Source: an uncultured Candidatus Saccharibacteria bacterium
GTDB taxonomy: Bacteria > Patescibacteriota > Minisyncoccia > UBA6257 > UBA9933
Reading direction: 5' to 3'
Length of the DNA stretch: 36,905 bases
Assembly (NCBI GenBank): GCA_964651905.1
Contig: CAZYZO010000001.1
Coordinates: forward strand, 1 to 36,905
Part shown: piece by piece, positions 1 through 36,905 of the stretch
How positions within the stretch are numbered: position 1 is the first letter of the stretch
Layout of the letters: each line of letters opens with the position of its first letter
Notes under the pieces: generated by a model
What the model was told of the DNA's origin: nothing
Database searches by the model: none
What the model saw: only the letters and a program-made list of their open reading frames with translations
Translations under genes and position numbers: made by a program

Positions 1-85
1 CATCTACTTTTTTAAGCTTCTTTTCTATTCCAGAGAGAATCCATCCAATAATTAAAACAATAATTAATATTTTCCACCATTCCAT
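1..85 (-). CDS. partial small membrane protein (N-terminus only, runs off the left edge)
   Basis: ATG at 85..83 reads MEWWKILIIVLIIGWILSGIEKKLKKVD... on the minus strand. Contains a hydrophobic TM-like stretch. No family recognised. Confidence 0.3.
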   Translation of the reverse strand, partial: MEWWKILIIVLIIGWILSGIEKKLKKVD

Positions 86-110
86 AGATTTTATTTCTTA
101 ATTTTTTCTT

Positions 111-590
111 TCATAGATTTATTTTTTTGATAACTTTGTTATTTATTTTCTGCACTAATCTGGCAGACCTTTCTTTAACAATTGCTTTTGTCCCATCTTC
201 ATTATCTATTTCATATTGACCACCGGCTTTTTGAATTTGACTTATAGCTTCCTTAAAATATTCTTTATGCCTATTTTTAGCCATCATAAAACTTAGGAAA
301 GGCATTTCATTTATCACTTCCTGCTCTTTTATTGCCATATCGAGAATGTGTTTGGAAAAATGGTCTTTATGAAAACAAATCTTACAAATTTTACATCTCA
401 ATAAATCTTCGGGATGTTCATATTCTTTCGGGTTTTTAATCCCTCCAATCATAAAAATATCAACCCTTGAACCAAACCAATAATAAAAGACGAAACCAAT
501 AATTATTAGAAAAAATAATGGTTTCCAAATAATCCAAGCTATTCCTAAAAGGATAAGAAAAAGCAGAATATTTGTTGTATTATTTTTCAT
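111..590 (-). CDS. hypothetical membrane protein
   Basis: 159-aa ORF with two N-terminal hydrophobic segments (ILLFLILLGIAWIIW, LFFLIIIGFVFYYWF) and a soluble tail carrying CKICKICFH. No recognisable family. Confidence 0.55.
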   Translation of the reverse strand: MKNNTTNILLFLILLGIAWIIWKPLFFLIIIGFVFYYWFGSRVDIFMIGGIKNPKEYEHPEDLLRCKICKICFHKDHFSKHILDMAIKEQEVINEMPFLSFMMAKNRHKEYFKEAISQIQKAGGQYEIDNEDGTKAIVKERSARLVQKINNKVIKKINL

Positions 591-600
591 AGATTATTTT

Positions 601-810
601 GTCAAGCTTCGGTGGTAGAACTCGAACCTTTTCGGTCTCTCGATAAAAAATGTTGACTGCGGTGTGTCTCGGTCCAGAACTTTGCTTGTGCAATCAGTAT
701 AAAGCTTTTTTGAAGGTCATTCCAGAAGCTCAACCGAGGTGTCTCGGTCAGGGTCAAAACGAGACAAATGAGACACGGAAAACACATATTCAATAGTGTC
801 TCATTTATCC
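601..810. repeat. noncoding repeat element copy L1 (tRNA T-arm-like fragment plus GTGTCTCGGTC motifs)
   Basis: GGTGGTAGAACTCGAACC at 611-628. GCGGTGTGTCTCGGTCCAGAAC at 659-680 matches 4546-4567 at 21/22 positions. GGTGTCTCGGTC recurs at 738-749. GAGACA/GAGACAC lie at about 761-776 and GTGTCTC at about 797-803, allowing alternative pairings. The 63-aa ORF 602..793 here looks spurious. Confidence 0.45.
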
Positions 811-908
811 ATGGCTTTGAGTAAGTTAGGTTTTAAATTTATCTAACCGTCCAAAATCCGAATTTTTGAAGATACACCGCTAGATTAAAATTTGGTAAAA
901 TAAAAACT

Positions 909-1616
909 ATGAAGATTCCTCACGTTGTATTTAGTTATAATAGAAAAAAAGATATTGAAAATATTAAGATAGGGCTAAATATCGTAAAAAAAGGCAGGCA
1001 ACCAGATAAAGAACTTGCTCAGATTATTAAACTGTACGGCAATACGCCTAAGAAAAAAGAGTTAGAATCTTATTTAGATTCACGCTGGAGAAAGAAAAAA
1101 CATATTTTATCGCTTATCGTAAAACAAACTCAAGAATATTGGAATACAATTGAAAAAGATTACTTTACTCATCTTGCTGATCGAATGCAATTAACTTCAT
1201 TTTACAATATTAGAAAATTGTCCGGTTTTTTAAGCACTCGCTATGGCTGCGGTTATGATCCTAAAAAATACTGGTTTGCCATAACTGTTCATAAGGGAAC
1301 ATTAGCGAATACCAGTGTCATTATACATGAGATTATGCACATTTTTTTTCATAAACAATGGTGGAATTTTTGTCGAAAGCAAGGATTATCCGAAAAGAAT
1401 ATATGGGATGTCAAAGAAGCAACAACAGTTCTTTTAAATCTTTGGTTTAAAGATCAACTTATAGATCTTGATTGGGGATATGAAGAACACGCTGAACTCC
1501 GGCATTTAATCAAAAAATGGTTTCTGAAAACTCGGAATTTTAAAAATACCATAGAAGAAGCCTGTAAATATATGAAAATTAACCCAAAAAAAAGCCCTAA
1601 TTGGATTACCAATTAG
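909..1616 (+). CDS. hypothetical protein with HExxH motif (putative zinc metallopeptidase-like)
   Basis: 235-aa ORF with VIIHEIMHIFFH (HExxH). No other family signature recognised. Confidence 0.65.
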   Translation: MKIPHVVFSYNRKKDIENIKIGLNIVKKGRQPDKELAQIIKLYGNTPKKKELESYLDSRWRKKKHILSLIVKQTQEYWNTIEKDYFTHLADRMQLTSFYNIRKLSGFLSTRYGCGYDPKKYWFAITVHKGTLANTSVIIHEIMHIFFHKQWWNFCRKQGLSEKNIWDVKEATTVLLNLWFKDQLIDLDWGYEEHAELRHLIKKWFLKTRNFKNTIEEACKYMKINPKKSPNWITN

Positions 1617-1701
1617 AGCTTTTACTCGGCAGCAAAAATATATTATTTTGTAAATTTCAATTAAGACAGCTAAAATAAAGAAGATTTAATAGGACAAAGA
1701 T

Positions 1702-2724
1702 GTGAAATTAGAATTTAAAATTTCCAAATTAGCCAATCAATTCTTTTTTATCGATAATCTTTCCGAGTGGAATTTTTATTGCCGTAGAAATTATAATAAA
1801 GAGTGGTTGAATCAGTTTGGCAAATTGACAAAAAAAGAAAAGGTAGCATTAAAAAATTACCGATTGTTAATGCAAAAATGTGAAAAAGAAAACCTATACA
1901 AAAAAATTAGAAATATTTTCTATAATAATGGATTTAAAAAAAATAATAACGAAGTAAGAAAAAAGATAAAAAAGTTAATTTTTTCTAAGAGTACTAATAT
2001 CCTTTTTGGCTCTATCAGTACGCTCTGTATAAAATTTCAAAGGATTTGGGGAAAATACCAAGCAACCTTAAGTTATAACAAAAAGATTATTTTAAAAAGT
2101 TATAAAGATACTAAAAACACTTTTAATTCAATTTTTAATAGACTTGCTAATTTTTACGGAAAAGAAATTCCAAAACAAGATTTAGATGTTTATTTAATAA
2201 TATCACCAGTAAAAAATTATCAAGGCGGAAAAGCTATTGATAAAAATAAAATTTCTATTGAACTCAATAAACTGGATTATAAAAATAAAAATCAGTTAAT
2301 AGCTTTCTGGTTTTTAGTTGTTCATGAAACAATCCATGCAATTTTTGAAAATCAAAAATACAAAAAATGGATTGAACAATTCATTAAACAACAGCCTCCT
2401 CTAAAGTCAAAAATAGTAAAAAAACTTGGAGTTAACGAAGTATTAAGAGAAGTAATTACTGCTACTGCGACGACCGCGGCTGATTTACTATTAATAAAAA
2501 TAACGAAAGAAAAAATTGATTGGCAAAAAATACTTAAAAAACAATTAAAGACATCTAATCTAGACGATTTAAATACTTTACGCCGCTGGGTTGTATATAA
2601 TTTAAGGGAAACAATAAATAAATATTTTAATAATAAAAGAAAAGTAGATAAACCTTTTCTAAAAAAATGTTGGACTCTTATTGATAATTACCCTGAAAAT
2701 TTACTGCAAAAAATCAAAAAATAA
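1702..2724 (+). CDS. hypothetical Lys-rich protein with HExxH motif (putative metallopeptidase-like)
   Basis: 340-aa ORF with a GTG start (an ATG at 1699 runs straight into TGA). Carries FWFLVVHETIHAIF (HExxH). The context resembles the motif region of 909..1616 and 14970..15605. Confidence 0.6.
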   Translation: MKLEFKISKLANQFFFIDNLSEWNFYCRRNYNKEWLNQFGKLTKKEKVALKNYRLLMQKCEKENLYKKIRNIFYNNGFKKNNNEVRKKIKKLIFSKSTNILFGSISTLCIKFQRIWGKYQATLSYNKKIILKSYKDTKNTFNSIFNRLANFYGKEIPKQDLDVYLIISPVKNYQGGKAIDKNKISIELNKLDYKNKNQLIAFWFLVVHETIHAIFENQKYKKWIEQFIKQQPPLKSKIVKKLGVNEVLREVITATATTAADLLLIKITKEKIDWQKILKKQLKTSNLDDLNTLRRWVVYNLRETINKYFNNKRKVDKPFLKKCWTLIDNYPENLLQKIKK

Positions 2725-2757
2725 ATAACCCGTCAGTTAGAATGGCGGGTTATTTTT
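2724..2757. terminator. hairpin between convergent genes (possible bidirectional terminator)
   Basis: ATAACCCG-13 nt-CGGGTTAT followed by TTTTTG. The right arm overlaps the radical SAM stop codon at 2750-2752. Confidence 0.45.
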
Positions 2758-4018
2758 GATAATTTTGATTTATGGGAAAAGATTCCCTATCCAATATATA
2801 CCTTAAGACGTCTTTAATAAATTGCCGAATCTCTTCACAACGATAACTTTTCGCGGTCAAGAAATTCTTCGACTCCATCACAGCTTTATTTGCGATACAG
2901 TCGCTGCAACAACTTACTGCTGCAAAACAATCAGAACATTCAGGAATATTCCGCACGCCGATTTTTTTAAGTTGCTGATAAACGTTGTTATCGAAAACAA
3001 AGGCGTTACGATTCGCATCGAATCTTCCATATATAAAATGCGAAGCGATTATATCTCGATTGTCTGTCATTCGATTACAACTTGTGCACCGTCCATCAGG
3101 CGTAATCATAAAATTTCGCCCCGCTACTCCGCAAAATTCAAAGCTTTTCTTTCCTAAATTAAGAACTGATGTCTTAAGTTTACAACCGAATTTTTCAGCA
3201 ATAGGCAATGCCTCTAAGAATTTCGTAAAAAATACCTTAGAGGACGGCATCGCGTATTTATTATTTCTCCCCCTTCCCATTGCAAAAAGCGGCTCATGTA
3301 ATTGTTTACAGTTAGGAAAGTTTTTGCCAAAAAAGTAAACTATATCTGGCAAATATTCAACACTATAGCTTGATATCGTCGAACGAAAAGCTACTTTTGT
3401 TGGTATCTGATTATAAAGCATTTTTGCAATCTCGAAAACCTGATCAAAACTATTGCTTCTATGAATGTCTTGAATCTCTTTAGGACCGTCAAACGAAATG
3501 CTGATGCCATCCATATTTCTCGCCAACCATTCGGCTTGTTTTAAACTCATACAACCATTAGTATTGATAGTTGCACGACTGCGACAACCAATTATCTCTG
3601 CTTTTTGACGTAGGTATCGCACCGCAGAAATTAGTATATCCCATGCTTGTGTTGGTTCTCCGCCAAACATATTGGCATAAATCAATCTCTTGCCAAATTT
3701 TTGAGCACAATCTGCAATATAATCAATAGTGGCAAAAATGACCTGTTCAGACATAAAAGTTTTCTTTTTCGGGCTTGCATTTTCGTAGCAATAAACACAA
3801 GCTAAATTACAATGATCGGTTAAAATTAAATTTGTCCCAAAGAATGTATAATCTGGAAGATTATCTTTTTGAAAAGCAAAATAAGGTTTATCACTCTCAA
3901 TAAAGTCAGTAATTTTCTCTGCTACTGTCGGGCTGACGCGATAAACCCTAGAAAGCGAAGGGACGAATACAATAACATTATCGCCATCTAATATCTTAAA
4001 AACCCTGTGCTGATACAT
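2750..4018 (-). CDS. radical SAM / SPASM-domain peptide maturase
   Basis: CNLACVYC (CX3CX2C) near residue 70. C-terminal SPASM-type cysteines: CGVAGRNFMITPDGRC, CSDCFAAVSCCSDC and a later RC. SD AAGGAGGG lies upstream of the ATG. Sits directly downstream of a Cys-rich small ORF. Confidence 0.9.
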   Translation of the reverse strand: MYQHRVFKILDGDNVIVFVPSLSRVYRVSPTVAEKITDFIESDKPYFAFQKDNLPDYTFFGTNLILTDHCNLACVYCYENASPKKKTFMSEQVIFATIDYIADCAQKFGKRLIYANMFGGEPTQAWDILISAVRYLRQKAEIIGCRSRATINTNGCMSLKQAEWLARNMDGISISFDGPKEIQDIHRSNSFDQVFEIAKMLYNQIPTKVAFRSTISSYSVEYLPDIVYFFGKNFPNCKQLHEPLFAMGRGRNNKYAMPSSKVFFTKFLEALPIAEKFGCKLKTSVLNLGKKSFEFCGVAGRNFMITPDGRCTSCNRMTDNRDIIASHFIYGRFDANRNAFVFDNNVYQQLKKIGVRNIPECSDCFAAVSCCSDCIANKAVMESKNFLTAKSYRCEEIRQFIKDVLRYILDRESFPINQNYQK

Positions 4019-4051
4019 GTTTTTACCCTCCTTTCAAGTTTTAAGGTTTGA

Positions 4052-4085
4052 TTCCGAAGGGACAACTAAAGTTGCCCCTTCGGAA
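4052..4085 (-). promoter_or_regulatory. intercistronic stem-loop between the precursor peptide and maturase genes
   Basis: TTCCGAAGGGACAAC-TAAA-GTTGCCCCTTCGGAA forms a 15-bp stem with one mismatch and a 4-nt loop. No strong U-tract follows on the minus strand. Confidence 0.6.
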
Positions 4086-4095
4086 ATATTTGATT

Positions 4096-4278
4096 TCATG
4101 CGCCGCTTGGACAAGTAACATCTGCGCAATCACCGCCGCAATCTCCATCACAGCCGTCAGTATCGCCACAGTCATCACTTCCACAGCCACCGATTGAATT
4201 AAAAACCGCGGCCTGATTAAAGCGACTATTTAGCTTGACGCTAGAAATCGCTATCTTCTCAAGTTCATTACTATCCAT
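4096..4278 (-). CDS. RiPP precursor peptide candidate (Cys/Asp/Gly-rich core, SCIFF/ranthipeptide-like)
   Basis: MDSNELEKIAISSVKLNSRFNQAAVFNSIGG|CGSDDCGDTDGCDGDCGGDCADVTCPSGA. AAGGAGGTGAAT precedes the ATG at 4278; the track's GTG start at 4284 overlaps the SD. The last 29 residues hold six Cys. Immediately 5' of the radical SAM/SPASM gene. Confidence 0.75.
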   Translation of the reverse strand: MDSNELEKIAISSVKLNSRFNQAAVFNSIGGCGSDDCGDTDGCDGDCGGDCADVTCPSGA

Positions 4279-4315
4279 ATTCACCTCCTTTTTTTCGGTT
4301 TTTTGTTAAAACTAC

Positions 4316-4344
4316 AATTTCTGTCTTCTACATTCACAGAAATT
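4316..4344 (-). promoter_or_regulatory. 5'-UTR hairpin of the precursor transcript
   Basis: AATTTCTGT-11 nt-ACAGAAATT (9-bp stem), between the predicted promoter and the SD. Confidence 0.35.
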
Positions 4345-4387
4345 TCTCTCTAATTGTTTTTTCAAGGTGCTATTTTATCTTAATTTT

Positions 4388-4416
4388 ACAATAGCAAGTC
4401 AATTAAAATTTGTCAA
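4388..4416 (-). promoter_or_regulatory. sigma70-like promoter for the precursor/maturase operon
   Basis: On the minus strand: TTGACA (4416-4411), 17-nt spacer, TATTGT (4393-4388), about 110 nt upstream of the precursor ATG. Confidence 0.5.
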
Positions 4417-4488
4417 ATTTCTAATATAGTTAATATAACCACACCTTATTCTAAATTTTAGAGGCGGAAAACCCGTCGTGTATAAACT

Positions 4489-4633
4489 GGCGGAGGGTGA
4501 AAGATTTTCAGGCGGGGCCCGCTATCGCACCCGCTTTTCATCTTGGCGGTGTGTCTCGGTCTAGAACCAAATTCTAGTAAGTTGTTGCAACATTCTTGAA
4601 AAGGGGCCATTTGAGATACTTCGGTCGCATTAT
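4489..4633. repeat. noncoding repeat element copy L2
   Basis: GGCGGAGGGTGAAAGATTTTC at 4489-4509 is a degenerate relative of 5298-5321. GCGGTGTGTCTCGGTCTAGAAC at 4546-4567 matches 659-680 at 21/22. Patchy similarity to L1 continues downstream (TTGTTGCAA vs TTGTGCAA; TTGAAAAGGGGCCATTT vs TTGAAGGTCATT). Confidence 0.45.
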
Positions 4634-5290
4634 CTAAAACGACTTAGCAATTCTTACAAATTCTTTTACTTTCTCAATGTCTTTTCCGTTTCCATCGGGA
4701 AGATCTGTTTTAGTTTTAGAATCAACTCCTGCGGGCATAACTTCCTTAATGGCCGCCTCCACATTTTCCGGGCCAAGGCCACCGGCCAAGATCACCGGCA
4801 TACTAACAGAATTAACGATTTTTTTACTTATCGTCCAATTATGCGTTTCGCCAGTCGCTCCGATTTGAAAATCTCCTTTTTTGCGGCTATCTAAAATAAG
4901 AAAATCTGCAATTCCTTCATATTTTTTAGCTAACCCCACGCTTTTCTCGTCTATGACCGGAATAGTTCTCATAATTTTAATCTGAGGATATTTTTCTTTT
5001 ATTTTTTTAACTGAATCAGGTAATAAAGATTCCGTAGATATGCCAAGTTGTAAAATATCGGGGTTAACCTTTTCTACTAATTCCGAGATTCTCCTTAGAT
5101 CAGAAGAAAGCGTGAGAGCAACCTTAGTGGTTTCACTAGGAAGAGAGTTAAAAATCTCTTTTACTCTATCATCGTCTAAACCTCTAGGGTCAACTTCTTT
5201 TCCTACTAGCACGCCAATAAAATCTACTCCTACTTCTATGAGTTTTTTAGCTTCTTCCGGATTTTGAACTTCGTAAATTTGAACAATCAT
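4634..5290 (-). CDS. trpF: phosphoribosylanthranilate isomerase-like protein
   Basis: From MIVQIYEV...: GATGETHNW, PVILAGGLGPENV and PAGVDSKTKTD...GKDIEKVKEF match the TrpF (beta/alpha)8 C-terminal signatures. I trimmed the 38 N-terminal codons of the track ORF because they read through a tRNA-like noncoding fragment. Confidence 0.75.
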   Translation of the reverse strand: MIVQIYEVQNPEEAKKLIEVGVDFIGVLVGKEVDPRGLDDDRVKEIFNSLPSETTKVALTLSSDLRRISELVEKVNPDILQLGISTESLLPDSVKKIKEKYPQIKIMRTIPVIDEKSVGLAKKYEGIADFLILDSRKKGDFQIGATGETHNWTISKKIVNSVSMPVILAGGLGPENVEAAIKEVMPAGVDSKTKTDLPDGNGKDIEKVKEFVRIAKSF

Positions 5291-5297
5291 GGTTTTT

Positions 5298-5365
5298 TGC
5301 GGAGAGGGAGGGATTCGAACCACGTGGGTCGCCCTGTTGTCTCGGTAATATGGGTTGTCTCCGAT
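5298..5365 (-). repeat. repeat element copy L3: tRNA 3'-end-like fragment plus GTTGTCTCGGT motifs
   Basis: TGCGGAGAGGGAGGGATTCGAACC (5298-5321) matches the 3' end of tRNA-Ser (14257-14280) at 20/24 positions in the same orientation. GTTGTCTCGGT at 5335-5345 and GTTGTCTCCGAT at 5354-5365. No complete cloverleaf can be drawn. Confidence 0.45.
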
Positions 5366-5554
5366 AATAAATTGTCTTGACGGTGGCTGAACCGGTATTC
5401 GCATTAAAGGCCTTATCTTGTGGCCGTATTGATAAAATTATACGCCGTTTGAGGTTATTTTACAGGAAAATCTAGCCTCTTTTGAGATTCTGGTGTTTGC
5501 CCAAAAGGTCTACTAATCTTAAATTGTTTAATTTAGCTAAAAGCGTCATTCTTC

Positions 5555-5800
5555 GTGGCGGATTCCTCTACCAGCTTGCTTTCCTTGAGGTATGCAAACG
5601 ATGCAGTACTTGTTTTGAATTTTAAAAAGAATGGGCAACCAAATTATATTGGTGGTGCAACTTTCATAGAAATATTTAGGGCATCTGATTCAGACAAGAA
5701 AGTCTTTTTATATAATCCAATTTCAGAATCTAATTTTAAAGACGAATTGATTGGAATGAGTGTTGAAGTCATCAATGGTGATTTGACCAAAATTAAATAG
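5555..5800 (+). CDS. hypothetical protein, possibly a C-terminal gene fragment (N-deoxyribosyltransferase-like fold guessed)
   Basis: 81-aa ORF with a GTG start and no SD. ANDAVLVLN...NYIGGATFIEIFRA...KKVFLYNP loosely resembles the C-terminal half of nucleoside 2-deoxyribosyltransferase-like proteins. This is a weak call. Confidence 0.3.
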   Translation: MADSSTSLLSLRYANDAVLVLNFKKNGQPNYIGGATFIEIFRASDSDKKVFLYNPISESNFKDELIGMSVEVINGDLTKIK

Positions 5801-5840
5801 CTGATTGACAAAAAGTATCATTTTTATCAAAATTAATTTA

Positions 5841-6782
5841 ATGTTATTAGACACTTATAAAAAAATGTTCCTTATTCGGACAACTGAAGAACAAATAGCC
5901 GCTTATTACCTTAAGAATAAGATAATGAGCCTCGTTCATTTCTATATTGGTCAGGAAGCGATAGCTGTGGGTGTCTGCGATGCATTACATAAAGATGATC
6001 GTGTGATAGGCAATCATCGATCACACGGACACTATCTGGCCAAAGGAGGAGATCTTAAGAAGATGATCTGTGAATTGTTTGGAAAGGAATATGGTTCGTC
6101 GCATGGCAAGGGTGGATCAATGCACATGATCGATACATCGGTTAATTTCATTGGGTCGACCCCAATCCTCTCAAGTGCTGTACCACTTTCCTGTGGTAGC
6201 GCATTTGAACAAAAGTACCACAAGAGTGGTACAGCAACAGTCGTGTTCTTAGGTGATGGTGCGTTTGAGGAAGGAGGTGTCTACGAATCTATGAATCTAG
6301 CGGCCCTTTTTAAGCTGCCGTTACTCGTCGTTCTTGAAAATAATTTCCGGTCCATTAACACGCGCCTTTGGGAACGGCGATCTGCAGCCCATAATACTAA
6401 AAAGATAGTTACTGGATTTGGAGTACGATATATAAGAGCCGATGGGAATGATTATTTAGACGTGGCAGTAAAGGTTAGAGAGCTTATCACCGAAGTACGC
6501 GCAGGTAAACCTGCTCTCATTGAGTGTATGACCTACCGTCACATGGCACACAGTGGGCCAACCTTTGAGGAAGAAACTCGTGAAGAGGATACAGCGGAAC
6601 AGCGAAAGGAGAAAGATTCAGTAGTAAAGATGAGACGAGAAACTCTCGCTTCAGGAGTCTCCGAAGAGGAAATTACTGCTACGGAAAATGATATTAAGAA
6701 AACCGTTACCAATGCTATCGTGTTTGCTGAGAAGGCACCTTTTCCAAAGAAAGAAAGTTTATACACCAACCTCTATGTCTAA
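5841..6782 (+). CDS. TPP-dependent 2-oxoacid dehydrogenase/decarboxylase E1 component, alpha subunit
   Basis: Typical E1-alpha layout: FYIGQEAIAVGV, GNHRSHGHYLAKG, GKGGSMH, VVFLGDGAFEEGGVYESMNLAALFKLPLLVVLENN (TPP-binding GDG...N), YRHMAHSGP. I prefer the ATG at 5841 over the TTG at 5805. Confidence 0.85.
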   Translation: MLLDTYKKMFLIRTTEEQIAAYYLKNKIMSLVHFYIGQEAIAVGVCDALHKDDRVIGNHRSHGHYLAKGGDLKKMICELFGKEYGSSHGKGGSMHMIDTSVNFIGSTPILSSAVPLSCGSAFEQKYHKSGTATVVFLGDGAFEEGGVYESMNLAALFKLPLLVVLENNFRSINTRLWERRSAAHNTKKIVTGFGVRYIRADGNDYLDVAVKVRELITEVRAGKPALIECMTYRHMAHSGPTFEEETREEDTAEQRKEKDSVVKMRRETLASGVSEEEITATENDIKKTVTNAIVFAEKAPFPKKESLYTNLYV

Positions 6783-7815
6783 TAGGATTATCACATACAC
6801 TGAAGCAATTAAAGAAGCCACGGACCAAATAATGGAGGTGGATCAGGACGTTGTTGTTATGGGTCTAGAAGTCTCATATAAAAACGGTGCAGACGGAACA
6901 ACAGCCGGACTTAAGGAAAAATATCCCTGCCGGATAATTGAAACGCCACAATCAGAAAATGCTGTAACAGGAATGGCAGTCGGCGCAGCTATAACAGGCC
7001 TTCATCCTATTGTGCACCACGGTAGGGTTGAGTTCGCAATCTTTGCGGCTGACCAGATATTTACACAGGCGGCGAAGTGGAATTATATGTTCGGCGGTGG
7101 ACATTCGGTTCCTGTTGTATTCAGGATCAATATTGGTCGACAATGGGGCCAGGGCCCGCAGCACACACAAGCGTTCTATTCGCTCTTTGGCAACACGCTT
7201 GGTCTTAAAGTTGTGATTCCCTCTACTCCGCGTATGGCGAAGGGTTTACTTATCTCTGCAATCCGTGACAAAAATCCCGTAGTTATCTTGGAACCACGCT
7301 GGCTTTTCTCTCTAAGACAGGATGTGCCAACCGAACTTTATGATAAACCACTCAATAAAGCTGTTATAATGAAAAAGGGCGCGGATCTTACAATTGTTTC
7401 TTATGGGGACGGTTTGATTGCGGCATATGAAGCTTTAGAGTTGATCAGTGGTCATGTTAATGCAGAACTTATAGATCTTGTTTCCATAAATCCAATAGAT
7501 TACGGAACTGTTTTAAAATCAGTAAAAAAAACTGGCCGACTTATCACAATTGATACCACCAATCACGCCTTTAGTATTGGCTCGGATGTTATCGCGAATA
7601 TTGCGGAACAGCAGTTGCTACACTTGAAGAATGCTCCAGTCTCACTTTCCTGTCCAGACGTTCCAGTCCCCACCTCAACCATACTCACTGAATCTTACTA
7701 TCCAACAAAAGTGGATATCGCAAACGTTGCGTTATGTCTGATGGGTAAGCCAACTATCAAGCGTGACTTAACTTTTGAAGAATTACACCTTGCCCCGAAT
7801 TTAGTTATAAAATAG
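6775..7815 (+). CDS. TPP-dependent 2-oxoacid dehydrogenase/decarboxylase E1 component, beta subunit
   Basis: MSNRIITYTEAIKEATDQIM..., ETPQSENAVTGMAVGAAITGLHP, VVILEPRWLF and a transketolase C-terminal-like end. The ATG at 6775 overlaps the alpha stop by 8 nt (ATGTCTAA). The track's upstream extension lies inside the alpha gene. Confidence 0.85.
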   Translation: MSNRIITYTEAIKEATDQIMEVDQDVVVMGLEVSYKNGADGTTAGLKEKYPCRIIETPQSENAVTGMAVGAAITGLHPIVHHGRVEFAIFAADQIFTQAAKWNYMFGGGHSVPVVFRINIGRQWGQGPQHTQAFYSLFGNTLGLKVVIPSTPRMAKGLLISAIRDKNPVVILEPRWLFSLRQDVPTELYDKPLNKAVIMKKGADLTIVSYGDGLIAAYEALELISGHVNAELIDLVSINPIDYGTVLKSVKKTGRLITIDTTNHAFSIGSDVIANIAEQQLLHLKNAPVSLSCPDVPVPTSTILTESYYPTKVDIANVALCLMGKPTIKRDLTFEELHLAPNLVIK

Positions 7816-7826
7816 CGGTGCTATAA

Positions 7827-8029
7827 ATAAAGGTACTTGTTACTAGCGGGACAGAATTTATTTGTTTCTACATCTGCGAGATTTCCCCGAAAAATACTTC
7901 AGTTGGAAAACTTCCAAGGAAGTATCGGATTCTAATGGTGAATATTGGAATGATACTATATCAGGAGCCATTCTGTTTACGAATACACTTGGTGCTCAAG
8001 ATATTGCCAGATTATTTGCCGAAGAATAA
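7827..8029 (+). pseudogene. decayed remnant of an NAD-dependent epimerase/dehydratase (SDR) gene
   Basis: ATA-AAG-GTA... reads (I)KVLVTSGTEFICFYICE, which resembles the canonical MKVLVTGGTGFIGSHLCE with the start and all Gly-motif positions mutated. A different frame ends ...EKYFSWKTSKEVSDSNGEYW...AQDIARLFAEE*, resembling an SDR C-terminus. About 200 nt remain of roughly 950 nt expected. Confidence 0.45.
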
Positions 8030-8131
8030 ATGAACCTTGTAGAAAACTATCCAATAAAGAATATTTTACAAAAATAATTGTGGTAATGGACTGTAGACCA
8101 AATTAAAGGCTTATAGTATGTTGATGTATAT

Positions 8132-9700
8132 ATGGTTTATAATAATAAACAAAAAATTATAAGAAATAAAAATCTTCCCAAATCCATACGATCTGTAGTA
8201 CGTATGTATCCATCTAATCAGGTCAATAGATTATTTTATGGTGGACTACCCCACCTAGGTAACACACTTTTGAACTCTTGGAAATCTACTGAGATACAAG
8301 AAGCGGCTAAGACGTATGATGATTACAGTCTTTCCTCGAATCTTCTTATAAAAGGCTTTAAGGATCCTGTAGTGGATAAAGTAAGATTAGGAATTGGAAG
8401 CCCTGCACGTTTTAAGCCTTTTGGTAGGTGTATTAAGAGTATAAAATATGCCTTGCAAAATAGAATACTTTCTGACTATCAATTAGCCGCGGGATATAGT
8501 GAGGACAAGGTACCCATCATAAAATACTTTAAAATTTCTCATGATTTAGAAATTACTGAAAATAATATTATTTTTACCCACTCAGGTACACAGGCGTTTA
8601 CCTTTGTTATGGAAGCAATACTGGATTATGGGGATGTGGTCATTATGACAGCCCCAAATTATGGACTTTTCGCCTTTATTCCAGAGAGGATCGGGGGTGA
8701 AGTTAGACTTTTACCGCTTACAAGTCTTAATGATTGGAAAATTAACCCGAAAGAACTTAAGCAACTTATTTTTAATACAAATAATGAACTTAAGCGAGAT
8801 TATGATATAAATCGTGGGAAATATGTTTTTAGACGCTCTGATGTGCCACCAAGAGTTTCTGCTTTTCTTAATTTAAATCCGCACAACCCAACGGGTGTTG
8901 TGTACAGTAAAAAGGACATATCGTTGTTGGTAGAAATTTCTAATATTTGCAATGAGGCTGGTGTATTTATTGTCGATGATTTGGCTTATTTTGGTCTAGA
9001 ATTTGATAGAAATTCTACCGCACTACCCATTTGTAGCTTAAAGGGGTATTTTAATAATACGATAACACTATATTCTCTTTCTAAATCTTACGGGTTGGCT
9101 GGCTTAAGGTCAGGTATGATTATTGCTAATGAGGTGATTATTTCTCTGATAAGAGATAAAATATTTCAGAGTTTGGATTCATTGTCTTTATTACAGTCGG
9201 CCGCTATGAGTGCGGTTTTCTTAATTGAGGATAATGCTCTTATAGAAAGAGAGAGGTACTTTACCGATATCACCAGGAAATATTATGAAAGGTATGTCTT
9301 TGTGAAAGCTATTATTATAGGGATTGATAAAATTAACAAAGAAGAAAGAATACTGCTCAACAAGATTATTCAAAACAACAAACTTATTTTTAATATTAAA
9401 AAATCTATGAGCGGTATCAGAGATGTTAGCATAGCACTTGAGCCAGAGTCGGGATTTTTTATACTCTTAGATCTAAGTAAATTACTTGGAAAATCTTATA
9501 AAGAATTTAAAATAATTGATGATATAACTTTGTTAAAATTTTTGTATACATCAGGTAATATTAAATTATTGACTGGCAGAGCATTTTGTTGGCCTAATCA
9601 GAGCCAGCTTACCGCAAGGGTAACTATCGCATTTGACAAATATGAAGATTTATTGAAATCTTTTTTACGCCTCAAATTATCCATAGAATCATTAGTATGA
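8132..9700 (+). CDS. PLP-dependent aminotransferase, class I/II
   Basis: 522 aa. NLNPHNPTG and the Schiff-base lysine motif YSLSKSYGLAGLRSG. Unusually long N-terminal extension and C-terminal inserts. Confidence 0.85.
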   Translation: MVYNNKQKIIRNKNLPKSIRSVVRMYPSNQVNRLFYGGLPHLGNTLLNSWKSTEIQEAAKTYDDYSLSSNLLIKGFKDPVVDKVRLGIGSPARFKPFGRCIKSIKYALQNRILSDYQLAAGYSEDKVPIIKYFKISHDLEITENNIIFTHSGTQAFTFVMEAILDYGDVVIMTAPNYGLFAFIPERIGGEVRLLPLTSLNDWKINPKELKQLIFNTNNELKRDYDINRGKYVFRRSDVPPRVSAFLNLNPHNPTGVVYSKKDISLLVEISNICNEAGVFIVDDLAYFGLEFDRNSTALPICSLKGYFNNTITLYSLSKSYGLAGLRSGMIIANEVIISLIRDKIFQSLDSLSLLQSAAMSAVFLIEDNALIERERYFTDITRKYYERYVFVKAIIIGIDKINKEERILLNKIIQNNKLIFNIKKSMSGIRDVSIALEPESGFFILLDLSKLLGKSYKEFKIIDDITLLKFLYTSGNIKLLTGRAFCWPNQSQLTARVTIAFDKYEDLLKSFLRLKLSIESLV

Positions 9701-10581
9701 AAATATATATTGCCTCATCAGAAAAGTATGTAGGAAAAATCCAAGAAGATGTTTATATACGCGACACCTATAGAAATAAAGGATTTTTTTGTGAAATCGT
9801 TACTCTGAAAAATATCGTAAAGATCTCAAAACCCTTTGATGGGGTAATTTTAAAAAGCGTCTGGGGGTATTATTTACACTATCAAGAATTTCTAAGGCAA
9901 TTATCAATACTCAGAAAAAAGAATATTAAACTAATAAACGACTATAATTTTATTTTTTGGAATATTGATAAGTATAAATACTTGTACGAATTAAAGCATA
10001 TGAATACAATTCCCACGACACTTCTTAGTTTTAAAAGTATTAAGAAGGTATTTGAGATTAGAAATATAATATTACAAATAAATAAAACATTAAACACGGA
10101 TACGTTGGTTATTAAACCCTGTATTTCAGAAAGCGGTTACTTAACCTTTAAATACGATAAAACAAAAAATAATAAGGCTATTATTGCTTTACTGCAACAA
10201 AATAAACAACTTAATTTTATTGCACAGCCCTACCGACCGGATATCTTGTCTGGAGAGTTATCTGTGGTCATAATTAATGGCATCTCCTTGTATGGCATTA
10301 AGAGATTTCCTGGAATTTTTAGTGAAAAATTAGATCCGATGTATATAAGGTTTATTAGCTTGCCGGGTGTAATAAAAAAAGAAGTAGACATATTAAAAAT
10401 ATTTTTCTTAAAGAAGTTTGGCGTTTTCCCTAATATATGCAGGGTTGACTTCTTAAAGATTGATACTGGTTATGAAATTTTAGAGGTAGAGTTAATAGAT
10501 CCTGATTTATTCTTTAGATACATACCTGATAGTATGAGAGAGAAAGCAACTTCCATGATTTATAAATCATTTGTTAAATAA
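9697..10581 (+). CDS. ATP-grasp-like protein (RimK/glutathione synthetase-like)
   Basis: FWNIDKYKYLYELK...IPTT followed by LVIKPCISESGY and FIAQPY...GELSVVIING, which matches the small ATP-grasp layout. ATGA overlap with the aminotransferase stop. Confidence 0.6.
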   Translation: MKIYIASSEKYVGKIQEDVYIRDTYRNKGFFCEIVTLKNIVKISKPFDGVILKSVWGYYLHYQEFLRQLSILRKKNIKLINDYNFIFWNIDKYKYLYELKHMNTIPTTLLSFKSIKKVFEIRNIILQINKTLNTDTLVIKPCISESGYLTFKYDKTKNNKAIIALLQQNKQLNFIAQPYRPDILSGELSVVIINGISLYGIKRFPGIFSEKLDPMYIRFISLPGVIKKEVDILKIFFLKKFGVFPNICRVDFLKIDTGYEILEVELIDPDLFFRYIPDSMREKATSMIYKSFVK

Positions 10582-10598
10582 TTAATTTTTATTAATCC

Positions 10599-11051
10599 AT
10601 GCTTAGAAAAGGAGTTTCAGTGCTTATCATCAACAAAAAGAACGAGTTTCTTTTAGTTAATTTAGAATCTTTTGAAAATAAGTATTTTGCAATCCCTGGC
10701 GGTGGAGTTGAACAGGAAGAAACATTAAAAGATGCGGCGTATAGAGAGTTAGATGAAGAGTTGGGAATCAAAGAAAAACATCTTCAAATCGTAGGTCAAA
10801 GTGATATACCTGTCAGATTCAAATTTAAAGTAATTAAGATGAACCGCGACGGTATTGAATATGATGGATCAGAGCGATATTTTTTTGGATTTAGATTTAT
10901 TGGCGATGAAAAAATGATAATTCCAAACCCTGGAGAGGTACGATCTTATAAGTGGGTTACATATAGCGAGTTAAAAAATTATTTACTCTTTGATAACCAG
11001 CTACAGGAAACGTTAGAAAAAATTAAAGAAATATTTTCTAACTTGTCATGA
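10599..11051 (+). CDS. Nudix hydrolase
   Basis: Complete Nudix box GGVEQEETLKDAAYRELDEELGI (GX5EX7REUXEEXGU). Confidence 0.85.
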   Translation: MLRKGVSVLIINKKNEFLLVNLESFENKYFAIPGGGVEQEETLKDAAYRELDEELGIKEKHLQIVGQSDIPVRFKFKVIKMNRDGIEYDGSERYFFGFRFIGDEKMIIPNPGEVRSYKWVTYSELKNYLLFDNQLQETLEKIKEIFSNLS

Positions 11052-12277
11052 TTAATAAACCGACACTTCTTTTTGTAGAGGAGTATGAGAATACGCTTTC
11101 AAGGAGTGTAGTGTCAAACAAAACCATTAGCTTAGTCTTAATTAGATTTAAGCAAAACATGTTCTTTAGTCAAAATCATCTCGACACAACCTCTAATATT
11201 CTTTGTTTTGTTTTTGACAAAGCGGAGTCCATAGAACATGAAGTTGATGAGTTCAAAAGATTCTGTGCCAAAAGTGGAATTGTAGTTAATTATTTCTATA
11301 ATGACTCCGAATACAACCAGGAGGTGATTCAGAAATTTGCCTCACTACTTAAACTTCCCGGCGCGTTGAATGAGTATCAAGCTCGCTGTGTAAGAGATAA
11401 AGCAGTAATGAAAGATAAACTTCATAAACTTGGATACCAAACAATGTTTTATCAAGAACTGACTTCCATTGATGATGCACTGGAATTCGCCGAAAAACAT
11501 GGAGGTTTTCCTTTTATCGTTAAGTGGCGTAGAGGGCTCTCATCGAAGGAAGTATATAGGATTGAAAGCAGGGGTCAGTTAGAGGCCCTTCAACTCGATT
11601 ATTCTACAAGGCGATTCATCGCGGAAACGTATTGTCCATACTTGATATGGAGTTTTGATTCTCTAGTGCAGGATGGCAAGGTTGTGGGAACTTTTCTAAC
11701 GTGGCTTCCATACACCAATCTAAGCTTCGCCGAGAAAAAAGAGAAGTTTGCTCAAATCACTGTTGCAGAACATCCGAAGAATATTAGATTCGATGGAGGA
11801 AAAATAACTCAGAACATAGTTAGTGAACTCGACCTGAAAAATGGATATATAGAAATAGAGTTCTTCGTTGATCTTCACGGACAACCTATTATCTGCGAAT
11901 TTGCATGGCGAACTGCCGGGGAGCACATATTGTCAAATCAAAGTCTAGCCTTTGGAGTAGATGTCTGTTCTTTATTAGTCGACATTATGGTTGGAAGAAA
12001 AATCCAACCGCTTCCACTAAATGGTCGACAATGCGTCGGCGACATGTTTCTACCATTAACCAATGGCGTCGTCACTCAAATTTCTTCCTATAAGGACCTA
12101 AGTGATCTTGATGGAGTAATCAATGGCAACATTACATGTAAAGTAGGAGATGTTATCGAGTTAAAAAGACAATACACAAGTTGTGCTGGCTGGATCCAAA
12201 TTACTGGAAAAACCGCGGACGAAGTCTTGAACAGAATGTTAAAGGTATACGAGAAGTTTGAAATTATAATAGTCTAG
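11048..12277 (+). CDS. ATP-grasp carboxylate-amine ligase (L-amino-acid-ligase-like)
   Basis: 409 aa. DKAVMKDKLHKLGY, FPFIVKWRRGLSSKEVYRIES, AETYC..., GYIEIEFFVD and EFAWRTAGE fit an ATP-grasp fold with a pre-ATP-grasp N-domain. ATGA overlap with the Nudix stop. Confidence 0.7.
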   Translation: MINKPTLLFVEEYENTLSRSVVSNKTISLVLIRFKQNMFFSQNHLDTTSNILCFVFDKAESIEHEVDEFKRFCAKSGIVVNYFYNDSEYNQEVIQKFASLLKLPGALNEYQARCVRDKAVMKDKLHKLGYQTMFYQELTSIDDALEFAEKHGGFPFIVKWRRGLSSKEVYRIESRGQLEALQLDYSTRRFIAETYCPYLIWSFDSLVQDGKVVGTFLTWLPYTNLSFAEKKEKFAQITVAEHPKNIRFDGGKITQNIVSELDLKNGYIEIEFFVDLHGQPIICEFAWRTAGEHILSNQSLAFGVDVCSLLVDIMVGRKIQPLPLNGRQCVGDMFLPLTNGVVTQISSYKDLSDLDGVINGNITCKVGDVIELKRQYTSCAGWIQITGKTADEVLNRMLKVYEKFEIIIV

Positions 12278-12322
12278 TACATTATTAATAAACTCTAGAA
12301 AAATATAATAATAAGGCCAAGT

Positions 12323-13216
12323 ATGAAAAAATTTAATAAAATAGTCATTATTGACACGGTTAAGATTACCGAGGAAGCGAAAGAAAAAATTCAACATTAT
12401 TCAAATGAGCGTGTTATTTATCCTGAATTTGACACAAAAAATGAAACGGAAATTTACCAAAGAATTAATAATGCCGACGCAGCCCTGGGTAATTGGCATT
12501 CAACAATAAATACTTCAATTTTAAAACATACCCCGAATCTTAAATATATTGGGATTTGCGGAACAAGTTTAGCGAATATTAATCTAGAAGCGGTAAGAAG
12601 GCACAATATAGTTATCAAAAACGTTACTGACTACGGCGATAATGGCGTGGCTGAATATATTTTTGCTCAACTACTTAATCTCTTTAGAGGATTCGGTAAA
12701 CACAGGTGGAGAAATGAGCCTAGTGAGCTTAATTCAAAAACAATTGGAATTATTGGTCTAGGAGCAATAGGGCAACAAGTTGCTAGAACAGCTTTAGGGT
12801 TTAAAATGAAAGTTTTATATTACAGTAAATCCAGAAAAACAGAGTGGGAGGAGAAAGGAGTTCAATATTCAACTATTGATGATTTGCTAAAAAAAAGTGA
12901 TATCATATCTATACATGTTCCTAAAAATACTAAGATCATCGGAAAAAATGAACTAGAAAAAATCGGTAATGGTAAGATTATAATCGACACCTGCTTAGGA
13001 GATATTTATAAAGATATTAATGCTGTTCGACTATGGCTTGGAAATGAAAATAATTTTTTAATAAGAGATCATCAGCCTGAAATAAAAGAAAAACTCGGTG
13101 ATTTGGAAAGATTTATATATACAGAAAATGTGATATCTGGAATAACGACAGAAGCCAGAGAAAAGCTAAGTACAAAGGTTATAGATAACATTGAAGATTA
13201 TCTAAAAAATAATTAA
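12323..13216 (+). CDS. D-isomer-specific 2-hydroxyacid dehydrogenase, NAD-binding
   Basis: KTIGIIGLGAIGQQVAR (GxGxxG), SDIISIHVP and the overall length and architecture of the family. Confidence 0.8.
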   Translation: MKKFNKIVIIDTVKITEEAKEKIQHYSNERVIYPEFDTKNETEIYQRINNADAALGNWHSTINTSILKHTPNLKYIGICGTSLANINLEAVRRHNIVIKNVTDYGDNGVAEYIFAQLLNLFRGFGKHRWRNEPSELNSKTIGIIGLGAIGQQVARTALGFKMKVLYYSKSRKTEWEEKGVQYSTIDDLLKKSDIISIHVPKNTKIIGKNELEKIGNGKIIIDTCLGDIYKDINAVRLWLGNENNFLIRDHQPEIKEKLGDLERFIYTENVISGITTEAREKLSTKVIDNIEDYLKNN

Positions 13217-13240
13217 AGGTTTGACAATTTTTCTTAAGAA

Positions 13241-13276
13241 AACGCCCAAACAATAACAGTTTATTGTTTGGGCGTT
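13241..13276. terminator. bidirectional hairpin terminator between convergent genes
   Basis: AACGCCCAAACAATAA-CAGT-TTATTGTTTGGGCGTT, a perfect 16-bp stem. The right arm overlaps the stop codon of the minus-strand gene. Confidence 0.6.
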
Positions 13277-13724
13277 ATAACATGCGGAATACTCTAACAT
13301 CTTTTTCCGCTTCCTCTTTGTTTCTGGATCGATGGATGATATTTTTGTAATATATCACGTTGTCGATCATAAGTGGCTTTCGCGCACCGAATTTAAAGCG
13401 TATGCTTTCGGGAGCGCAATCAACAGGATCAATTTCTGTGCCCGCGATTTGAAGAAGTGTATTGACAGCATCTCTCCCAACCACAAGCCCCGCTTCAACG
13501 AATGCGTTTACAAAGGGTTTAAAAACTGAGTTCCTGTATCTTTCAGGTAGGTCAGAATAAATGGCTTTTAATGCCCAATGTGGCATAACAAGCCTCTTGA
13601 CCTCTGAGATGATTAGGCCACCACCCTCGATCATTGCTCTGGCTTCTTTGAGAAATACCAAACCATGAGGTTTGATAATGTAAAAACTAGTTTCCAAGGT
13701 ACAATTCTCTCTTTCTTTGCTCAT
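13275..13724 (-). CDS. nucleoside diphosphate kinase-like domain protein (divergent)
   Basis: From MSKERENCTLETSFYIIKPHG... (GGAGGAAGTC before the ATG at 13724). FYIIKPHG resembles the NDK FxIIKPDG motif. NIIHRSRNKEEAEKDVRVF aligns with the NDK NxxHGSDSxxxAxxEIxxF, and the catalytic His is kept. Confidence 0.55.
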   Translation of the reverse strand: MSKERENCTLETSFYIIKPHGLVFLKEARAMIEGGGLIISEVKRLVMPHWALKAIYSDLPERYRNSVFKPFVNAFVEAGLVVGRDAVNTLLQIAGTEIDPVDCAPESIRFKFGARKPLMIDNVIYYKNIIHRSRNKEEAEKDVRVFRML

Positions 13725-13899
13725 GACTTCCTCCAATATTAAATTTTCAAATTTTAAAAACAATAAGCCTCATAAACGCTTACCTCTAATAAGAAGCCTA
13801 GAATATCTTGATATTTCTGTCAAGCTCAAAAAATTGGTGAATTTTACCTCTAAATGTAATAAATCTCCACAAAACCCTTGCAAACAAAGGGGGAAATTA

Positions 13900-14200
13900 T
13901 AAAGTCTAGATTCTTTTCAAGGTCTTTTAACGCGGATGGGGCGTTGGCTTCAATAGATTTTTTATCAAGAATAAAAACGGGCGCCACAAAGCATTCTGTG
14001 GGTCTTTTTTTTGCTTCTTTATTTCTAATTCAGTGTGGCTTTTTTAAAAAAAATGCGTTTAAGGCTTCTAGGATGGCGCTTTTGCCAATGCCGTTATCCC
14101 CCTAGATAGCCAACAAGTAGCCCTGATTCAAAGGAGTGGGCGGGTATGAATTTAGTATCCTGATAGCATTTAAAATTTTTAAGATATATACCGGCAAGTA
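13900..14200 (-). pseudogene. remnant of a P-loop ATPase (AAA15/OLD/RecF-like N-terminus), frameshifted and truncated
   Basis: The minus strand reads ...NFKCYQDTKFIPAHSFESGLLVGYLG, then a frameshift in a G5 run, then DNGIGKSAILEALNAFF (Walker A GxNGxGKSxxLEAL). Stops follow in all frames. Only about 0.3 kb is left. Confidence 0.5.
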
Positions 14201-14258
14201 TTTTTTATTGTGGCAGAGGACACAGCCTTCGGGTCGCTCCGATACTTAGTTGTCAATG

Positions 14259-14345
14259 CGGAGGCGGGAGGATTCGAACCTCCGATACCATTTCTGGTAT
14301 AACGGTTTTCAAGACCGTCCCATTCAGCCACTCTGGCACGCCTCC
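14259..14345 (-). tRNA. tRNA-Ser (anticodon UGA), class II with long variable arm
   Basis: GGAGGCG acceptor, anticodon loop CTTGAAA, variable arm TATACCAGAAATGGTATC, T-arm GGAGGTTCGAATCCTCC, CGCCTCC + G. CCA is not encoded. Confidence 0.9.
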
Positions 14346-14348
14346 ATG

Positions 14349-14421
14349 TGGACCGTAGCGGATTCGAACCGCTGACCTCCACATTGCAAATGTGGCGCTC
14401 TACCAACTAAGCTAACGGCCC
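14349..14421 (-). tRNA. tRNA-Ala (anticodon UGC)
   Basis: GGGCCGT/ACGGTCC acceptor with G3:U70, anticodon loop TTTGCAA, T-arm AGCGGTTCGAATCCGCT, discriminator A. Confidence 0.9.
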
Positions 14422-14473
14422 AAACTAGGAATTAATATACCAAAAATTTTTCTATTTCGCCAACCTTGAGAGA

Positions 14474-14887
14474 TTAAATTTTTCCGTCTTCAATTAGAAT
14501 TTTATTTATTTTTTCTACAACTAAATCCAGGTTAGTTTCTTTTCTTAAATAATCGAAAGCACCGGATTCCTGAACAAATTTTCGATTCATATTGATTATT
14601 TCTTCTCGCGAATCGCCGCTGTCTGCTAACATAATTACTCTTATTCCTCTTGTCCTATCATTGTCTTTGATTTTAAAAAGAGTCTCAATGCCGTCCATTT
14701 CCGGCATCATCATATCAAGCAAAACAACATCGGGTTTTGCATTCGTTAAAACAGCGAGAGCTTCTTTGCCATTTGAGGCCTCAATAATATTAAAATTAGC
14801 GGCTTCCAGTTTTGTTTTTAAGATATTCCGAAAATCTGTTTCGTCGTCTACCATTAATATTAAAAATTTTTTTATTTCCTCAGCCAT
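14474..14887 (-). CDS. stand-alone response regulator receiver protein (CheY-like)
   Basis: 137 aa. LILMVDDE, VVLLDMMMPEMDG. No output domain. Confidence 0.85.
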   Translation of the reverse strand: MAEEIKKFLILMVDDETDFRNILKTKLEAANFNIIEASNGKEALAVLTNAKPDVVLLDMMMPEMDGIETLFKIKDNDRTRGIRVIMLADSGDSREEIINMNRKFVQESGAFDYLRKETNLDLVVEKINKILIEDGKI

Positions 14888-14969
14888 ATTTTAATTTTAA
14901 TATTCAAAGATATTTTGTCAAAACTAAACCCCTTGCCTTCAGATTCATGAATAAGCATTATCATTAAAT

Positions 14970-15605
14970 TTAAATCTTTGGGACACTCAATTTTACATTA
15001 CTGATAATTTTTTCTATATTAGGGAAAAATCGGCTAAAAATTTTATCTATCTTCTGTATTTTGTCTTCTTCTGGTAATTTCTGCATCATAGCTAATTCAG
15101 GAAATATTTTTGATAAAATTAAGTCAACTAATCTTTCTTTTTGCCAGTGACCTATCTTGAATTTAACAATGAACGGTTCGATTGAAAGATGTATCAATTC
15201 ATGAATAATAGTTTTAATAATATTCTTATCTTTGCTAATGCCAATATTAATAACAATATTATTGGGGCAACGATAGCTACCGCCAACGCCATACTTAGTC
15301 AAAAATACGAAATAGATTTTCTGCGGGTTCAAAGACATCTCTAATAAAGATTTTGATAACCTCTCATCTACATTACTCCATTCATTTCTTATTTTTAAAA
15401 TAATTCCTTCATAATCTTCCTTTTTAAACTCTTTGGCTATATTTTTCCGTACATATTCTTCAGTTGTCGTTTCCTTATTTTTTAAAGACACGTTTGCGGG
15501 TAAAACAATTTTATAATTATTCTTTCTAAACCACTCTATATCTTTTAGAGTGTTTAAAACACGCTGAACCTCAAAATCAAATGAATATTTTATTTCTATC
15601 TCCAT
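14970..15605 (-). CDS. hypothetical protein with HExxH motif
   Basis: 211-aa ORF with IIHELIHLS. This is the third HExxH protein of unknown family in the window. Confidence 0.6.
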   Translation of the reverse strand: MEIEIKYSFDFEVQRVLNTLKDIEWFRKNNYKIVLPANVSLKNKETTTEEYVRKNIAKEFKKEDYEGIILKIRNEWSNVDERLSKSLLEMSLNPQKIYFVFLTKYGVGGSYRCPNNIVINIGISKDKNIIKTIIHELIHLSIEPFIVKFKIGHWQKERLVDLILSKIFPELAMMQKLPEEDKIQKIDKIFSRFFPNIEKIISNVKLSVPKI

Positions 15606-15719
15606 AATTTTATTTTGATAAAATAACGCAAACCGGATTTTTTGGTTTCTTCTTTTGCATATAGAAATTATACTATTAAAATCAGAAAAGGTATCTGCCT
15701 CTGAATTCTCTAAGCGTTA

Positions 15720-16310
15720 TTACCTCCGAGCAATTCCCTGAATAATGTGCCAGAATTTTACTTCGCCGGTTGCTCCTGCCTTTTTCCGTTTTTCTTCTGA
15801 TATCTCAATAAAATCCATCTTCTTTAATAAATTTTTTAATTCTTCTATCGTCCAAAAGGACATTTCTTGGCGAGTTTTTGCCCAATCGTCTTCTGGACCA
15901 AAAACTGAAAAGACAAAAATTCCATCTTTAGTTAGACCTTCCTGGATTTTTAACAAAAGTTTAGAAGATTTTTTCTTGTTTAGAAAAGGTAAACTATTCC
16001 AAGCAATAATCAATTGATAATTATCTGGGGCGATGTTGTAGTCGGCGACATCTTCTTTAATAACTGCAACAGGCAAGCTATTACATAGCTTTTTAGCTTG
16101 ATTAATACTTGCTTCATCTAAATCAACTGCCTCTACCTGAAATCCATTTTCCGCTAAATATTTAGCGTCAACACCAGCGCCACAACCAAGATCTAAGGAT
16201 CTACCTTTTGAAGTTCCTAATATTTTTACTGCTTCTACTAAAAAACCAACGGGTTGACGTTTTTGAGTTGCTTTAACAAATTTATTCCACTCCCAATCTG
16301 ACATATACAA
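15720..16310 (-). CDS. class I SAM-dependent methyltransferase
   Basis: Motif I LDLGCGAGVDAKYLAENG, followed by VEAVDLD. About 195 aa, a TehB-like size. Confidence 0.85.
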   Translation of the reverse strand: MYMSDWEWNKFVKATQKRQPVGFLVEAVKILGTSKGRSLDLGCGAGVDAKYLAENGFQVEAVDLDEASINQAKKLCNSLPVAVIKEDVADYNIAPDNYQLIIAWNSLPFLNKKKSSKLLLKIQEGLTKDGIFVFSVFGPEDDWAKTRQEMSFWTIEELKNLLKKMDFIEISEEKRKKAGATGEVKFWHIIQGIARR

Positions 16311-16330
16311 ATAATAACAATTTCTTTAAA

Positions 16331-16368
16331 AATAAAAAGGCGATCAGACAAATTAAGCTTGATCGCCT
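16331..16368 (-). terminator. rho-independent terminator after the small peptide ORF
   Basis: The minus strand reads AGGCGATCA-13 nt-TGATCGCCT followed by TTTTTATTTTT. Confidence 0.65.
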
Positions 16369-16382
16369 CTTACTGGAACTAA

Positions 16383-16576
16383 CTAATCGCTTTCTGGACA
16401 AGCGCTACAATCCATTCCGCCGTTTTCTTGACTACCTGCTTGATCAGATGTGCAACCGGTGCTATGAGAGTGTTCTTCGACATTACTGGCTCCTAGAATG
16501 CCTTGGACACTGTAGCGGGCTAGATACTTTACCTCTTGAGTCCAAAAGTTGAACTCATTTAACTGACTTTTTTCAT
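16383..16576 (-). CDS. candidate Cys-containing small peptide ORF, readable only with a -1 shift / extra A in an A6 run
   Basis: AAGGAGGTGATAAAA-ATG at 16576. Frame 0 gives MKKVS*. Shifting by -1 in ATGAAAAAAG gives MKKSQLNEFNFWTQEVKYLARYSVQGILGASNVEEHSHSTGCTSDQAGSQENGGMDCSACPESD* (64 aa) ending at 16383. The ORF track missed it. Confidence 0.35.
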
Positions 16577-16627
16577 TTTTATCACCTCCTTTCTTGATTA
16601 AGTTTTTCAGAGAACAATTCGGTTAAA

Positions 16628-17155
16628 TTACTTATGTTCTTCAATCTTGCAACTGGTTTTGCTAGACTTTATTTTTGGAACGAAAAGTAATTTAGCTGAA
16701 ATTTTGTTTTTGGTCATGTTTATTTCATAAACCGAACCTGGTGGACAATGCCAGTATTCAATATCTTTTAATGGCCTCTCAGAAATTTTATTAAGCAAAA
16801 CCCTCAATGGATCTCTGTGGGTAATATATAATCGGTATGGCTTGCTACTTCTTAACACATATGACATTCGACGGGCTATATCAATGGTATGTTCCCCTAC
16901 TTCCCATTCGTTCAAATATTCTTTAATCACTATAGCTTTATCGTTATTAATGATTTTTTTTATTATTGAAGCGGTCTCGATACATCTTTCCATCGGAGAC
17001 GAAAATATGAAGTCTATATTGTAGTCACTTAAAAACCTTCCAGTTGATTCAGCTTCCTTCTGGCCTTCCCTGTTTAAATTAAAACCCGGCAATCTTCTGT
17101 ATGTAATCTTATTTGGATTGTGAACTGTAGCGTGCCTGCAGATTAAAATACGCAT
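16628..17155 (-). CDS. histidine phosphatase family protein (phosphoglycerate mutase-like)
   Basis: MRILICRHATVHN (RHG-type motif with Ala) and a later ITHRDPLRVL. I prefer the ATG at 17155. Confidence 0.75.
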   Translation of the reverse strand: MRILICRHATVHNPNKITYRRLPGFNLNREGQKEAESTGRFLSDYNIDFIFSSPMERCIETASIIKKIINNDKAIVIKEYLNEWEVGEHTIDIARRMSYVLRSSKPYRLYITHRDPLRVLLNKISERPLKDIEYWHCPPGSVYEINMTKNKISAKLLFVPKIKSSKTSCKIEEHK

Positions 17156-17248
17156 ATTATTAATATAAATAATATAACATTCATGGATAGTCAATAACCT
17201 TATTTTTTGGTTTTGATATATTAAGTCTTGCTTTGTTATACTTTAATC

Positions 17249-18130
17249 ATGTCGGGAACAAAACAATCGCCGATTATTAATATTCTAAAAACTATCCTCC
17301 CAGCCGTAGTTTTGATTGAGCCAGAAAAAGCCCATAAAGAGAGCGTTCCAAACGAAACTCCTAAGATTGAAGAGGGCTCTGGTTTTATTATTTCATCGGA
17401 TGGTTTAATTCTAACTAATCGTCATAATATTTTAGATAAAACTAAAAAATATTTTGCAGTTGCTCACGACAACAAAAAATATCCGCTTAAGATTCTTTCC
17501 AGAAATGAAACCAATGATGTGGCAATTTTAAAAATCGCCGGACAGGAAATTTACCCATTTCTCATCTTAGGAGATTCTTTAAAGCTGGAATTAGGCGAAG
17601 AAGTTTTTGCGATTGGCAACGCTTTAGGATTTAAAGACACTGTTTCTCAAGGAATTGTTTCTGGTCTGGCGAGAAAAATTGATGATAAAATGGAAAATTT
17701 AATTCAGACCGATGCGGCAATTAATCCCGGCAATTCCGGCGGGCCGTTGATAAACGCCAAAGGCGAAGTAATCGGAATAAATTCCATAATGATGACCGAG
17801 GCGGAAAATATCGGCTTTGCCATCCCCATCAACGAAGCTAAAAAAGATTTGGAAGACATTAAAAAATTCGGCCGAATCCGCAGACCATTTTTGGGATTCA
17901 ATTATATTGACCATAAAAAAGGCGCTTTAGTCATTGAAATTAAAGATTTCTTAAAAAACGATTTAAAAGAAAACGATATTATTTTGGAATGCAATAATCA
18001 AAAAATAACCGAAGATTTCCAGCTTGAAGATTGCTTAAAAATCCTGCAAGTCGGTCAAACCGCCAAATTAAAAATTCTCCGCAAAAAAGAAATAAAAGAA
18101 ATTGAAATTTTAGTGAAAGAAAAGATTTAA
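17249..18130 (+). CDS. trypsin-like serine protease with C-terminal PDZ-like region (HtrA/DegP family)
   Basis: LILTNRHNI (His), NDVAILKI (Asp), GNSGGPLIN (Ser). ATG at 17249. Confidence 0.85.
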   Translation: MSGTKQSPIINILKTILPAVVLIEPEKAHKESVPNETPKIEEGSGFIISSDGLILTNRHNILDKTKKYFAVAHDNKKYPLKILSRNETNDVAILKIAGQEIYPFLILGDSLKLELGEEVFAIGNALGFKDTVSQGIVSGLARKIDDKMENLIQTDAAINPGNSGGPLINAKGEVIGINSIMMTEAENIGFAIPINEAKKDLEDIKKFGRIRRPFLGFNYIDHKKGALVIEIKDFLKNDLKENDIILECNNQKITEDFQLEDCLKILQVGQTAKLKILRKKEIKEIEILVKEKI

Positions 18131-20526
18131 GAAACAACGATATTAATCAACCTGTCTTTGACGAAAATTATCTTTTTTATTTTCTGATTGCCGATTAATT
18201 TTTTAACTCTTTCTTCGGCTAAAACCAGTTTTTCAGCTTCTTTTTGAGAAAAGCCTCTCTTGGCCGATATTTTATGGCGGAGTTTTCCGTTAATCTGAAT
18301 AATAAGTTCAAAGTTTTCTTCTTTAATAAGTTTTGAATCGTATTTCGGCCAGACTTCTTTAAAGATAGAATTTTTATAACCGAGTTTATTCCATAATTCT
18401 TCGGAAATATGCGGAGCAAAAGGAGCAAGAATTTTTAAAAAATTATCCCAAACCGGTAAAGGAATAGTTCCAATTTCCGAACATTGATTAACAAAAATCA
18501 TCAAACTGGAAATCGCAGTGTTAAACCCCATTGATTCAATGTCTTCGCCAACTTTTTTAATGGTTTTATGAAGCAACCTTTCCAGTTTTTCGTTTTTCGC
18601 CTTTTTGTCAATTTTGGCTGTCTGGCTGATATTCCAAATTTTATTTAAAAATCTGGAAGTGCCTTCAATGCCATGCGGGTCCCAAGCAATCGCTTGATTA
18701 AACGGCCCTATAAACATAATGTAAAGTCTGAGAATATCGGCTCCGAATTCCTTCATTAAATCGTCAGGATTAACAACATTGCCTCTTGATTTAGACATTT
18801 TTTCTCCGCCTTCGCCTAAAATCATCCCTTGAGAAGTTCGTCTTTTATAGGGTTCCGAAACCGGCACAACGCCGATGTCATACAAAAATTTATTCCAAAA
18901 ACGCGAATAAAGTAAATGAAGAGTAGTGTGTTCCATCCCGCCGTTATACCAATCAACTGGCATCCAATATTTTAATTTTTTAAAATCAGCCAGAGATTTT
19001 TTATTTTTCGGGTCAGCGTATCTCAAAAAATACCAGCTGGAACCAGCCCAATTTGGCATCGTATCAGTTTCTCTTTTCGCCAGACCGCCGCATTTTGGAC
19101 ATTTTGTATTTACCCACTCGGCAATAGAAGACAAAGGAGATTCACCGGTATCAGTCGGCTTGTAATTTTTTATATCAGGGAGTTTAACCGGCAAATCTTT
19201 TTCCGGCACCGCTACCCAATTGCATTTTTCACAAAAAACCAGCGGAATCGGTTCACCCCAATAATGCTGCCTTGAAAAAATCCAGTCGTGGAGTTTATAA
19301 TTTGTTGTTTTTTTAGCGCCGATTTTTTTAATAATCTCTTCTCCAGCTCTCTTATTATTTTTTCCATTAAATTCTTCGGAATTCATCATTATTCCTTCAC
19401 CAATATAAGGTAAGTAATCAACATAATCGGTTTGCCCGGATTTAATAACTTGAATAATTTCCAAATTAAATTTTTTAGCGAAATCAAAATCTCGTTCATC
19501 GTGCGCCGGCACCGCCATAATCGCGCCGGTTCCATAAGAACTTAAAACATAATCCGCCACAAAAATCGGAATTTCTTTTTCATTAACCGGATTTATCGCT
19601 TTTATTCCTTTTAATTCAACTCCAGTTTTAATCTTTTCTTCGGTTCTCTGAATTTCGGATTTATTTTTCGCTTCTTTTATATACTCTTCAACTTCTTTAA
19701 AATTTGAGATTTGAGATTTGAGATTTGAGATTAATGGATGTTCTGGCGATAAAACCATATAAGTACAGCCAAAAAGAGTGTCCGGCCGAGTTGTAAAAAT
19801 TTCAATTTGAGATTTGGAATTTGAAATTTGGAATTTTATGCTTGCTCCTTCGCTTTTTCCTATCCAATTCGCCTGCTGAATTTTTATTTTTTCCAAGTAA
19901 TCAACTTTATCTAAGTCTCCCAGCAATCTATCAGCGTATTTGGTAATTTTTAAAAGCCACTGTTCTTTTTCCCGTTTTCCCACCGATGCTCCGCAACGTT
20001 CGCAAGCGCCGGCAACTACTTCTTCGTTAGCTAAACCGATTTTACACGACGGGCACCAATTTATTGGCATTTTCTTTTTATAAGCCAAACCGTGTTTAAA
20101 AAGCTGCAAAAATATCCACTGCGTCCATTTATAATATTCCGGGTCAGAAGTATTTATTTCTCTATTCCAATCAAAAGAAAGCCCTAAAGATTTAAGCTGG
20201 CGTTGAAAAACTTTGGTGTTTTTCTGGGTGATAATTTTCGGGTGGATGCCGGTTTTAATCGCGTAATTTTCCGTTGGTAAACCAAAGGCATCCCAGCCAA
20301 TCGGATACAAAACATCATAGCCTTCCATTCGGCGCTTGCGAGCAACAACATCCAAGGCTGTATAGGTTCTAACATGACCCATATGAATACCCTCGCCCGA
20401 AGGATAAGGAAATTCTATCAGACAATAATATTTCGGTTTTTTGGAAAAATCCTCGGCTTGATAAATTCTTTTTTTCTCCCAGGTATTTTGCCACCTTTTC
20501 TCAATTTTCTGAGGATTATATTTCAT
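18127..20526 (-). CDS. leuS: leucine--tRNA ligase
   Basis: 799 aa. PYPSGEGIHMGHVRTY (HIGH), FTTRPDTLFG editing motif, KMSKSRGN (KMSKS). Confidence 0.97.
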   Translation of the reverse strand: MKYNPQKIEKRWQNTWEKKRIYQAEDFSKKPKYYCLIEFPYPSGEGIHMGHVRTYTALDVVARKRRMEGYDVLYPIGWDAFGLPTENYAIKTGIHPKIITQKNTKVFQRQLKSLGLSFDWNREINTSDPEYYKWTQWIFLQLFKHGLAYKKKMPINWCPSCKIGLANEEVVAGACERCGASVGKREKEQWLLKITKYADRLLGDLDKVDYLEKIKIQQANWIGKSEGASIKFQISNSKSQIEIFTTRPDTLFGCTYMVLSPEHPLISNLKSQISNFKEVEEYIKEAKNKSEIQRTEEKIKTGVELKGIKAINPVNEKEIPIFVADYVLSSYGTGAIMAVPAHDERDFDFAKKFNLEIIQVIKSGQTDYVDYLPYIGEGIMMNSEEFNGKNNKRAGEEIIKKIGAKKTTNYKLHDWIFSRQHYWGEPIPLVFCEKCNWVAVPEKDLPVKLPDIKNYKPTDTGESPLSSIAEWVNTKCPKCGGLAKRETDTMPNWAGSSWYFLRYADPKNKKSLADFKKLKYWMPVDWYNGGMEHTTLHLLYSRFWNKFLYDIGVVPVSEPYKRRTSQGMILGEGGEKMSKSRGNVVNPDDLMKEFGADILRLYIMFIGPFNQAIAWDPHGIEGTSRFLNKIWNISQTAKIDKKAKNEKLERLLHKTIKKVGEDIESMGFNTAISSLMIFVNQCSEIGTIPLPVWDNFLKILAPFAPHISEELWNKLGYKNSIFKEVWPKYDSKLIKEENFELIIQINGKLRHKISAKRGFSQKEAEKLVLAEERVKKLIGNQKIKKIIFVKDRLINIVVS

Positions 20527-20586
20527 AAAATTAAGTTTATTGCTTTTTTTGATTTTTGTAAATCGATTTAATAATATCTGTCTTTT

Positions 20587-20616
20587 AAAAAAATCCCGAT
20601 TTAAATCGGGATTTTT
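20587..20616. terminator. bidirectional rho-independent terminator (ends the SBP-HK-RR operon)
   Basis: AAAAAAATCCCGATTTAAATCGGGATTTTT, a perfect palindrome flanked by an A-run and a T-run. Confidence 0.7.
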
Positions 20617-20713
20617 ATTTTATTAAGTTTTTATATTGCACAAAAGAGGATTTAAGAAAGAAGAATTTTAAATCTAATAGACAGAGAGGCAAAATATGAC
20701 ACCAAAAATAAAA

Positions 20714-21127
20714 TTAAAGCGTAAGGTATTGCCTCACTTTATCTACTAATTCCGTAAGCGGAATTCCTTTTTTAATAAAATCCAATGCGCCTATTTCTTT
20801 AGCCGCTTTTACGTCAACTTCCGGTTTGGCAGGATCGCTAAATGCCGTTAAAAAAACTATTTTCGAATTTGCGGTTTCCGGATTTTCTCTGATTTTTATT
20901 GCCGCCTCAACGCCATCCATCACCGGCATCTTTACATCTATAAGTATAAGAGAGGGATGTTTTTGCTTTGCTGTCTCAATGGCTTCAGCGCCATTTGCAG
21001 CCGTAATCACCTGAAAGCCCGCCTGTACGAGCGCTGTCTGGTAAAGAGTAAGAATATCCGGCTCATCATCAACAAGAAGAATAAGTGCTTGGTCGGTCAT
21101 ATAATTTATTATATCATAATTATTCAA
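20714..21127 (-). CDS. stand-alone response regulator receiver protein
   Basis: LILLVDDEPD, LILIDVKMPVMDG. No output domain. Confidence 0.85.
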   Translation of the reverse strand: MNNYDIINYMTDQALILLVDDEPDILTLYQTALVQAGFQVITAANGAEAIETAKQKHPSLILIDVKMPVMDGVEAAIKIRENPETANSKIVFLTAFSDPAKPEVDVKAAKEIGALDFIKKGIPLTELVDKVRQYLTL

Positions 21128-21138
21128 TAATCGACCTT

Positions 21139-23037
21139 TTATTTATTCGCTTTAGGAAGAGCTATAACAAAAATACTGCCGACTCCCGGCTTGCTTTCCT
21201 TAAGACTAACTGTACCACCCATTGATTCGGCCAGCAACCTGCTGATATAAAGCCCCATGCCGCTGCCGTATTCTTTACTATGCATAAAACGACCTCTTAC
21301 CGTTTGGAACTTCTGAAAGAGTGATTTTTGATCAGCCGGTTTAATCCCGATGCCAGTGTCTTTGACTGACAGTTCTACAAACTCATTTTTTTCTTCAAAT
21401 GATAAAGTAATTCCGCCTTTTTCCGTGTATTGTATTGCATTCATCAAAATATTTATAATGATTTCTTTTGTTCGTTCCCGATCAGCCAGAATCTCAGGTA
21501 ACGGCTTATGTGGCGAAGAAATTTTAAGAAACAAAGATTTCTCCGTGGCTTTTCCCTGAAAATCAGTAACAACTTCATGCACAAGATCCGTGAGATTAAA
21601 TTGTTCATTTTTAAACCGCATCCTAGATTCCTCAAGAGCAGTAAGATCAAGAAAATCATCAACAATTCCCAAAAGTCGTACGCTACTGCGCTGGATGGCG
21701 TCAATCATCATTTTTAGCTGTGCCTCAGAAAATTTCTTGGGAACTAATTCCAAAAGAAGTTCGGCATTTCCTCTGATAACGCTCAATGGCGTCCTTAATT
21801 CATGAGCGGTAATCGCCACAAAGGAACTTTTAGCTTCTTCAAGCTTTTTTTGCTCGGTAATATCCTCCATAATAACTACTGCGCCGATAAAAATTTTTTC
21901 AGTAATATTCCATACCGGTGACATAAATAATCGGAAATATCTATCTCCAATCATTACCTCTTGAATATTGAGGGGCTTGCTGACCTGAATATAATAACTG
22001 AGGGCCTGGGAGATTTTTATATCTTTTATTTTTTCATTTAAATCCTTAAAAGTGAGAACTTCTGAGAGCGGTTTTCCTAAGATATTTTTAGCCGCCGGAT
22101 TAGCCAGAACAACATTAAGGCTTAAATCAACCATAATTACGCCGAGATTTACACTTTTCACCAAAGAAGATAATTTTCCATGTTCTTCTGAAAGTTGCTT
22201 GGTTCTTTCTTTAACTTTAATATCCACTTTTTCTTTTTCTTTCTGAATAGTCTCGACTTTTTCTCTTAGCTTTTTAACCATTACATCGAAAGAGTTGGAT
22301 AGACTTCCTATTTCATCTTTTCTATTTAAAAGTTCTTCTTGAACATTTATTTTCAAGTTTCCTTTTGAAATATCTTTTGCTAATTTAGAAAGATTAACCA
22401 GAGGGTTACTTATTTCATTTGAAAAAACAAAGGCTAAAATAATACAACCTAAAGTTATCAAGACAATCAAAGTTAAGCTAAAAATCCAACTTAAGTTTTC
22501 TAAAGATTGAAGTTCTTGTTGCTGTTCCTTTGAAAAACTAAGTTCTGTCAAAATAAGATCTGTTGTATCTTCCATTATTTTTTCCTTCCCGCGATTTATT
22601 TGTTCAAGAATCTCAGAACTTTGACTGAAATCTCTTTTACGAGTACTCTCAATACCTTTCTCGCAGTATTCTTTTAGAAATCCTATTGTATTTTGCACTC
22701 TCTCGTAAAAAATTCTGCTCTTCTCAAAAGTGATAATTTTGTCCAATTGAAAGAAAATACCATCAATTTCTTTACCTTTGGCGGTATATTCGGAAAGAAG
22801 TTGTTTATTTTCTATGTTCTGTAATAAAGAAAGATAAAGAGAGACCAGATTATCAACAGTTTCCGTAATTCTATATTCAAGAATCATACTCTCTATGGTC
22901 TTTTTATATTGAGTTTCTATATTATAATGTAGAACTATAAAAATGATAGTTGAGATAAGAAGTGAAGCGATAAGCACAATAAAAGAGAGCAACAAACGTC
23001 TCTTGATATTCGCCATAATAGTCCCAAAATTACTCAT
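21139..23037 (-). CDS. membrane sensor histidine kinase (extracytoplasmic domain-HAMP-PAS-HisKA-HATPase)
   Basis: Two TM segments (residues about 15-37 and about 185-205), a HAMP-like linker, ITAHELRTPL H-box, and DTGIGI / GSGMGLYISR ATP-binding motifs. Confidence 0.9.
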   Translation of the reverse strand: MSNFGTIMANIKRRLLLSFIVLIASLLISTIIFIVLHYNIETQYKKTIESMILEYRITETVDNLVSLYLSLLQNIENKQLLSEYTAKGKEIDGIFFQLDKIITFEKSRIFYERVQNTIGFLKEYCEKGIESTRKRDFSQSSEILEQINRGKEKIMEDTTDLILTELSFSKEQQQELQSLENLSWIFSLTLIVLITLGCIILAFVFSNEISNPLVNLSKLAKDISKGNLKINVQEELLNRKDEIGSLSNSFDVMVKKLREKVETIQKEKEKVDIKVKERTKQLSEEHGKLSSLVKSVNLGVIMVDLSLNVVLANPAAKNILGKPLSEVLTFKDLNEKIKDIKISQALSYYIQVSKPLNIQEVMIGDRYFRLFMSPVWNITEKIFIGAVVIMEDITEQKKLEEAKSSFVAITAHELRTPLSVIRGNAELLLELVPKKFSEAQLKMMIDAIQRSSVRLLGIVDDFLDLTALEESRMRFKNEQFNLTDLVHEVVTDFQGKATEKSLFLKISSPHKPLPEILADRERTKEIIINILMNAIQYTEKGGITLSFEEKNEFVELSVKDTGIGIKPADQKSLFQKFQTVRGRFMHSKEYGSGMGLYISRLLAESMGGTVSLKESKPGVGSIFVIALPKANK

Positions 23038-23084
23038 ATTTACTATGGTATCATAGGGCTATACAATTGTATGTCCTTACCATA

Positions 23085-24422
23085 TTATTTTATGGACCAC
23101 ATCATTCTAAAGTCGTTTTGTGTTTCTTTCGTGTAGTCAGTTAGAGCTTCTGCTGTTTTATTAGTATCTTTATCTCTAACAAAATTCGCCATTATGTCAT
23201 TCAATTTATCTCTGAATTCGTAAGGTAAGGCACTTCCAGTATCTATGACTAATCTAGCTTTTTGGAAGTAAGAAATAGCAGATTTCTGATAATTATCGTA
23301 GAGGCTTATATCAACGTCTTTCCTTGGAGTAATAGAGCCTTTTTTGGAGTTAAACGCGTCCTGGCCTAGTCTTGAACCAACAACCTTAAGCCAATTATCG
23401 GCGCTAGTCGGATGGGAAACACCTTTTGGTTCAACAAATCCATCTACCACAAGCATATGCAAGCCATCAGTCTCAGGCACCGAGATGGTTCCATAATCTT
23501 CGTTATATTTCATTCCAACAAGCCTGAATTCTCCATTAGCCCAGTCTCCCATTATATTAAATGCGCTTTCTCCTTTTATTATCCTGTTTATTGCATCGTT
23601 CCACTCAACAGCAGCACTGTCAGGATTAACGTAATCAAGATACTTTTTGAAAATACCCAATACTTCCATTAGCTTTGGGTCATCCGCTGAGGTAATTCTT
23701 CCGTTTATATAATCTTCATAGTATTTCACTCCTCCTCTTCCAAGCAATATGTTATTGAAGACGAAAGATGCTGTCCAGGCTCTGCCCATCTGAATAGGAT
23801 ATTTTATTCCTTCTTTTCTTAGTTTCTCGCACGCTTTAAATAAAGAATCCCAATCTGTTAAAGAATTTGGATCAATCTGGTATTTATCCAGAAGAGCCTT
23901 GTTATACCAAATAAGATTGTTTCTATGTATGTCCAGTGGAATTACATAATAATGGTCATCTATCTTACTGGCTTCTTGTACCGCCATAGGTATAATATCT
24001 GCAAGTTTTTCAGATTCCCATATATAATCAAGTGATTCTAAAAGGCCTTCTTTTACATAAGGATATATCTCATATCCCGGGTGGGCCACAAAACTATCTG
24101 GAGCTTCTCCAACTAAAATCATAGGTTTAATCTTGGCTATCATTTCCATTCCGCCTCCTCCTAAAACATAAGATGCCATTATAGCTGTATCAGGATATTT
24201 CTTCACAAACACGTCAATTAATGAATTTATTGCGGCAAGTTCTCCTGTAGATTGCCACCAATGATAAAAAACAAGCGCATTTACTTCTTTTCTATTCTCT
24301 AAACCAGTGCCTTCTTTAACTTCTGGAGATAAGGTTTGAAACCTATAAACTATAAAGCCGATGCCAGCAATTAATATTACAATAACCACAATTATCATTC
24401 CGATTAATATTTTTTTATTCAT
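23085..24422 (-). CDS. extracellular solute-binding protein (ABC family 1, sugar-type), membrane-anchored
   Basis: 445 aa. N-terminal TM/signal anchor and typical SBP_bac_1 length and motifs (FYHWW..., PDSFVAHPG, WYNK). No permease or ATPase gene is adjacent. Confidence 0.75.
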   Translation of the reverse strand: MNKKILIGMIIVVIVILIAGIGFIVYRFQTLSPEVKEGTGLENRKEVNALVFYHWWQSTGELAAINSLIDVFVKKYPDTAIMASYVLGGGGMEMIAKIKPMILVGEAPDSFVAHPGYEIYPYVKEGLLESLDYIWESEKLADIIPMAVQEASKIDDHYYVIPLDIHRNNLIWYNKALLDKYQIDPNSLTDWDSLFKACEKLRKEGIKYPIQMGRAWTASFVFNNILLGRGGVKYYEDYINGRITSADDPKLMEVLGIFKKYLDYVNPDSAAVEWNDAINRIIKGESAFNIMGDWANGEFRLVGMKYNEDYGTISVPETDGLHMLVVDGFVEPKGVSHPTSADNWLKVVGSRLGQDAFNSKKGSITPRKDVDISLYDNYQKSAISYFQKARLVIDTGSALPYEFRDKLNDIMANFVRDKDTNKTAEALTDYTKETQNDFRMMWSIK

Positions 24423-24593
24423 ACATATTAATTAGATTTATATGTTTTATTCGACCTTATTATTATAACACGACTATTTATATTTACTACTGAAATAAAT
24501 TTTAAAATAAGCGATAATATAATGCAATGGTAATCTTAAAAAGCCGCACCGCACGGCAAAATTTCGCTGAAAAGAAGTTAACGATTACCTGTG

Positions 24594-24677
24594 TGCCCAG
24601 GAGAGGATTTGAACCTCCAAGCCCTTGCGGGCGCTACCACCTCAAGGTAGTGCGTCTGCCAGTTTCGCCACCTGGGC
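24594..24677 (-). tRNA. tRNA-Leu (anticodon GAG), class II
   Basis: GCCCAGG acceptor, anticodon arm CTACC-TTGAGGT-GGTAG, long variable arm, T-arm GGAGGTTCAAATCCTCT, CCTGGGC + A. Confidence 0.9.
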
Positions 24678-24681
24678 AGTT

Positions 24682-24981
24682 TTATGCCGCCACGCCGATT
24701 TTTTGACGAGATTTACGCTTAGAGAGTTTTCTGACAAAATATATTTTGGAACGGTGAATTTTTTTAGGAGAACTTAAAATCTCCACCTGGATGTTCGGCG
24801 AATGAATCGGATAAATTTTTTCCACGCCAACGCCGGCTAAAGTCGCCCTAACCGTGAAAGTGGCGCCAGTTTCACTGCCGTGTTTTCGAGCAATTACCAA
24901 GCCCTGAAAAACACCACTGTTTTTTTCAGTGACTTTAACAATAGCTCTGGGTTTAATTTTTTCTAAAACTGATTGTTCCAT
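24682..24981 (-). CDS. rplS: 50S ribosomal protein L19
   Basis: VFQGLVIARKHGSETGATFTVRATLAGVGVEKIYPIHSPNI...IHRSKIYFVRKL matches the L19 core. Confidence 0.9.
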   Translation of the reverse strand: MEQSVLEKIKPRAIVKVTEKNSGVFQGLVIARKHGSETGATFTVRATLAGVGVEKIYPIHSPNIQVEILSSPKKIHRSKIYFVRKLSKRKSRQKIGVAA

Positions 24982-25032
24982 GCCTTAATTATATAAATTT
25001 TAATCCCCAAAGCAAGAGGACTAAAATTTATC

Positions 25033-25169
25033 CATAGCGAAGCGGAGTTTCGATATATCCTTGGATATAATTATGAACGCCAAACTCCCAGTTCTTGCTA
25101 CCGCTTGCGGTAGCAAGAACTAGTTATAGCAAACTTTGTTTGATATATCGCTGAAAGCGCTATAGCAAA
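25033..25169 (+). repeat. REP-like palindromic repeats (copies A, B and a half copy C) flanking a 14-bp perfect palindrome
   Basis: CATAGCGAAGCGGAGTTTCGATATATC (25033-25059). TATAGCAAACTTTGTTTGATATATC (25125-25149). TATAGCAAA half-site at 25161-25169. GATATATCGCTGAAAGCGCTATAGCAA recurs identically at about 27247-27272. Confidence 0.7.
25091..25120. other. perfect 14-bp inverted repeat
   Basis: GTTCTTGCTACCGC-TT-GCGGTAGCAAGAAC, between the rluA-family stop and the rplS start. No U-tract. Confidence 0.6.
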
Positions 25170-25207
25170 TGTTAAAAATCGGTAAAAGTTTTCTAGATAA
25201 ATTTTAT

Positions 25208-25966
25208 TTATTCTTTAGACTCTAAATTTTGAATAAAGCTCTTTAATTCTTCTGGCAATTCGGCTTCAATTTTTATCATTCGTCCTTCTTCAATGGGAAA
25301 CTCTAAAGATTGAGCATGAAGAAATTGACGGTCCAGACTAAACGGTAACTTTCTTTTTTTAAATCCGTAAAGCTTATCGCCAACCACCGGATGGCCGATG
25401 GAAGCCAAATGAACCCTAATTTGGTGAGTTCTGCCGGTTTTAGGAATTACTTCAAGAAGAGAAAAACCTTTTAGGATTTTCAAAACTTTATATTCGGTGA
25501 TCGCCGGTTTTTCGTCTTTCCCTTCCCAAATGGTTCTTTTGATGCTTCCGGTTTTTAGTTTAATCGGTTTTTCAATAATTCCCTCTTTAGATTTCATCTC
25601 GCCCCAAACCAAGGCTAAATAAGTTTTTTTAATTTTACGCGTTTGGAAAAGATTTTTCAGATATTCAAAATATTTTTGATTCCGGGGGATTAAAAGCACG
25701 CCGGAAGTATCTTTATCTAAACGATGGACAATGCCCGGCCGTAAATTAGCTTGCCCTGAGTCTGTCAAAGGGTCGCCAACATTTCTTATTTCCAGATATT
25801 TTTTTAGTAAAAATTCTACCAGAGTCGGCTCTTTCTTAATTCTTAATTCCCTGGCCTCGCTAAGCGAAGCAGGGCAGGCTTTATTTTGAATTGGATGAAC
25901 GAGCAGTCCGGCTGGCTTATCAATCGCCAAAAAATTTTTATCTTCGTAAATAATTTTCGGGACCAT
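25208..25966 (-). CDS. RluA-family pseudouridine synthase
   Basis: GIVHRLDKDTSGVLL catalytic Asp motif and GRTHQIRVHL. There is no N-terminal S4 domain. Confidence 0.9.
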   Translation of the reverse strand: MVPKIIYEDKNFLAIDKPAGLLVHPIQNKACPASLSEARELRIKKEPTLVEFLLKKYLEIRNVGDPLTDSGQANLRPGIVHRLDKDTSGVLLIPRNQKYFEYLKNLFQTRKIKKTYLALVWGEMKSKEGIIEKPIKLKTGSIKRTIWEGKDEKPAITEYKVLKILKGFSLLEVIPKTGRTHQIRVHLASIGHPVVGDKLYGFKKRKLPFSLDRQFLHAQSLEFPIEEGRMIKIEAELPEELKSFIQNLESKE

Positions 25967-25973
25967 ATTAATC

Positions 25974-26033
25974 TATAGCAAGGTTTACCTTGATATATTC
26001 TTTGATTATAGCAAAGTGAAACTTTGATATATC
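25974..26033 (+). repeat. REP-like palindromic repeats (copies D, E)
   Basis: TATAGCAAGGTTTACCTTGATATATTC (25974-26000) and TATAGCAAAGTGAAACTTTGATATATC (26007-26033). Confidence 0.7.
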
Positions 26034-26087
26034 TTTAGATATTGCTGTGTTTTATTTTTTTTGATAATGTAAATTATTATCCATCTT

Positions 26088-26159
26088 GGGTGTGTAGTTC
26101 AGTGGTAGAACGCTGTCCTGATAAGACAGAGGTCGAAGGTCCGATTCCTTCCACACCCA
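26088..26159 (+). tRNA. tRNA-Ile (anticodon GAU)
   Basis: GGGTGTG/CACACCC acceptor, anticodon arm CTGTC-CTGATAA-GACAG, T-arm GAAGGTCCGATTCCTTC. Confidence 0.9.
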
Positions 26160-26165
26160 CAACCC

Positions 26166-26237
26166 GCGCGATTAGCTCAGTGGTAGAGCGCATCGTTGAC
26201 ATCGATGAGGTCATAGGTTCAATCCCTATATCGCGCA
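26166..26237 (+). tRNA. tRNA-Val (anticodon GAC)
   Basis: GCGCGAT/ATCGCGC acceptor, anticodon arm CATCG-TTGACAT-CGATG, T-arm ATAGGTTCAATCCCTAT. Confidence 0.9.
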
Positions 26238-26262
26238 CTAAAAATTCTTATTTTTAATGACT

Positions 26263-26289
26263 TATAGTAAGCCAAAGGTTTGATATATC
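26263..26289 (+). repeat. REP-like palindromic repeat (copy F)
   Basis: TATAGTAAGCCAAAGGTTTGATATATC, between the 3' ends of tRNA-Val and a minus-strand ORF. Confidence 0.6.
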
Positions 26290-26295
26290 AAAAGT

Positions 26296-26634
26296 CTATT
26301 TTGATACAGTACTGGTAGTCGAGGTGGGTGAAGTTGAAGTCGTACTAGTAGAGATGGAGCCCGTAGAAGTTGAAATGGTTGAGGTTACCGTTGAAGTTGC
26401 TACTGTAGAAGTTGGAGCGGTATTTAAAAAGTTATTGATTTCTTCAATGCCAAGCTTTTTTAAGGCCTCAAAATCAAATCCTTTAATTTCCGCTTTAACG
26501 CCTTTATCGGATAAGCTCTGGCTAATTTCTCTGGCTAGATAATTTATTATCATAACCGACAAGGCAATCATTATTAAAATAATTATTATAGTGATGACGG
26601 CATAAATAATTATTTTTTTATTTTGAGTCAACAT
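26296..26634 (-). CDS. small membrane-anchored protein with Ser/Thr-rich C-terminal tail
   Basis: N-terminal TM (IIIYAVITIIIILIMIALSVMII) and a tail TSTVATSTVTSTISTSTGSISTSTTSTSPTSTTSTVSK. Confidence 0.55.
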   Translation of the reverse strand: MLTQNKKIIIYAVITIIIILIMIALSVMIINYLAREISQSLSDKGVKAEIKGFDFEALKKLGIEEINNFLNTAPTSTVATSTVTSTISTSTGSISTSTTSTSPTSTTSTVSK

Positions 26635-26652
26635 AAATTTGTTAAAAGTGAT

Positions 26653-27183
26653 TTAGAATGAAAATACTTGTCCCGGCAAAACAACATTAAATTCATTTGT
26701 ATCTTCTTTTATTGAAATAGTCGGGCTAATGATTTTCGTGATGAAACGATTATTTTCTAAGTCATTTAAAAATTTAGTAAAATCTTCATAAGAACTATTA
26801 AAACTCAAAGTGAAGCCTTCTTTTATAAATCCTTCACTAGCAGAAAGAACCTCGCCAGTGAAAGCAAAATTCAAAGCAGTAATATTGCTTTTTTTCGCGA
26901 GCGTATCAATAATTGGTTTAAAATTAACAGCCATATCGTCTTTGGTGGGAAAATAATTATTAAGCATTAAATTAATTTCTTTAGCTTTATTATAATCAGG
27001 ACGCAAAGCAGAAAGAATAGCAATTTCATTTATATTTGTGATTGTTTGAAATTGTAAATTTTGAATTTTAGCTATTTTTTTGTTAATATCTTCTGAAAGA
27101 TAAAAAATTCCACCAACTAAAACTACAATAACAGCAAAAGTTATTGCGCAAATTTTGACAAGATGTTTTCGGAAGTCTTTCAT
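26653..27183 (-). CDS. membrane-anchored hypothetical protein (PilO-like architecture guessed)
   Basis: N-terminal TM, then a coiled segment, then an alpha/beta domain with FLNDLENNRFITKIISPTI, reminiscent of type IV pilus PilO. This is a weak call. Confidence 0.4.
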   Translation of the reverse strand: MKDFRKHLVKICAITFAVIVVLVGGIFYLSEDINKKIAKIQNLQFQTITNINEIAILSALRPDYNKAKEINLMLNNYFPTKDDMAVNFKPIIDTLAKKSNITALNFAFTGEVLSASEGFIKEGFTLSFNSSYEDFTKFLNDLENNRFITKIISPTISIKEDTNEFNVVLPGQVFSF

Positions 27184-27196
27184 TTCTAAAATATAT

Positions 27197-27307
27197 TATA
27201 GCAAGCTCCGCTTGATATATTCTCTGACTATAGCAAAATTAGTTTGATATATCGCTGAAAGCGCTATAGCAAGCTTTGGCTTGATGTATTCTTTGATTAT
27301 ACTACAG
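27197..27307 (+). repeat. tandem cluster of REP-like palindromic repeats (copies G, H, I and a partial J)
   Basis: TATAGCAAGCTCCGCTTGATATATTC (27197-27222). TATAGCAAAATTAGTTTGATATATC (27229-27253). TATAGCAAGCTTTGGCTTGATGTATTC (27265-27291). TTGATTATACTAC partial. Period is about 32-36 nt. Confidence 0.7.
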
Positions 27308-27323
27308 ATAAAAAAACAAACAA

Positions 27324-28361
27324 ATGGATGAAGAAAAAAAGTATTTTAACGCATTAAATCTCATTTTAAAAGCAGATTATTCCGCTTTAATCAAATTAAA
27401 ATCCGAATTTTTATCTTACAAATCGGCTTTTGAAAACCTTAAAAAACCGATATCTATTGACATAGAAGCGGGATGGCAGAAACTTCAAAAACAAAAAATC
27501 CAAATTATTCTTAAAGATGAAACTGACTTCCCGTCTTTGCTTAAAGAAATCCCCTGGCCGCCGCTGGGAATATATGTAAGAGGAGAATTACCGAAAGATA
27601 ATGAAATAAAAATCGCGGTGGTAGGCACTAGAAAAGCCACAATTATCGGCCGAGAAATTTCCGAACATTTCAGTCAGGAATTAGTGAACAATGGCGTTGT
27701 CATCGTAAGCGGATTAGCGATGGGTATTGACAGCGCCAGCCATGTAGGCGCCCTAAAATTAAAAGGAAAGACCATCGCCGTTTTAGGCAATGAAATCGGG
27801 AGTTTTTATCCGCGACAAAATCAAAAATTAGCCAAACGAATTTTGGAAAACAACGGCTGTATAATTTCTGAATATCCGTTGAACTGCCCAACTTATCGCG
27901 CCAATTTTCTGGCAAGAAATAGAATTATCAGCGGCTTGTCAAAAGCCGTAGTTATTATTGAAGCGCCTTTTGAATCAGGCGCTTTAAACACTGCCCGATA
28001 CGCCATTGAACAAAACCGAGAAGTACTAGTGGTGCCCGGACCGCTCAACAATAAAAATTATGAAGGGTCGCTAAAATTAATTCGGGAAGGAGCTCGTCTG
28101 ATAACATCGGCTAAAGATATTTTGGAAGATTTAAATTTAGAAATAAAAATAGAAAAAGAAAAACACAAAACATCAGCTAAAAATATTACTGATGCCAACC
28201 AAATTATTATTCTAAAAATATTAGAAGAGGCGGGAACGCCGTTAACTATTGACAAAATAAGCTCTATCGCTAAACTAAACCCTCAAGTCATAAACCAAGC
28301 AATTTCATTCTTAATAATTGAAGGATTTATCAAAGAAACCGAGAAAGGATATATAATATGA
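27324..28361 (+). CDS. dprA: DNA processing protein DprA
   Basis: VVGTRKAT, SGLAMGIDSASH, ARNRIISGLS, and a C-terminal winged-helix-like region. Confidence 0.9.
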   Translation: MDEEKKYFNALNLILKADYSALIKLKSEFLSYKSAFENLKKPISIDIEAGWQKLQKQKIQIILKDETDFPSLLKEIPWPPLGIYVRGELPKDNEIKIAVVGTRKATIIGREISEHFSQELVNNGVVIVSGLAMGIDSASHVGALKLKGKTIAVLGNEIGSFYPRQNQKLAKRILENNGCIISEYPLNCPTYRANFLARNRIISGLSKAVVIIEAPFESGALNTARYAIEQNREVLVVPGPLNNKNYEGSLKLIREGARLITSAKDILEDLNLEIKIEKEKHKTSAKNITDANQIIILKILEEAGTPLTIDKISSIAKLNPQVINQAISFLIIEGFIKETEKGYII

Positions 28362-30343
28362 AACTTGTAATTGTAGAATCGCCGACAAAAGCAAATACTA
28401 TTAGCAAATTTTTAGGCTCTGATTTTAAAGTTGAGTCTTCTTACGGTCACATTAGAGATTTACCAAAAAGCAAAATCGGCATTGATATTGAAAATAATTT
28501 TGAACCTCAATATATAATCCCCGTAAAATCAAAAAAAAGAGTGACTTCTCTCAAAAAAGAGGTAAAAAAAGCTGAAAAAATAATTTTAGCTACTGACGAA
28601 GACCGAGAAGGAGAAGCTATCGCTTGGCATTTAGCCCAAACTCTCAACCTTCCAACAGCTGAAAGAATTGTTTTCCATGAAATTACCCAAAAAGCGATTG
28701 AAGAAGCATTAAAAAATCCCCGTTCCATTAATATAAATCTTGTTAACGCCCAACAAGGAAGACGGGTTTTGGACCGTTTGGTTGGCTATAAACTCTCCCC
28801 TTTTCTCTGGCAAAAAATTATGAAGCGGCTTTCAGCCGGCCGGGTGCAATCGGTCGCGCTGCGACTGATTGTGGAACGAGAAAATGAAATTAAAAATTTT
28901 AAACCCGAAGAATATTATACGATTTTTGCAGTATTGCAAAAACCGCATAATCCAAAATCCAAATTACAAATTGCAAACACTCTTGAAGCTACTTTATATA
29001 AAATCGACGACGAAATAATTCCTAAACTCGGCATCAAAACCGAAAAAGAAGCTAAAAAAATAGCTAGTGATTTAGAAAAATGCGAGTTTAGTATTTCAAA
29101 AATTGAAAAAAAAGAAATTATAAAAAACCCGCCGGCGCCGTTCACAACTTCTTCTTTACAACAAACAGGAGCAAACCGGCTGGGCTATTCAGCAAAACAA
29201 ACAATGCGATTAGCCCAAGGCCTTTATGAAAAAGGATTGATTACCTATATGAGAACTGATTCTTTAAGTTTATCTAAAGAATCTGTCCGTCAAGCATCTG
29301 ATTGGATTGAAAAAAATTTCGGTAAAAAATATGCCAGCCAAACGCCGAGATTTTTTAAAACCAAATCGCGGCTTGCTCAAGAAGCGCATGAAGCCATCAG
29401 ACCAACGGACGCTAATTTAACGCCGGAAAAAATAAAAATCGAAAATAATCAAGAAAAGAAAATTTACGATTTAATTTGGAGAAGATTCATCGCCTCGCAG
29501 CTGCCTCAGGCGATTTTTGATTCAACTCGCGTAGAAATTGAAGCGAAAAATAAATCTTCACACAAATTACAGGCTAATGGCAGCACTCTCCGCTTTGACG
29601 GATTTTTAAAAGTTTGGCTGACAAAATTTGAAGAAAAAGAATTGCCGGAATTGAAAGAAAATGAAAAATTAAATTTAATTGAAATTAAGCCAACTCAACA
29701 TTTCACCGAACCGCCGGCTCGCTATAACGACGCTTCTTTAGTAAAAACCTTGGAAAAATTCGGCATTGGACGTCCTTCAACTTATGCGCCGATTATCTCC
29801 ATTATCCAAGAAAGAAATTACGTTATTAAAAATGAAAATAAAAAATTCGTGCCCACGGAAATCGGCGAAGCTGTCAATAAACTTTTGGTGGCGCATTTCC
29901 CGGAAATTATCGATATCGGATTTACGGCGAAAATGGAAAAAGAGCTGGACGAAATCGCTGAAGGAAAAATCGATTGGAGAAAAATTATAAAAGAATTTTA
30001 CGGGCCTTTTGCAAAAAACCTTGAAGAAAAAATGAACACGGTTGAAAAACAAGAAATTGCCGTGGAAAAAATAGATAAAAACTGCGATGTTTGCGGAAAA
30101 CCGATGATTGTAAAATACGGAAGATTTGGAAAATTTCTCGCTTGTTCCAGGTTCCCGGAATGTAAAAATACCAAGTCTTATTCTGATTCTATTGATTTAG
30201 GTTCTTGCCCGAAATGCCAGGAAGGAAAAATTGTAATGCGCCGAACAAAAAAACGAAGAATGTTTTACGGCTGTTCACGCTATCCCAAATGCGATTTCGT
30301 AAGCTGGAAAAAACCTGACATAAGCGAATCTCAAACTGAATAA
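28358..30343 (+). CDS. topA: DNA topoisomerase I
   Basis: Toprim LATDEDREGEAIAWH, catalytic Tyr context GLITYMRTDS, and C-terminal zinc ribbons (CDVCGKPM, CSRFPEC, CPKCQEG, CSRYPKC). ATGA overlap with dprA. Confidence 0.95.
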   Translation: MKLVIVESPTKANTISKFLGSDFKVESSYGHIRDLPKSKIGIDIENNFEPQYIIPVKSKKRVTSLKKEVKKAEKIILATDEDREGEAIAWHLAQTLNLPTAERIVFHEITQKAIEEALKNPRSININLVNAQQGRRVLDRLVGYKLSPFLWQKIMKRLSAGRVQSVALRLIVERENEIKNFKPEEYYTIFAVLQKPHNPKSKLQIANTLEATLYKIDDEIIPKLGIKTEKEAKKIASDLEKCEFSISKIEKKEIIKNPPAPFTTSSLQQTGANRLGYSAKQTMRLAQGLYEKGLITYMRTDSLSLSKESVRQASDWIEKNFGKKYASQTPRFFKTKSRLAQEAHEAIRPTDANLTPEKIKIENNQEKKIYDLIWRRFIASQLPQAIFDSTRVEIEAKNKSSHKLQANGSTLRFDGFLKVWLTKFEEKELPELKENEKLNLIEIKPTQHFTEPPARYNDASLVKTLEKFGIGRPSTYAPIISIIQERNYVIKNENKKFVPTEIGEAVNKLLVAHFPEIIDIGFTAKMEKELDEIAEGKIDWRKIIKEFYGPFAKNLEEKMNTVEKQEIAVEKIDKNCDVCGKPMIVKYGRFGKFLACSRFPECKNTKSYSDSIDLGSCPKCQEGKIVMRRTKKRRMFYGCSRYPKCDFVSWKKPDISESQTE

Positions 30344-30476
30344 TCCAACACATGCCCACGTTCTGAAATAAAACTTGCTTAAAATTTTAATTTTAAAGAT
30401 AATAGATTTTAGATAAGGGCATGCGACGCCTGTCTGACGGTAGGTAGAGAACAGGTATACGCGCCCGCCCAAATTT

Positions 30477-30560
30477 GCCCGGGTGGCGGAATTGGCAGAC
30501 GCGCAGGACTCAAAATCCTGTAGCCGTAAGGCTGTGAGAGTTCGAGCCTCTCCCCGGGCA
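30477..30560 (+). tRNA. tRNA-Leu (anticodon CAA), class II
   Basis: GCCCGGG/CCCGGGC acceptor, anticodon arm CAGGA-CTCAAAA-TCCTG, long variable arm, T-arm GAGAGTTCGAGCCTCTC. Confidence 0.9.
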
Positions 30561-30592
30561 CAAAAAACTAAAAAAATTTTAATTTTAAAACT

Positions 30593-31294
30593 ATGTCCGT
30601 CCTCTCAAAACCAGAAATTTTGAAGCATTATAAAGCCGGTAATATCATCATCTATCCTTTTGATAAAAAAAATCTGGCTAATACCAGTTATGATGTTCGG
30701 TTGGGCAAATATTTTTTTAGACAAAATAGGATAGGATATACAGAAACATTAAATCCATTTTGGAAAAAGTCAGTAATTAAAATGTATTCAAAACTAGAAG
30801 AAGCAATACCCATAGAAAAGATTAAGTCAAAAACAAATCCTTTTTACAATCTTTCTACTAAAAATAAAATTATCCTAATTGCACCAGAAGAAACAATTCT
30901 CGCTCATACAATTGAGTTTATTGGAGGGCTTAACGGAATTAATGGCTTGTCCGCTATTACTACCGAAATGAGAGCAAGAAGTTCTTTAGGAAGAATTGGC
31001 ATCGCTGTTTGTAAATGCGCTGGATGGGGAGATGTTGGTTATATTAATCGTTGGACAATGGAAATCACTAATTTTTCTAGCGCTATAATTCCTTTAGTAG
31101 TAGGAATGAGGGTTGCTCAAATTATTTTTCACGAAGTTCATAAAATTGATGTTAAAGATCATTATTATCAAAAAGGTAAATATCAAAAACATTTAAGCAT
31201 TAAAGAGATTAAGAAAAATTGGAAGCCCGAAGATATGCTTCCGCGTCTTTATAAAGATGAAGATTTAAAAATTTTTAAAAATTATGGGAAATAA
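30593..31294 (+). CDS. dcd: dCTP deaminase / dUTPase-superfamily protein
   Basis: NTSYDVRLG, TILAHTIEFIGG, RSSLGRIGI and WTMEITN are typical of the dCTP deaminase family. It is longer than usual (233 aa). Confidence 0.7.
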   Translation: MSVLSKPEILKHYKAGNIIIYPFDKKNLANTSYDVRLGKYFFRQNRIGYTETLNPFWKKSVIKMYSKLEEAIPIEKIKSKTNPFYNLSTKNKIILIAPEETILAHTIEFIGGLNGINGLSAITTEMRARSSLGRIGIAVCKCAGWGDVGYINRWTMEITNFSSAIIPLVVGMRVAQIIFHEVHKIDVKDHYYQKGKYQKHLSIKEIKKNWKPEDMLPRLYKDEDLKIFKNYGK

Positions 31295-31347
31295 ACAATC
31301 CCAAAAAAGAGCTAAAAACTTCTTTTCTAAAAGCTAATTTCTATCCA

Positions 31348-31377
31348 AAGAACACTTCCGTTAACGGAAGTGTTCTT
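31348..31377. terminator. perfect palindromic hairpin between convergent genes
   Basis: AAGAACACTTCCGTT|AACGGAAGTGTTCTT (15 + 15 nt). Weak U-tracts. Confidence 0.5.
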
Positions 31378-31404
31378 AGTAAATTAATGTAAACAAATTA
31401 TTAA

Positions 31405-33159
31405 CTATTCTAATTTCTCTATTTCTTTTTTGAGATATCCTTCCATTTTTTTGATATTTTCCTGCAGTCTTTTCCTCATAAATTCGTCGTCCGCCTCGGT
31501 AGGAGTTCCAATGGCTTGTTGTAATTTTTCTATGTCGTCTTGAATAAGTTTAAAGACTTTGGCTATGTCGGTTTTAACAACTAAAAGCCGCAGCGCTAAT
31601 TTTTCCTGCCGTTTTTTATAAAACCAAACTCCTCCGCCAAATCCTCCAGCTATTACTATAAGAAGAAATATCAAAATGCCTCCCATCCCAAGTTGGAATT
31701 TCCCAATCTGAATAATTGGCTTGCTTTTAATCCTCACTTTTGGAGATTCTATCGCAAGGCTCAATGCTCCTCGTTCATCTTGACTCTGAGCAATCAAAAT
31801 ATATTGTCCATTTCTAAAAGGCTGGTCAAAAGTAAATTCCCAGTTGCCCTTTTCATCCGAGTGAGCAGTGCCTTTCGCAATAATCTCTCCACCCTTTCGC
31901 AACACTTTCTGCGCCTTGAGTAATAATAATACATTAATATCAGGCAAGGCCGTCCCTTTCACTGTCAAAATCTGCTCTTCGCCAGAAAAGAGTTCATTGG
32001 TAACAAAAGTAATGATTGGAGAAGCAATGGGAAGAATTTCAATATCTAGGCTATTTTCAATGCTGTTTTCTGCCTGGTCAACAGCCTTCACAATTATTCT
32101 CCTCTCACCCGGGGCTTGAAGCGGCAATTTAAAGCTGCCAGTAAAATCAGCGTCGGGAATCAAGATAAGATCGCCGTCGCCAATTCTTATCTGATACTCT
32201 TTAAGGCCCGAGAGAGCATCTGAAGTCTTAAACTGTAGTGTGGGGACGGGATTATCAGTTTTTTTCCCTTCAAGAATATTTATTTCAAAACCAAGCGGTG
32301 GTTGGGTATCAATTGCCAAACGATAATGCGTCGTTGGCCCCCAGCCAAGATTATTTTGAAAACGGATATGAAGATACCAAGTGCCATCTTGCAACGCAAC
32401 AAAAGTTTTATTATCAAAAAGACCTTCGGACCATCCAGCTGGGATGGAGTTTGGATATTTATTAAGCGCAGTGCTCACGCCAAAAATATCAAGCGGTAAA
32501 TCCCAACTTGTCGTAAACTGCGCCACCAAATTATACCAGCGGTTTTCTTCGGGATAGAGCGGAATTTTAAGAACCGGCTTTAAAGGCAACTTCTCTGAAA
32601 GCGCGGCTTCCCGATCAATTTGTTTACTCTCCGGAATTTTAGGGGTAATTCTTTTTGGGACTACCGTAATCACTGCATCATTTATCTTTGATAGTATATT
32701 GGTCCCGCTTCCGTCAGCAGCAGTGATTGCGGCTTCCGTAAGCGAAAGTGTGCTAGTGCCGGTTCCTTTTGCCAGAAATTCTATTTTCAGAATTTTGACA
32801 GCGCCACCCGAAACTCCGTACGGAGTGCCGCCGGTAAATAATATAACGCCTTCGGTGTTGGAAAATTGAGGTTCTTCAAGCCAAAAGTTGAATGCAGATT
32901 CTACTTTATCTAATGCAGTCACTTCAAGCGTATCTTTGAAAAAACGAATTACTGCTTGGCCTGCGTTAAAACTTACCCCTTCGCTATCAACTCTAAGTTC
33001 AATCGTCATTTTTTCTCCGACCCCAATCTCGGAACTGGCAGGTGTCAAAGAAAATGTAGCGGCATGCACCGAAGAAAAAATACCCGAAACAATAATCCCG
33101 GCTAATATCACTATAGCAAACCAAAGATTTGATATATTTATTTTAAATTGATATTTCAT
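31405..33159 (-). CDS. membrane-anchored surface protein with N-terminal cohesin-like domain, Ig-like repeats, C-terminal TM and cytoplasmic coiled coil
   Basis: Signal/TM at the N-terminus. ATFSLTPASSEIGVGEKMTIELRVDSEGVSFNAGQAVIRF...LEV resembles a cohesin type-I domain. TM GGILIFLLIVIAGGFGGGVWFY lies near the C-terminus, followed by a charged helical tail. ATGA overlap with the upstream gene. Confidence 0.6.
   Translation of the reverse strand: MKYQFKINISNLWFAIVILAGIIVSGIFSSVHAATFSLTPASSEIGVGEKMTIELRVDSEGVSFNAGQAVIRFFKDTLEVTALDKVESAFNFWLEEPQFSNTEGVILFTGGTPYGVSGGAVKILKIEFLAKGTGTSTLSLTEAAITAADGSGTNILSKINDAVITVVPKRITPKIPESKQIDREAALSEKLPLKPVLKIPLYPEENRWYNLVAQFTTSWDLPLDIFGVSTALNKYPNSIPAGWSEGLFDNKTFVALQDGTWYLHIRFQNNLGWGPTTHYRLAIDTQPPLGFEINILEGKKTDNPVPTLQFKTSDALSGLKEYQIRIGDGDLILIPDADFTGSFKLPLQAPGERRIIVKAVDQAENSIENSLDIEILPIASPIITFVTNELFSGEEQILTVKGTALPDINVLLLLKAQKVLRKGGEIIAKGTAHSDEKGNWEFTFDQPFRNGQYILIAQSQDERGALSLAIESPKVRIKSKPIIQIGKFQLGMGGILIFLLIVIAGGFGGGVWFYKKRQEKLALRLLVVKTDIAKVFKLIQDDIEKLQQAIGTPTEADDEFMRKRLQENIKKMEGYLKKEIEKLE
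33112..33138 (+). repeat. REP-like palindromic repeat (copy K) embedded in the first codons of a CDS
   Basis: TATAGCAAACCAAAGATTTGATATATT. On the minus strand it encodes ...INISNLWFAIV of the 584-aa protein. Confidence 0.5.
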
Positions 33160-34544
33160 TTTCTAATAGTACGAATAAATATACTAAAATCTGAAATATT
33201 TATTTTCCCATCGTCGTTGAAATCAATTATTTTTTTCTGACTTTCATCTTTCAATCCCCAATTTGAAAGAAACATACTCCAATCTTTAATATTAACTACT
33301 CCATCACCGCTTAAATCAGTTTTGGGTAGTGTCAGGTGAGACACCACAAAAGTATTCGTGGGCGAGTAATCGCTTTCTCTCTTTTGTTGACTGGCTTGAC
33401 TGCGGTCAACCTGCTTTACCCGTACCTGATGAGTGCCGAATTCCAATATGCCGGTATCTACTGCCACCTTATACGACCCATCTTTTTCTACATTCGCTTC
33501 TTTTTTTATTATATCATCTATTTCAATAATAATAATATTAGTCGGAGAAGCGCTGCCAACAACGATAGCGGGTTGCCCTCGGCTAACCAGTCGTTGCAGA
33601 AGCCCAATAGTGGGTGGCACAAGAATATCTTTTACCACTAAGGCGTTCTCGATAACGCTAATAATAAAAAACTTCGTCTGGGTGGTACGATTATCCTTAT
33701 CCTTAATAAGGAGTCCAAAACTATGTAGCCCCTGCGAGATGCCGACGAAATTTACCTCAAAAGATCCATTCACGTCCGCGACAACATTTTGGCTTATCAC
33801 ATTCTCAAACATCGCTTGTTTATCGACGATGAATATTTTAGCATCCGGGAAAGCTCTTCCAGAAAATGTTACCGTGGTAGGTTTTCTCGCCCCGCCGCCG
33901 CCTCTACCAGACGGAATTGGTCCTGATTCCGATTGAGTTATTAGAGACGGACACTCATCATAATTATTAAAGGCGGTTCCGTTGTTAGTGAGTCTAAAGC
34001 TGTAGGTGGTTCCCGCTGCAACACTACCGGCAGCTTGCAAAGACCACTCGTATTCCGTGTAATCATTTTTAACTAAAGTTGAAGAAGAAGCCGGATTGTT
34101 TAAATCCAGAATTTGTCCAGGAACAAAAGAGCCAGTCGTGATTTGGTTGGTGGTAATATCACCATCACTGAAATTGTCCGATAAACGAAGACTAAAAGTA
34201 TCGCTCGTTGGAGTAATGGCTGTCCAACTGCCAGTAGTACAATCAGTACCCTGTTTAAACTCAAAACAAGGAATAAGGGTACCATCCTCATCAGTAACCC
34301 TGATGCCGAAACGCAATCTAAAAGCAGTTCCGGGGACAACACTAGTAATACTTGTATTTTTATCTTTATCTTTATCCAGGGAACCATAACCAGTGGCCGA
34401 AATTTCTGTGCCATCATCATCTATAAACGTAAAATCTGTCTGATTCCAAACTGTTTCTTTTTCTTTGGCTAATGCAAAAATCGGAAACAAAAACAGAACC
34501 AACGCCAAAACCAACAATGAAGAACGTATATATTGAAATTTCAT
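33156..34544 (-). CDS. secreted protein with C-terminal dockerin-like module
   Basis: Signal peptide. Gly-rich linker SGRGGGGARKP. The C-terminal duplicated Ca-binding segments DLSGDGVVNIKDWSMFLSNW and DFNDDGKINISDFSIFIRTI match the dockerin type-I repeat pattern. Confidence 0.7.
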   Translation of the reverse strand: MKFQYIRSSLLVLALVLFLFPIFALAKEKETVWNQTDFTFIDDDGTEISATGYGSLDKDKDKNTSITSVVPGTAFRLRFGIRVTDEDGTLIPCFEFKQGTDCTTGSWTAITPTSDTFSLRLSDNFSDGDITTNQITTGSFVPGQILDLNNPASSSTLVKNDYTEYEWSLQAAGSVAAGTTYSFRLTNNGTAFNNYDECPSLITQSESGPIPSGRGGGGARKPTTVTFSGRAFPDAKIFIVDKQAMFENVISQNVVADVNGSFEVNFVGISQGLHSFGLLIKDKDNRTTQTKFFIISVIENALVVKDILVPPTIGLLQRLVSRGQPAIVVGSASPTNIIIIEIDDIIKKEANVEKDGSYKVAVDTGILEFGTHQVRVKQVDRSQASQQKRESDYSPTNTFVVSHLTLPKTDLSGDGVVNIKDWSMFLSNWGLKDESQKKIIDFNDDGKINISDFSIFIRTIRK

Positions 34545-34555
34545 TTTATTGGCTT

Positions 34556-34948
34556 TTAAGGACGGCTCTTGGCCGCCTTTCTGCCCTCAAGATAATCTTT
34601 CACTTTTTCAATTACTTCTTGAATCGGGTGTTGGGATTTTACAAAATAGTCATCAGCGCCCATCTCTAAAGCCCGTTTGATTGTCTTATCTTCTCCAAGA
34701 TTTGACAAAACAATCACTGGAATCAATTTCCGTTCGGGATTCTTTTTTATCTCCTCCAACACATAAAAGCCATCCTTTTGGGGCATCAAAAGGTCAAGCA
34801 AAACAAGGCTTGGCTTCTTTTTTCCTATTTTTGTAATTGCCTCCTCTCCATTTTTGGCGATATCAACCGTATAGCCCTCTGCGACTAAATTATCTTCAAG
34901 CGCCCGAATTAAAAAATCTTCGTCTTCAACAATTAATATGTGATTCAT
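34556..34948 (-). CDS. stand-alone response regulator receiver protein
   Basis: ILIVEDED, LVLLDLLMPQKDG. No output domain. Confidence 0.85.
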   Translation of the reverse strand: MNHILIVEDEDFLIRALEDNLVAEGYTVDIAKNGEEAITKIGKKKPSLVLLDLLMPQKDGFYVLEEIKKNPERKLIPVIVLSNLGEDKTIKRALEMGADDYFVKSQHPIQEVIEKVKDYLEGRKAAKSRP

Positions 34949-34965
34949 TTTAGTTTATTAGATTT

Positions 34966-36168
34966 TTAATTTTTATTTCTCGTTTTTGCACCCTTGCTCG
35001 ACCTTTTGGGGATGCGTAAAAAAAAGGTAGAACCTTTATTTTCTTCGGATTTAAATGAAATTTCTGCGCCAATCTTTTCAGCAAGTATTTTAGCGATGTT
35101 AAGACCGATGCCTGTGCCAATTGGTTTCAAAGCTCTTGCATTGGAGGCACGATAAAATCGTCCAAACATTCTTTTCTGCTCATTTTTAGGGATACCGATC
35201 CCGAAATCGCGAACAAAAAATACTACTGCCCCTGATTCTTCCTTAACATCCAAAATCACTTTTTGACCCGGCCTTGAATAATTAATAGCGTTAGAAAGAA
35301 AAGATCTAAGAATTGATTTCAATATTTCTGGGTCTATCTCAATAATAAGTCTCCGATGATTTAATGGGCTTTGTAATAATACTCTCCTCTCTTTGGCTGC
35401 CGGCGTCACTGCAGTTAAAATATCTTTAAAAAGAGATAATACTGAAACTTTCTCTTTTTTTATTAGCGCCGCCTCGCTCTCCAGCCGCAACGTGCTCAAG
35501 ATATCGGAAACAAGCTTAATCATCTGCTCATTAACTTTATAAATATCATCAAGATACTCTTTTTGTTTTTTTGTCATCTCGCCTACAAGCCCTTTATACA
35601 TCGTCTCAATCAACCACTTTGTGCCGGAAAGCGGAGTGCGCAATTGATGAGAGGCAAGTGATAAAAAATCTAGCCTGATTCGTTCCAATTCTTTTTCTTT
35701 AGTAATATCATAAAAAACTTCTACTGCTCCGGTTATTTTTTTATTAAATAGAACGGGGCTTATAACACTACTTGCCGGAAATCTGCTTTTGTCTTTTCGG
35801 ACGTAATAAAAAGTAGGTAGTTTTTCAATATTAGCAGCAACATCAGTAGTAATAGTAGTTATTATTTTTCCTGATAATACCTTTGAGAGGATTCTTTCTT
35901 TGAATATTATTCTATTCCTATTTTCATCTTCCCTTGGGACAAATTTAATTAAAGATTTATCAATCACTTCTTTTCTTTTCCAGCCAGTCAGTACTCCAAA
36001 GCCTTCATTGACATGTATTATTTTCCCATTTTTGTCAACAACCACCAATCCCATTATGGGATCACCGATAGAGGCGAGAATCGCCTCCTGTTCAGCGATT
36101 ATTTTTTCTGACTTGGGAATTCGTCTTTCCCCTTTTTTTTGTTTGTTTTGTTTTTTTATTTTTTTCAT
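34966..36168 (-). CDS. cytoplasmic PAS-domain sensor histidine kinase
   Basis: No TM segments. PAS-like N-half, SLASHQLRTPL H-box, and DFGIGI / GTGIGLNIAK ATP-binding motifs. Confidence 0.9.
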   Translation of the reverse strand: MKKIKKQNKQKKGERRIPKSEKIIAEQEAILASIGDPIMGLVVVDKNGKIIHVNEGFGVLTGWKRKEVIDKSLIKFVPREDENRNRIIFKERILSKVLSGKIITTITTDVAANIEKLPTFYYVRKDKSRFPASSVISPVLFNKKITGAVEVFYDITKEKELERIRLDFLSLASHQLRTPLSGTKWLIETMYKGLVGEMTKKQKEYLDDIYKVNEQMIKLVSDILSTLRLESEAALIKKEKVSVLSLFKDILTAVTPAAKERRVLLQSPLNHRRLIIEIDPEILKSILRSFLSNAINYSRPGQKVILDVKEESGAVVFFVRDFGIGIPKNEQKRMFGRFYRASNARALKPIGTGIGLNIAKILAEKIGAEISFKSEENKGSTFFLRIPKRSSKGAKTRNKN

Positions 36169-36425
36169 AACTCAATAAGGAATTTTTATTTTGATCCCTC
36201 ACAAGCAAAAAGCACTGTTAAAAACAGTGTTTTTATTAAAATTTTTTACCAAAACAAAAAATTGACGAGTGTTGATTATTTTTTATCTCTCGTATTTGGA
36301 TAAGGTTAACATAATTTATTTTATTTTTTACATAACCCATAATTTTATTATATCATAAAAAATAAATTACGAAAAAATACCTGTCAATTATATATAATAA
36401 TATTAAATAATTTCAAACTTGACAA

Positions 36426-36466
36426 TAAAAATGGCTCAGTATTCGTGTTGAGCCATTTTCTTTTTT
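36426..36466. terminator. hairpin terminator downstream of the PAP2 gene
   Basis: AAAATGGCTCA-10 nt-TGAGCCATTTT, with T/A runs on both sides. Confidence 0.55.
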
Positions 36467-36486
36467 AAATTATTAGTTTTAAACTA

Positions 36487-36905
36487 TTATGTTCCCGGTA
36501 ATAATTTTTTAATAATCAAAACGCTTATAAATGCAATTACTATTCCTCCTAAAATATCCATAGGCCAGTGGATGCCGATAAAAATTCTGGCTAGACCCAT
36601 TAAACAAGCACTGACAATAAAAAAAATACCCCAATATTTGCTTATGAAAAATATCGCGAACGCCAAAGCGAAAAAACCAGCTACATGGCCAGAAGGAAAT
36701 GACCAGCTACTCCACGGCAAGGATAGAGGCTGAAATCCTAAAAATACAAAAGGCCTTTCCCGATGCCAAAAAAATCTGAAAAGTTCTGTGAAAATTCCCC
36801 GGCTTAAAATTATTGAAAGTATCGTAAAACTAAAAAAATAAATCTGGGATTTCCAATTTTTCTCTCTAAGAAGCAAAAAAATCGCCAAAGCAACTAAAAT
36901 ATAAG
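36487..36905 (-). CDS. PAP2-family phosphatase (undecaprenyl-diphosphatase-like), probably truncated by the window edge
   Basis: The three PAP2 motifs: FFWHRERP (KX6RP-like), FPSGH, and ARIFIGIHWPMD (SRX5HX3D-like). The open frame continues to the window end upstream of the ATG at 36888. Confidence 0.75.
   Translation of the reverse strand, partial: YILVALAIFLLLREKNWKSQIYFFSFTILSIILSRGIFTELFRFFWHRERPFVFLGFQPLSLPWSSWSFPSGHVAGFFALAFAIFFISKYWGIFFIVSACLMGLARIFIGIHWPMDILGGIVIAFISVLIIKKLLPGT

Follow-up and report, generated by a model that had tools for sequence, protein, structure and literature searches.

The precursor and radical SAM genes

The window (the whole stretch of DNA that we analyzed, 36,905 nt) encodes a short cysteine-rich peptide directly ahead of a putative peptide-modifying enzyme. 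The precursor gene (4096..4278, minus strand) was assigned from the ORF, homology, and codon pattern, and its translation is MDSNELEKIAISSVKLNSRFNQAAVFNSIGGCGSDDCGDTDGCDGDCGGDCADVTCPSGA. The product is 60 aa long when read from the ATG and 62 aa when read from a GTG inside the Shine-Dalgarno sequence. It consists of a leader of ~31 aa with an ELEKIA..V.L motif and a 29-aa core, CGSDDCGDTDGCDGDCGGDCADVTCPSGA, that contains 6 Cys and 8 Asp. Direct reading places an Asp in each inter-Cys gap, and 5 of the 6 Cys have an Asp 1-4 residues downstream. This peptide ranks highest for Cys/acid richness among the 1012 stop-to-stop segments of the window. The Shine-Dalgarno sequence AGGAGG (4284..4289, minus strand) lies 5 nt ahead of the ATG and is kept in L085, an 85%-identical relative. 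Farther upstream is a sigma-70-like promoter, TTGACA-17-TATTGT (4388..4416, minus strand), proposed from its sequence match only (10/12 positions, with a TG-extended -10). Its position is not kept in L085, and this AT-rich region shows no excess of promoter-like sites in general (5 found vs 6.5 expected). The 60-aa ORF with six Cys, an Asp in every gap, the Shine-Dalgarno sequence, and TTGACA-17-TATTGT had been described in a first-pass annotation of this DNA, and all of these elements read as it described them.

The radical SAM gene (2750..4018, minus strand) begins 77 nt downstream of the precursor stop codon and carries its own AAGGAGGG. Motifs, Pfam matches, and the predicted fold identify the 422-aa product as a putative radical SAM/SPASM peptide maturase. 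The Pfam Radical_SAM model (PF04055) matches with 57.8 bits (cutoff 29.5; 2e-15), and the CX3CX2C motif of the SAM cluster (C70-x3-C74-x2-C77) is invariant in the alignment. We found 39 homologs of this enzyme. Seven further Cys (C296, C314, C361, C364, C370, C374, and C394) are invariant in 31 homologs, and their spacing, C-x17-C...CX2CX5CX3C...C, is the SPASM pattern; the Pfam SPASM model itself scores below threshold (14.3 vs 21.5 bits). These motifs and invariant residues bear out the earlier description of a CX3CX2C radical SAM enzyme with a full set of SPASM cysteines encoded after the precursor. In the AF2 model (pLDDT 88), residues ~1-58 form a short, beta-rich N-terminal domain with conserved F7, P20, and L22. 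A Pfam search returned no PqqD/RRE match to this domain.

Two predicted hairpins flank the radical SAM gene. A 15-bp RNA hairpin is predicted between the precursor stop codon and the Shine-Dalgarno sequence of the radical SAM gene (4052..4085, minus strand; -28.7 kcal/mol, z -5.35). Comparison with L085 reveals three double compensatory changes in this element, and analogous intercistronic hairpins are predicted in 15/16 of the loci that were folded; in 14, z does not exceed -2.2. It is probably an attenuator or a transcript stabilizer. The second hairpin (2725..2753, not assigned to a strand; z -5.6) has a flanking A-run and T-run, lies between the convergent radical SAM and HExxH genes, and is terminator-like, resembling a bidirectional terminator. 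A separate scan passed over it, and we suspect that its loop is too long for the criteria of that scan. A low-stringency Rfam search yielded nothing, and neither did folding the GC-rich spacer at 4440-4635.

The convergent gene (1702..2724, plus strand) encodes a 340-aa HExxH+E protein that is not co-transcribed with the radical SAM gene in the window. Its conserved motif and its neighborhood suggest a putative zinc metallopeptidase of an undescribed family. All of 43 diverse homologs retain H208, E209, H212, and E250, and the family has 533 representatives in a 50% library. In the predicted model, three strands precede the motif helix. The protein has no Pfam or NCBIfam match, and neither a fold search with Foldseek (best E 0.9) nor a PDB profile search gave a significant match. 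The sub-threshold profile matches are weak and fall on zinc peptidases. We regard this protein as a candidate leader peptidase. A 235-aa HExxH protein (IIHEIMH; 909..1616, plus strand) is tentatively a second metallopeptidase-like component. Around its active site, it locally matches the profile of the 340-aa family (probability 58%), and it shows weak similarity (E 0.003) to a 230-aa HExxH gene in the same-strand cassette operon of locus L164. No counterpart of the 235-aa gene was found in the remaining loci.

Conservation of the cassette in related genomes

The radical SAM-precursor pair recurs at >20 distinct metagenomic and MAG loci, with 31-85% identity between the radical SAM enzymes. 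The named hosts are Nomurabacteria, Minisyncoccia, and Berkelbacteria. These closest named relatives are CPR bacteria, and it is from such nearest homologs that we assign the window to CPR, in line with the reduced-genome, CPR-like host proposed in the first-pass annotation. A precursor homolog search found solely the window peptide and one relative; its yield was poor because the small gene is uncalled in many assemblies (L081 is one case) and because of the shortness and biased composition of the sequence. The family precursors were found by six-frame scanning of the radical SAM neighborhoods. A contig scan with generic cysteine-motif patterns gave matches that, among those listed, were all at ≤35% identity and belonged mostly to other radical SAM families. 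In most family loci, a small Cys/Asp/Gly-rich ORF lies 5-151 nt upstream of the radical SAM gene on the same strand. In L102 and L117, such an ORF is found nearby, not in the usual upstream place.

The precursors share a leader motif, [DE]LExhA..V.h, and a core motif, C-x-G-D-(0 or 3 aa)-C-G. Each is encoded by a short gene beside a modifying enzyme, and across the family the leader is conserved while the core varies in both length and number of Cys (4 to 8). The cores are composed of 23% Asp, 21% Cys, and 19% Gly, and these three amino acids account for 63% of residues. The strongest enrichment of Asp is at Cys+3 (Cys-X2-Asp), where it occurs in 48% of cases against a background of 23%; at Cys+4 (Cys-X3-Asp), it equals that background (23%). 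The Gly in the C-x-G-D unit is conserved as well as the Asp, and it could be the acceptor of a cross-link instead of Asp. The earlier idea of a leader-GG-CG layout did not survive the comparison, as GG ahead of the core is particular to the window peptide and is not shared by the family.

These comparisons bear on whether the small ORF could be open by chance, with the radical SAM enzyme acting on something else. The ORF is uncalled in several public assemblies, including L081, as a spurious frame could be. Against this stand a common leader and core motif in >20 loci, a strong Shine-Dalgarno sequence, and a composition that is unique within the window. Between the precursor genes of the window and L085, 36 codons are identical, 15 differ only synonymously, and 9 change the amino acid, and there is one 9-nt indel; substitutions are biased to synonymous ones and the indel is in frame, which at the codon level reads as a purifying pattern. 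A chance ORF is extremely improbable, and the conservation, the motifs, and the codon pattern effectively refute it. The small ORF is conserved beside the enzyme in relatives, a point on which the first-pass annotation had made its proposal depend.

An HExxH+E, S41, or M16 gene, representing three unrelated kinds, adjoins the pair in every locus with enough flank. The first-pass annotation mentioned neither these peptidase-type genes nor the conserved intercistronic hairpin nor the Cys-X2-Asp periodicity. The HExxH gene is the convergent neighbor of the radical SAM gene in 15 loci. In L164, the precursor, radical SAM, M16, and four HExxH genes are all on one strand. These up to five peptidase-like genes exceed the need for leader removal. 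Loci fetched via the HExxH protein alone again contained radical SAM/SPASM genes and Cys/Asp-rich peptides. No transporter is conserved in the family loci.

This neighborhood raises an alternative in which the peptide gives rise not to a multi-bridged secreted peptide but to a small molecule that binds metal or is redox-active, resembling a metallophore or a cofactor such as PQQ or mycofactocin. The radical SAM enzyme would then make one key bond in C-x-G-D...C-G, and peptidases would trim the remainder. PqqF is the second-best NCBIfam match of the M16 neighbor, and the abundance of peptidase-like genes per operon without a conserved transporter would fit such a product. So would a core in which the sole really conserved motif is short (CDGDCG or CxGDxDSCG) while length and Cys number vary. 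Retention of the cassette across many reduced genomes suits a housekeeping role, and the Cys/Asp-rich composition suits metal ligation. However, PqqE and mycofactocin-type models rank below the better matches of the enzyme (PqqE is 28th in the fold list of the radical SAM model), and no PqqB/C/D or MftB/D/E/F are present among the Pfam-annotated neighbors. The repeated Cys-X2-Asp units also resemble multi-site substrates such as PapA. We consider a small-molecule product unlikely, though worth keeping in mind.

Relationship to characterized maturases

We compared the enzyme and its precursor to known radical SAM peptide systems. The best PDB match of the radical SAM model is the thioether synthase CteB (E 3.5e-20, TM 0.74, full length), which makes the SCIFF system CteA-CteB (thermocellin; TIGR03973, TIGR03974; PDB 5WGG/5WHY) the nearest solved structure. 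CteB carries an RRE, and the window enzyme superposes on it along its whole length, N-terminal domain included. Both enzymes have seven SPASM Cys and an apparently open site on auxiliary cluster I, and both cassettes encode a short precursor with about six Cys directly upstream of the maturase. The SCIFF maturase matches the window enzyme in sequence mainly over the N-terminal half. The GG-CGxC of SCIFF peptides is not conserved in the window family, whose core is Asp/Gly-rich where that of SCIFF is Thr/Ser/Gln-rich, and the family hosts are not Clostridia. The window precursor gave zero matches to TIGR03973 at E up to 1, and the window precursor and 20 relatives have no match to any Pfam or NCBIfam model, the SCIFF model included; the best precursor-model score among the relatives was to Clo7bot (E 0.058, 1/20). 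The maturase scores 86.5 bits on TIGR03974, for which the cutoff is 425. The SCIFF kinship suggested in the first-pass annotation was rejected on these grounds, together with the lack of a conserved GG.

The freyrasin system PapB/PapA resembles the window cassette in that a radical SAM/SPASM enzyme acts on a precursor with repeated Cys...Asp units. PapB joins the Cys sulfur to the beta-carbon of Asp and can act on Cys-Xn-Asp for n = 0-6 (PMC9413430). In PapB and Tte1186, the substrate Cys/SeCys is bound to an iron of the auxiliary cluster (PMC10177961). When NCBIfam models were run on 27 family members, PapB ranked first in all 27. The window enzyme scores 90.4 bits on the PapB model NF047865 (family maximum 135, E 8.7e-40) against a cutoff of 340, and the 330 positions of this model leave uncovered the ~60-aa N-terminal domain of the family enzyme. 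PapA is unrelated in sequence to the window precursors and has Cys-X3-Asp spacing, whereas Cys-X2-Asp is dominant in the window family. The window family further differs in its CPR hosts, its D/C/G-dominated core, and its adjacent HExxH, S41, or M16 genes. The freyrasin-type reading of the first-pass annotation is therefore the best lead as far as the PapB ranking and the Asp peak at Cys+3 go, but membership in the PapB family was rejected by the cutoff and by a Cys-X3-Asp frequency that is only at background. Sub-cutoff scores and an unmatched precursor indicate that the cassette belongs neither to SCIFF nor to the PapB family.

Other likenesses are more distant. QhpD, the maturase of the quinohemoprotein amine dehydrogenase gamma-subunit, is also a radical SAM/SPASM enzyme, and its model TIGR03906 is in the top five for the window enzyme (72 bits vs a cutoff of 453). 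It is said to form Cys-to-Asp/Glu thioethers, a finding attributed to Nakai et al. 2015. Its substrate is an enzyme subunit encoded in the qhp operon, whereas no qhp-type genes lie at the window cassette. CefB 'Cys-every-fifth', CcpM, CXXX-repeat, TIGR04463, and Clo7bot likewise place a radical SAM/SPASM enzyme beside a short Cys-rich peptide. Family scores on these models fall far under the cutoffs, and their precursor models are unmatched. To our knowledge, these pairs are mostly defined by bioinformatics, and we know of none described with an Asp/Gly-rich core or HExxH partners. With the radical SAM enzyme far below every curated family cutoff, its function is not transferable by homology.

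The same comparisons address what the enzyme does to its substrate. It might modify the peptide without a cross-link, for example by anSME-like oxidation of Cys to formylglycine or by epimerization. The anSME structure can be aligned along the whole enzyme, and the epimerase EpeE is a low-ranking fold match. However, the enzyme scores 42 bits on the anSME model TIGR03942 (cutoff 349), and no residue of the family corresponds to anSME Cys261, the additional Cys that completes the ligation of auxiliary cluster I in that enzyme. Three protein ligands would then remain on this cluster, as in CteB. No sulfatase is found among the Pfam-annotated neighboring genes, and the substrate is a dedicated Cys-rich peptide. 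Assignment as an anaerobic sulfatase-maturing enzyme was rejected, and modification without a cross-link is very unlikely. As the enzyme falls outside the anaerobic sulfatase and cofactor maturases and the small ORF is conserved beside it, the earlier interpretation of the locus as a precursor-maturase cassette stands.

A better-supported alternative keeps the same RiPP logic with other cross-links, either sactionine-type (Cys sulfur to an alpha-carbon, which could be that of the conserved Gly) or non-Asp thioethers. Asp would then serve solubility or metal binding and would not be the acceptor. The Gly is invariant in the C-x-G-D unit, the sactipeptide maturase models StsB and RumMC are matched at a similarly weak level, and SkfB is among the fold matches. 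Yet PapB, SCIFF maturase, and QhpD models outrank the sactisynthase models in every member, and it is Asp, not Gly, whose spacing from Cys is most strongly biased. We view these other linkages as a minority possibility.

A proposed pathway and its implications

The gene set, the motifs, the cluster ligands, the predicted fold, and the predicted hairpin form the conserved basis for reading this locus as a RiPP cassette. Because the gene set recurs in many ultra-small (CPR/Patescibacteria) bacteria, the cassette very probably represents an uncharacterized family of cross-linked ribosomal peptide natural products. We take it for a new, unnamed radical SAM/SPASM RiPP family whose enzymes most likely form thioethers. 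From this basis we infer how the leader is bound, the thioether chemistry, the acceptor atom, the role of the peptidases, and the fate and function of the product. The pathway as a whole, with a CPR/Patescibacteria-centered family, thioethers to Asp, and leader removal of the HExxH type, is somewhat favored over its being wrong in some part.

The 60-aa precursor would be transcribed from its own promoter. The hairpin past its stop codon would pass part of the transcripts into the maturase gene or stabilize the short transcript, and either could supply precursor in excess of enzyme. The leader motif would dock on the beta-rich N-terminal domain of the radical SAM/SPASM enzyme. SAM would be cleaved at the CX3CX2C cluster and a hydrogen abstracted from the core residue that serves as acceptor, with the thiolate of a core Cys placed on the open iron of auxiliary cluster I. 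Intramolecular thioether (S-C) bridges would result, with the Asp beta-carbon in Cys-X2-Asp units as the most likely acceptor. The leader would be removed by the neighboring zinc-peptidase-like HExxH protein(s), and in other lineages an S41 or M16 peptidase may take this role. The missing transporter, the convergent orientation of the HExxH gene in the window, the sub-cutoff enzyme scores, and the Cys-X2-Asp spacing sit less comfortably with this model.

The genomes of CPR/Patescibacteria are tiny, and in most surveys of these organisms biosynthetic clusters are few or absent. The Patescibacteria MAGs of one study contained none (PMC11613949). Our search of the literature on ranthipeptides, SPASM proteins, and RiPPs in CPR/Patescibacteria found no description of this cassette family. 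The family is absent from Pfam and NCBIfam, so standard annotation overlooks the precursor and labels the enzyme merely 'radical SAM protein'.

The cassette is a peptide-modifying system kept across several CPR lineages. It offers a candidate new substrate class for radical SAM thioether chemistry, Cys-X2-Asp in a D/G/C-only scaffold, and a new candidate leader-peptidase family with >500 representatives. With two to four genes, the system is compact and amenable to heterologous expression, though its hosts are unculturable. More speculatively, and with a low probability, the product may be a metal-binding peptide, rich in Asp and Cys and caged by thioethers, or else a small cofactor derived from the peptide. 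The cassette would then be a trait of the CPR/Patescibacteria lineage as a whole, would have relatives in DPANN archaea, and would rely for maturation on a hitherto unrecognized family of zinc-peptidase-like HExxH proteins that diversified with it. If this were true, it would serve episymbiotic ultra-small cells as a conserved physiological tool, for metal acquisition or host interaction, and would not be a sporadic antibiotic.

The precursor gene and its family

The precursor gene (4096-4278, minus strand) encodes a 60-residue peptide, MDSNELEKIAISSVKLNSRFNQAAVFNSIGGCGSDDCGDTDGCDGDCGGDCADVTCPSGA. Six Cys and eight Asp fall within its final 29 residues, and each gap between Cys contains an Asp. 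When the 1012 stop-to-stop segments in the window were ranked for Cys and acid content, this peptide ranked highest. An AGGAGG Shine-Dalgarno sequence could be read 5 nt before its ATG, and a sequence scan placed a promoter-like TTGACA-17-TATTGT element with a TG extension about 100 nt further upstream, on the same strand. We compared the gene with its counterpart in L085, an 85%-identical relative. Thirty-six codons are identical, 15 differ only synonymously and nine carry replacements, and the one 9-nt indel is in frame and adds a Cys unit. This codon pattern and the in-frame indel mark the ORF as a real coding sequence under selection. Some assemblies leave the small ORF uncalled as a gene; a chance reading frame is extremely improbable.

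A 101-aa version of the precursor (P0041, from a 651-nt ENA contig) is identical to the L085 peptide and 81% identical to that of the window. It runs beyond ...CPSGA into 38 unrelated residues, an extension that probably reflects read-through or else an artefact of assembly or gene calling. The window is low in G+C, and this feature and the nearest homologues are the basis for assigning it to CPR bacteria. Between a PRAI-like gene and the precursor promoter lies a non-coding stretch of about 190 nt (4440-4633) that is G+C-rich in this AT-rich genome; an Rfam search taken to E 1 matched nothing there, and neither strand gave a folding signal.

The first-pass annotation had described a 60-aa Cys/Asp precursor paired with a radical SAM/SPASM enzyme, and it was accurate as to both ORFs, the six Cys, the Shine-Dalgarno sequence, the promoter and the CX3CX2C motif. 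It also suggested looking for the pair in relatives. We read neighbourhoods from a metagenome scan, a genome scan and exact look-ups in six frames and recovered it: the enzyme gene is preceded in most loci, on the same strand, by a small ORF that has a C terminus rich in Cys, Asp and Gly and ends 5-151 nt upstream. Precursor-like ORFs lie within about 2 kb of the enzyme gene in L102 and L117, and the precursor ORF of L118 is cut by the contig end. The resulting set contains 21 distinct precursors, 20 of which were aligned. Their leaders (18-34 aa) share the motif [DE]LExhA..V.h, and their cores (18-54 aa, 4-8 Cys) contain 23% Asp, 21% Cys and 19% Gly. The conserved core unit is C-x-G-D-(0 or 3 residues)-C-G, which appears as CDGDCG or CxGDxDSCG. 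Asp enrichment peaks at Cys+3 (48% vs 23% background), and the recurrent element is therefore Cys-X2-Asp. Within the family, GG precedes the core only in the window, so the leader-GG-CG layout of the earlier reading is not conserved.

A perfect 15-bp hairpin (4052-4085, minus strand; -28.7 kcal/mol, z = -5.35) separates the precursor from the Shine-Dalgarno sequence of the enzyme gene. We folded this spacer in 16 loci, drawn from the window, L081, L085, L090-L121 and L001. In 15 of them a GC-rich hairpin immediately follows the stop codon of the precursor, with z of -2.2 to -8.1 in 14; the exception, L113, has a 25-nt spacer. Hairpin sequences diverge among loci while position and structure are kept, and at three base pairs the window and L085 stems show double compensatory substitutions (C-G to U-A, A-U to G-C, G-C to A-U). 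The window hairpin has no clear U-tract, and a terminator scan found no canonical terminator. We infer an attenuator or transcript stabiliser that raises the precursor:enzyme ratio. Such arrangements occur in other peptide operons.

The radical SAM/SPASM enzyme

The enzyme gene (2750-4018, minus strand) has its own Shine-Dalgarno sequence and starts 77 nt downstream of the precursor. Its 422-aa product matches Pfam Radical_SAM (2e-15) and carries the SAM-cluster motif C70-x3-C74-x2-C77. A collection of 5.8 billion proteins yielded 39 homologues, the few named ones coming from Candidatus Nomurabacteria, Minisyncoccia and 'bacterium' MAGs; the family is probably larger, given that the initial search worked from a word index. 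Ten Cys are invariant among 31 aligned enzymes: the three of the SAM cluster and seven others (C296, C314, C361, C364, C370, C374, C394) in the SPASM pattern C...C...CX2CX5CX3C...C. At residues 370-372 (2905-2913), in the CX5CX3C part, the window reads C-C-S-D-C vs C-[RK]-G-D-C in 26 relatives, which places an extra Cys, unique to the window, beside a SPASM cluster ligand.

Fold searching with the AF2 model (pLDDT 88, pTM 0.87) returned the SCIFF maturase CteB as nearest (E 3.5e-20, TM 0.74, full length), followed by anSME, ChlB, TigE and SuiB. CteB also led a PDB profile search (5e-33, mainly the N-terminal half), in which anSME aligned over the full length. An alignment to anSME gave no counterpart of anSME Cys261, the extra auxiliary-cluster-I ligand. 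With only seven conserved Cys to share, the two [4Fe-4S] clusters would be expected to leave one iron open, the arrangement of CteB. In PapB and Tte1186, a substrate Cys or SeCys is bound to auxiliary-cluster iron ahead of C-S bond formation (PMC10177961).

The best NCBIfam matches all fell far below cutoff: PapB (90 bits, cutoff 340), SCIFF maturase (86, 425), a ScfB-related orphan model (74, 855), nif11-type (73, 518.7), QhpD (72, 453) and CefB (67, 600). The proposed SCIFF kinship was rejected on the SCIFF maturase score, the unmatched precursor model and the unconserved GG-CG layout. Grouping with anSME, which the first-pass annotation had named as part of the grounds against its reading, was not found (42 bits, cutoff 349). 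Its freyrasin comparison held in part: PapB, the freyrasin maturase, is the top match in 27 of 27 family members, but none comes near the cutoff. The thioethers that PapB makes run from Cys sulfur to the beta-carbon of Asp at six Cys-X3-Asp motifs, and the enzyme tolerates Cys-Xn-Asp spacings of n = 0-6 (PMC9413430), whereas the window family has Cys-X2-Asp. We rejected PapB-family membership on score, precursor and spacing. The precursor falls outside every Pfam and NCBIfam model, and full-text literature searches turned up no account of a cassette like this one in CPR/Patescibacteria.

To judge from sequence, the enzyme works like thioether-forming SPASM maturases. That the genes form a radical SAM-modified RiPP cassette is very probable; for a Cys-to-Asp thioether as the modification, the odds are even or slightly below, and we lean slightly towards the combined reading. 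Sactionine-type bridges or thioethers to non-Asp residues appear unlikely. Modification without cross-linking is quite improbable.

Peptidase-type neighbours

A 340-aa HExxH protein is encoded at 1702-2724 (plus strand), convergent with the enzyme gene across a hairpin bordered by A- and T-runs (2725-2753, z -5.6). In 15 loci, a Berkelbacteria MAG among them, a homologue likewise converges on the enzyme gene. Pfam and NCBIfam gave no match; among 1.84 billion representatives, a profile search recovered 533 relatives, 151 at E <= 1e-30. Only H208, E209, H212 and E250 are invariant among 43 diverse members, and they form a gluzincin-like HExxH...E signature. In the AF2 model (pLDDT 85), three strands make up a sheet and the helix bearing the motif comes next. 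Foldseek found no significant match, its weak top matches being M32 and M1 zinc peptidases, among them the lanthipeptide peptidase EryP; sub-threshold profile matches were again zinc peptidases (SprT-like, reprolysin, DUF2268, proabylysin, Wss1). Searching in reverse with this protein alone returned radical SAM/SPASM genes and Cys/Asp-rich small ORFs in two of two loci.

Elsewhere, a same-strand Peptidase_S41 gene follows the pair in place of the HExxH gene (L090, L093-L100, L163), or a same-strand Peptidase_M16 gene follows it (L106-L109, L111, L114, L117, L164). Three unrelated peptidase types sharing one position is what a leader-removal step would predict, which makes these genes candidate leader peptidases. 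Several loci have additional HExxH proteins of other subtypes nearby. In L164, one strand (5544-11846) carries precursor, enzyme, Peptidase_M16 and four HExxH genes (222, 230, 274 and 335 aa), the last belonging to the 340-aa family (1.5e-43). These peptidase-like genes far exceed the needs of leader removal. A product that binds metal or resembles a cofactor, and that the many peptidases would trim, is a still less likely alternative than bridges of another type. Another L164 HExxH gene weakly resembles (E 0.003) a 235-aa window ORF with the HExxH motif IIHEIMH (909-1616, plus strand). The latter matches no family, resembles the 340-aa family locally at profile level, and may belong to the cassette.

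Proposed pathway and wider relatives

In the favoured Cys-to-Asp reading, the leader would dock on the N-terminal domain of the enzyme, which is short, conserved and rich in beta structure. A 5'-deoxyadenosyl radical would abstract hydrogen from an acceptor in the core, and a cluster-bound Cys thiolate would form the thioether. The cycle would repeat along the Cys-X2-Asp units before a neighbouring peptidase cut off the leader.

Across from the cassette lies a same-strand gene run (5805-13216, plus strand) for alpha- and beta-like E1 dehydrogenase subunits, a class I/II aminotransferase, a pair of ATP-grasp ligases (one GSH-S_ATP-like, one L-amino-acid-ligase-like), a NUDIX protein and a D-2-hydroxyacid dehydrogenase; it may represent a pathway to a small molecule or a dipeptide. 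Large secreted-type proteins, with Big/Ig-like and dockerin or BNR and Por_Secre_tail domains, are encoded in the window (31405-34544, minus strand) and beside the cassette in L163 (8237-11479) and L093 (435-1739).

Among the matches listed, more distant enzyme relatives (27-35% identity) come from another Patescibacteria MAG, two DPANN archaeal MAGs and one Desulfobulbaceae MAG. Their long Cys-rich repeat peptides, with CxxDC or CxCDxxC units, lie downstream of the enzyme, not upstream (L002 5209-5487, L003 5100-5342, L004 5145-5429, L006 2703-3107). The L002 peptide has the same leader motif (LEEL..SV.F) and CxxD repeats. These repeat peptides and the retained leader motif suggest that the family belongs to a wider superfamily.

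What the first reader, a model, noticed from the sequence alone, without database searches (positions are those of the whole stretch)
5298..14345. About 9-kb island delimited by tRNA-Ser(UGA) and an imperfect direct repeat of its 3' end
tRNA-Ser lies on the minus strand with its 3' end at 14259. The 24 nt spanning its 3' end (14257-14280, TGCGGAGGCGGGAGGATTCGAACC) recur in the same orientation at 5298-5321 (TGCGGAGAGGGAGGGATTCGAACC, 20/24).

A frameshifted P-loop ATPase remnant lies directly next to the tRNA. Beyond it are an NDK-like gene, the aminotransferase/ATP-grasp/Nudix/E1 operon, an SDR pseudogene and a gene fragment. The E1 genes look visibly more G+C-rich than their surroundings.

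This is the classical signature of an integrative island at a tRNA 3' end. No integrase remains, and the pseudogenes suggest an old, decaying insertion. Part of the match is the generic T-loop, so the repeat alone is only moderate evidence.
Basis: partly seen in the sequence, partly recalled or inferred. Interest (0 to 1): 0.6.

Follow-up and report, generated by a model that had tools for sequence, protein, structure and literature searches.

The report
Foreign gene region beside tRNA-Ser
The DNA next to this tRNA-Ser gene in a tiny-genome (candidate-phyla) bacterium really is horizontally acquired, but the short "repeat" comes from a different serine tRNA and marks an internal seam in a larger patchwork of at least 14 kb, not the edge of a single 9-kb island.

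Summary
The sequences described are real. tRNA-Ser(UGA) lies at 14258-14345 (-), and a 24-mer at 5298-5321 matches its 3' end 20/24 in the same orientation.

The 24-mer is not a copy of that tRNA's end. It is 24/24 identical (28/28 with trailer) to tRNA-Ser(GGA)/(GCU) ends in related genera. Its acceptor strand (CCTCTCC) cannot pair with the UGA tRNA's 5' strand (GGAGGCG).

Horizontal origin is well supported:
- Windows covering 4.5-13 kb lie in the top 1-5% of the genome for tetranucleotide distance.
- Block 5795-13760 is 83-92% nucleotide-identical to loci in genomes whose LeuRS and TopA are only 48-70% identical.
- Its ligase gene was found in 1 of 300 other genomes of the order and 0 of 20 in the family.
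- In relative G020, tRNA-Ser(UGA) is followed after about 850 nt by a permease. Here that permease sits at the end of another contig.

The non-syntenic DNA runs on past the 24-mer to the contig start (at least 14.2 kb). It holds more tRNA-3'-like seams, at 4546-4567 and 659-680, which frame a trpF-like gene and a radical-SAM peptide cassette. No integrase or integrase remnant was found.

Best reading: a modular, decaying variable region at a tRNA 3' end. It is an ordinary kind of feature, first documented here for this lineage.

The parts
14258..14345 (-). tRNA-Ser(UGA), intact. Its acceptor stem GGAGGCG/CGCCTCC is perfect. No CCA is encoded.
   Evidence: Relatives G020, G016, G002 and G021 encode CCA at this tRNA.
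14348..14421 (-). tRNA-Ala(UGC). The Ala-Ser pair is conserved in relatives G020 and G016.
14222..14257 (-). Trailer directly after the tRNA-Ser(UGA) 3' end. It aligns collinearly with the conserved 'T2' trailer (GACAAC ... TATCGAGAGACCGA).
   Evidence: best of about 38 tRNA trailers in the genome, shuffle p about 0.005. Suggestive only; the local alignment was not significant.
13853..14204 (-). Remnant of an AAA_15 (AriA/PtuA/GajA/OLD-like) P-loop ATPase. Only the N-terminal roughly 110 codons remain, with one frameshift and one in-frame stop.
   Evidence: AAA_15 E 5e-7; AriA 1.3e-7.
5795..13760 (.). Horizontally shared block. It holds E1 alpha (5805/5841-6782), E1 beta (6772-7815), aminotransferase (8132-9700), ATP-grasp (9697-10581), Nudix (10599-11051), L-amino-acid-ligase-type ATP-grasp (11048-12277), D-2-hydroxyacid dehydrogenase (12323-13216), and a convergent NDK-like gene (13275-13763, minus strand).
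   Evidence: 83-92% nucleotide identity to L034, L035, L038 and L055, with the same ends. Families. Gene order in 27 loci.
5322..5794 (.). Unassigned spacer between the tRNA-like fragment and the shared block. It holds an 81-aa ORF (5555-5800, +) of no known family.
   Evidence: No Pfam hit. No match in any fetched locus.
5294..5321 (-). 3' fragment of a GGA/GCU-type tRNA-Ser: GG, T-loop, T-stem 3' strand, acceptor 3' strand CCTCTCC, G, CA, plus an A-rich trailer. It ends 3 nt before the trpF-like start codon (7 nt counting from the 24-mer proper, which ends at 5298).
   Evidence: 24/24 to tRNA-Ser(GGA) of G003 and G272, and to tRNA-Ser(GCU) of G001, G060 and G143. 28/28 to G001 including the trailer. 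20/24 to own UGA and 21/24 to own GGA. Not a whole tRNA or any Rfam family.
4634..5290 (-). Solitary trpF-like (PRAI fold) gene, an accessory module.
   Evidence: Pfam PF00697. Found in 1 of 40 relatives. Nearest homologue anywhere is 65% identical.
4490..4650 (-). Junction element copy. The tRNA-3'-like 22-mer GTTCTAGACCGAGACACACCGC (4546-4567) is followed by a 62-nt trailer that is 90% identical to the trailer of tRNA-Ser(GGA) on contig C18.
909..4284 (.). Radical-SAM peptide cassette module: precursor 4096-4284 (-), maturase 2750-4018 (-), and two unknown proteins 909-2724 (+).
Evidence: Radical_SAM.
632..800 (-). Junction element copy. It has the 22-mer at 659-680 and the T2 trailer at 632-662. 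Over 632-755 it is 92% identical across 124 nt to C18:10138-10261.
606..630 (-). A further T-loop/acceptor-like fragment (GGTTCGAGTTCTACCACCGAAGC).
   Evidence: Read from sequence. Not tested further.
1..590 (-). Contig start with a 159-aa ORF of no family (111-590). The distal end of the variable region is not assembled.
   Evidence: No contig overlap was found, and the permease N-terminus is not on C1.

Best explanation
Everything from the 3' end of tRNA-Ser(UGA) leftwards to at least the contig start (14257 down to 1, at least 14.2 kb) is a mosaic variable region of acquired accessory modules.

**Position.** It sits between tRNA-Ser(UGA) and, by synteny with relative G020, a permease gene that now lies at the end of contig C8.

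**Largest module.** Block 5795-13760 is a gene cluster conserved across Patescibacteria: E1 alpha/beta, a PLP aminotransferase, two ATP-grasp ligases, Nudix, a D-2-hydroxyacid dehydrogenase and an NDK-like gene. It probably makes an amino-acid-derived small molecule. It reached this lineage by horizontal transfer.

**The 24-mer.** It is a genuine tRNA-Ser 3' fragment, but of the GGA/GCU isoacceptor type. It is one of at least three tRNA-3'-end-like seams, all in the tRNA's orientation, that separate the modules (operon, trpF-like gene, radical-SAM peptide cassette, unknown ORF).

**Shown.**
- foreign composition;
- absence from relatives;
- identity discordance with housekeeping genes;
- the exact origin-type of the fragment;
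- the extra seams and their copies downstream of tRNA-Ser(GGA) on contig C18;
- no integrase in the contig.

**Inferred.** The modules arrived by successive site-specific insertions at tRNA 3' ends, so that older junctions were pushed outwards. The recombinase acted in trans or has been lost. The region is now decaying, as the ATPase remnant suggests.
For: **Composition.** 2-kb windows from 4.5 to 13 kb rank in the 95th-99.8th percentile of tetranucleotide distance. This is the longest such run in the genome. Windows at 1-4.5 kb rank 80th-96th percentile. Beyond 13 kb the composition is normal.

**Synteny.** G020 has the order response regulator, a 696-aa gene, tRNA-Ala, tRNA-Ser(UGA), one 195-aa ORF, permease, then tRNA-Ala(GGC)/Arg/Ser(CGA). 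It is collinear with C1 on one side and with C8 on the other. C1 and C8, both reverse-complemented, reproduce that strand arrangement.

**Transfer.**
- The block is 83-92% nucleotide and 82-94% amino-acid identical to L034, L035 and L038.
- LeuRS is 44-70% and TopA 48-51% identical to those same genomes. G020 scores 75% and 80%.
- The ligase gene was found in 1 of 300 other genomes of the order and 0 of 20 in the family.
- The trpF-like gene was found in 1 of 40 relatives.

**The fragment.** It is 24/24 and 28/28 identical to GGA/GCU-type tRNA-Ser of related genera.

**Further seams.** They are shared with the tRNA-Ser(GGA) locus on C18 at 90-92% identity. They are conserved in other genomes of the order, next to variable genes and tRNAs.

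**Proximal junction.** This tRNA-Ser(UGA) lacks the encoded CCA that four relatives have. It is followed by a T2-like trailer.

**Cargo only.** No housekeeping gene was recognised in 1-14257.

**Literature.** Partial tRNAs scattered through islands are read as traces of repeated integration in Prochlorococcus (10.1101/2020.12.28.424599).
Against: - No integrase or integrase fragment is present in C1. The genome has a single Xer-like tyrosine recombinase and no serine recombinase.
- All 41 genomes of the family and order sample carry one or two tyrosine recombinases, nearly all just one. No intact integrating element of this kind was seen.
- The operon block's homologues elsewhere are never flanked by tRNA-Ser or by these seams. 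The block's own ends (5795, 13760) do not coincide with a seam.
- Relatives belong to different genera, so the 'empty site' comparison is distant. G016 has a different, also unrelated, region after its tRNA-Ser(UGA).
- The distal end is unassembled.
- The T2 similarity of the tRNA trailer is weak: p about 0.005 for the global alignment, not significant for the local one.
Confidence: 0.6

Rival explanations
1. A single integrative island of about 9 kb entered the 3' end of tRNA-Ser(UGA). The tRNA end and 5298-5321 are its attL/attR direct repeats, and the integrase was later lost.
For: The geometry fits: same orientation, on the 3' side of the tRNA, with a 20/24 match. The enclosed DNA is compositionally foreign and horizontally acquired. 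A decayed defence-type ATPase gene is present.
Against: - The fragment matches the own tRNA-Ser(GGA) better. It is identical to GGA/GCU-type tRNAs elsewhere.
- All four differences from the UGA end lie outside the T-loop: one in the T-stem 3' strand and three in the acceptor strand, where every tRNA-Ser(UGA) seen is CGCCTCC or CGCTTCC.
- Eleven of the 20 matches are the generic GGTTCGAATCC.
- Foreign, non-syntenic DNA and further seams continue to the left.
- The shared block ends at 5795, not 5322.
- No integrase remnant was found.
Confidence: 0.12
2. There was no site-specific integration. The operon and the other modules entered a recombination-prone stretch by homologous or illegitimate recombination of transformed DNA. 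The tRNA-like pieces are decayed tRNA genes, or donor flanks that came along.
For: - No integrase was found here, and nearly all of the 41 related genomes carry only one tyrosine recombinase.
- The block shows internal mosaicism. The grasp1-Nudix segment is 55-57% identical to L034, while its flanks are 86-94% identical.
- The E1 pair sits elsewhere in L055.
- A DprA gene lies in the window.
- The block's ends do not coincide with seams.
Against: - Three seams lie in one orientation. Each starts its tRNA likeness at the T-loop, and their trailers are interchangeable with those of real tRNAs.
- The same 22-mer and 30-mer are conserved across families next to different tRNAs and variable genes. 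That pattern is what recombination sites give, not random decay.
Confidence: 0.18
3. Assembly or binning artefact. Contig C1 is a chimera joined at the conserved tRNA-Ala/tRNA-Ser pair, and 1-14257 belongs to another organism in the sample.
For: - The compositional break lies close to the tRNAs.
- The genome is a 43-contig metagenome bin.
- The block is 92% identical to a contig binned elsewhere, under an implausible taxon label.
Against: - The left part carries repeats shared at 90-97% with other contigs of the same bin. C18 and C7 have flanks that are core-syntenic with family relatives.
- No housekeeping gene was recognised in the 14 kb, which is unlike a random piece of another small genome.
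- tRNA-Ser(UGA) is only 80-88% identical between genera, so a shared k-mer would need a very close co-occurring strain.
- Estimated contamination is 0.06%.
Confidence: 0.07
4. Vertical inheritance. The cluster is ancestral here and was lost from nearly all relatives.
For: In two Paceibacterota-type loci (L041, L042) the cluster lies a few kb from LeuRS, as it does here. Its identity there (61-80%) is similar to LeuRS identity (56-65%).
Against: - It was not found in 299 of 300 sampled genomes of the order.
- Identity is 82-94% to genomes whose LeuRS and TopA are 48-55% identical. That reverses the ranking expected from descent.
- Composition is atypical.
Confidence: 0.03

Closest known systems
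tRNA-linked genomic islands and integrative elements (integrase-mediated insertion into the 3' part of a tRNA gene, leaving a partial tRNA repeat). The general concept rests on my own knowledge.
   Same: It lies on the 3' side of a tRNA gene. Its composition and phylogeny are foreign. A partial tRNA copy lies in the same orientation. Its cargo is accessory and defence-type genes.
   Different: The partial copy belongs to another isoacceptor and lies inside the variable region, not at its edge. No integrase gene or fragment is present. The transferred block's ends do not coincide with the repeats.
Prochlorococcus genomic islands built by tycheposons (bioRxiv 10.1101/2020.12.28.424599)
   Same: It occurs in a streamlined genome. 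The island sits next to a tRNA, and tRNA-Ser(UGA) is among the tycheposon targets in a figure legend. Several partial tRNAs are scattered through the island, which that paper reads as older integrations pushed inwards. Cargo modules lie between them.
   Different: Tycheposons carry tyrosine recombinases and replication modules. None was found here or in 41 relatives beyond a single Xer-like gene. The seams here include a conserved, non-tRNA element of about 100 nt.
CIMEs (cis-mobilisable elements): att-flanked islands without recombination genes, accreted in tandem with ICEs in Streptococcus. From my own knowledge; not checked in a paper.
   Same: Modules are bounded by att-like repeats, carry no integrase, and lie in a tandem arrangement at one tRNA-type site.
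   Different: No cognate ICE or integrase is known for this lineage. Mobility is untested.
Integron gene cassettes with attC sites
   Same: Variable single genes or small operons are each followed on the same strand by a conserved recombination-site-like element, and they are arrayed in one orientation.
   Different: There is no IntI-type integrase and no attC-like imperfect palindrome; no consensus fold was found. The array is anchored at tRNA 3' ends rather than at an attI site.

Membership tests
Classical tRNA-targeted integrative island | Lies directly at the 3' end of a tRNA gene | tested here: met
   Novel DNA starts right after the discriminator base of tRNA-Ser(UGA). Four relatives have CCA plus unrelated trailers there.
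Classical tRNA-targeted integrative island | The distal boundary is a direct repeat that duplicates the 3' part of that same tRNA | tested here: not met
   The repeat is 20/24 to UGA. It is 21/24 to own GGA and 24/24 to the GGA/GCU types of relatives. Its acceptor strand is incompatible with the UGA 5' strand.
Classical tRNA-targeted integrative island | Integrase (tyrosine or serine recombinase) gene or remnant inside the island | tested here: not met
   Six-frame PF00589 and PF00239 searches of the whole assembly found only one Xer-like gene, on C7, and none on C1. The assembly is 84.6% complete.
Classical tRNA-targeted integrative island | Atypical composition relative to the genome | tested here: met
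   Tetranucleotide distance is in the top 1-5% across 4.5-13 kb.
Classical tRNA-targeted integrative island | Absent from the same site in relatives (empty site) | tested here: met
   G020 has the permease about 850 nt after tRNA-Ser(UGA). Caveat: it is a different genus, and G016 has other unrelated DNA there.
Classical tRNA-targeted integrative island | Foreign DNA is confined between the two repeats | tested here: not met
   The non-syntenic accessory DNA continues from 5297 to the contig start. The shared block ends at 5795 and 13760.
Tandem-accretion island (tycheposon or CIME type) | Several partial tRNA or att repeats in one orientation, with cargo modules between them | tested here: met
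   The seams at 5298-5321, 4546-4567 and 659-680 (plus 606-630) are all on the minus strand, as is the tRNA.
Tandem-accretion island (tycheposon or CIME type) | Intact integrase-bearing elements of the same kind in related genomes | tested here: not met
   41 of 41 genomes have one (rarely two) Xer-like recombinases. None is clearly island-borne. Serine recombinases were tested in the own genome only.
Tandem-accretion island (tycheposon or CIME type) | Evidence of excision or mobility (circular junctions, empty sites within a population) | not testable with these tools
   No reads or population data are available.

The most novel reading that the evidence does not exclude
The seams belong to an undescribed family of small recombination-site elements in this order of ultra-small bacteria.

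- **Left arm.** Each unit has a conserved left arm (GTCAACATTTTTTATCGAGAGACCGAGACACC...).
- **Right arm.** The right arm ends in a mimic of a tRNA 3' end (GTTCTAGACCGAGACA-CACCGCA).
- **Insertion.** Units insert exactly at tRNA 3' ends (Ser, Trp, Gln). This regenerates a tRNA-like end for the next insertion.
- **Cargo.** Units occur empty, at about 95 nt, or carrying cargo genes. Cargo seen includes homing endonucleases, a lysozyme-like GH19, a trpF-like gene and a peptide cassette, and perhaps the 8-kb operon.

This would be a cassette-capture system that works without a dedicated integrase. It might use the single Xer-type recombinase or an enzyme supplied in trans.
Probability: 0.25. Interest if true: 0.7.

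Novelty: new member of a known kind. Interest (0 to 1): 0.42.

Why it matters
Candidate-phyla (Patescibacteria) genomes are tiny. In my two literature searches I found no description of tRNA-anchored islands in them.

This case shows an 8-kb biosynthetic operon moving between lineages whose housekeeping proteins are only about 50% identical. It also shows that accessory genes pile up at the 3' ends of tRNA-Ser genes in a modular way.

For the scan itself there is a caution. A short tRNA-like repeat near a tRNA should be compared with all isoacceptors, and with relatives, before it is called an att duplicate.

If the conserved junction element is a real recombination site, it would open a way to study how these organisms acquire genes without resident integrases.

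Tried and rejected
- **tmRNA or another RNA at 5298-5550.** ARAGORN finds no tmRNA, Rfam gives nothing at E up to 10, and the acceptor sequence is wrong for tmRNA.
- **A whole decayed tRNA at 5298.** Only a variable-arm-like hairpin lies upstream. There is no 5' half.
- **Consensus RNA fold of the junction element.** None was predicted on the strand tested (the sense strand, as aligned). Rfam gave no hit on either strand.
- **Donor context for the trpF-like gene.** The closest homologue among 5.8 billion proteins is only 65% identical, so no donor locus could be examined. In G031 the gene sits in an ordinary operon without tRNA fragments.
- **Junction elements or tRNA fragments flanking the operon in other hosts.** None was found in 30 loci.
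- **Joining C1's start to C8's end.** No overlap was found, and the permease N-terminus is not on C1.
- **'SDR pseudogene'.** No Pfam support in the open stretches tested.
- **First chance test of the 24-mer.** It used a 24-mer shifted by one base, so its count of genome hits is not usable. Only the zero hits in simulated genomes are cited.
- **Local alignment of the tRNA-Ser(UGA) trailer to T2.** Not significant, p about 0.2. Only the collinear global alignment stands out.

Full report
**Setting.** The window is the first 36.9 kb of contig C1 (54.4 kb). The assembly is 487 kb in 43 contigs, with 36% G+C and 84.6% estimated completeness. Relatives have 0.5-0.9 Mb genomes. The public loci that share genes with the window are labelled Patescibacteria, Paceibacterota or Saccharibacteria.

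- tRNA-Ser(UGA) is at 14258-14345 (-), with tRNA-Ala(UGC) next to it.
- The 24-mer at 5298-5321 matches 14257-14280 at 20/24 in the same orientation.
- Twenty simulated genomes gave no such match, scanned with a 24-mer shifted by one base. The similarity is therefore real and tRNA-derived.
- The P-loop remnant beside the tRNA is the N-terminal roughly 110 codons of an AAA_15 / AriA-PtuA-GajA-type ATPase. It has one frameshift and one in-frame stop.
- The other genes are intact: an NDK-like gene, a D-2-hydroxyacid dehydrogenase, an L-amino-acid-ligase-type ATP-grasp, Nudix, a second ATP-grasp, a 522-aa aminotransferase, and E1 beta and alpha.
- I could not confirm an SDR pseudogene.

**What the 24-mer is.**
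- Against all 40 tRNAs of the genome it is closest to tRNA-Ser(GGA) on contig C18 (21/24). Next come Ser(UGA) at 20/24 and Ser(CGA) at 18/24. All other tRNAs score 17/24 or less.
- A pattern search of 300 other genomes of the order found the sequence with 2 or fewer mismatches in 110. Exact copies occur in three genera of the same family.
- In every case I fetched, it is the 3' end of tRNA-Ser(GGA) or tRNA-Ser(GCU), with acceptor stem GGAGAGG/CCTCTCC.
- tRNA-Ser(UGA) in the window and in relatives always has GGAGGCG or GGAAGCG.
- With the trailer included, the match to tRNA-Ser(GCU) of G001 is 28/28. A GGGCGACCC hairpin upstream resembles that tRNA's variable arm.
- tRNA likeness stops at the T-loop, and no RNA family matches.
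- So the fragment is the 3' part of another serine tRNA type. It is identical to the version carried by neighbouring genera and differs from all four serine tRNAs of this genome.
- Its 20/24 match to the UGA tRNA reflects the generic T-loop (11 nt) plus shared serine-tRNA features.

**Is the enclosed DNA foreign? Yes.**
- *Composition.* 2-kb windows between 4.5 and 13 kb rank in the 95th-99.8th percentile for tetranucleotide distance. This is the longest such run in the genome. Composition returns to normal beyond 13 kb.
- *E1 G+C.* The higher G+C of the E1 genes is seen in every host of the cluster, so it is not separate evidence.
- *Shared block.* Window 5795-13760 aligns at 83-92% nucleotide identity to four public loci (L034, L035, L038, L055), with the same ends. 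In the two loci with long flanks (L035, L038) the neighbours are rearranged.
- *Discordance.* Block proteins are 82-94% identical to the copies in L034, L035 and L038. LeuRS is 44-70% and TopA 48-51% identical to those same genomes (G312-G314). The family member G020 scores 75% and 80%.
- *Distribution.* The ligase gene was found in 1 of 300 other genomes of the order, at 65% identity, and in 0 of 20 in the family.
- *Wider spread.* The core cluster (aminotransferase, ATP-grasp, Nudix, ligase, with the NDK-like gene in most) is widespread in Patescibacteria at G+C from 0.22 to 0.51. It is never beside tRNA-Ser in 27 loci.

**Where the region ends.**
- In G020 the order is response regulator, a 696-aa gene, tRNA-Ala, tRNA-Ser(UGA), one 195-aa ORF, a permease, then tRNA-Ala(GGC)/Arg/Ser(CGA).
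- In this genome the permease and everything after it lie at the end of contig C8, and the permease runs off the contig.
- C1 and C8, both reverse-complemented, reproduce the G020 arrangement. All of C1:1-14257 plus an unassembled gap therefore lies between the tRNA and the permease.
- The genes left of the 24-mer are accessory too. The trpF-like gene was found in 1 of 40 relatives. Windows 1-4.5 kb are in the 80th-96th percentile.

**More seams.**
- The 22-mer GTTCTAGACCGAGACACACCGC has the layout of a tRNA 3' end. It occurs at 4546-4567 and 659-680, both on the minus strand, and on C18 at 10213-10234.
- At 4490-4551 it is followed by 62 nt that are 90% identical to the trailer of tRNA-Ser(GGA) on C18.
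- Window 632-755 is 92% identical over 124 nt to C18:10138-10261.
- The 22-mer and about 100 nt upstream of it are conserved in 12 of 300 other genomes. They lie 3' of variable genes, including HNH and LAGLIDADG endonucleases, a GH19 protein and unknowns. Several are near a tRNA-Ser.
- The 30-mer CCGCAGTCAACATTTTTTATCGAGAGACCG follows either this pseudo-end or real tRNAs. These are Trp, Ser(UGA) and Ser(CGA) closely, and Ser(GCU) about 200 nt away. A variant follows Gln and Ser(GGA) in other families.
- In G082 one cargo-less unit of about 95 nt sits directly after tRNA-Ser(CGA), bracketed by CACCGCA on both sides.
- No RNA fold or Rfam family fits.
- The trailer of the window's own tRNA-Ser(UGA) aligns collinearly with this 30-mer. 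It is the best of about 38 tRNA trailers, with p about 0.005. This tRNA also lacks the encoded CCA that four relatives have. This last point is suggestive only.

**Mechanism.**
- The pattern fits repeated insertion at tRNA 3' ends: a tRNA, then modules separated by same-orientation tRNA-end-like seams whose right-hand arms are interchangeable with real tRNA trailers. Older junctions are displaced outwards. Partial tRNAs inside Prochlorococcus islands are read the same way (10.1101/2020.12.28.424599).
- The enzyme is missing. C1 has no integrase trace. The genome has one Xer-like recombinase and no resolvase. All 41 related genomes have one or two tyrosine recombinases, nearly all just one.
- The operon block's own ends do not touch a seam, and its copies elsewhere lack seams.
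- Insertion by site-specific recombination is therefore an inference. Uptake by general recombination into a plastic region remains a serious rival. An assembly chimera at the tRNA pair is unlikely, for two reasons. The left part shares genome-specific repeats with contigs C18 and C7. No housekeeping gene was recognised in it.

**Verdict.** The proposed att repeat is a fragment of a different serine tRNA, and the island is larger and modular. This is a known kind of feature, newly documented in this lineage. The conserved junction element is the part most worth further work.

Noticed in passing
window 632-800 and 4490-4650; G000 contig C18:10100-10261; loci L064-L076, L079-L103: A conserved noncoding junction element. 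Its right end is the tRNA-3'-like 22-mer GTTCTAGACCGAGACACACCGC. Its associated trailer is the 30-mer CCGCAGTCAACATTTTTTATCGAGAGACCG. It was found in several families of the order, directly after different tRNAs (Ser, Trp, Gln) and 3' of variable genes. No RNA fold or Rfam match was found.
   Followed up: partly
G000 contig C18:9165-11145 (locus L078): Downstream of tRNA-Ser(GGA) lie an HNH homing-endonuclease gene with homing-endonuclease repeats, a junction element and a secreted-protein gene. The contig then ends. The stretch is compositionally atypical, in the top 5%.
   Followed up: partly
G000 C18:9253-9285; C7:16565-16597 and 5661-5686; C9:15121-15145; window 4510-4545: A G+C-rich hairpin (AAAGCGGGTGCGGAGCGGGCCCCGC) recurs right after tRNA-Ser(GGA), tRNA-Leu(UAG) and tRNA-Ile(UAU). 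It is a genome-specific tRNA trailer or terminator repeat.
   Followed up: no
locus L034 3925-5961 compared with window 9697-11051: Mosaicism inside the shared operon. The first ATP-grasp and the Nudix gene are only 55-57% identical to L034, while the flanking genes are 86-94% identical. In L055 the E1 pair lies after the dehydrogenase instead of before the aminotransferase.
   Followed up: no
loci L041 and L042: In two Paceibacterota/Zambryskibacteria loci the same cluster, without E1 and the dehydrogenase, lies 2-5 kb from LeuRS, as in the window but with LeuRS on the other strand. This could be old synteny or coincidence.
   Followed up: no
G000 contigs C34:850-859 and C37:1557-1566: Perfect T-arm plus acceptor-like sequences (GTAGGTTCGAATCCTAC...ACCGGA) that ARAGORN does not call as tRNAs. 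ARAGORN also finds no tmRNA anywhere in the 487-kb assembly.
   Followed up: no
window 14258-14262 compared with L013, L014, L006, L009: tRNA-Ser(UGA) here ends ...CCGCA-TTG, without an encoded CCA. The same tRNA in four related genera encodes CCA.
   Followed up: partly
window 7816-8131: The spacer between E1 beta and the aminotransferase is 316 nt here, about 190 nt in L034 and about 57 nt in L035. The window has roughly 120 nt that are absent from L034. No coding signal was found.
   Followed up: partly

Follow-up and report, generated by a model that had tools for sequence, protein, structure and literature searches.

A recurrent aminotransferase, ATP-grasp and Nudix gene cassette of Patescibacteria as a candidate small-molecule biosynthetic locus

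Closest described systems

Two ATP-grasp ligases stand at the center of the locus described here, and their nearest described relatives differ: the fold of the first (AG1) is closest, among solved structures, to DcsG, and that of the second (AG2) to the free-amino-acid dipeptide ligases RizA, BL00235 and BacD. Both are encoded at positions 5841–13216 of the window (i.e., the whole 36,905-nt stretch of DNA that was analyzed), in a run of genes that a sequence-only reading had proposed as one seven-gene pathway. None of the described pathways matches this gene set, and we regard the cassette as real, undescribed and of small-molecule type. The seven genes do form an operon, built around a five-gene cassette found in tiny symbiotic Patescibacteria. 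The most likely product of this cassette is a small amino-acid conjugate, formed via phosphate- or nucleotide-handled intermediates, and we give a probability of about 50% to the region being the form taken in one clade by a self-contained Patescibacteria cassette for small-molecule biosynthesis that is exchanged horizontally.

Organization of the operon

Open reading frames, domain annotation and direct reading of the sequence confirmed the seven co-directional genes, their family assignments and the overlaps reported earlier (Table 1). The E1 alpha and E1 beta genes share 8 nt (ATGTCTAA), and the AT/AG1 and Nudix/AG2 pairs each overlap by ATGA. The spacer between the E1 pair and the core is the sole sizeable gap in the operon. 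The right-hand boundary is a hairpin (−23 kcal/mol, z = −4.9; none of 200 shuffles folded equally well), which divides the operon from the convergent NDK-like gene.

Table 1. Features of the operon and its right-hand neighbor (window coordinates)
Feature	Position	Strand	Size and evidence
E1 alpha, TPP-dependent 2-oxoacid dehydrogenase or decarboxylase subunit	5841..6782	+	313 aa; PF00676, E 2e-61
E1 beta subunit	6775..7815	+	346 aa; Transket_pyr + Transketolase_C
Spacer, E1 pair to core	7816..8131		316 nt
Core gene 1, class I/II PLP aminotransferase-fold protein (AT)	8132..9700	+	522 aa; PF00155, E 4.5e-30
Core gene 2, DcsG/GshB-type ATP-grasp (AG1)	9697..10581	+	294 aa; GSH-S_ATP, 28.8 bits
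Core gene 3, Nudix hydrolase	10599..11051	+	150 aa; PF00293, E 5.6e-21
Core gene 4, L-amino-acid-ligase-type ATP-grasp (AG2)	11048..12277	+	409 aa; LAL_C2, 32.7 bits
NAD(P)-binding D-2-hydroxyacid-dehydrogenase-fold protein (2-Hacid_dh)	12323..13216	+	297 aa; 2-Hacid_dh + 2-Hacid_dh_C
Hairpin, between convergent 2-Hacid_dh-fold and NDK-like genes	13241..13276		perfect 16-bp
Core gene 5, divergent NDK-fold protein	13275..13724	-	~149 aa from ATG at 13724; PF00334, 44.8 bits

The spacer had been read as a decayed SDR epimerase gene, which we find unsupported: neither translated frame has a Pfam hit, the DNA matches no Rfam family, and no relative has an intact gene at this site. Its only DNA similarity is to the shorter, non-coding spacer of locus L007, compared with which the window carries an extra segment of ~120 nt.

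Recurrence and boundaries of the cassette

The boundaries of the unit were redrawn from a comparison of ~45 related loci. The order AT (~520 aa), AG1, Nudix, AG2 was unchanged in ~30 loci with differing flanks; the genes flanking the cassette are not conserved between loci. The full eight-gene block, including the NDK-like gene, keeps the same order in L002/L003, L007, L008 and L011, and in L029 it is rearranged but adjacent. Besides these, ~25 further Patescibacteria loci have the four-gene core. The homologs co-occur rather than being scattered through unrelated contexts, which bears out the proposal that these genes belong together.

The functional unit is AT-AG1-Nudix-AG2 plus an NDK-fold protein, not seven genes. 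The E1 pair and the 2-Hacid_dh-fold protein are a clade-specific add-on to this core, confined to the closest clade of the window: E1 alpha is present in only seven loci (window included), always with E1 beta, which is 84–94% identical to its orthologues in L002, L007, L008, L011 and L029, and the 2-Hacid_dh-fold gene accompanies the pair wherever the contig reaches far enough. The sequence-only reading is supported in part: its family calls, operon structure and grouping of the genes hold, but its seven-gene functional unit does not.

Accessory and core enzymes

Family model scores of the window proteins all lie far below the NCBIfam equivalog cut-offs. E1 alpha, in which the GDG...NN TPP motif is visible, reached 286.6 bits with the PDH E1-alpha model (cut-off 393.85), and E1 beta reached 256 bits with the PDH E1-beta subfamily model (cut-off 321). 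Domain annotation of the window, L002 and part of the L008 flank showed no E2 or E3 gene next to the cassette, so the acetoin-type set that would have offered a primary pathway was not found there. The protein earlier called a D-2-hydroxyacid dehydrogenase keeps the fold and domains of that family but has a non-canonical active site: aligned with glyoxylate reductase (5aov), it shows Leu/Gln/Asn in place of the catalytic Arg/Glu/His. The canonical triad is lost in the window protein and the 10 other family members alike; DTCLG and FLIRDH are common to all 11, and His occurs at the canonical site in none (YTEN or variants instead). A plain 2-oxoacid/2-hydroxyacid redox step is doubtful because this triad is missing.

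AT is found in every cassette and is unusually long for the class I/II fold, with an insert of ~25 aa relative to solved aminotransferases. Its PLP lysine (SLSKSYGLAGLRSG), NPTG and D..Y motifs align with those enzymes, an N-terminal motif is kept in all orthologues, and the best NCBIfam matches (GntC and VioD) are far below cut-off. AG1 scored 51.8 bits with the DcsG model (cut-off 360); its AF2 model (pLDDT 94) has DcsG as best Foldseek match (6jil; E 5e-18, TM 0.78), followed by RimK, GshB, LysX and Ddl. All 107 clusters of AG1 homologues derive from metagenome assemblies; only a few carry a source name, and these read "hypothetical protein". AG2 exceeds the LAL_C2 cut-off (29.4 bits), and its AF2 model (pLDDT 93) has RizA (4wd3; E 5e-27), BL00235 (3vot) and BacD/YwfE as top Foldseek matches, so that the suggested L-amino-acid ligase is upheld structurally. 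Most of the 113 AG2 homologue clusters have no source name, and the named ones are nearly all from Patescibacteria MAGs.

The Nudix protein has a legible canonical box (GX5EX7REUXEEXGU), and its nearest solved relatives (RppH, Ap4A hydrolase, DIPP and GDP-mannose hydrolase) are all weak matches. It is present in every cassette, and relatives carry it in fusions with four kinds of partner: AG2 (P0068), AT (L006, L036–L040 and L045), a 2OG oxygenase and a methyltransferase (MTase). The NDK-like protein reached 36 bits with the NCBIfam ndk model (cut-off 155), but it matches solved NDKs at the profile level, and its catalytic-site motif NxxH.S lines up with the one in those structures. Its gene adjoins the cassette in 17 non-redundant loci and is replaced in 13 others by a 235-aa family (f5) that is weakly NDK-like (hhalign probability 35%; tblastn cross-hit). 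The two are almost mutually exclusive between loci, and one or the other adjoins every Patescibacteria cassette with enough flank; L029, which has f5, is truncated on the side where the NDK-like gene would lie. NDK genes also serve in housekeeping, and neighboring genes can become fused by chance. Even so, the constant Nudix gene, its four fusion partners and the NDK-fold adjacency strengthen the earlier hint of a nucleotide-linked step, and synteny and fusions suggest that both proteins take part in it.

Proposed pathway

We propose that the cassette works without ribosome or NRPS. AT would start from a 2-oxo or hydroxylated precursor and make, or re-functionalize, an alpha-amino acid. AG1, to judge from its fold, may convert a carboxylate to an acyl phosphate and join it to a nitrogen nucleophile, giving either an intermolecular amide or a DcsG-type ring closure, and AG2 is predicted to add a further amino acid. 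Because of these steps, the predicted product is a conjugate resembling a di- or tripeptide. To judge by synteny and fusions, the Nudix hydrolase and the NDK-fold protein may act on a diphosphate-containing partner or intermediate (nucleoside di- or triphosphate-linked, or pyrophosphorylated), either detaching the conjugate from a nucleotide carrier or controlling how far it is phosphorylated and hence how toxic it is. In the clade of the window, the E1 pair would probably supply or trim a 2-oxoacid building block, and the triad-less 2-Hacid_dh-fold reductase probably has the same role, possibly by C=N or another atypical reduction; hydroxylases, methyltransferases and small-molecule kinases may fill this role in other lineages. 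Such swapping of accessory enzymes between lineages is a typical pattern of secondary-metabolite diversification. This reading is supported by the invariant order, stop/start overlaps, Rosetta-stone Nudix fusions and NDK-fold partner, and further by the AG1 and AG2 folds, intact PLP residues of AT, variable tailoring and resistance-type neighbors and signs of mobility (rare and mosaic occurrence, AG2 conservation above that of LeuRS, mobile-element or tRNA genes at the edges, and carriage on an element in Firmicutes).

Alternative functions and distribution

The ligases might instead decorate an envelope or surface glycan by attaching amino acids to a nucleotide-carried amino sugar or uronic acid, with Nudix cleaving an NDP-sugar and NDK supplying NTP for activation, as the sequence-only reading had offered for its second option. 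We consider this unlikely. In its favor, a distant version of the AT-AG1-AG2 trio, which gut Firmicutes have as cargo of a mobilizable element, has sugar-nucleotide, deacetylase and radical-SAM genes as neighbors. Its surroundings include a sugar-1-phosphate nucleotidylyltransferase (81 bits for the best, GlmU-type hit and 54 bits for MurU), a GT2 and a BshB1-like PIG-L deacetylase. The L025 cassette contains an inserted GH20 hexosaminidase, with relics of such an insertion in L007, four Patescibacteria loci have S66 LD-carboxypeptidase genes nearby, and the Nudix protein is weakly similar to GDP-mannose mannosyl hydrolase. However, the nucleotide-sugar context is limited to the Firmicutes-type variant and the one GH20 insertion, and the annotated Patescibacteria loci have no glycosyltransferase, sugar epimerase/dehydratase, nucleotidyltransferase or flippase within the core or next to it. 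AG2 is nearest to ligases of free amino acids, the SDR remnant once cited for a sugar context is unsupported, and the kinases near the core fit models of homoserine kinases and antibiotic kinases, not any sugar-kinase model. The distant Firmicutes variant does point to a sugar scaffold that is missing from the Patescibacteria core, an observation that counts against an amino-acid conjugate.

A Patescibacteria-specific primary or cofactor metabolism, with Nudix and NDK as nucleotide housekeeping partners, seems improbable to us. Examples would be a non-orthologous route to dipeptides of peptidoglycan (D-Ala-D-Ala or L-Ala-D-Glu type), to a thiol resembling glutathione or to an amide of the pantothenate/CoA kind. 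Cassette proteins are more conserved between genomes than LeuRS (AG2 is 77–88% identical across species in which LeuRS is 56–65% identical), and such very high conservation could reflect an essential primary function instead of secondary metabolism. AG1 passes the Pfam cut-off for glutathione-synthetase ATP-grasp and structurally resembles GshB and Ddl, AG2 is annotated as D-Ala-D-Ala-ligase-like by some sources, and unusual enzyme replacements are common in organisms with reduced genomes such as these hosts. Against this, only 31 loci turned up in 185,579 species genomes, a patchy distribution, and the composition is mosaic, with variable tailoring genes; between L007 and the window, identity is 90% for AT and 88% for AG2 but 57% for AG1 and 55% for Nudix. 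Flanks are non-syntenic, integrase or recombinase genes or tRNA genes lie at the cassette edges, a related cassette travels on the Firmicutes element, and the dehydrogenase-fold protein lacks the catalytic triad needed for a pantoate- or lactate-type step.

That there is no common pathway, i.e., that housekeeping genes (PDH E1, aspartate-type aminotransferase, GshB/RimK-like ligase, MutT-like Nudix, PurK-like ATP-grasp, lactate dehydrogenase and Ndk) lie side by side or that the E1 pair serves acetoin/pyruvate catabolism, has next to no probability, and synteny and fusions already contradict it. Each protein alone matches a large housekeeping superfamily and the GC content of the E1 pair (43%) is unlike that of AT, AG1 and Nudix (29–33%), but ~30 genomes whose flanks are unrelated share one gene order, translational coupling and fusions tie the genes together, AG1 and AG2 homologues were found almost only in cassette context, no E2/E3 adjoins the E1 pair in the window or L002, and scores are far below the equivalog cut-offs for the housekeeping enzymes.

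Variable neighbors

Around the proposed conjugate cassette, kinases of several folds (APH/homoserine-kinase-like, PI3/4K-like, CPT/Gar-like P-loop and AAA_33), PhyH and 2OG oxygenases and SAM methyltransferases vary from locus to locus, and GrpB, S66 peptidase, MFS and ABC-F proteins are among the resistance-type or tailoring neighbors. The resistance-type genes are found in few loci each, and some may be chance placements; no transporter or regulator is consistently linked across loci. As for the Firmicutes fusions, independent recruitment of their Nudix domain is suggested because it is barely related to the Patescibacteria Nudix.

Gene organization and conserved unit

The seven tightly packed same-strand genes that a sequence-only reading had placed at 5841-13216 were borne out by open reading frame (ORF) listing and domain scans (see the table), and the 8-nt overlap between the two E1 genes, as well as both ATGA overlaps further downstream, are present in the sequence. 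The operon is closed by a perfect hairpin (z = -4.9) that faces a convergent NDK-like gene. Promoter and terminator pattern counts in this region were not above those of shuffled sequence, an Rfam scan at gathering thresholds for regulatory RNA (riboswitch, leader) 5' of the core genes returned tRNAs only, and the spacers 5' of the aminotransferase-fold gene are short and variable among cassettes. The window encodes LeuRS and six tRNAs, which marks it as chromosomal; its GC content is 35% overall, 43% in the E1 pair, and 29-33% in the AT, AG1, and Nudix genes. Just 5' of E1 alpha lie an 81-aa ORF without family match and a lone homologue of TrpF-like phosphoribosylanthranilate isomerase, whose 102 bits fall below cut-offs; neither was found near any related cassette.

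Features of the window and of related loci (L handles) discussed in the text
Feature	Locus	Position	Strand	Remarks
Radical-SAM/SPASM enzyme	window	2750-4018	-	
62-aa ORF	window	4096-4284	-	
TrpF-like homologue	window	4634-5404	-	
81-aa ORF	window	5555-5800	+	
E1 alpha (E1a)	window	5841-6782	+	PF00676
E1 beta (E1b)	window	6775-7815	+	Transket_pyr + Transketolase_C
Spacer between E1 beta and AT	window	7816-8131		
AT, class I/II aminotransferase	window	8132-9700	+	522 aa, unusually long
AG1, ATP-grasp 1	window	9697-10581	+	GSH-S_ATP domain
Nudix hydrolase	window	10599-11051	+	canonical Nudix box
AG2, ATP-grasp 2	window	11048-12277	+	LAL_C2 domain
2-Hacid_dh-fold protein	window	12323-13216	+	PF02826 + PF00389
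Hairpin	window	13241-13276		16 bp
NDK-like gene	window	13275-13724	-	PF00334; divergent in sequence, convergent with operon
tRNA-Ser(TGA) + tRNA-Ala(TGC)	window	14258-14421	-	
Response regulator	window	14474-14887		
TehB-like SAM methyltransferase	window	15720-16310	-	
LeuRS	window	18127-20526		
2-Hacid_dh-fold family member	L002	11294-12187		
MTase::Nudix fusion	L033	3596-4633		
HisKA_7TM kinase	L004	5355-6968		also in other loci
HisKA_7TM kinase	L008	15147-16784		
HisKA_7TM kinase	L011	3068-4876		
Short ORF between AG1 and Nudix	L007	4837-5031		
Nudix N-terminus	L007	5452-5520		
Nine-gene cluster	L038	5123-16708		
Remoter DcsG_N ATP-grasp gene	L041-L043	10001-10867		

Conservation was assessed by tblastn of every window protein against related loci and by clustering of all ORFs of those loci. 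A scan covering 185,579 species, each represented by one genome, found 31 loci, 29 of them in the Patescibacteria metagenome-assembled genome (MAG) group, where the record titles of some loci are evidently unreliable, and two in Firmicutes. Homologue clusters numbered 113 for AG2 and 107 for AG1; a source name was absent for most, and the named ones were nearly all from Patescibacteria MAGs (Vogelbacteria, Zambryskibacteria, Paceibacterota, Parcubacteria) or listed plainly as "hypothetical protein". The order AT-AG1-Nudix-AG2 was identical across all Patescibacteria loci examined, and an NDK-fold gene lay beside this core in every such locus with enough flank. The NDK-like family itself is the fifth member in 17 non-redundant loci, mostly convergent after AG2 and once upstream of AT; a 235-aa family without Pfam match (f5) takes this place in 13 others, and the two are nearly mutually exclusive (in L029, which has f5, the contig is cut at the end where the NDK-like gene would sit). 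The E1 pair and the 2-Hacid_dh-fold gene were restricted to the closest clade of the window (AG2 at least 81% identical), where the three co-occur wherever the contig reaches far enough, in L029 in the order AG2, 2-Hacid_dh, E1a, E1b. No gene outside 5841-13724 of the window was common to other loci, and no relative of the cassette was found on viral contigs (IMG/VR). Gene-neighborhood conservation thus upholds the proposed co-occurrence and redraws its seven-gene boundary: the conserved unit is AT-AG1-Nudix-AG2 with an NDK-fold gene, and the E1 pair and 2-Hacid_dh-fold gene form an add-on.

Predicted enzymes of the core

The AT protein carries all fold-type-I PLP motifs (PLP lysine, Asn, Asp-Tyr), with NPTG, D..Y, and SKS..aGlRsG kept in alignments to 4my5, 1dju, and 2x5d, along with a conserved N-terminal extension and inserts. 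Its best named relatives, at low scores, are the arginine-modifying PLP enzymes GntC and VioD, and we regard it as a fold-type-I PLP enzyme, putatively a transaminase or the catalyst of another PLP reaction.

The structure model of AG1 (pLDDT 94) had DcsG (6jil; TM 0.78, E 5e-18) as its top Foldseek match, ahead of RimK, GshB, LysX/ArgX, and Ddl, and a DcsG_N Pfam domain was detected in AG1 orthologues. Identity to DcsG is 17-18%, and the score on the DcsG equivalog model NF058666 (51.8 bits against a cut-off of 360) does not reach equivalog level. As judged from the model, AG1 is a DcsG-type ATP-grasp fold without orthology to DcsG. The domain annotations of the neighborhoods contained no further gene of the dcs type (arginase-type, O-ureidoserine synthase, racemase), and on this ground, with the low score and identity, the AG1 substrate should differ from that of DcsG. 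Remoter DcsG_N ATP-grasp proteins occur in large genomes (L041-L043), where they pair with an M28/M20 peptidase in a separate uncharacterized two-gene module that lacks AT, Nudix, and LAL partners; the combination AT-AG1-AG2(+Nudix) is therefore specific. For AG2 (pLDDT 93), the top six Foldseek matches were RizA, BL00235, and BacD/YwfE (TM 0.75-0.79), and PF18603 LAL_C2 matched with 32.7 bits, above the cut-off of 29.4, at only ~15% sequence identity to characterized LALs. The modelled fold places AG2 in the LAL ATP-grasp family, for which ligation of two free L-amino acids would be the predicted reaction.

The Nudix protein (PF00293, 75.4 bits) contains the Nudix box GX5EX7REUXEEXGU (motif GGGVEQEETLKDAAYRELDEELGI in the translation), and its nearest solved relatives, all weak, are polyphosphate/NDP-X hydrolases (RppH, Ap4A hydrolase, DIPP, GDP-mannose hydrolase). 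The NDK-like protein matched PF00334 with 44.8 bits (cut-off 27) and kept the catalytic-site motif when its profile was aligned to 2cwk (NiiHrS to NviHaS, IKP to IKP), while its 36.2 bits on the housekeeping ndk model NF001908 (cut-off 155) stayed below equivalog level. The f5 family gave no match in a search of PDB sequences; an hhalign probability of 35% and one tblastn cross-hit suggest a weak relationship to the NDK-like family.

The E1 pair and a triad-less 2-Hacid_dh-fold protein

The E1 pair has a full domain set (PF00676, PF02779, and PF02780 all match), a GDG-26-NN TPP motif is visible in the E1 alpha translation, and its best models are PDH E1 subunits, with scores below equivalog cut-offs. 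In these respects it resembles the E1 of PDH or acetoin dehydrogenase. Unlike those enzymes, it is always coupled to the cassette and to the 2-Hacid_dh-fold protein, and no E2 (lipoyl acyltransferase) or E3 gene was found within ~5 kb on either side in the window or within 10 kb in L002, a related locus; none was seen in the annotated part of the L008 flank either, and the other E1-carrying loci are partly annotated for domains.

The gene read earlier as a D-2-hydroxyacid dehydrogenase keeps the fold but not the catalytic residues of that family. PF02826 and PF00389 both match, the two-domain fold with its NAD(P)-binding Rossmann domain was found, and at least 60 PDB homologues were recovered at E <= 1e-10. 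Against 5aov, however, the catalytic Arg/Glu/His are replaced by Leu/Gln/Asn, and all 11 family members carry these substitutions, some with a different residue in place of the Gln or the Asn. The same 11 conserve DTCLG and a new FLIRDH motif, which lies on the strand that normally bears the catalytic Glu, and lack the canonical-site His. Conserved motifs combined with a lost triad indicate that the protein is under selection but is not a canonical 2-hydroxyacid dehydrogenase; the pattern of conservation suggests a relocated or new active site. Its best match was PDB entry 6p2i, presumably the acyclic imino-acid reductase Bsp5. For Bsp5, PMC11876095 cites Guo et al. (JACS 2019). By its missing triad and conserved RDH motif, and independently of 6p2i, the protein is a candidate for new reductase chemistry.

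A distant Firmicutes-type cousin

AG2 relatives with 41-47% identity sit in a fixed nine-gene cluster in L038 and also in L006, L036, L037, L039, L040, and L045 (L036 and L037 are Firmicutes MAGs), in the order sugar-1-phosphate nucleotidylyltransferase, Nudix::AT, PIG-L (BshB1-like) deacetylase, AT, AG1 (DcsG-like), AG2 (LAL-like), B12 radical-SAM, SPASM radical-SAM, and M24 peptidase, with a GT2 in addition in L006 and L036. Its AG1 scored 115.7 bits on the DcsG model and has entries in 81 blocks of the assembly collection, and the nine-gene block was seen on many gut metagenome contigs. A MobA/MobL relaxase, a primase-like gene, an IS66 element, and a serine recombinase enclose the block in L038, where it is carried as cargo. 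Support for the first remaining alternative to a small-molecule pathway, namely that the cassette decorates a glycan or the cell wall, comes mainly from this Firmicutes variant. Glycosyltransferases and uronic-acid enzymes are missing from the Patescibacteria cassette, and the decayed SDR epimerase reported in the spacer between E1 beta and AT found no support: translation in three frames yields no more than a short GxGxxG-like string, with no Pfam match even at E <= 10 and no intact homologue in related loci, and the spacer is similar only to that of L007. P-methyltransferase-like radical-SAM matches in this distant variant raised the possibility of a phosphonate pathway, which we reject as no PEP mutase was seen in any locus.

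Conservation and mobility

AG2 was more conserved than LeuRS in all three genome pairs that could be compared (e.g., 79.6% against 64.8% identity between the window and L014, and 83% against 60% between L014 and L015), which points to recent transfer or unusually strong constraint. Strong conservation favors a second remaining alternative, a lineage-specific primary or cofactor route, against which the patchiness and mobility of the cassette argue. Locus L007 is a case of the latter: it is close to the window in AT (90% identity), AG2 (88%), and E1b (94%), compared with 57% in AG1 and 55% in Nudix. A short ORF between its AG1 and Nudix genes joins fragments of a GH20 hexosaminidase and an unknown 401-aa gene, both intact in L025, and the N-terminus of its Nudix is similar to the junction in the oxygenase::Nudix fusion of L034, which indicates module exchange between cassette types. 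At the cassette edges, an rve integrase was found in L007 and a serine recombinase beside a defense island in L002, both at the edge that corresponds to the right end of the conserved block in the window, where a tRNA pair lies ~500 bp past the NDK-like gene.

Fusions and variable neighbors

Fusions tie the core genes further together: Nudix::AG2 in a related protein (P0068), Nudix with a second AT paralogue (L006, L036-L040, and L045), 2OG oxygenase::Nudix (L027 and L034), and MTase::Nudix (L033). Chance co-location of these genes is contradicted by the synteny and the fusions. The Nudix domain of the Firmicutes fusions shows only marginal similarity to the Patescibacteria Nudix, so the Nudix association seems to have arisen more than once. 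The window also has a TehB-like methyltransferase, 2.4 kb downstream; it shares 28% identity with the MTase half of the L033 fusion and may, by this similarity, be a tailoring gene detached from the cassette.

Variable genes in or beside the core include a SAM methyltransferase (L002), a PI3/4-kinase-like SCO1664-family protein (L012-L015), CPT/Gar-like and AAA_33 P-loop kinases, PhyH dioxygenase, GH20 hexosaminidase, GrpB, extra Nudix genes, S66 LD-carboxypeptidase, HAD, MFS, and ABC-F proteins. APH/homoserine-kinase-like kinases lie directly 5' of AT in L023, L030, and L033 and after the NDK gene in L022; their matches are to models of homoserine kinases and antibiotic kinases, none to a sugar-kinase model, and a peptidoglycan-recycling (AmgK/MurU/MupP/LdcA) reading of the accessory genes was rejected on this ground and kept only as part of the envelope-decoration alternative. 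A HisKA_7TM sensor histidine kinase adjoins the cassette in eight loci (27-49% identical between them). Response-regulator genes were observed near the cassette in the window.

Comparison with known systems

Among the closest parallels are the LAL dipeptide antimetabolite pathways for bacilysin, in which BacD/YwfE is paired with the aminotransferase BacF, and for rhizocticin (RizA/RizB). Like these systems, the cassette is a small operon that combines a stand-alone LAL-fold ATP-grasp and a PLP enzyme of the aminotransferase fold. Unlike them, it is hosted by Patescibacteria, lacks warhead enzymes (prephenate-modifying Bac genes, PEP mutase) in every locus examined, and has an obligatory DcsG-like ATP-grasp, Nudix, and NDK-fold protein, all three of which the bacilysin and rhizocticin pathways lack.

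In the capsule glucuronamide module of Campylobacter jejuni (Cj1436-Cj1438), the product of a class I/II-fold PLP enzyme is an amine, which an ATP-grasp amidoligase then couples to a carboxylate, with phosphorylated intermediates and a phosphatase involved. The cassette resembles this module, which the sequence-only reading had invoked, in the described logic of a PLP enzyme plus an ATP-grasp; it differs in its two ATP-grasps of other subfamilies and its Nudix and NDK partners.

In peptidyl-nucleoside pathways, an ATP-grasp ligase and a PLP aminotransferase occur together with kinases and 2OG oxygenases. The puromycin/cystocin and nikkomycin/polyoxin clusters thus have the same kinds of accessory genes as the cassette, a resemblance in logic only, and the core, unlike theirs, has no nucleoside-scaffold enzyme (ATP dehydrogenase, enolpyruvyl transferase, octosyl-acid radical-SAM). 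In the puromycin pathway, nucleotide intermediates are the substrates of the Nudix hydrolase Pur7 and of an aminotransferase, and Pur6 is not an ATP-grasp (PMC11641026); a puromycin-like pathway was therefore rejected, and only the Nudix/aminotransferase logic carries over.

Two further readings were dismissed. For a graspetide RiPP, there is no precursor gene and no room for one, because the core genes overlap or sit 17-45 nt apart, and the best structural match of AG1 is DcsG, with PsnB ranking 25th; in a paper on graspetides in candidate-phyla-radiation bacteria, Nudix goes unmentioned and aminotransferases appear only for a different ATP-grasp branch. For an anti-phage defense system, PADLOC gave no system, only a hit to a generic Nudix model and another that was insignificant. 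A literature search found no paper combining Patescibacteria, ATP-grasp, and Nudix, and otherwise only analogies.

A putative small-molecule pathway of Patescibacteria

The folds and gene associations fit best a dedicated, exchangeable small-molecule cassette, for which we infer substrates, step order, and the Nudix and NDK roles as follows. The PLP enzyme would provide an amino acid, and the two ATP-grasp enzymes would form either a pair of amide bonds or an amide bond plus a ring. The Nudix/NDK-fold pair may handle a diphosphate-containing carrier or form of the compound, and lineage-specific modules, in the window the E1 pair and the atypical reductase, would diversify it. What stands from the sequence-only reading is its general idea of an undescribed pathway, for a small molecule or for decoration, that includes a nucleotide-linked step. 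The cassette belongs with ATP-grasp/LAL-based peptide-like biosynthesis and is unusual in its setting (Patescibacteria, with a cousin on Firmicutes mobile elements) and in its obligatory Nudix and NDK-fold partners.

More specifically, we hypothesize, with roughly one chance in four of being right, that it encodes an unrecognized ribosome-independent pathway, common to Patescibacteria and gut-Firmicutes mobile elements, for an aminoacyl- or peptidyl-nucleotide or a pyrophosphorylated peptide-like antimetabolite, which the Nudix protein and a dedicated NDK-fold enzyme would switch between a charged (active or toxic) and a discharged form and which lineage-specific kinases, hydroxylases, and methyltransferases would diversify. 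Patescibacteria have tiny genomes and are generally held to be nearly without biosynthetic capacity, and the cassette bears on the question of which products they use to live on or fight their hosts. If the hypothesis is true, the cassette would represent the first small-molecule gene-cluster family that is both widespread in and characteristic of these episymbionts, and a candidate tool in host interaction; if a bioactive amino-acid or nucleotide conjugate is made, the five genes (~5.5 kb) would offer a clonable entry to episymbiont-host chemistry and a source of new ATP-grasp, Nudix, and NDK-fold enzymology.

Apart from the cassette, the window carries a radical-SAM/SPASM enzyme whose best NCBIfam match is a PapB-family ranthipeptide maturase (90 bits, below cut-off), adjoined by a 62-aa ORF whose C-terminal half consists of Cys/Asp/Gly repeats (GGCGSDDCGDTDGCDGDCGGDCADVTC). 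From these sequence features, the pair looks like a ranthipeptide/SCIFF-type RiPP precursor and its maturase.
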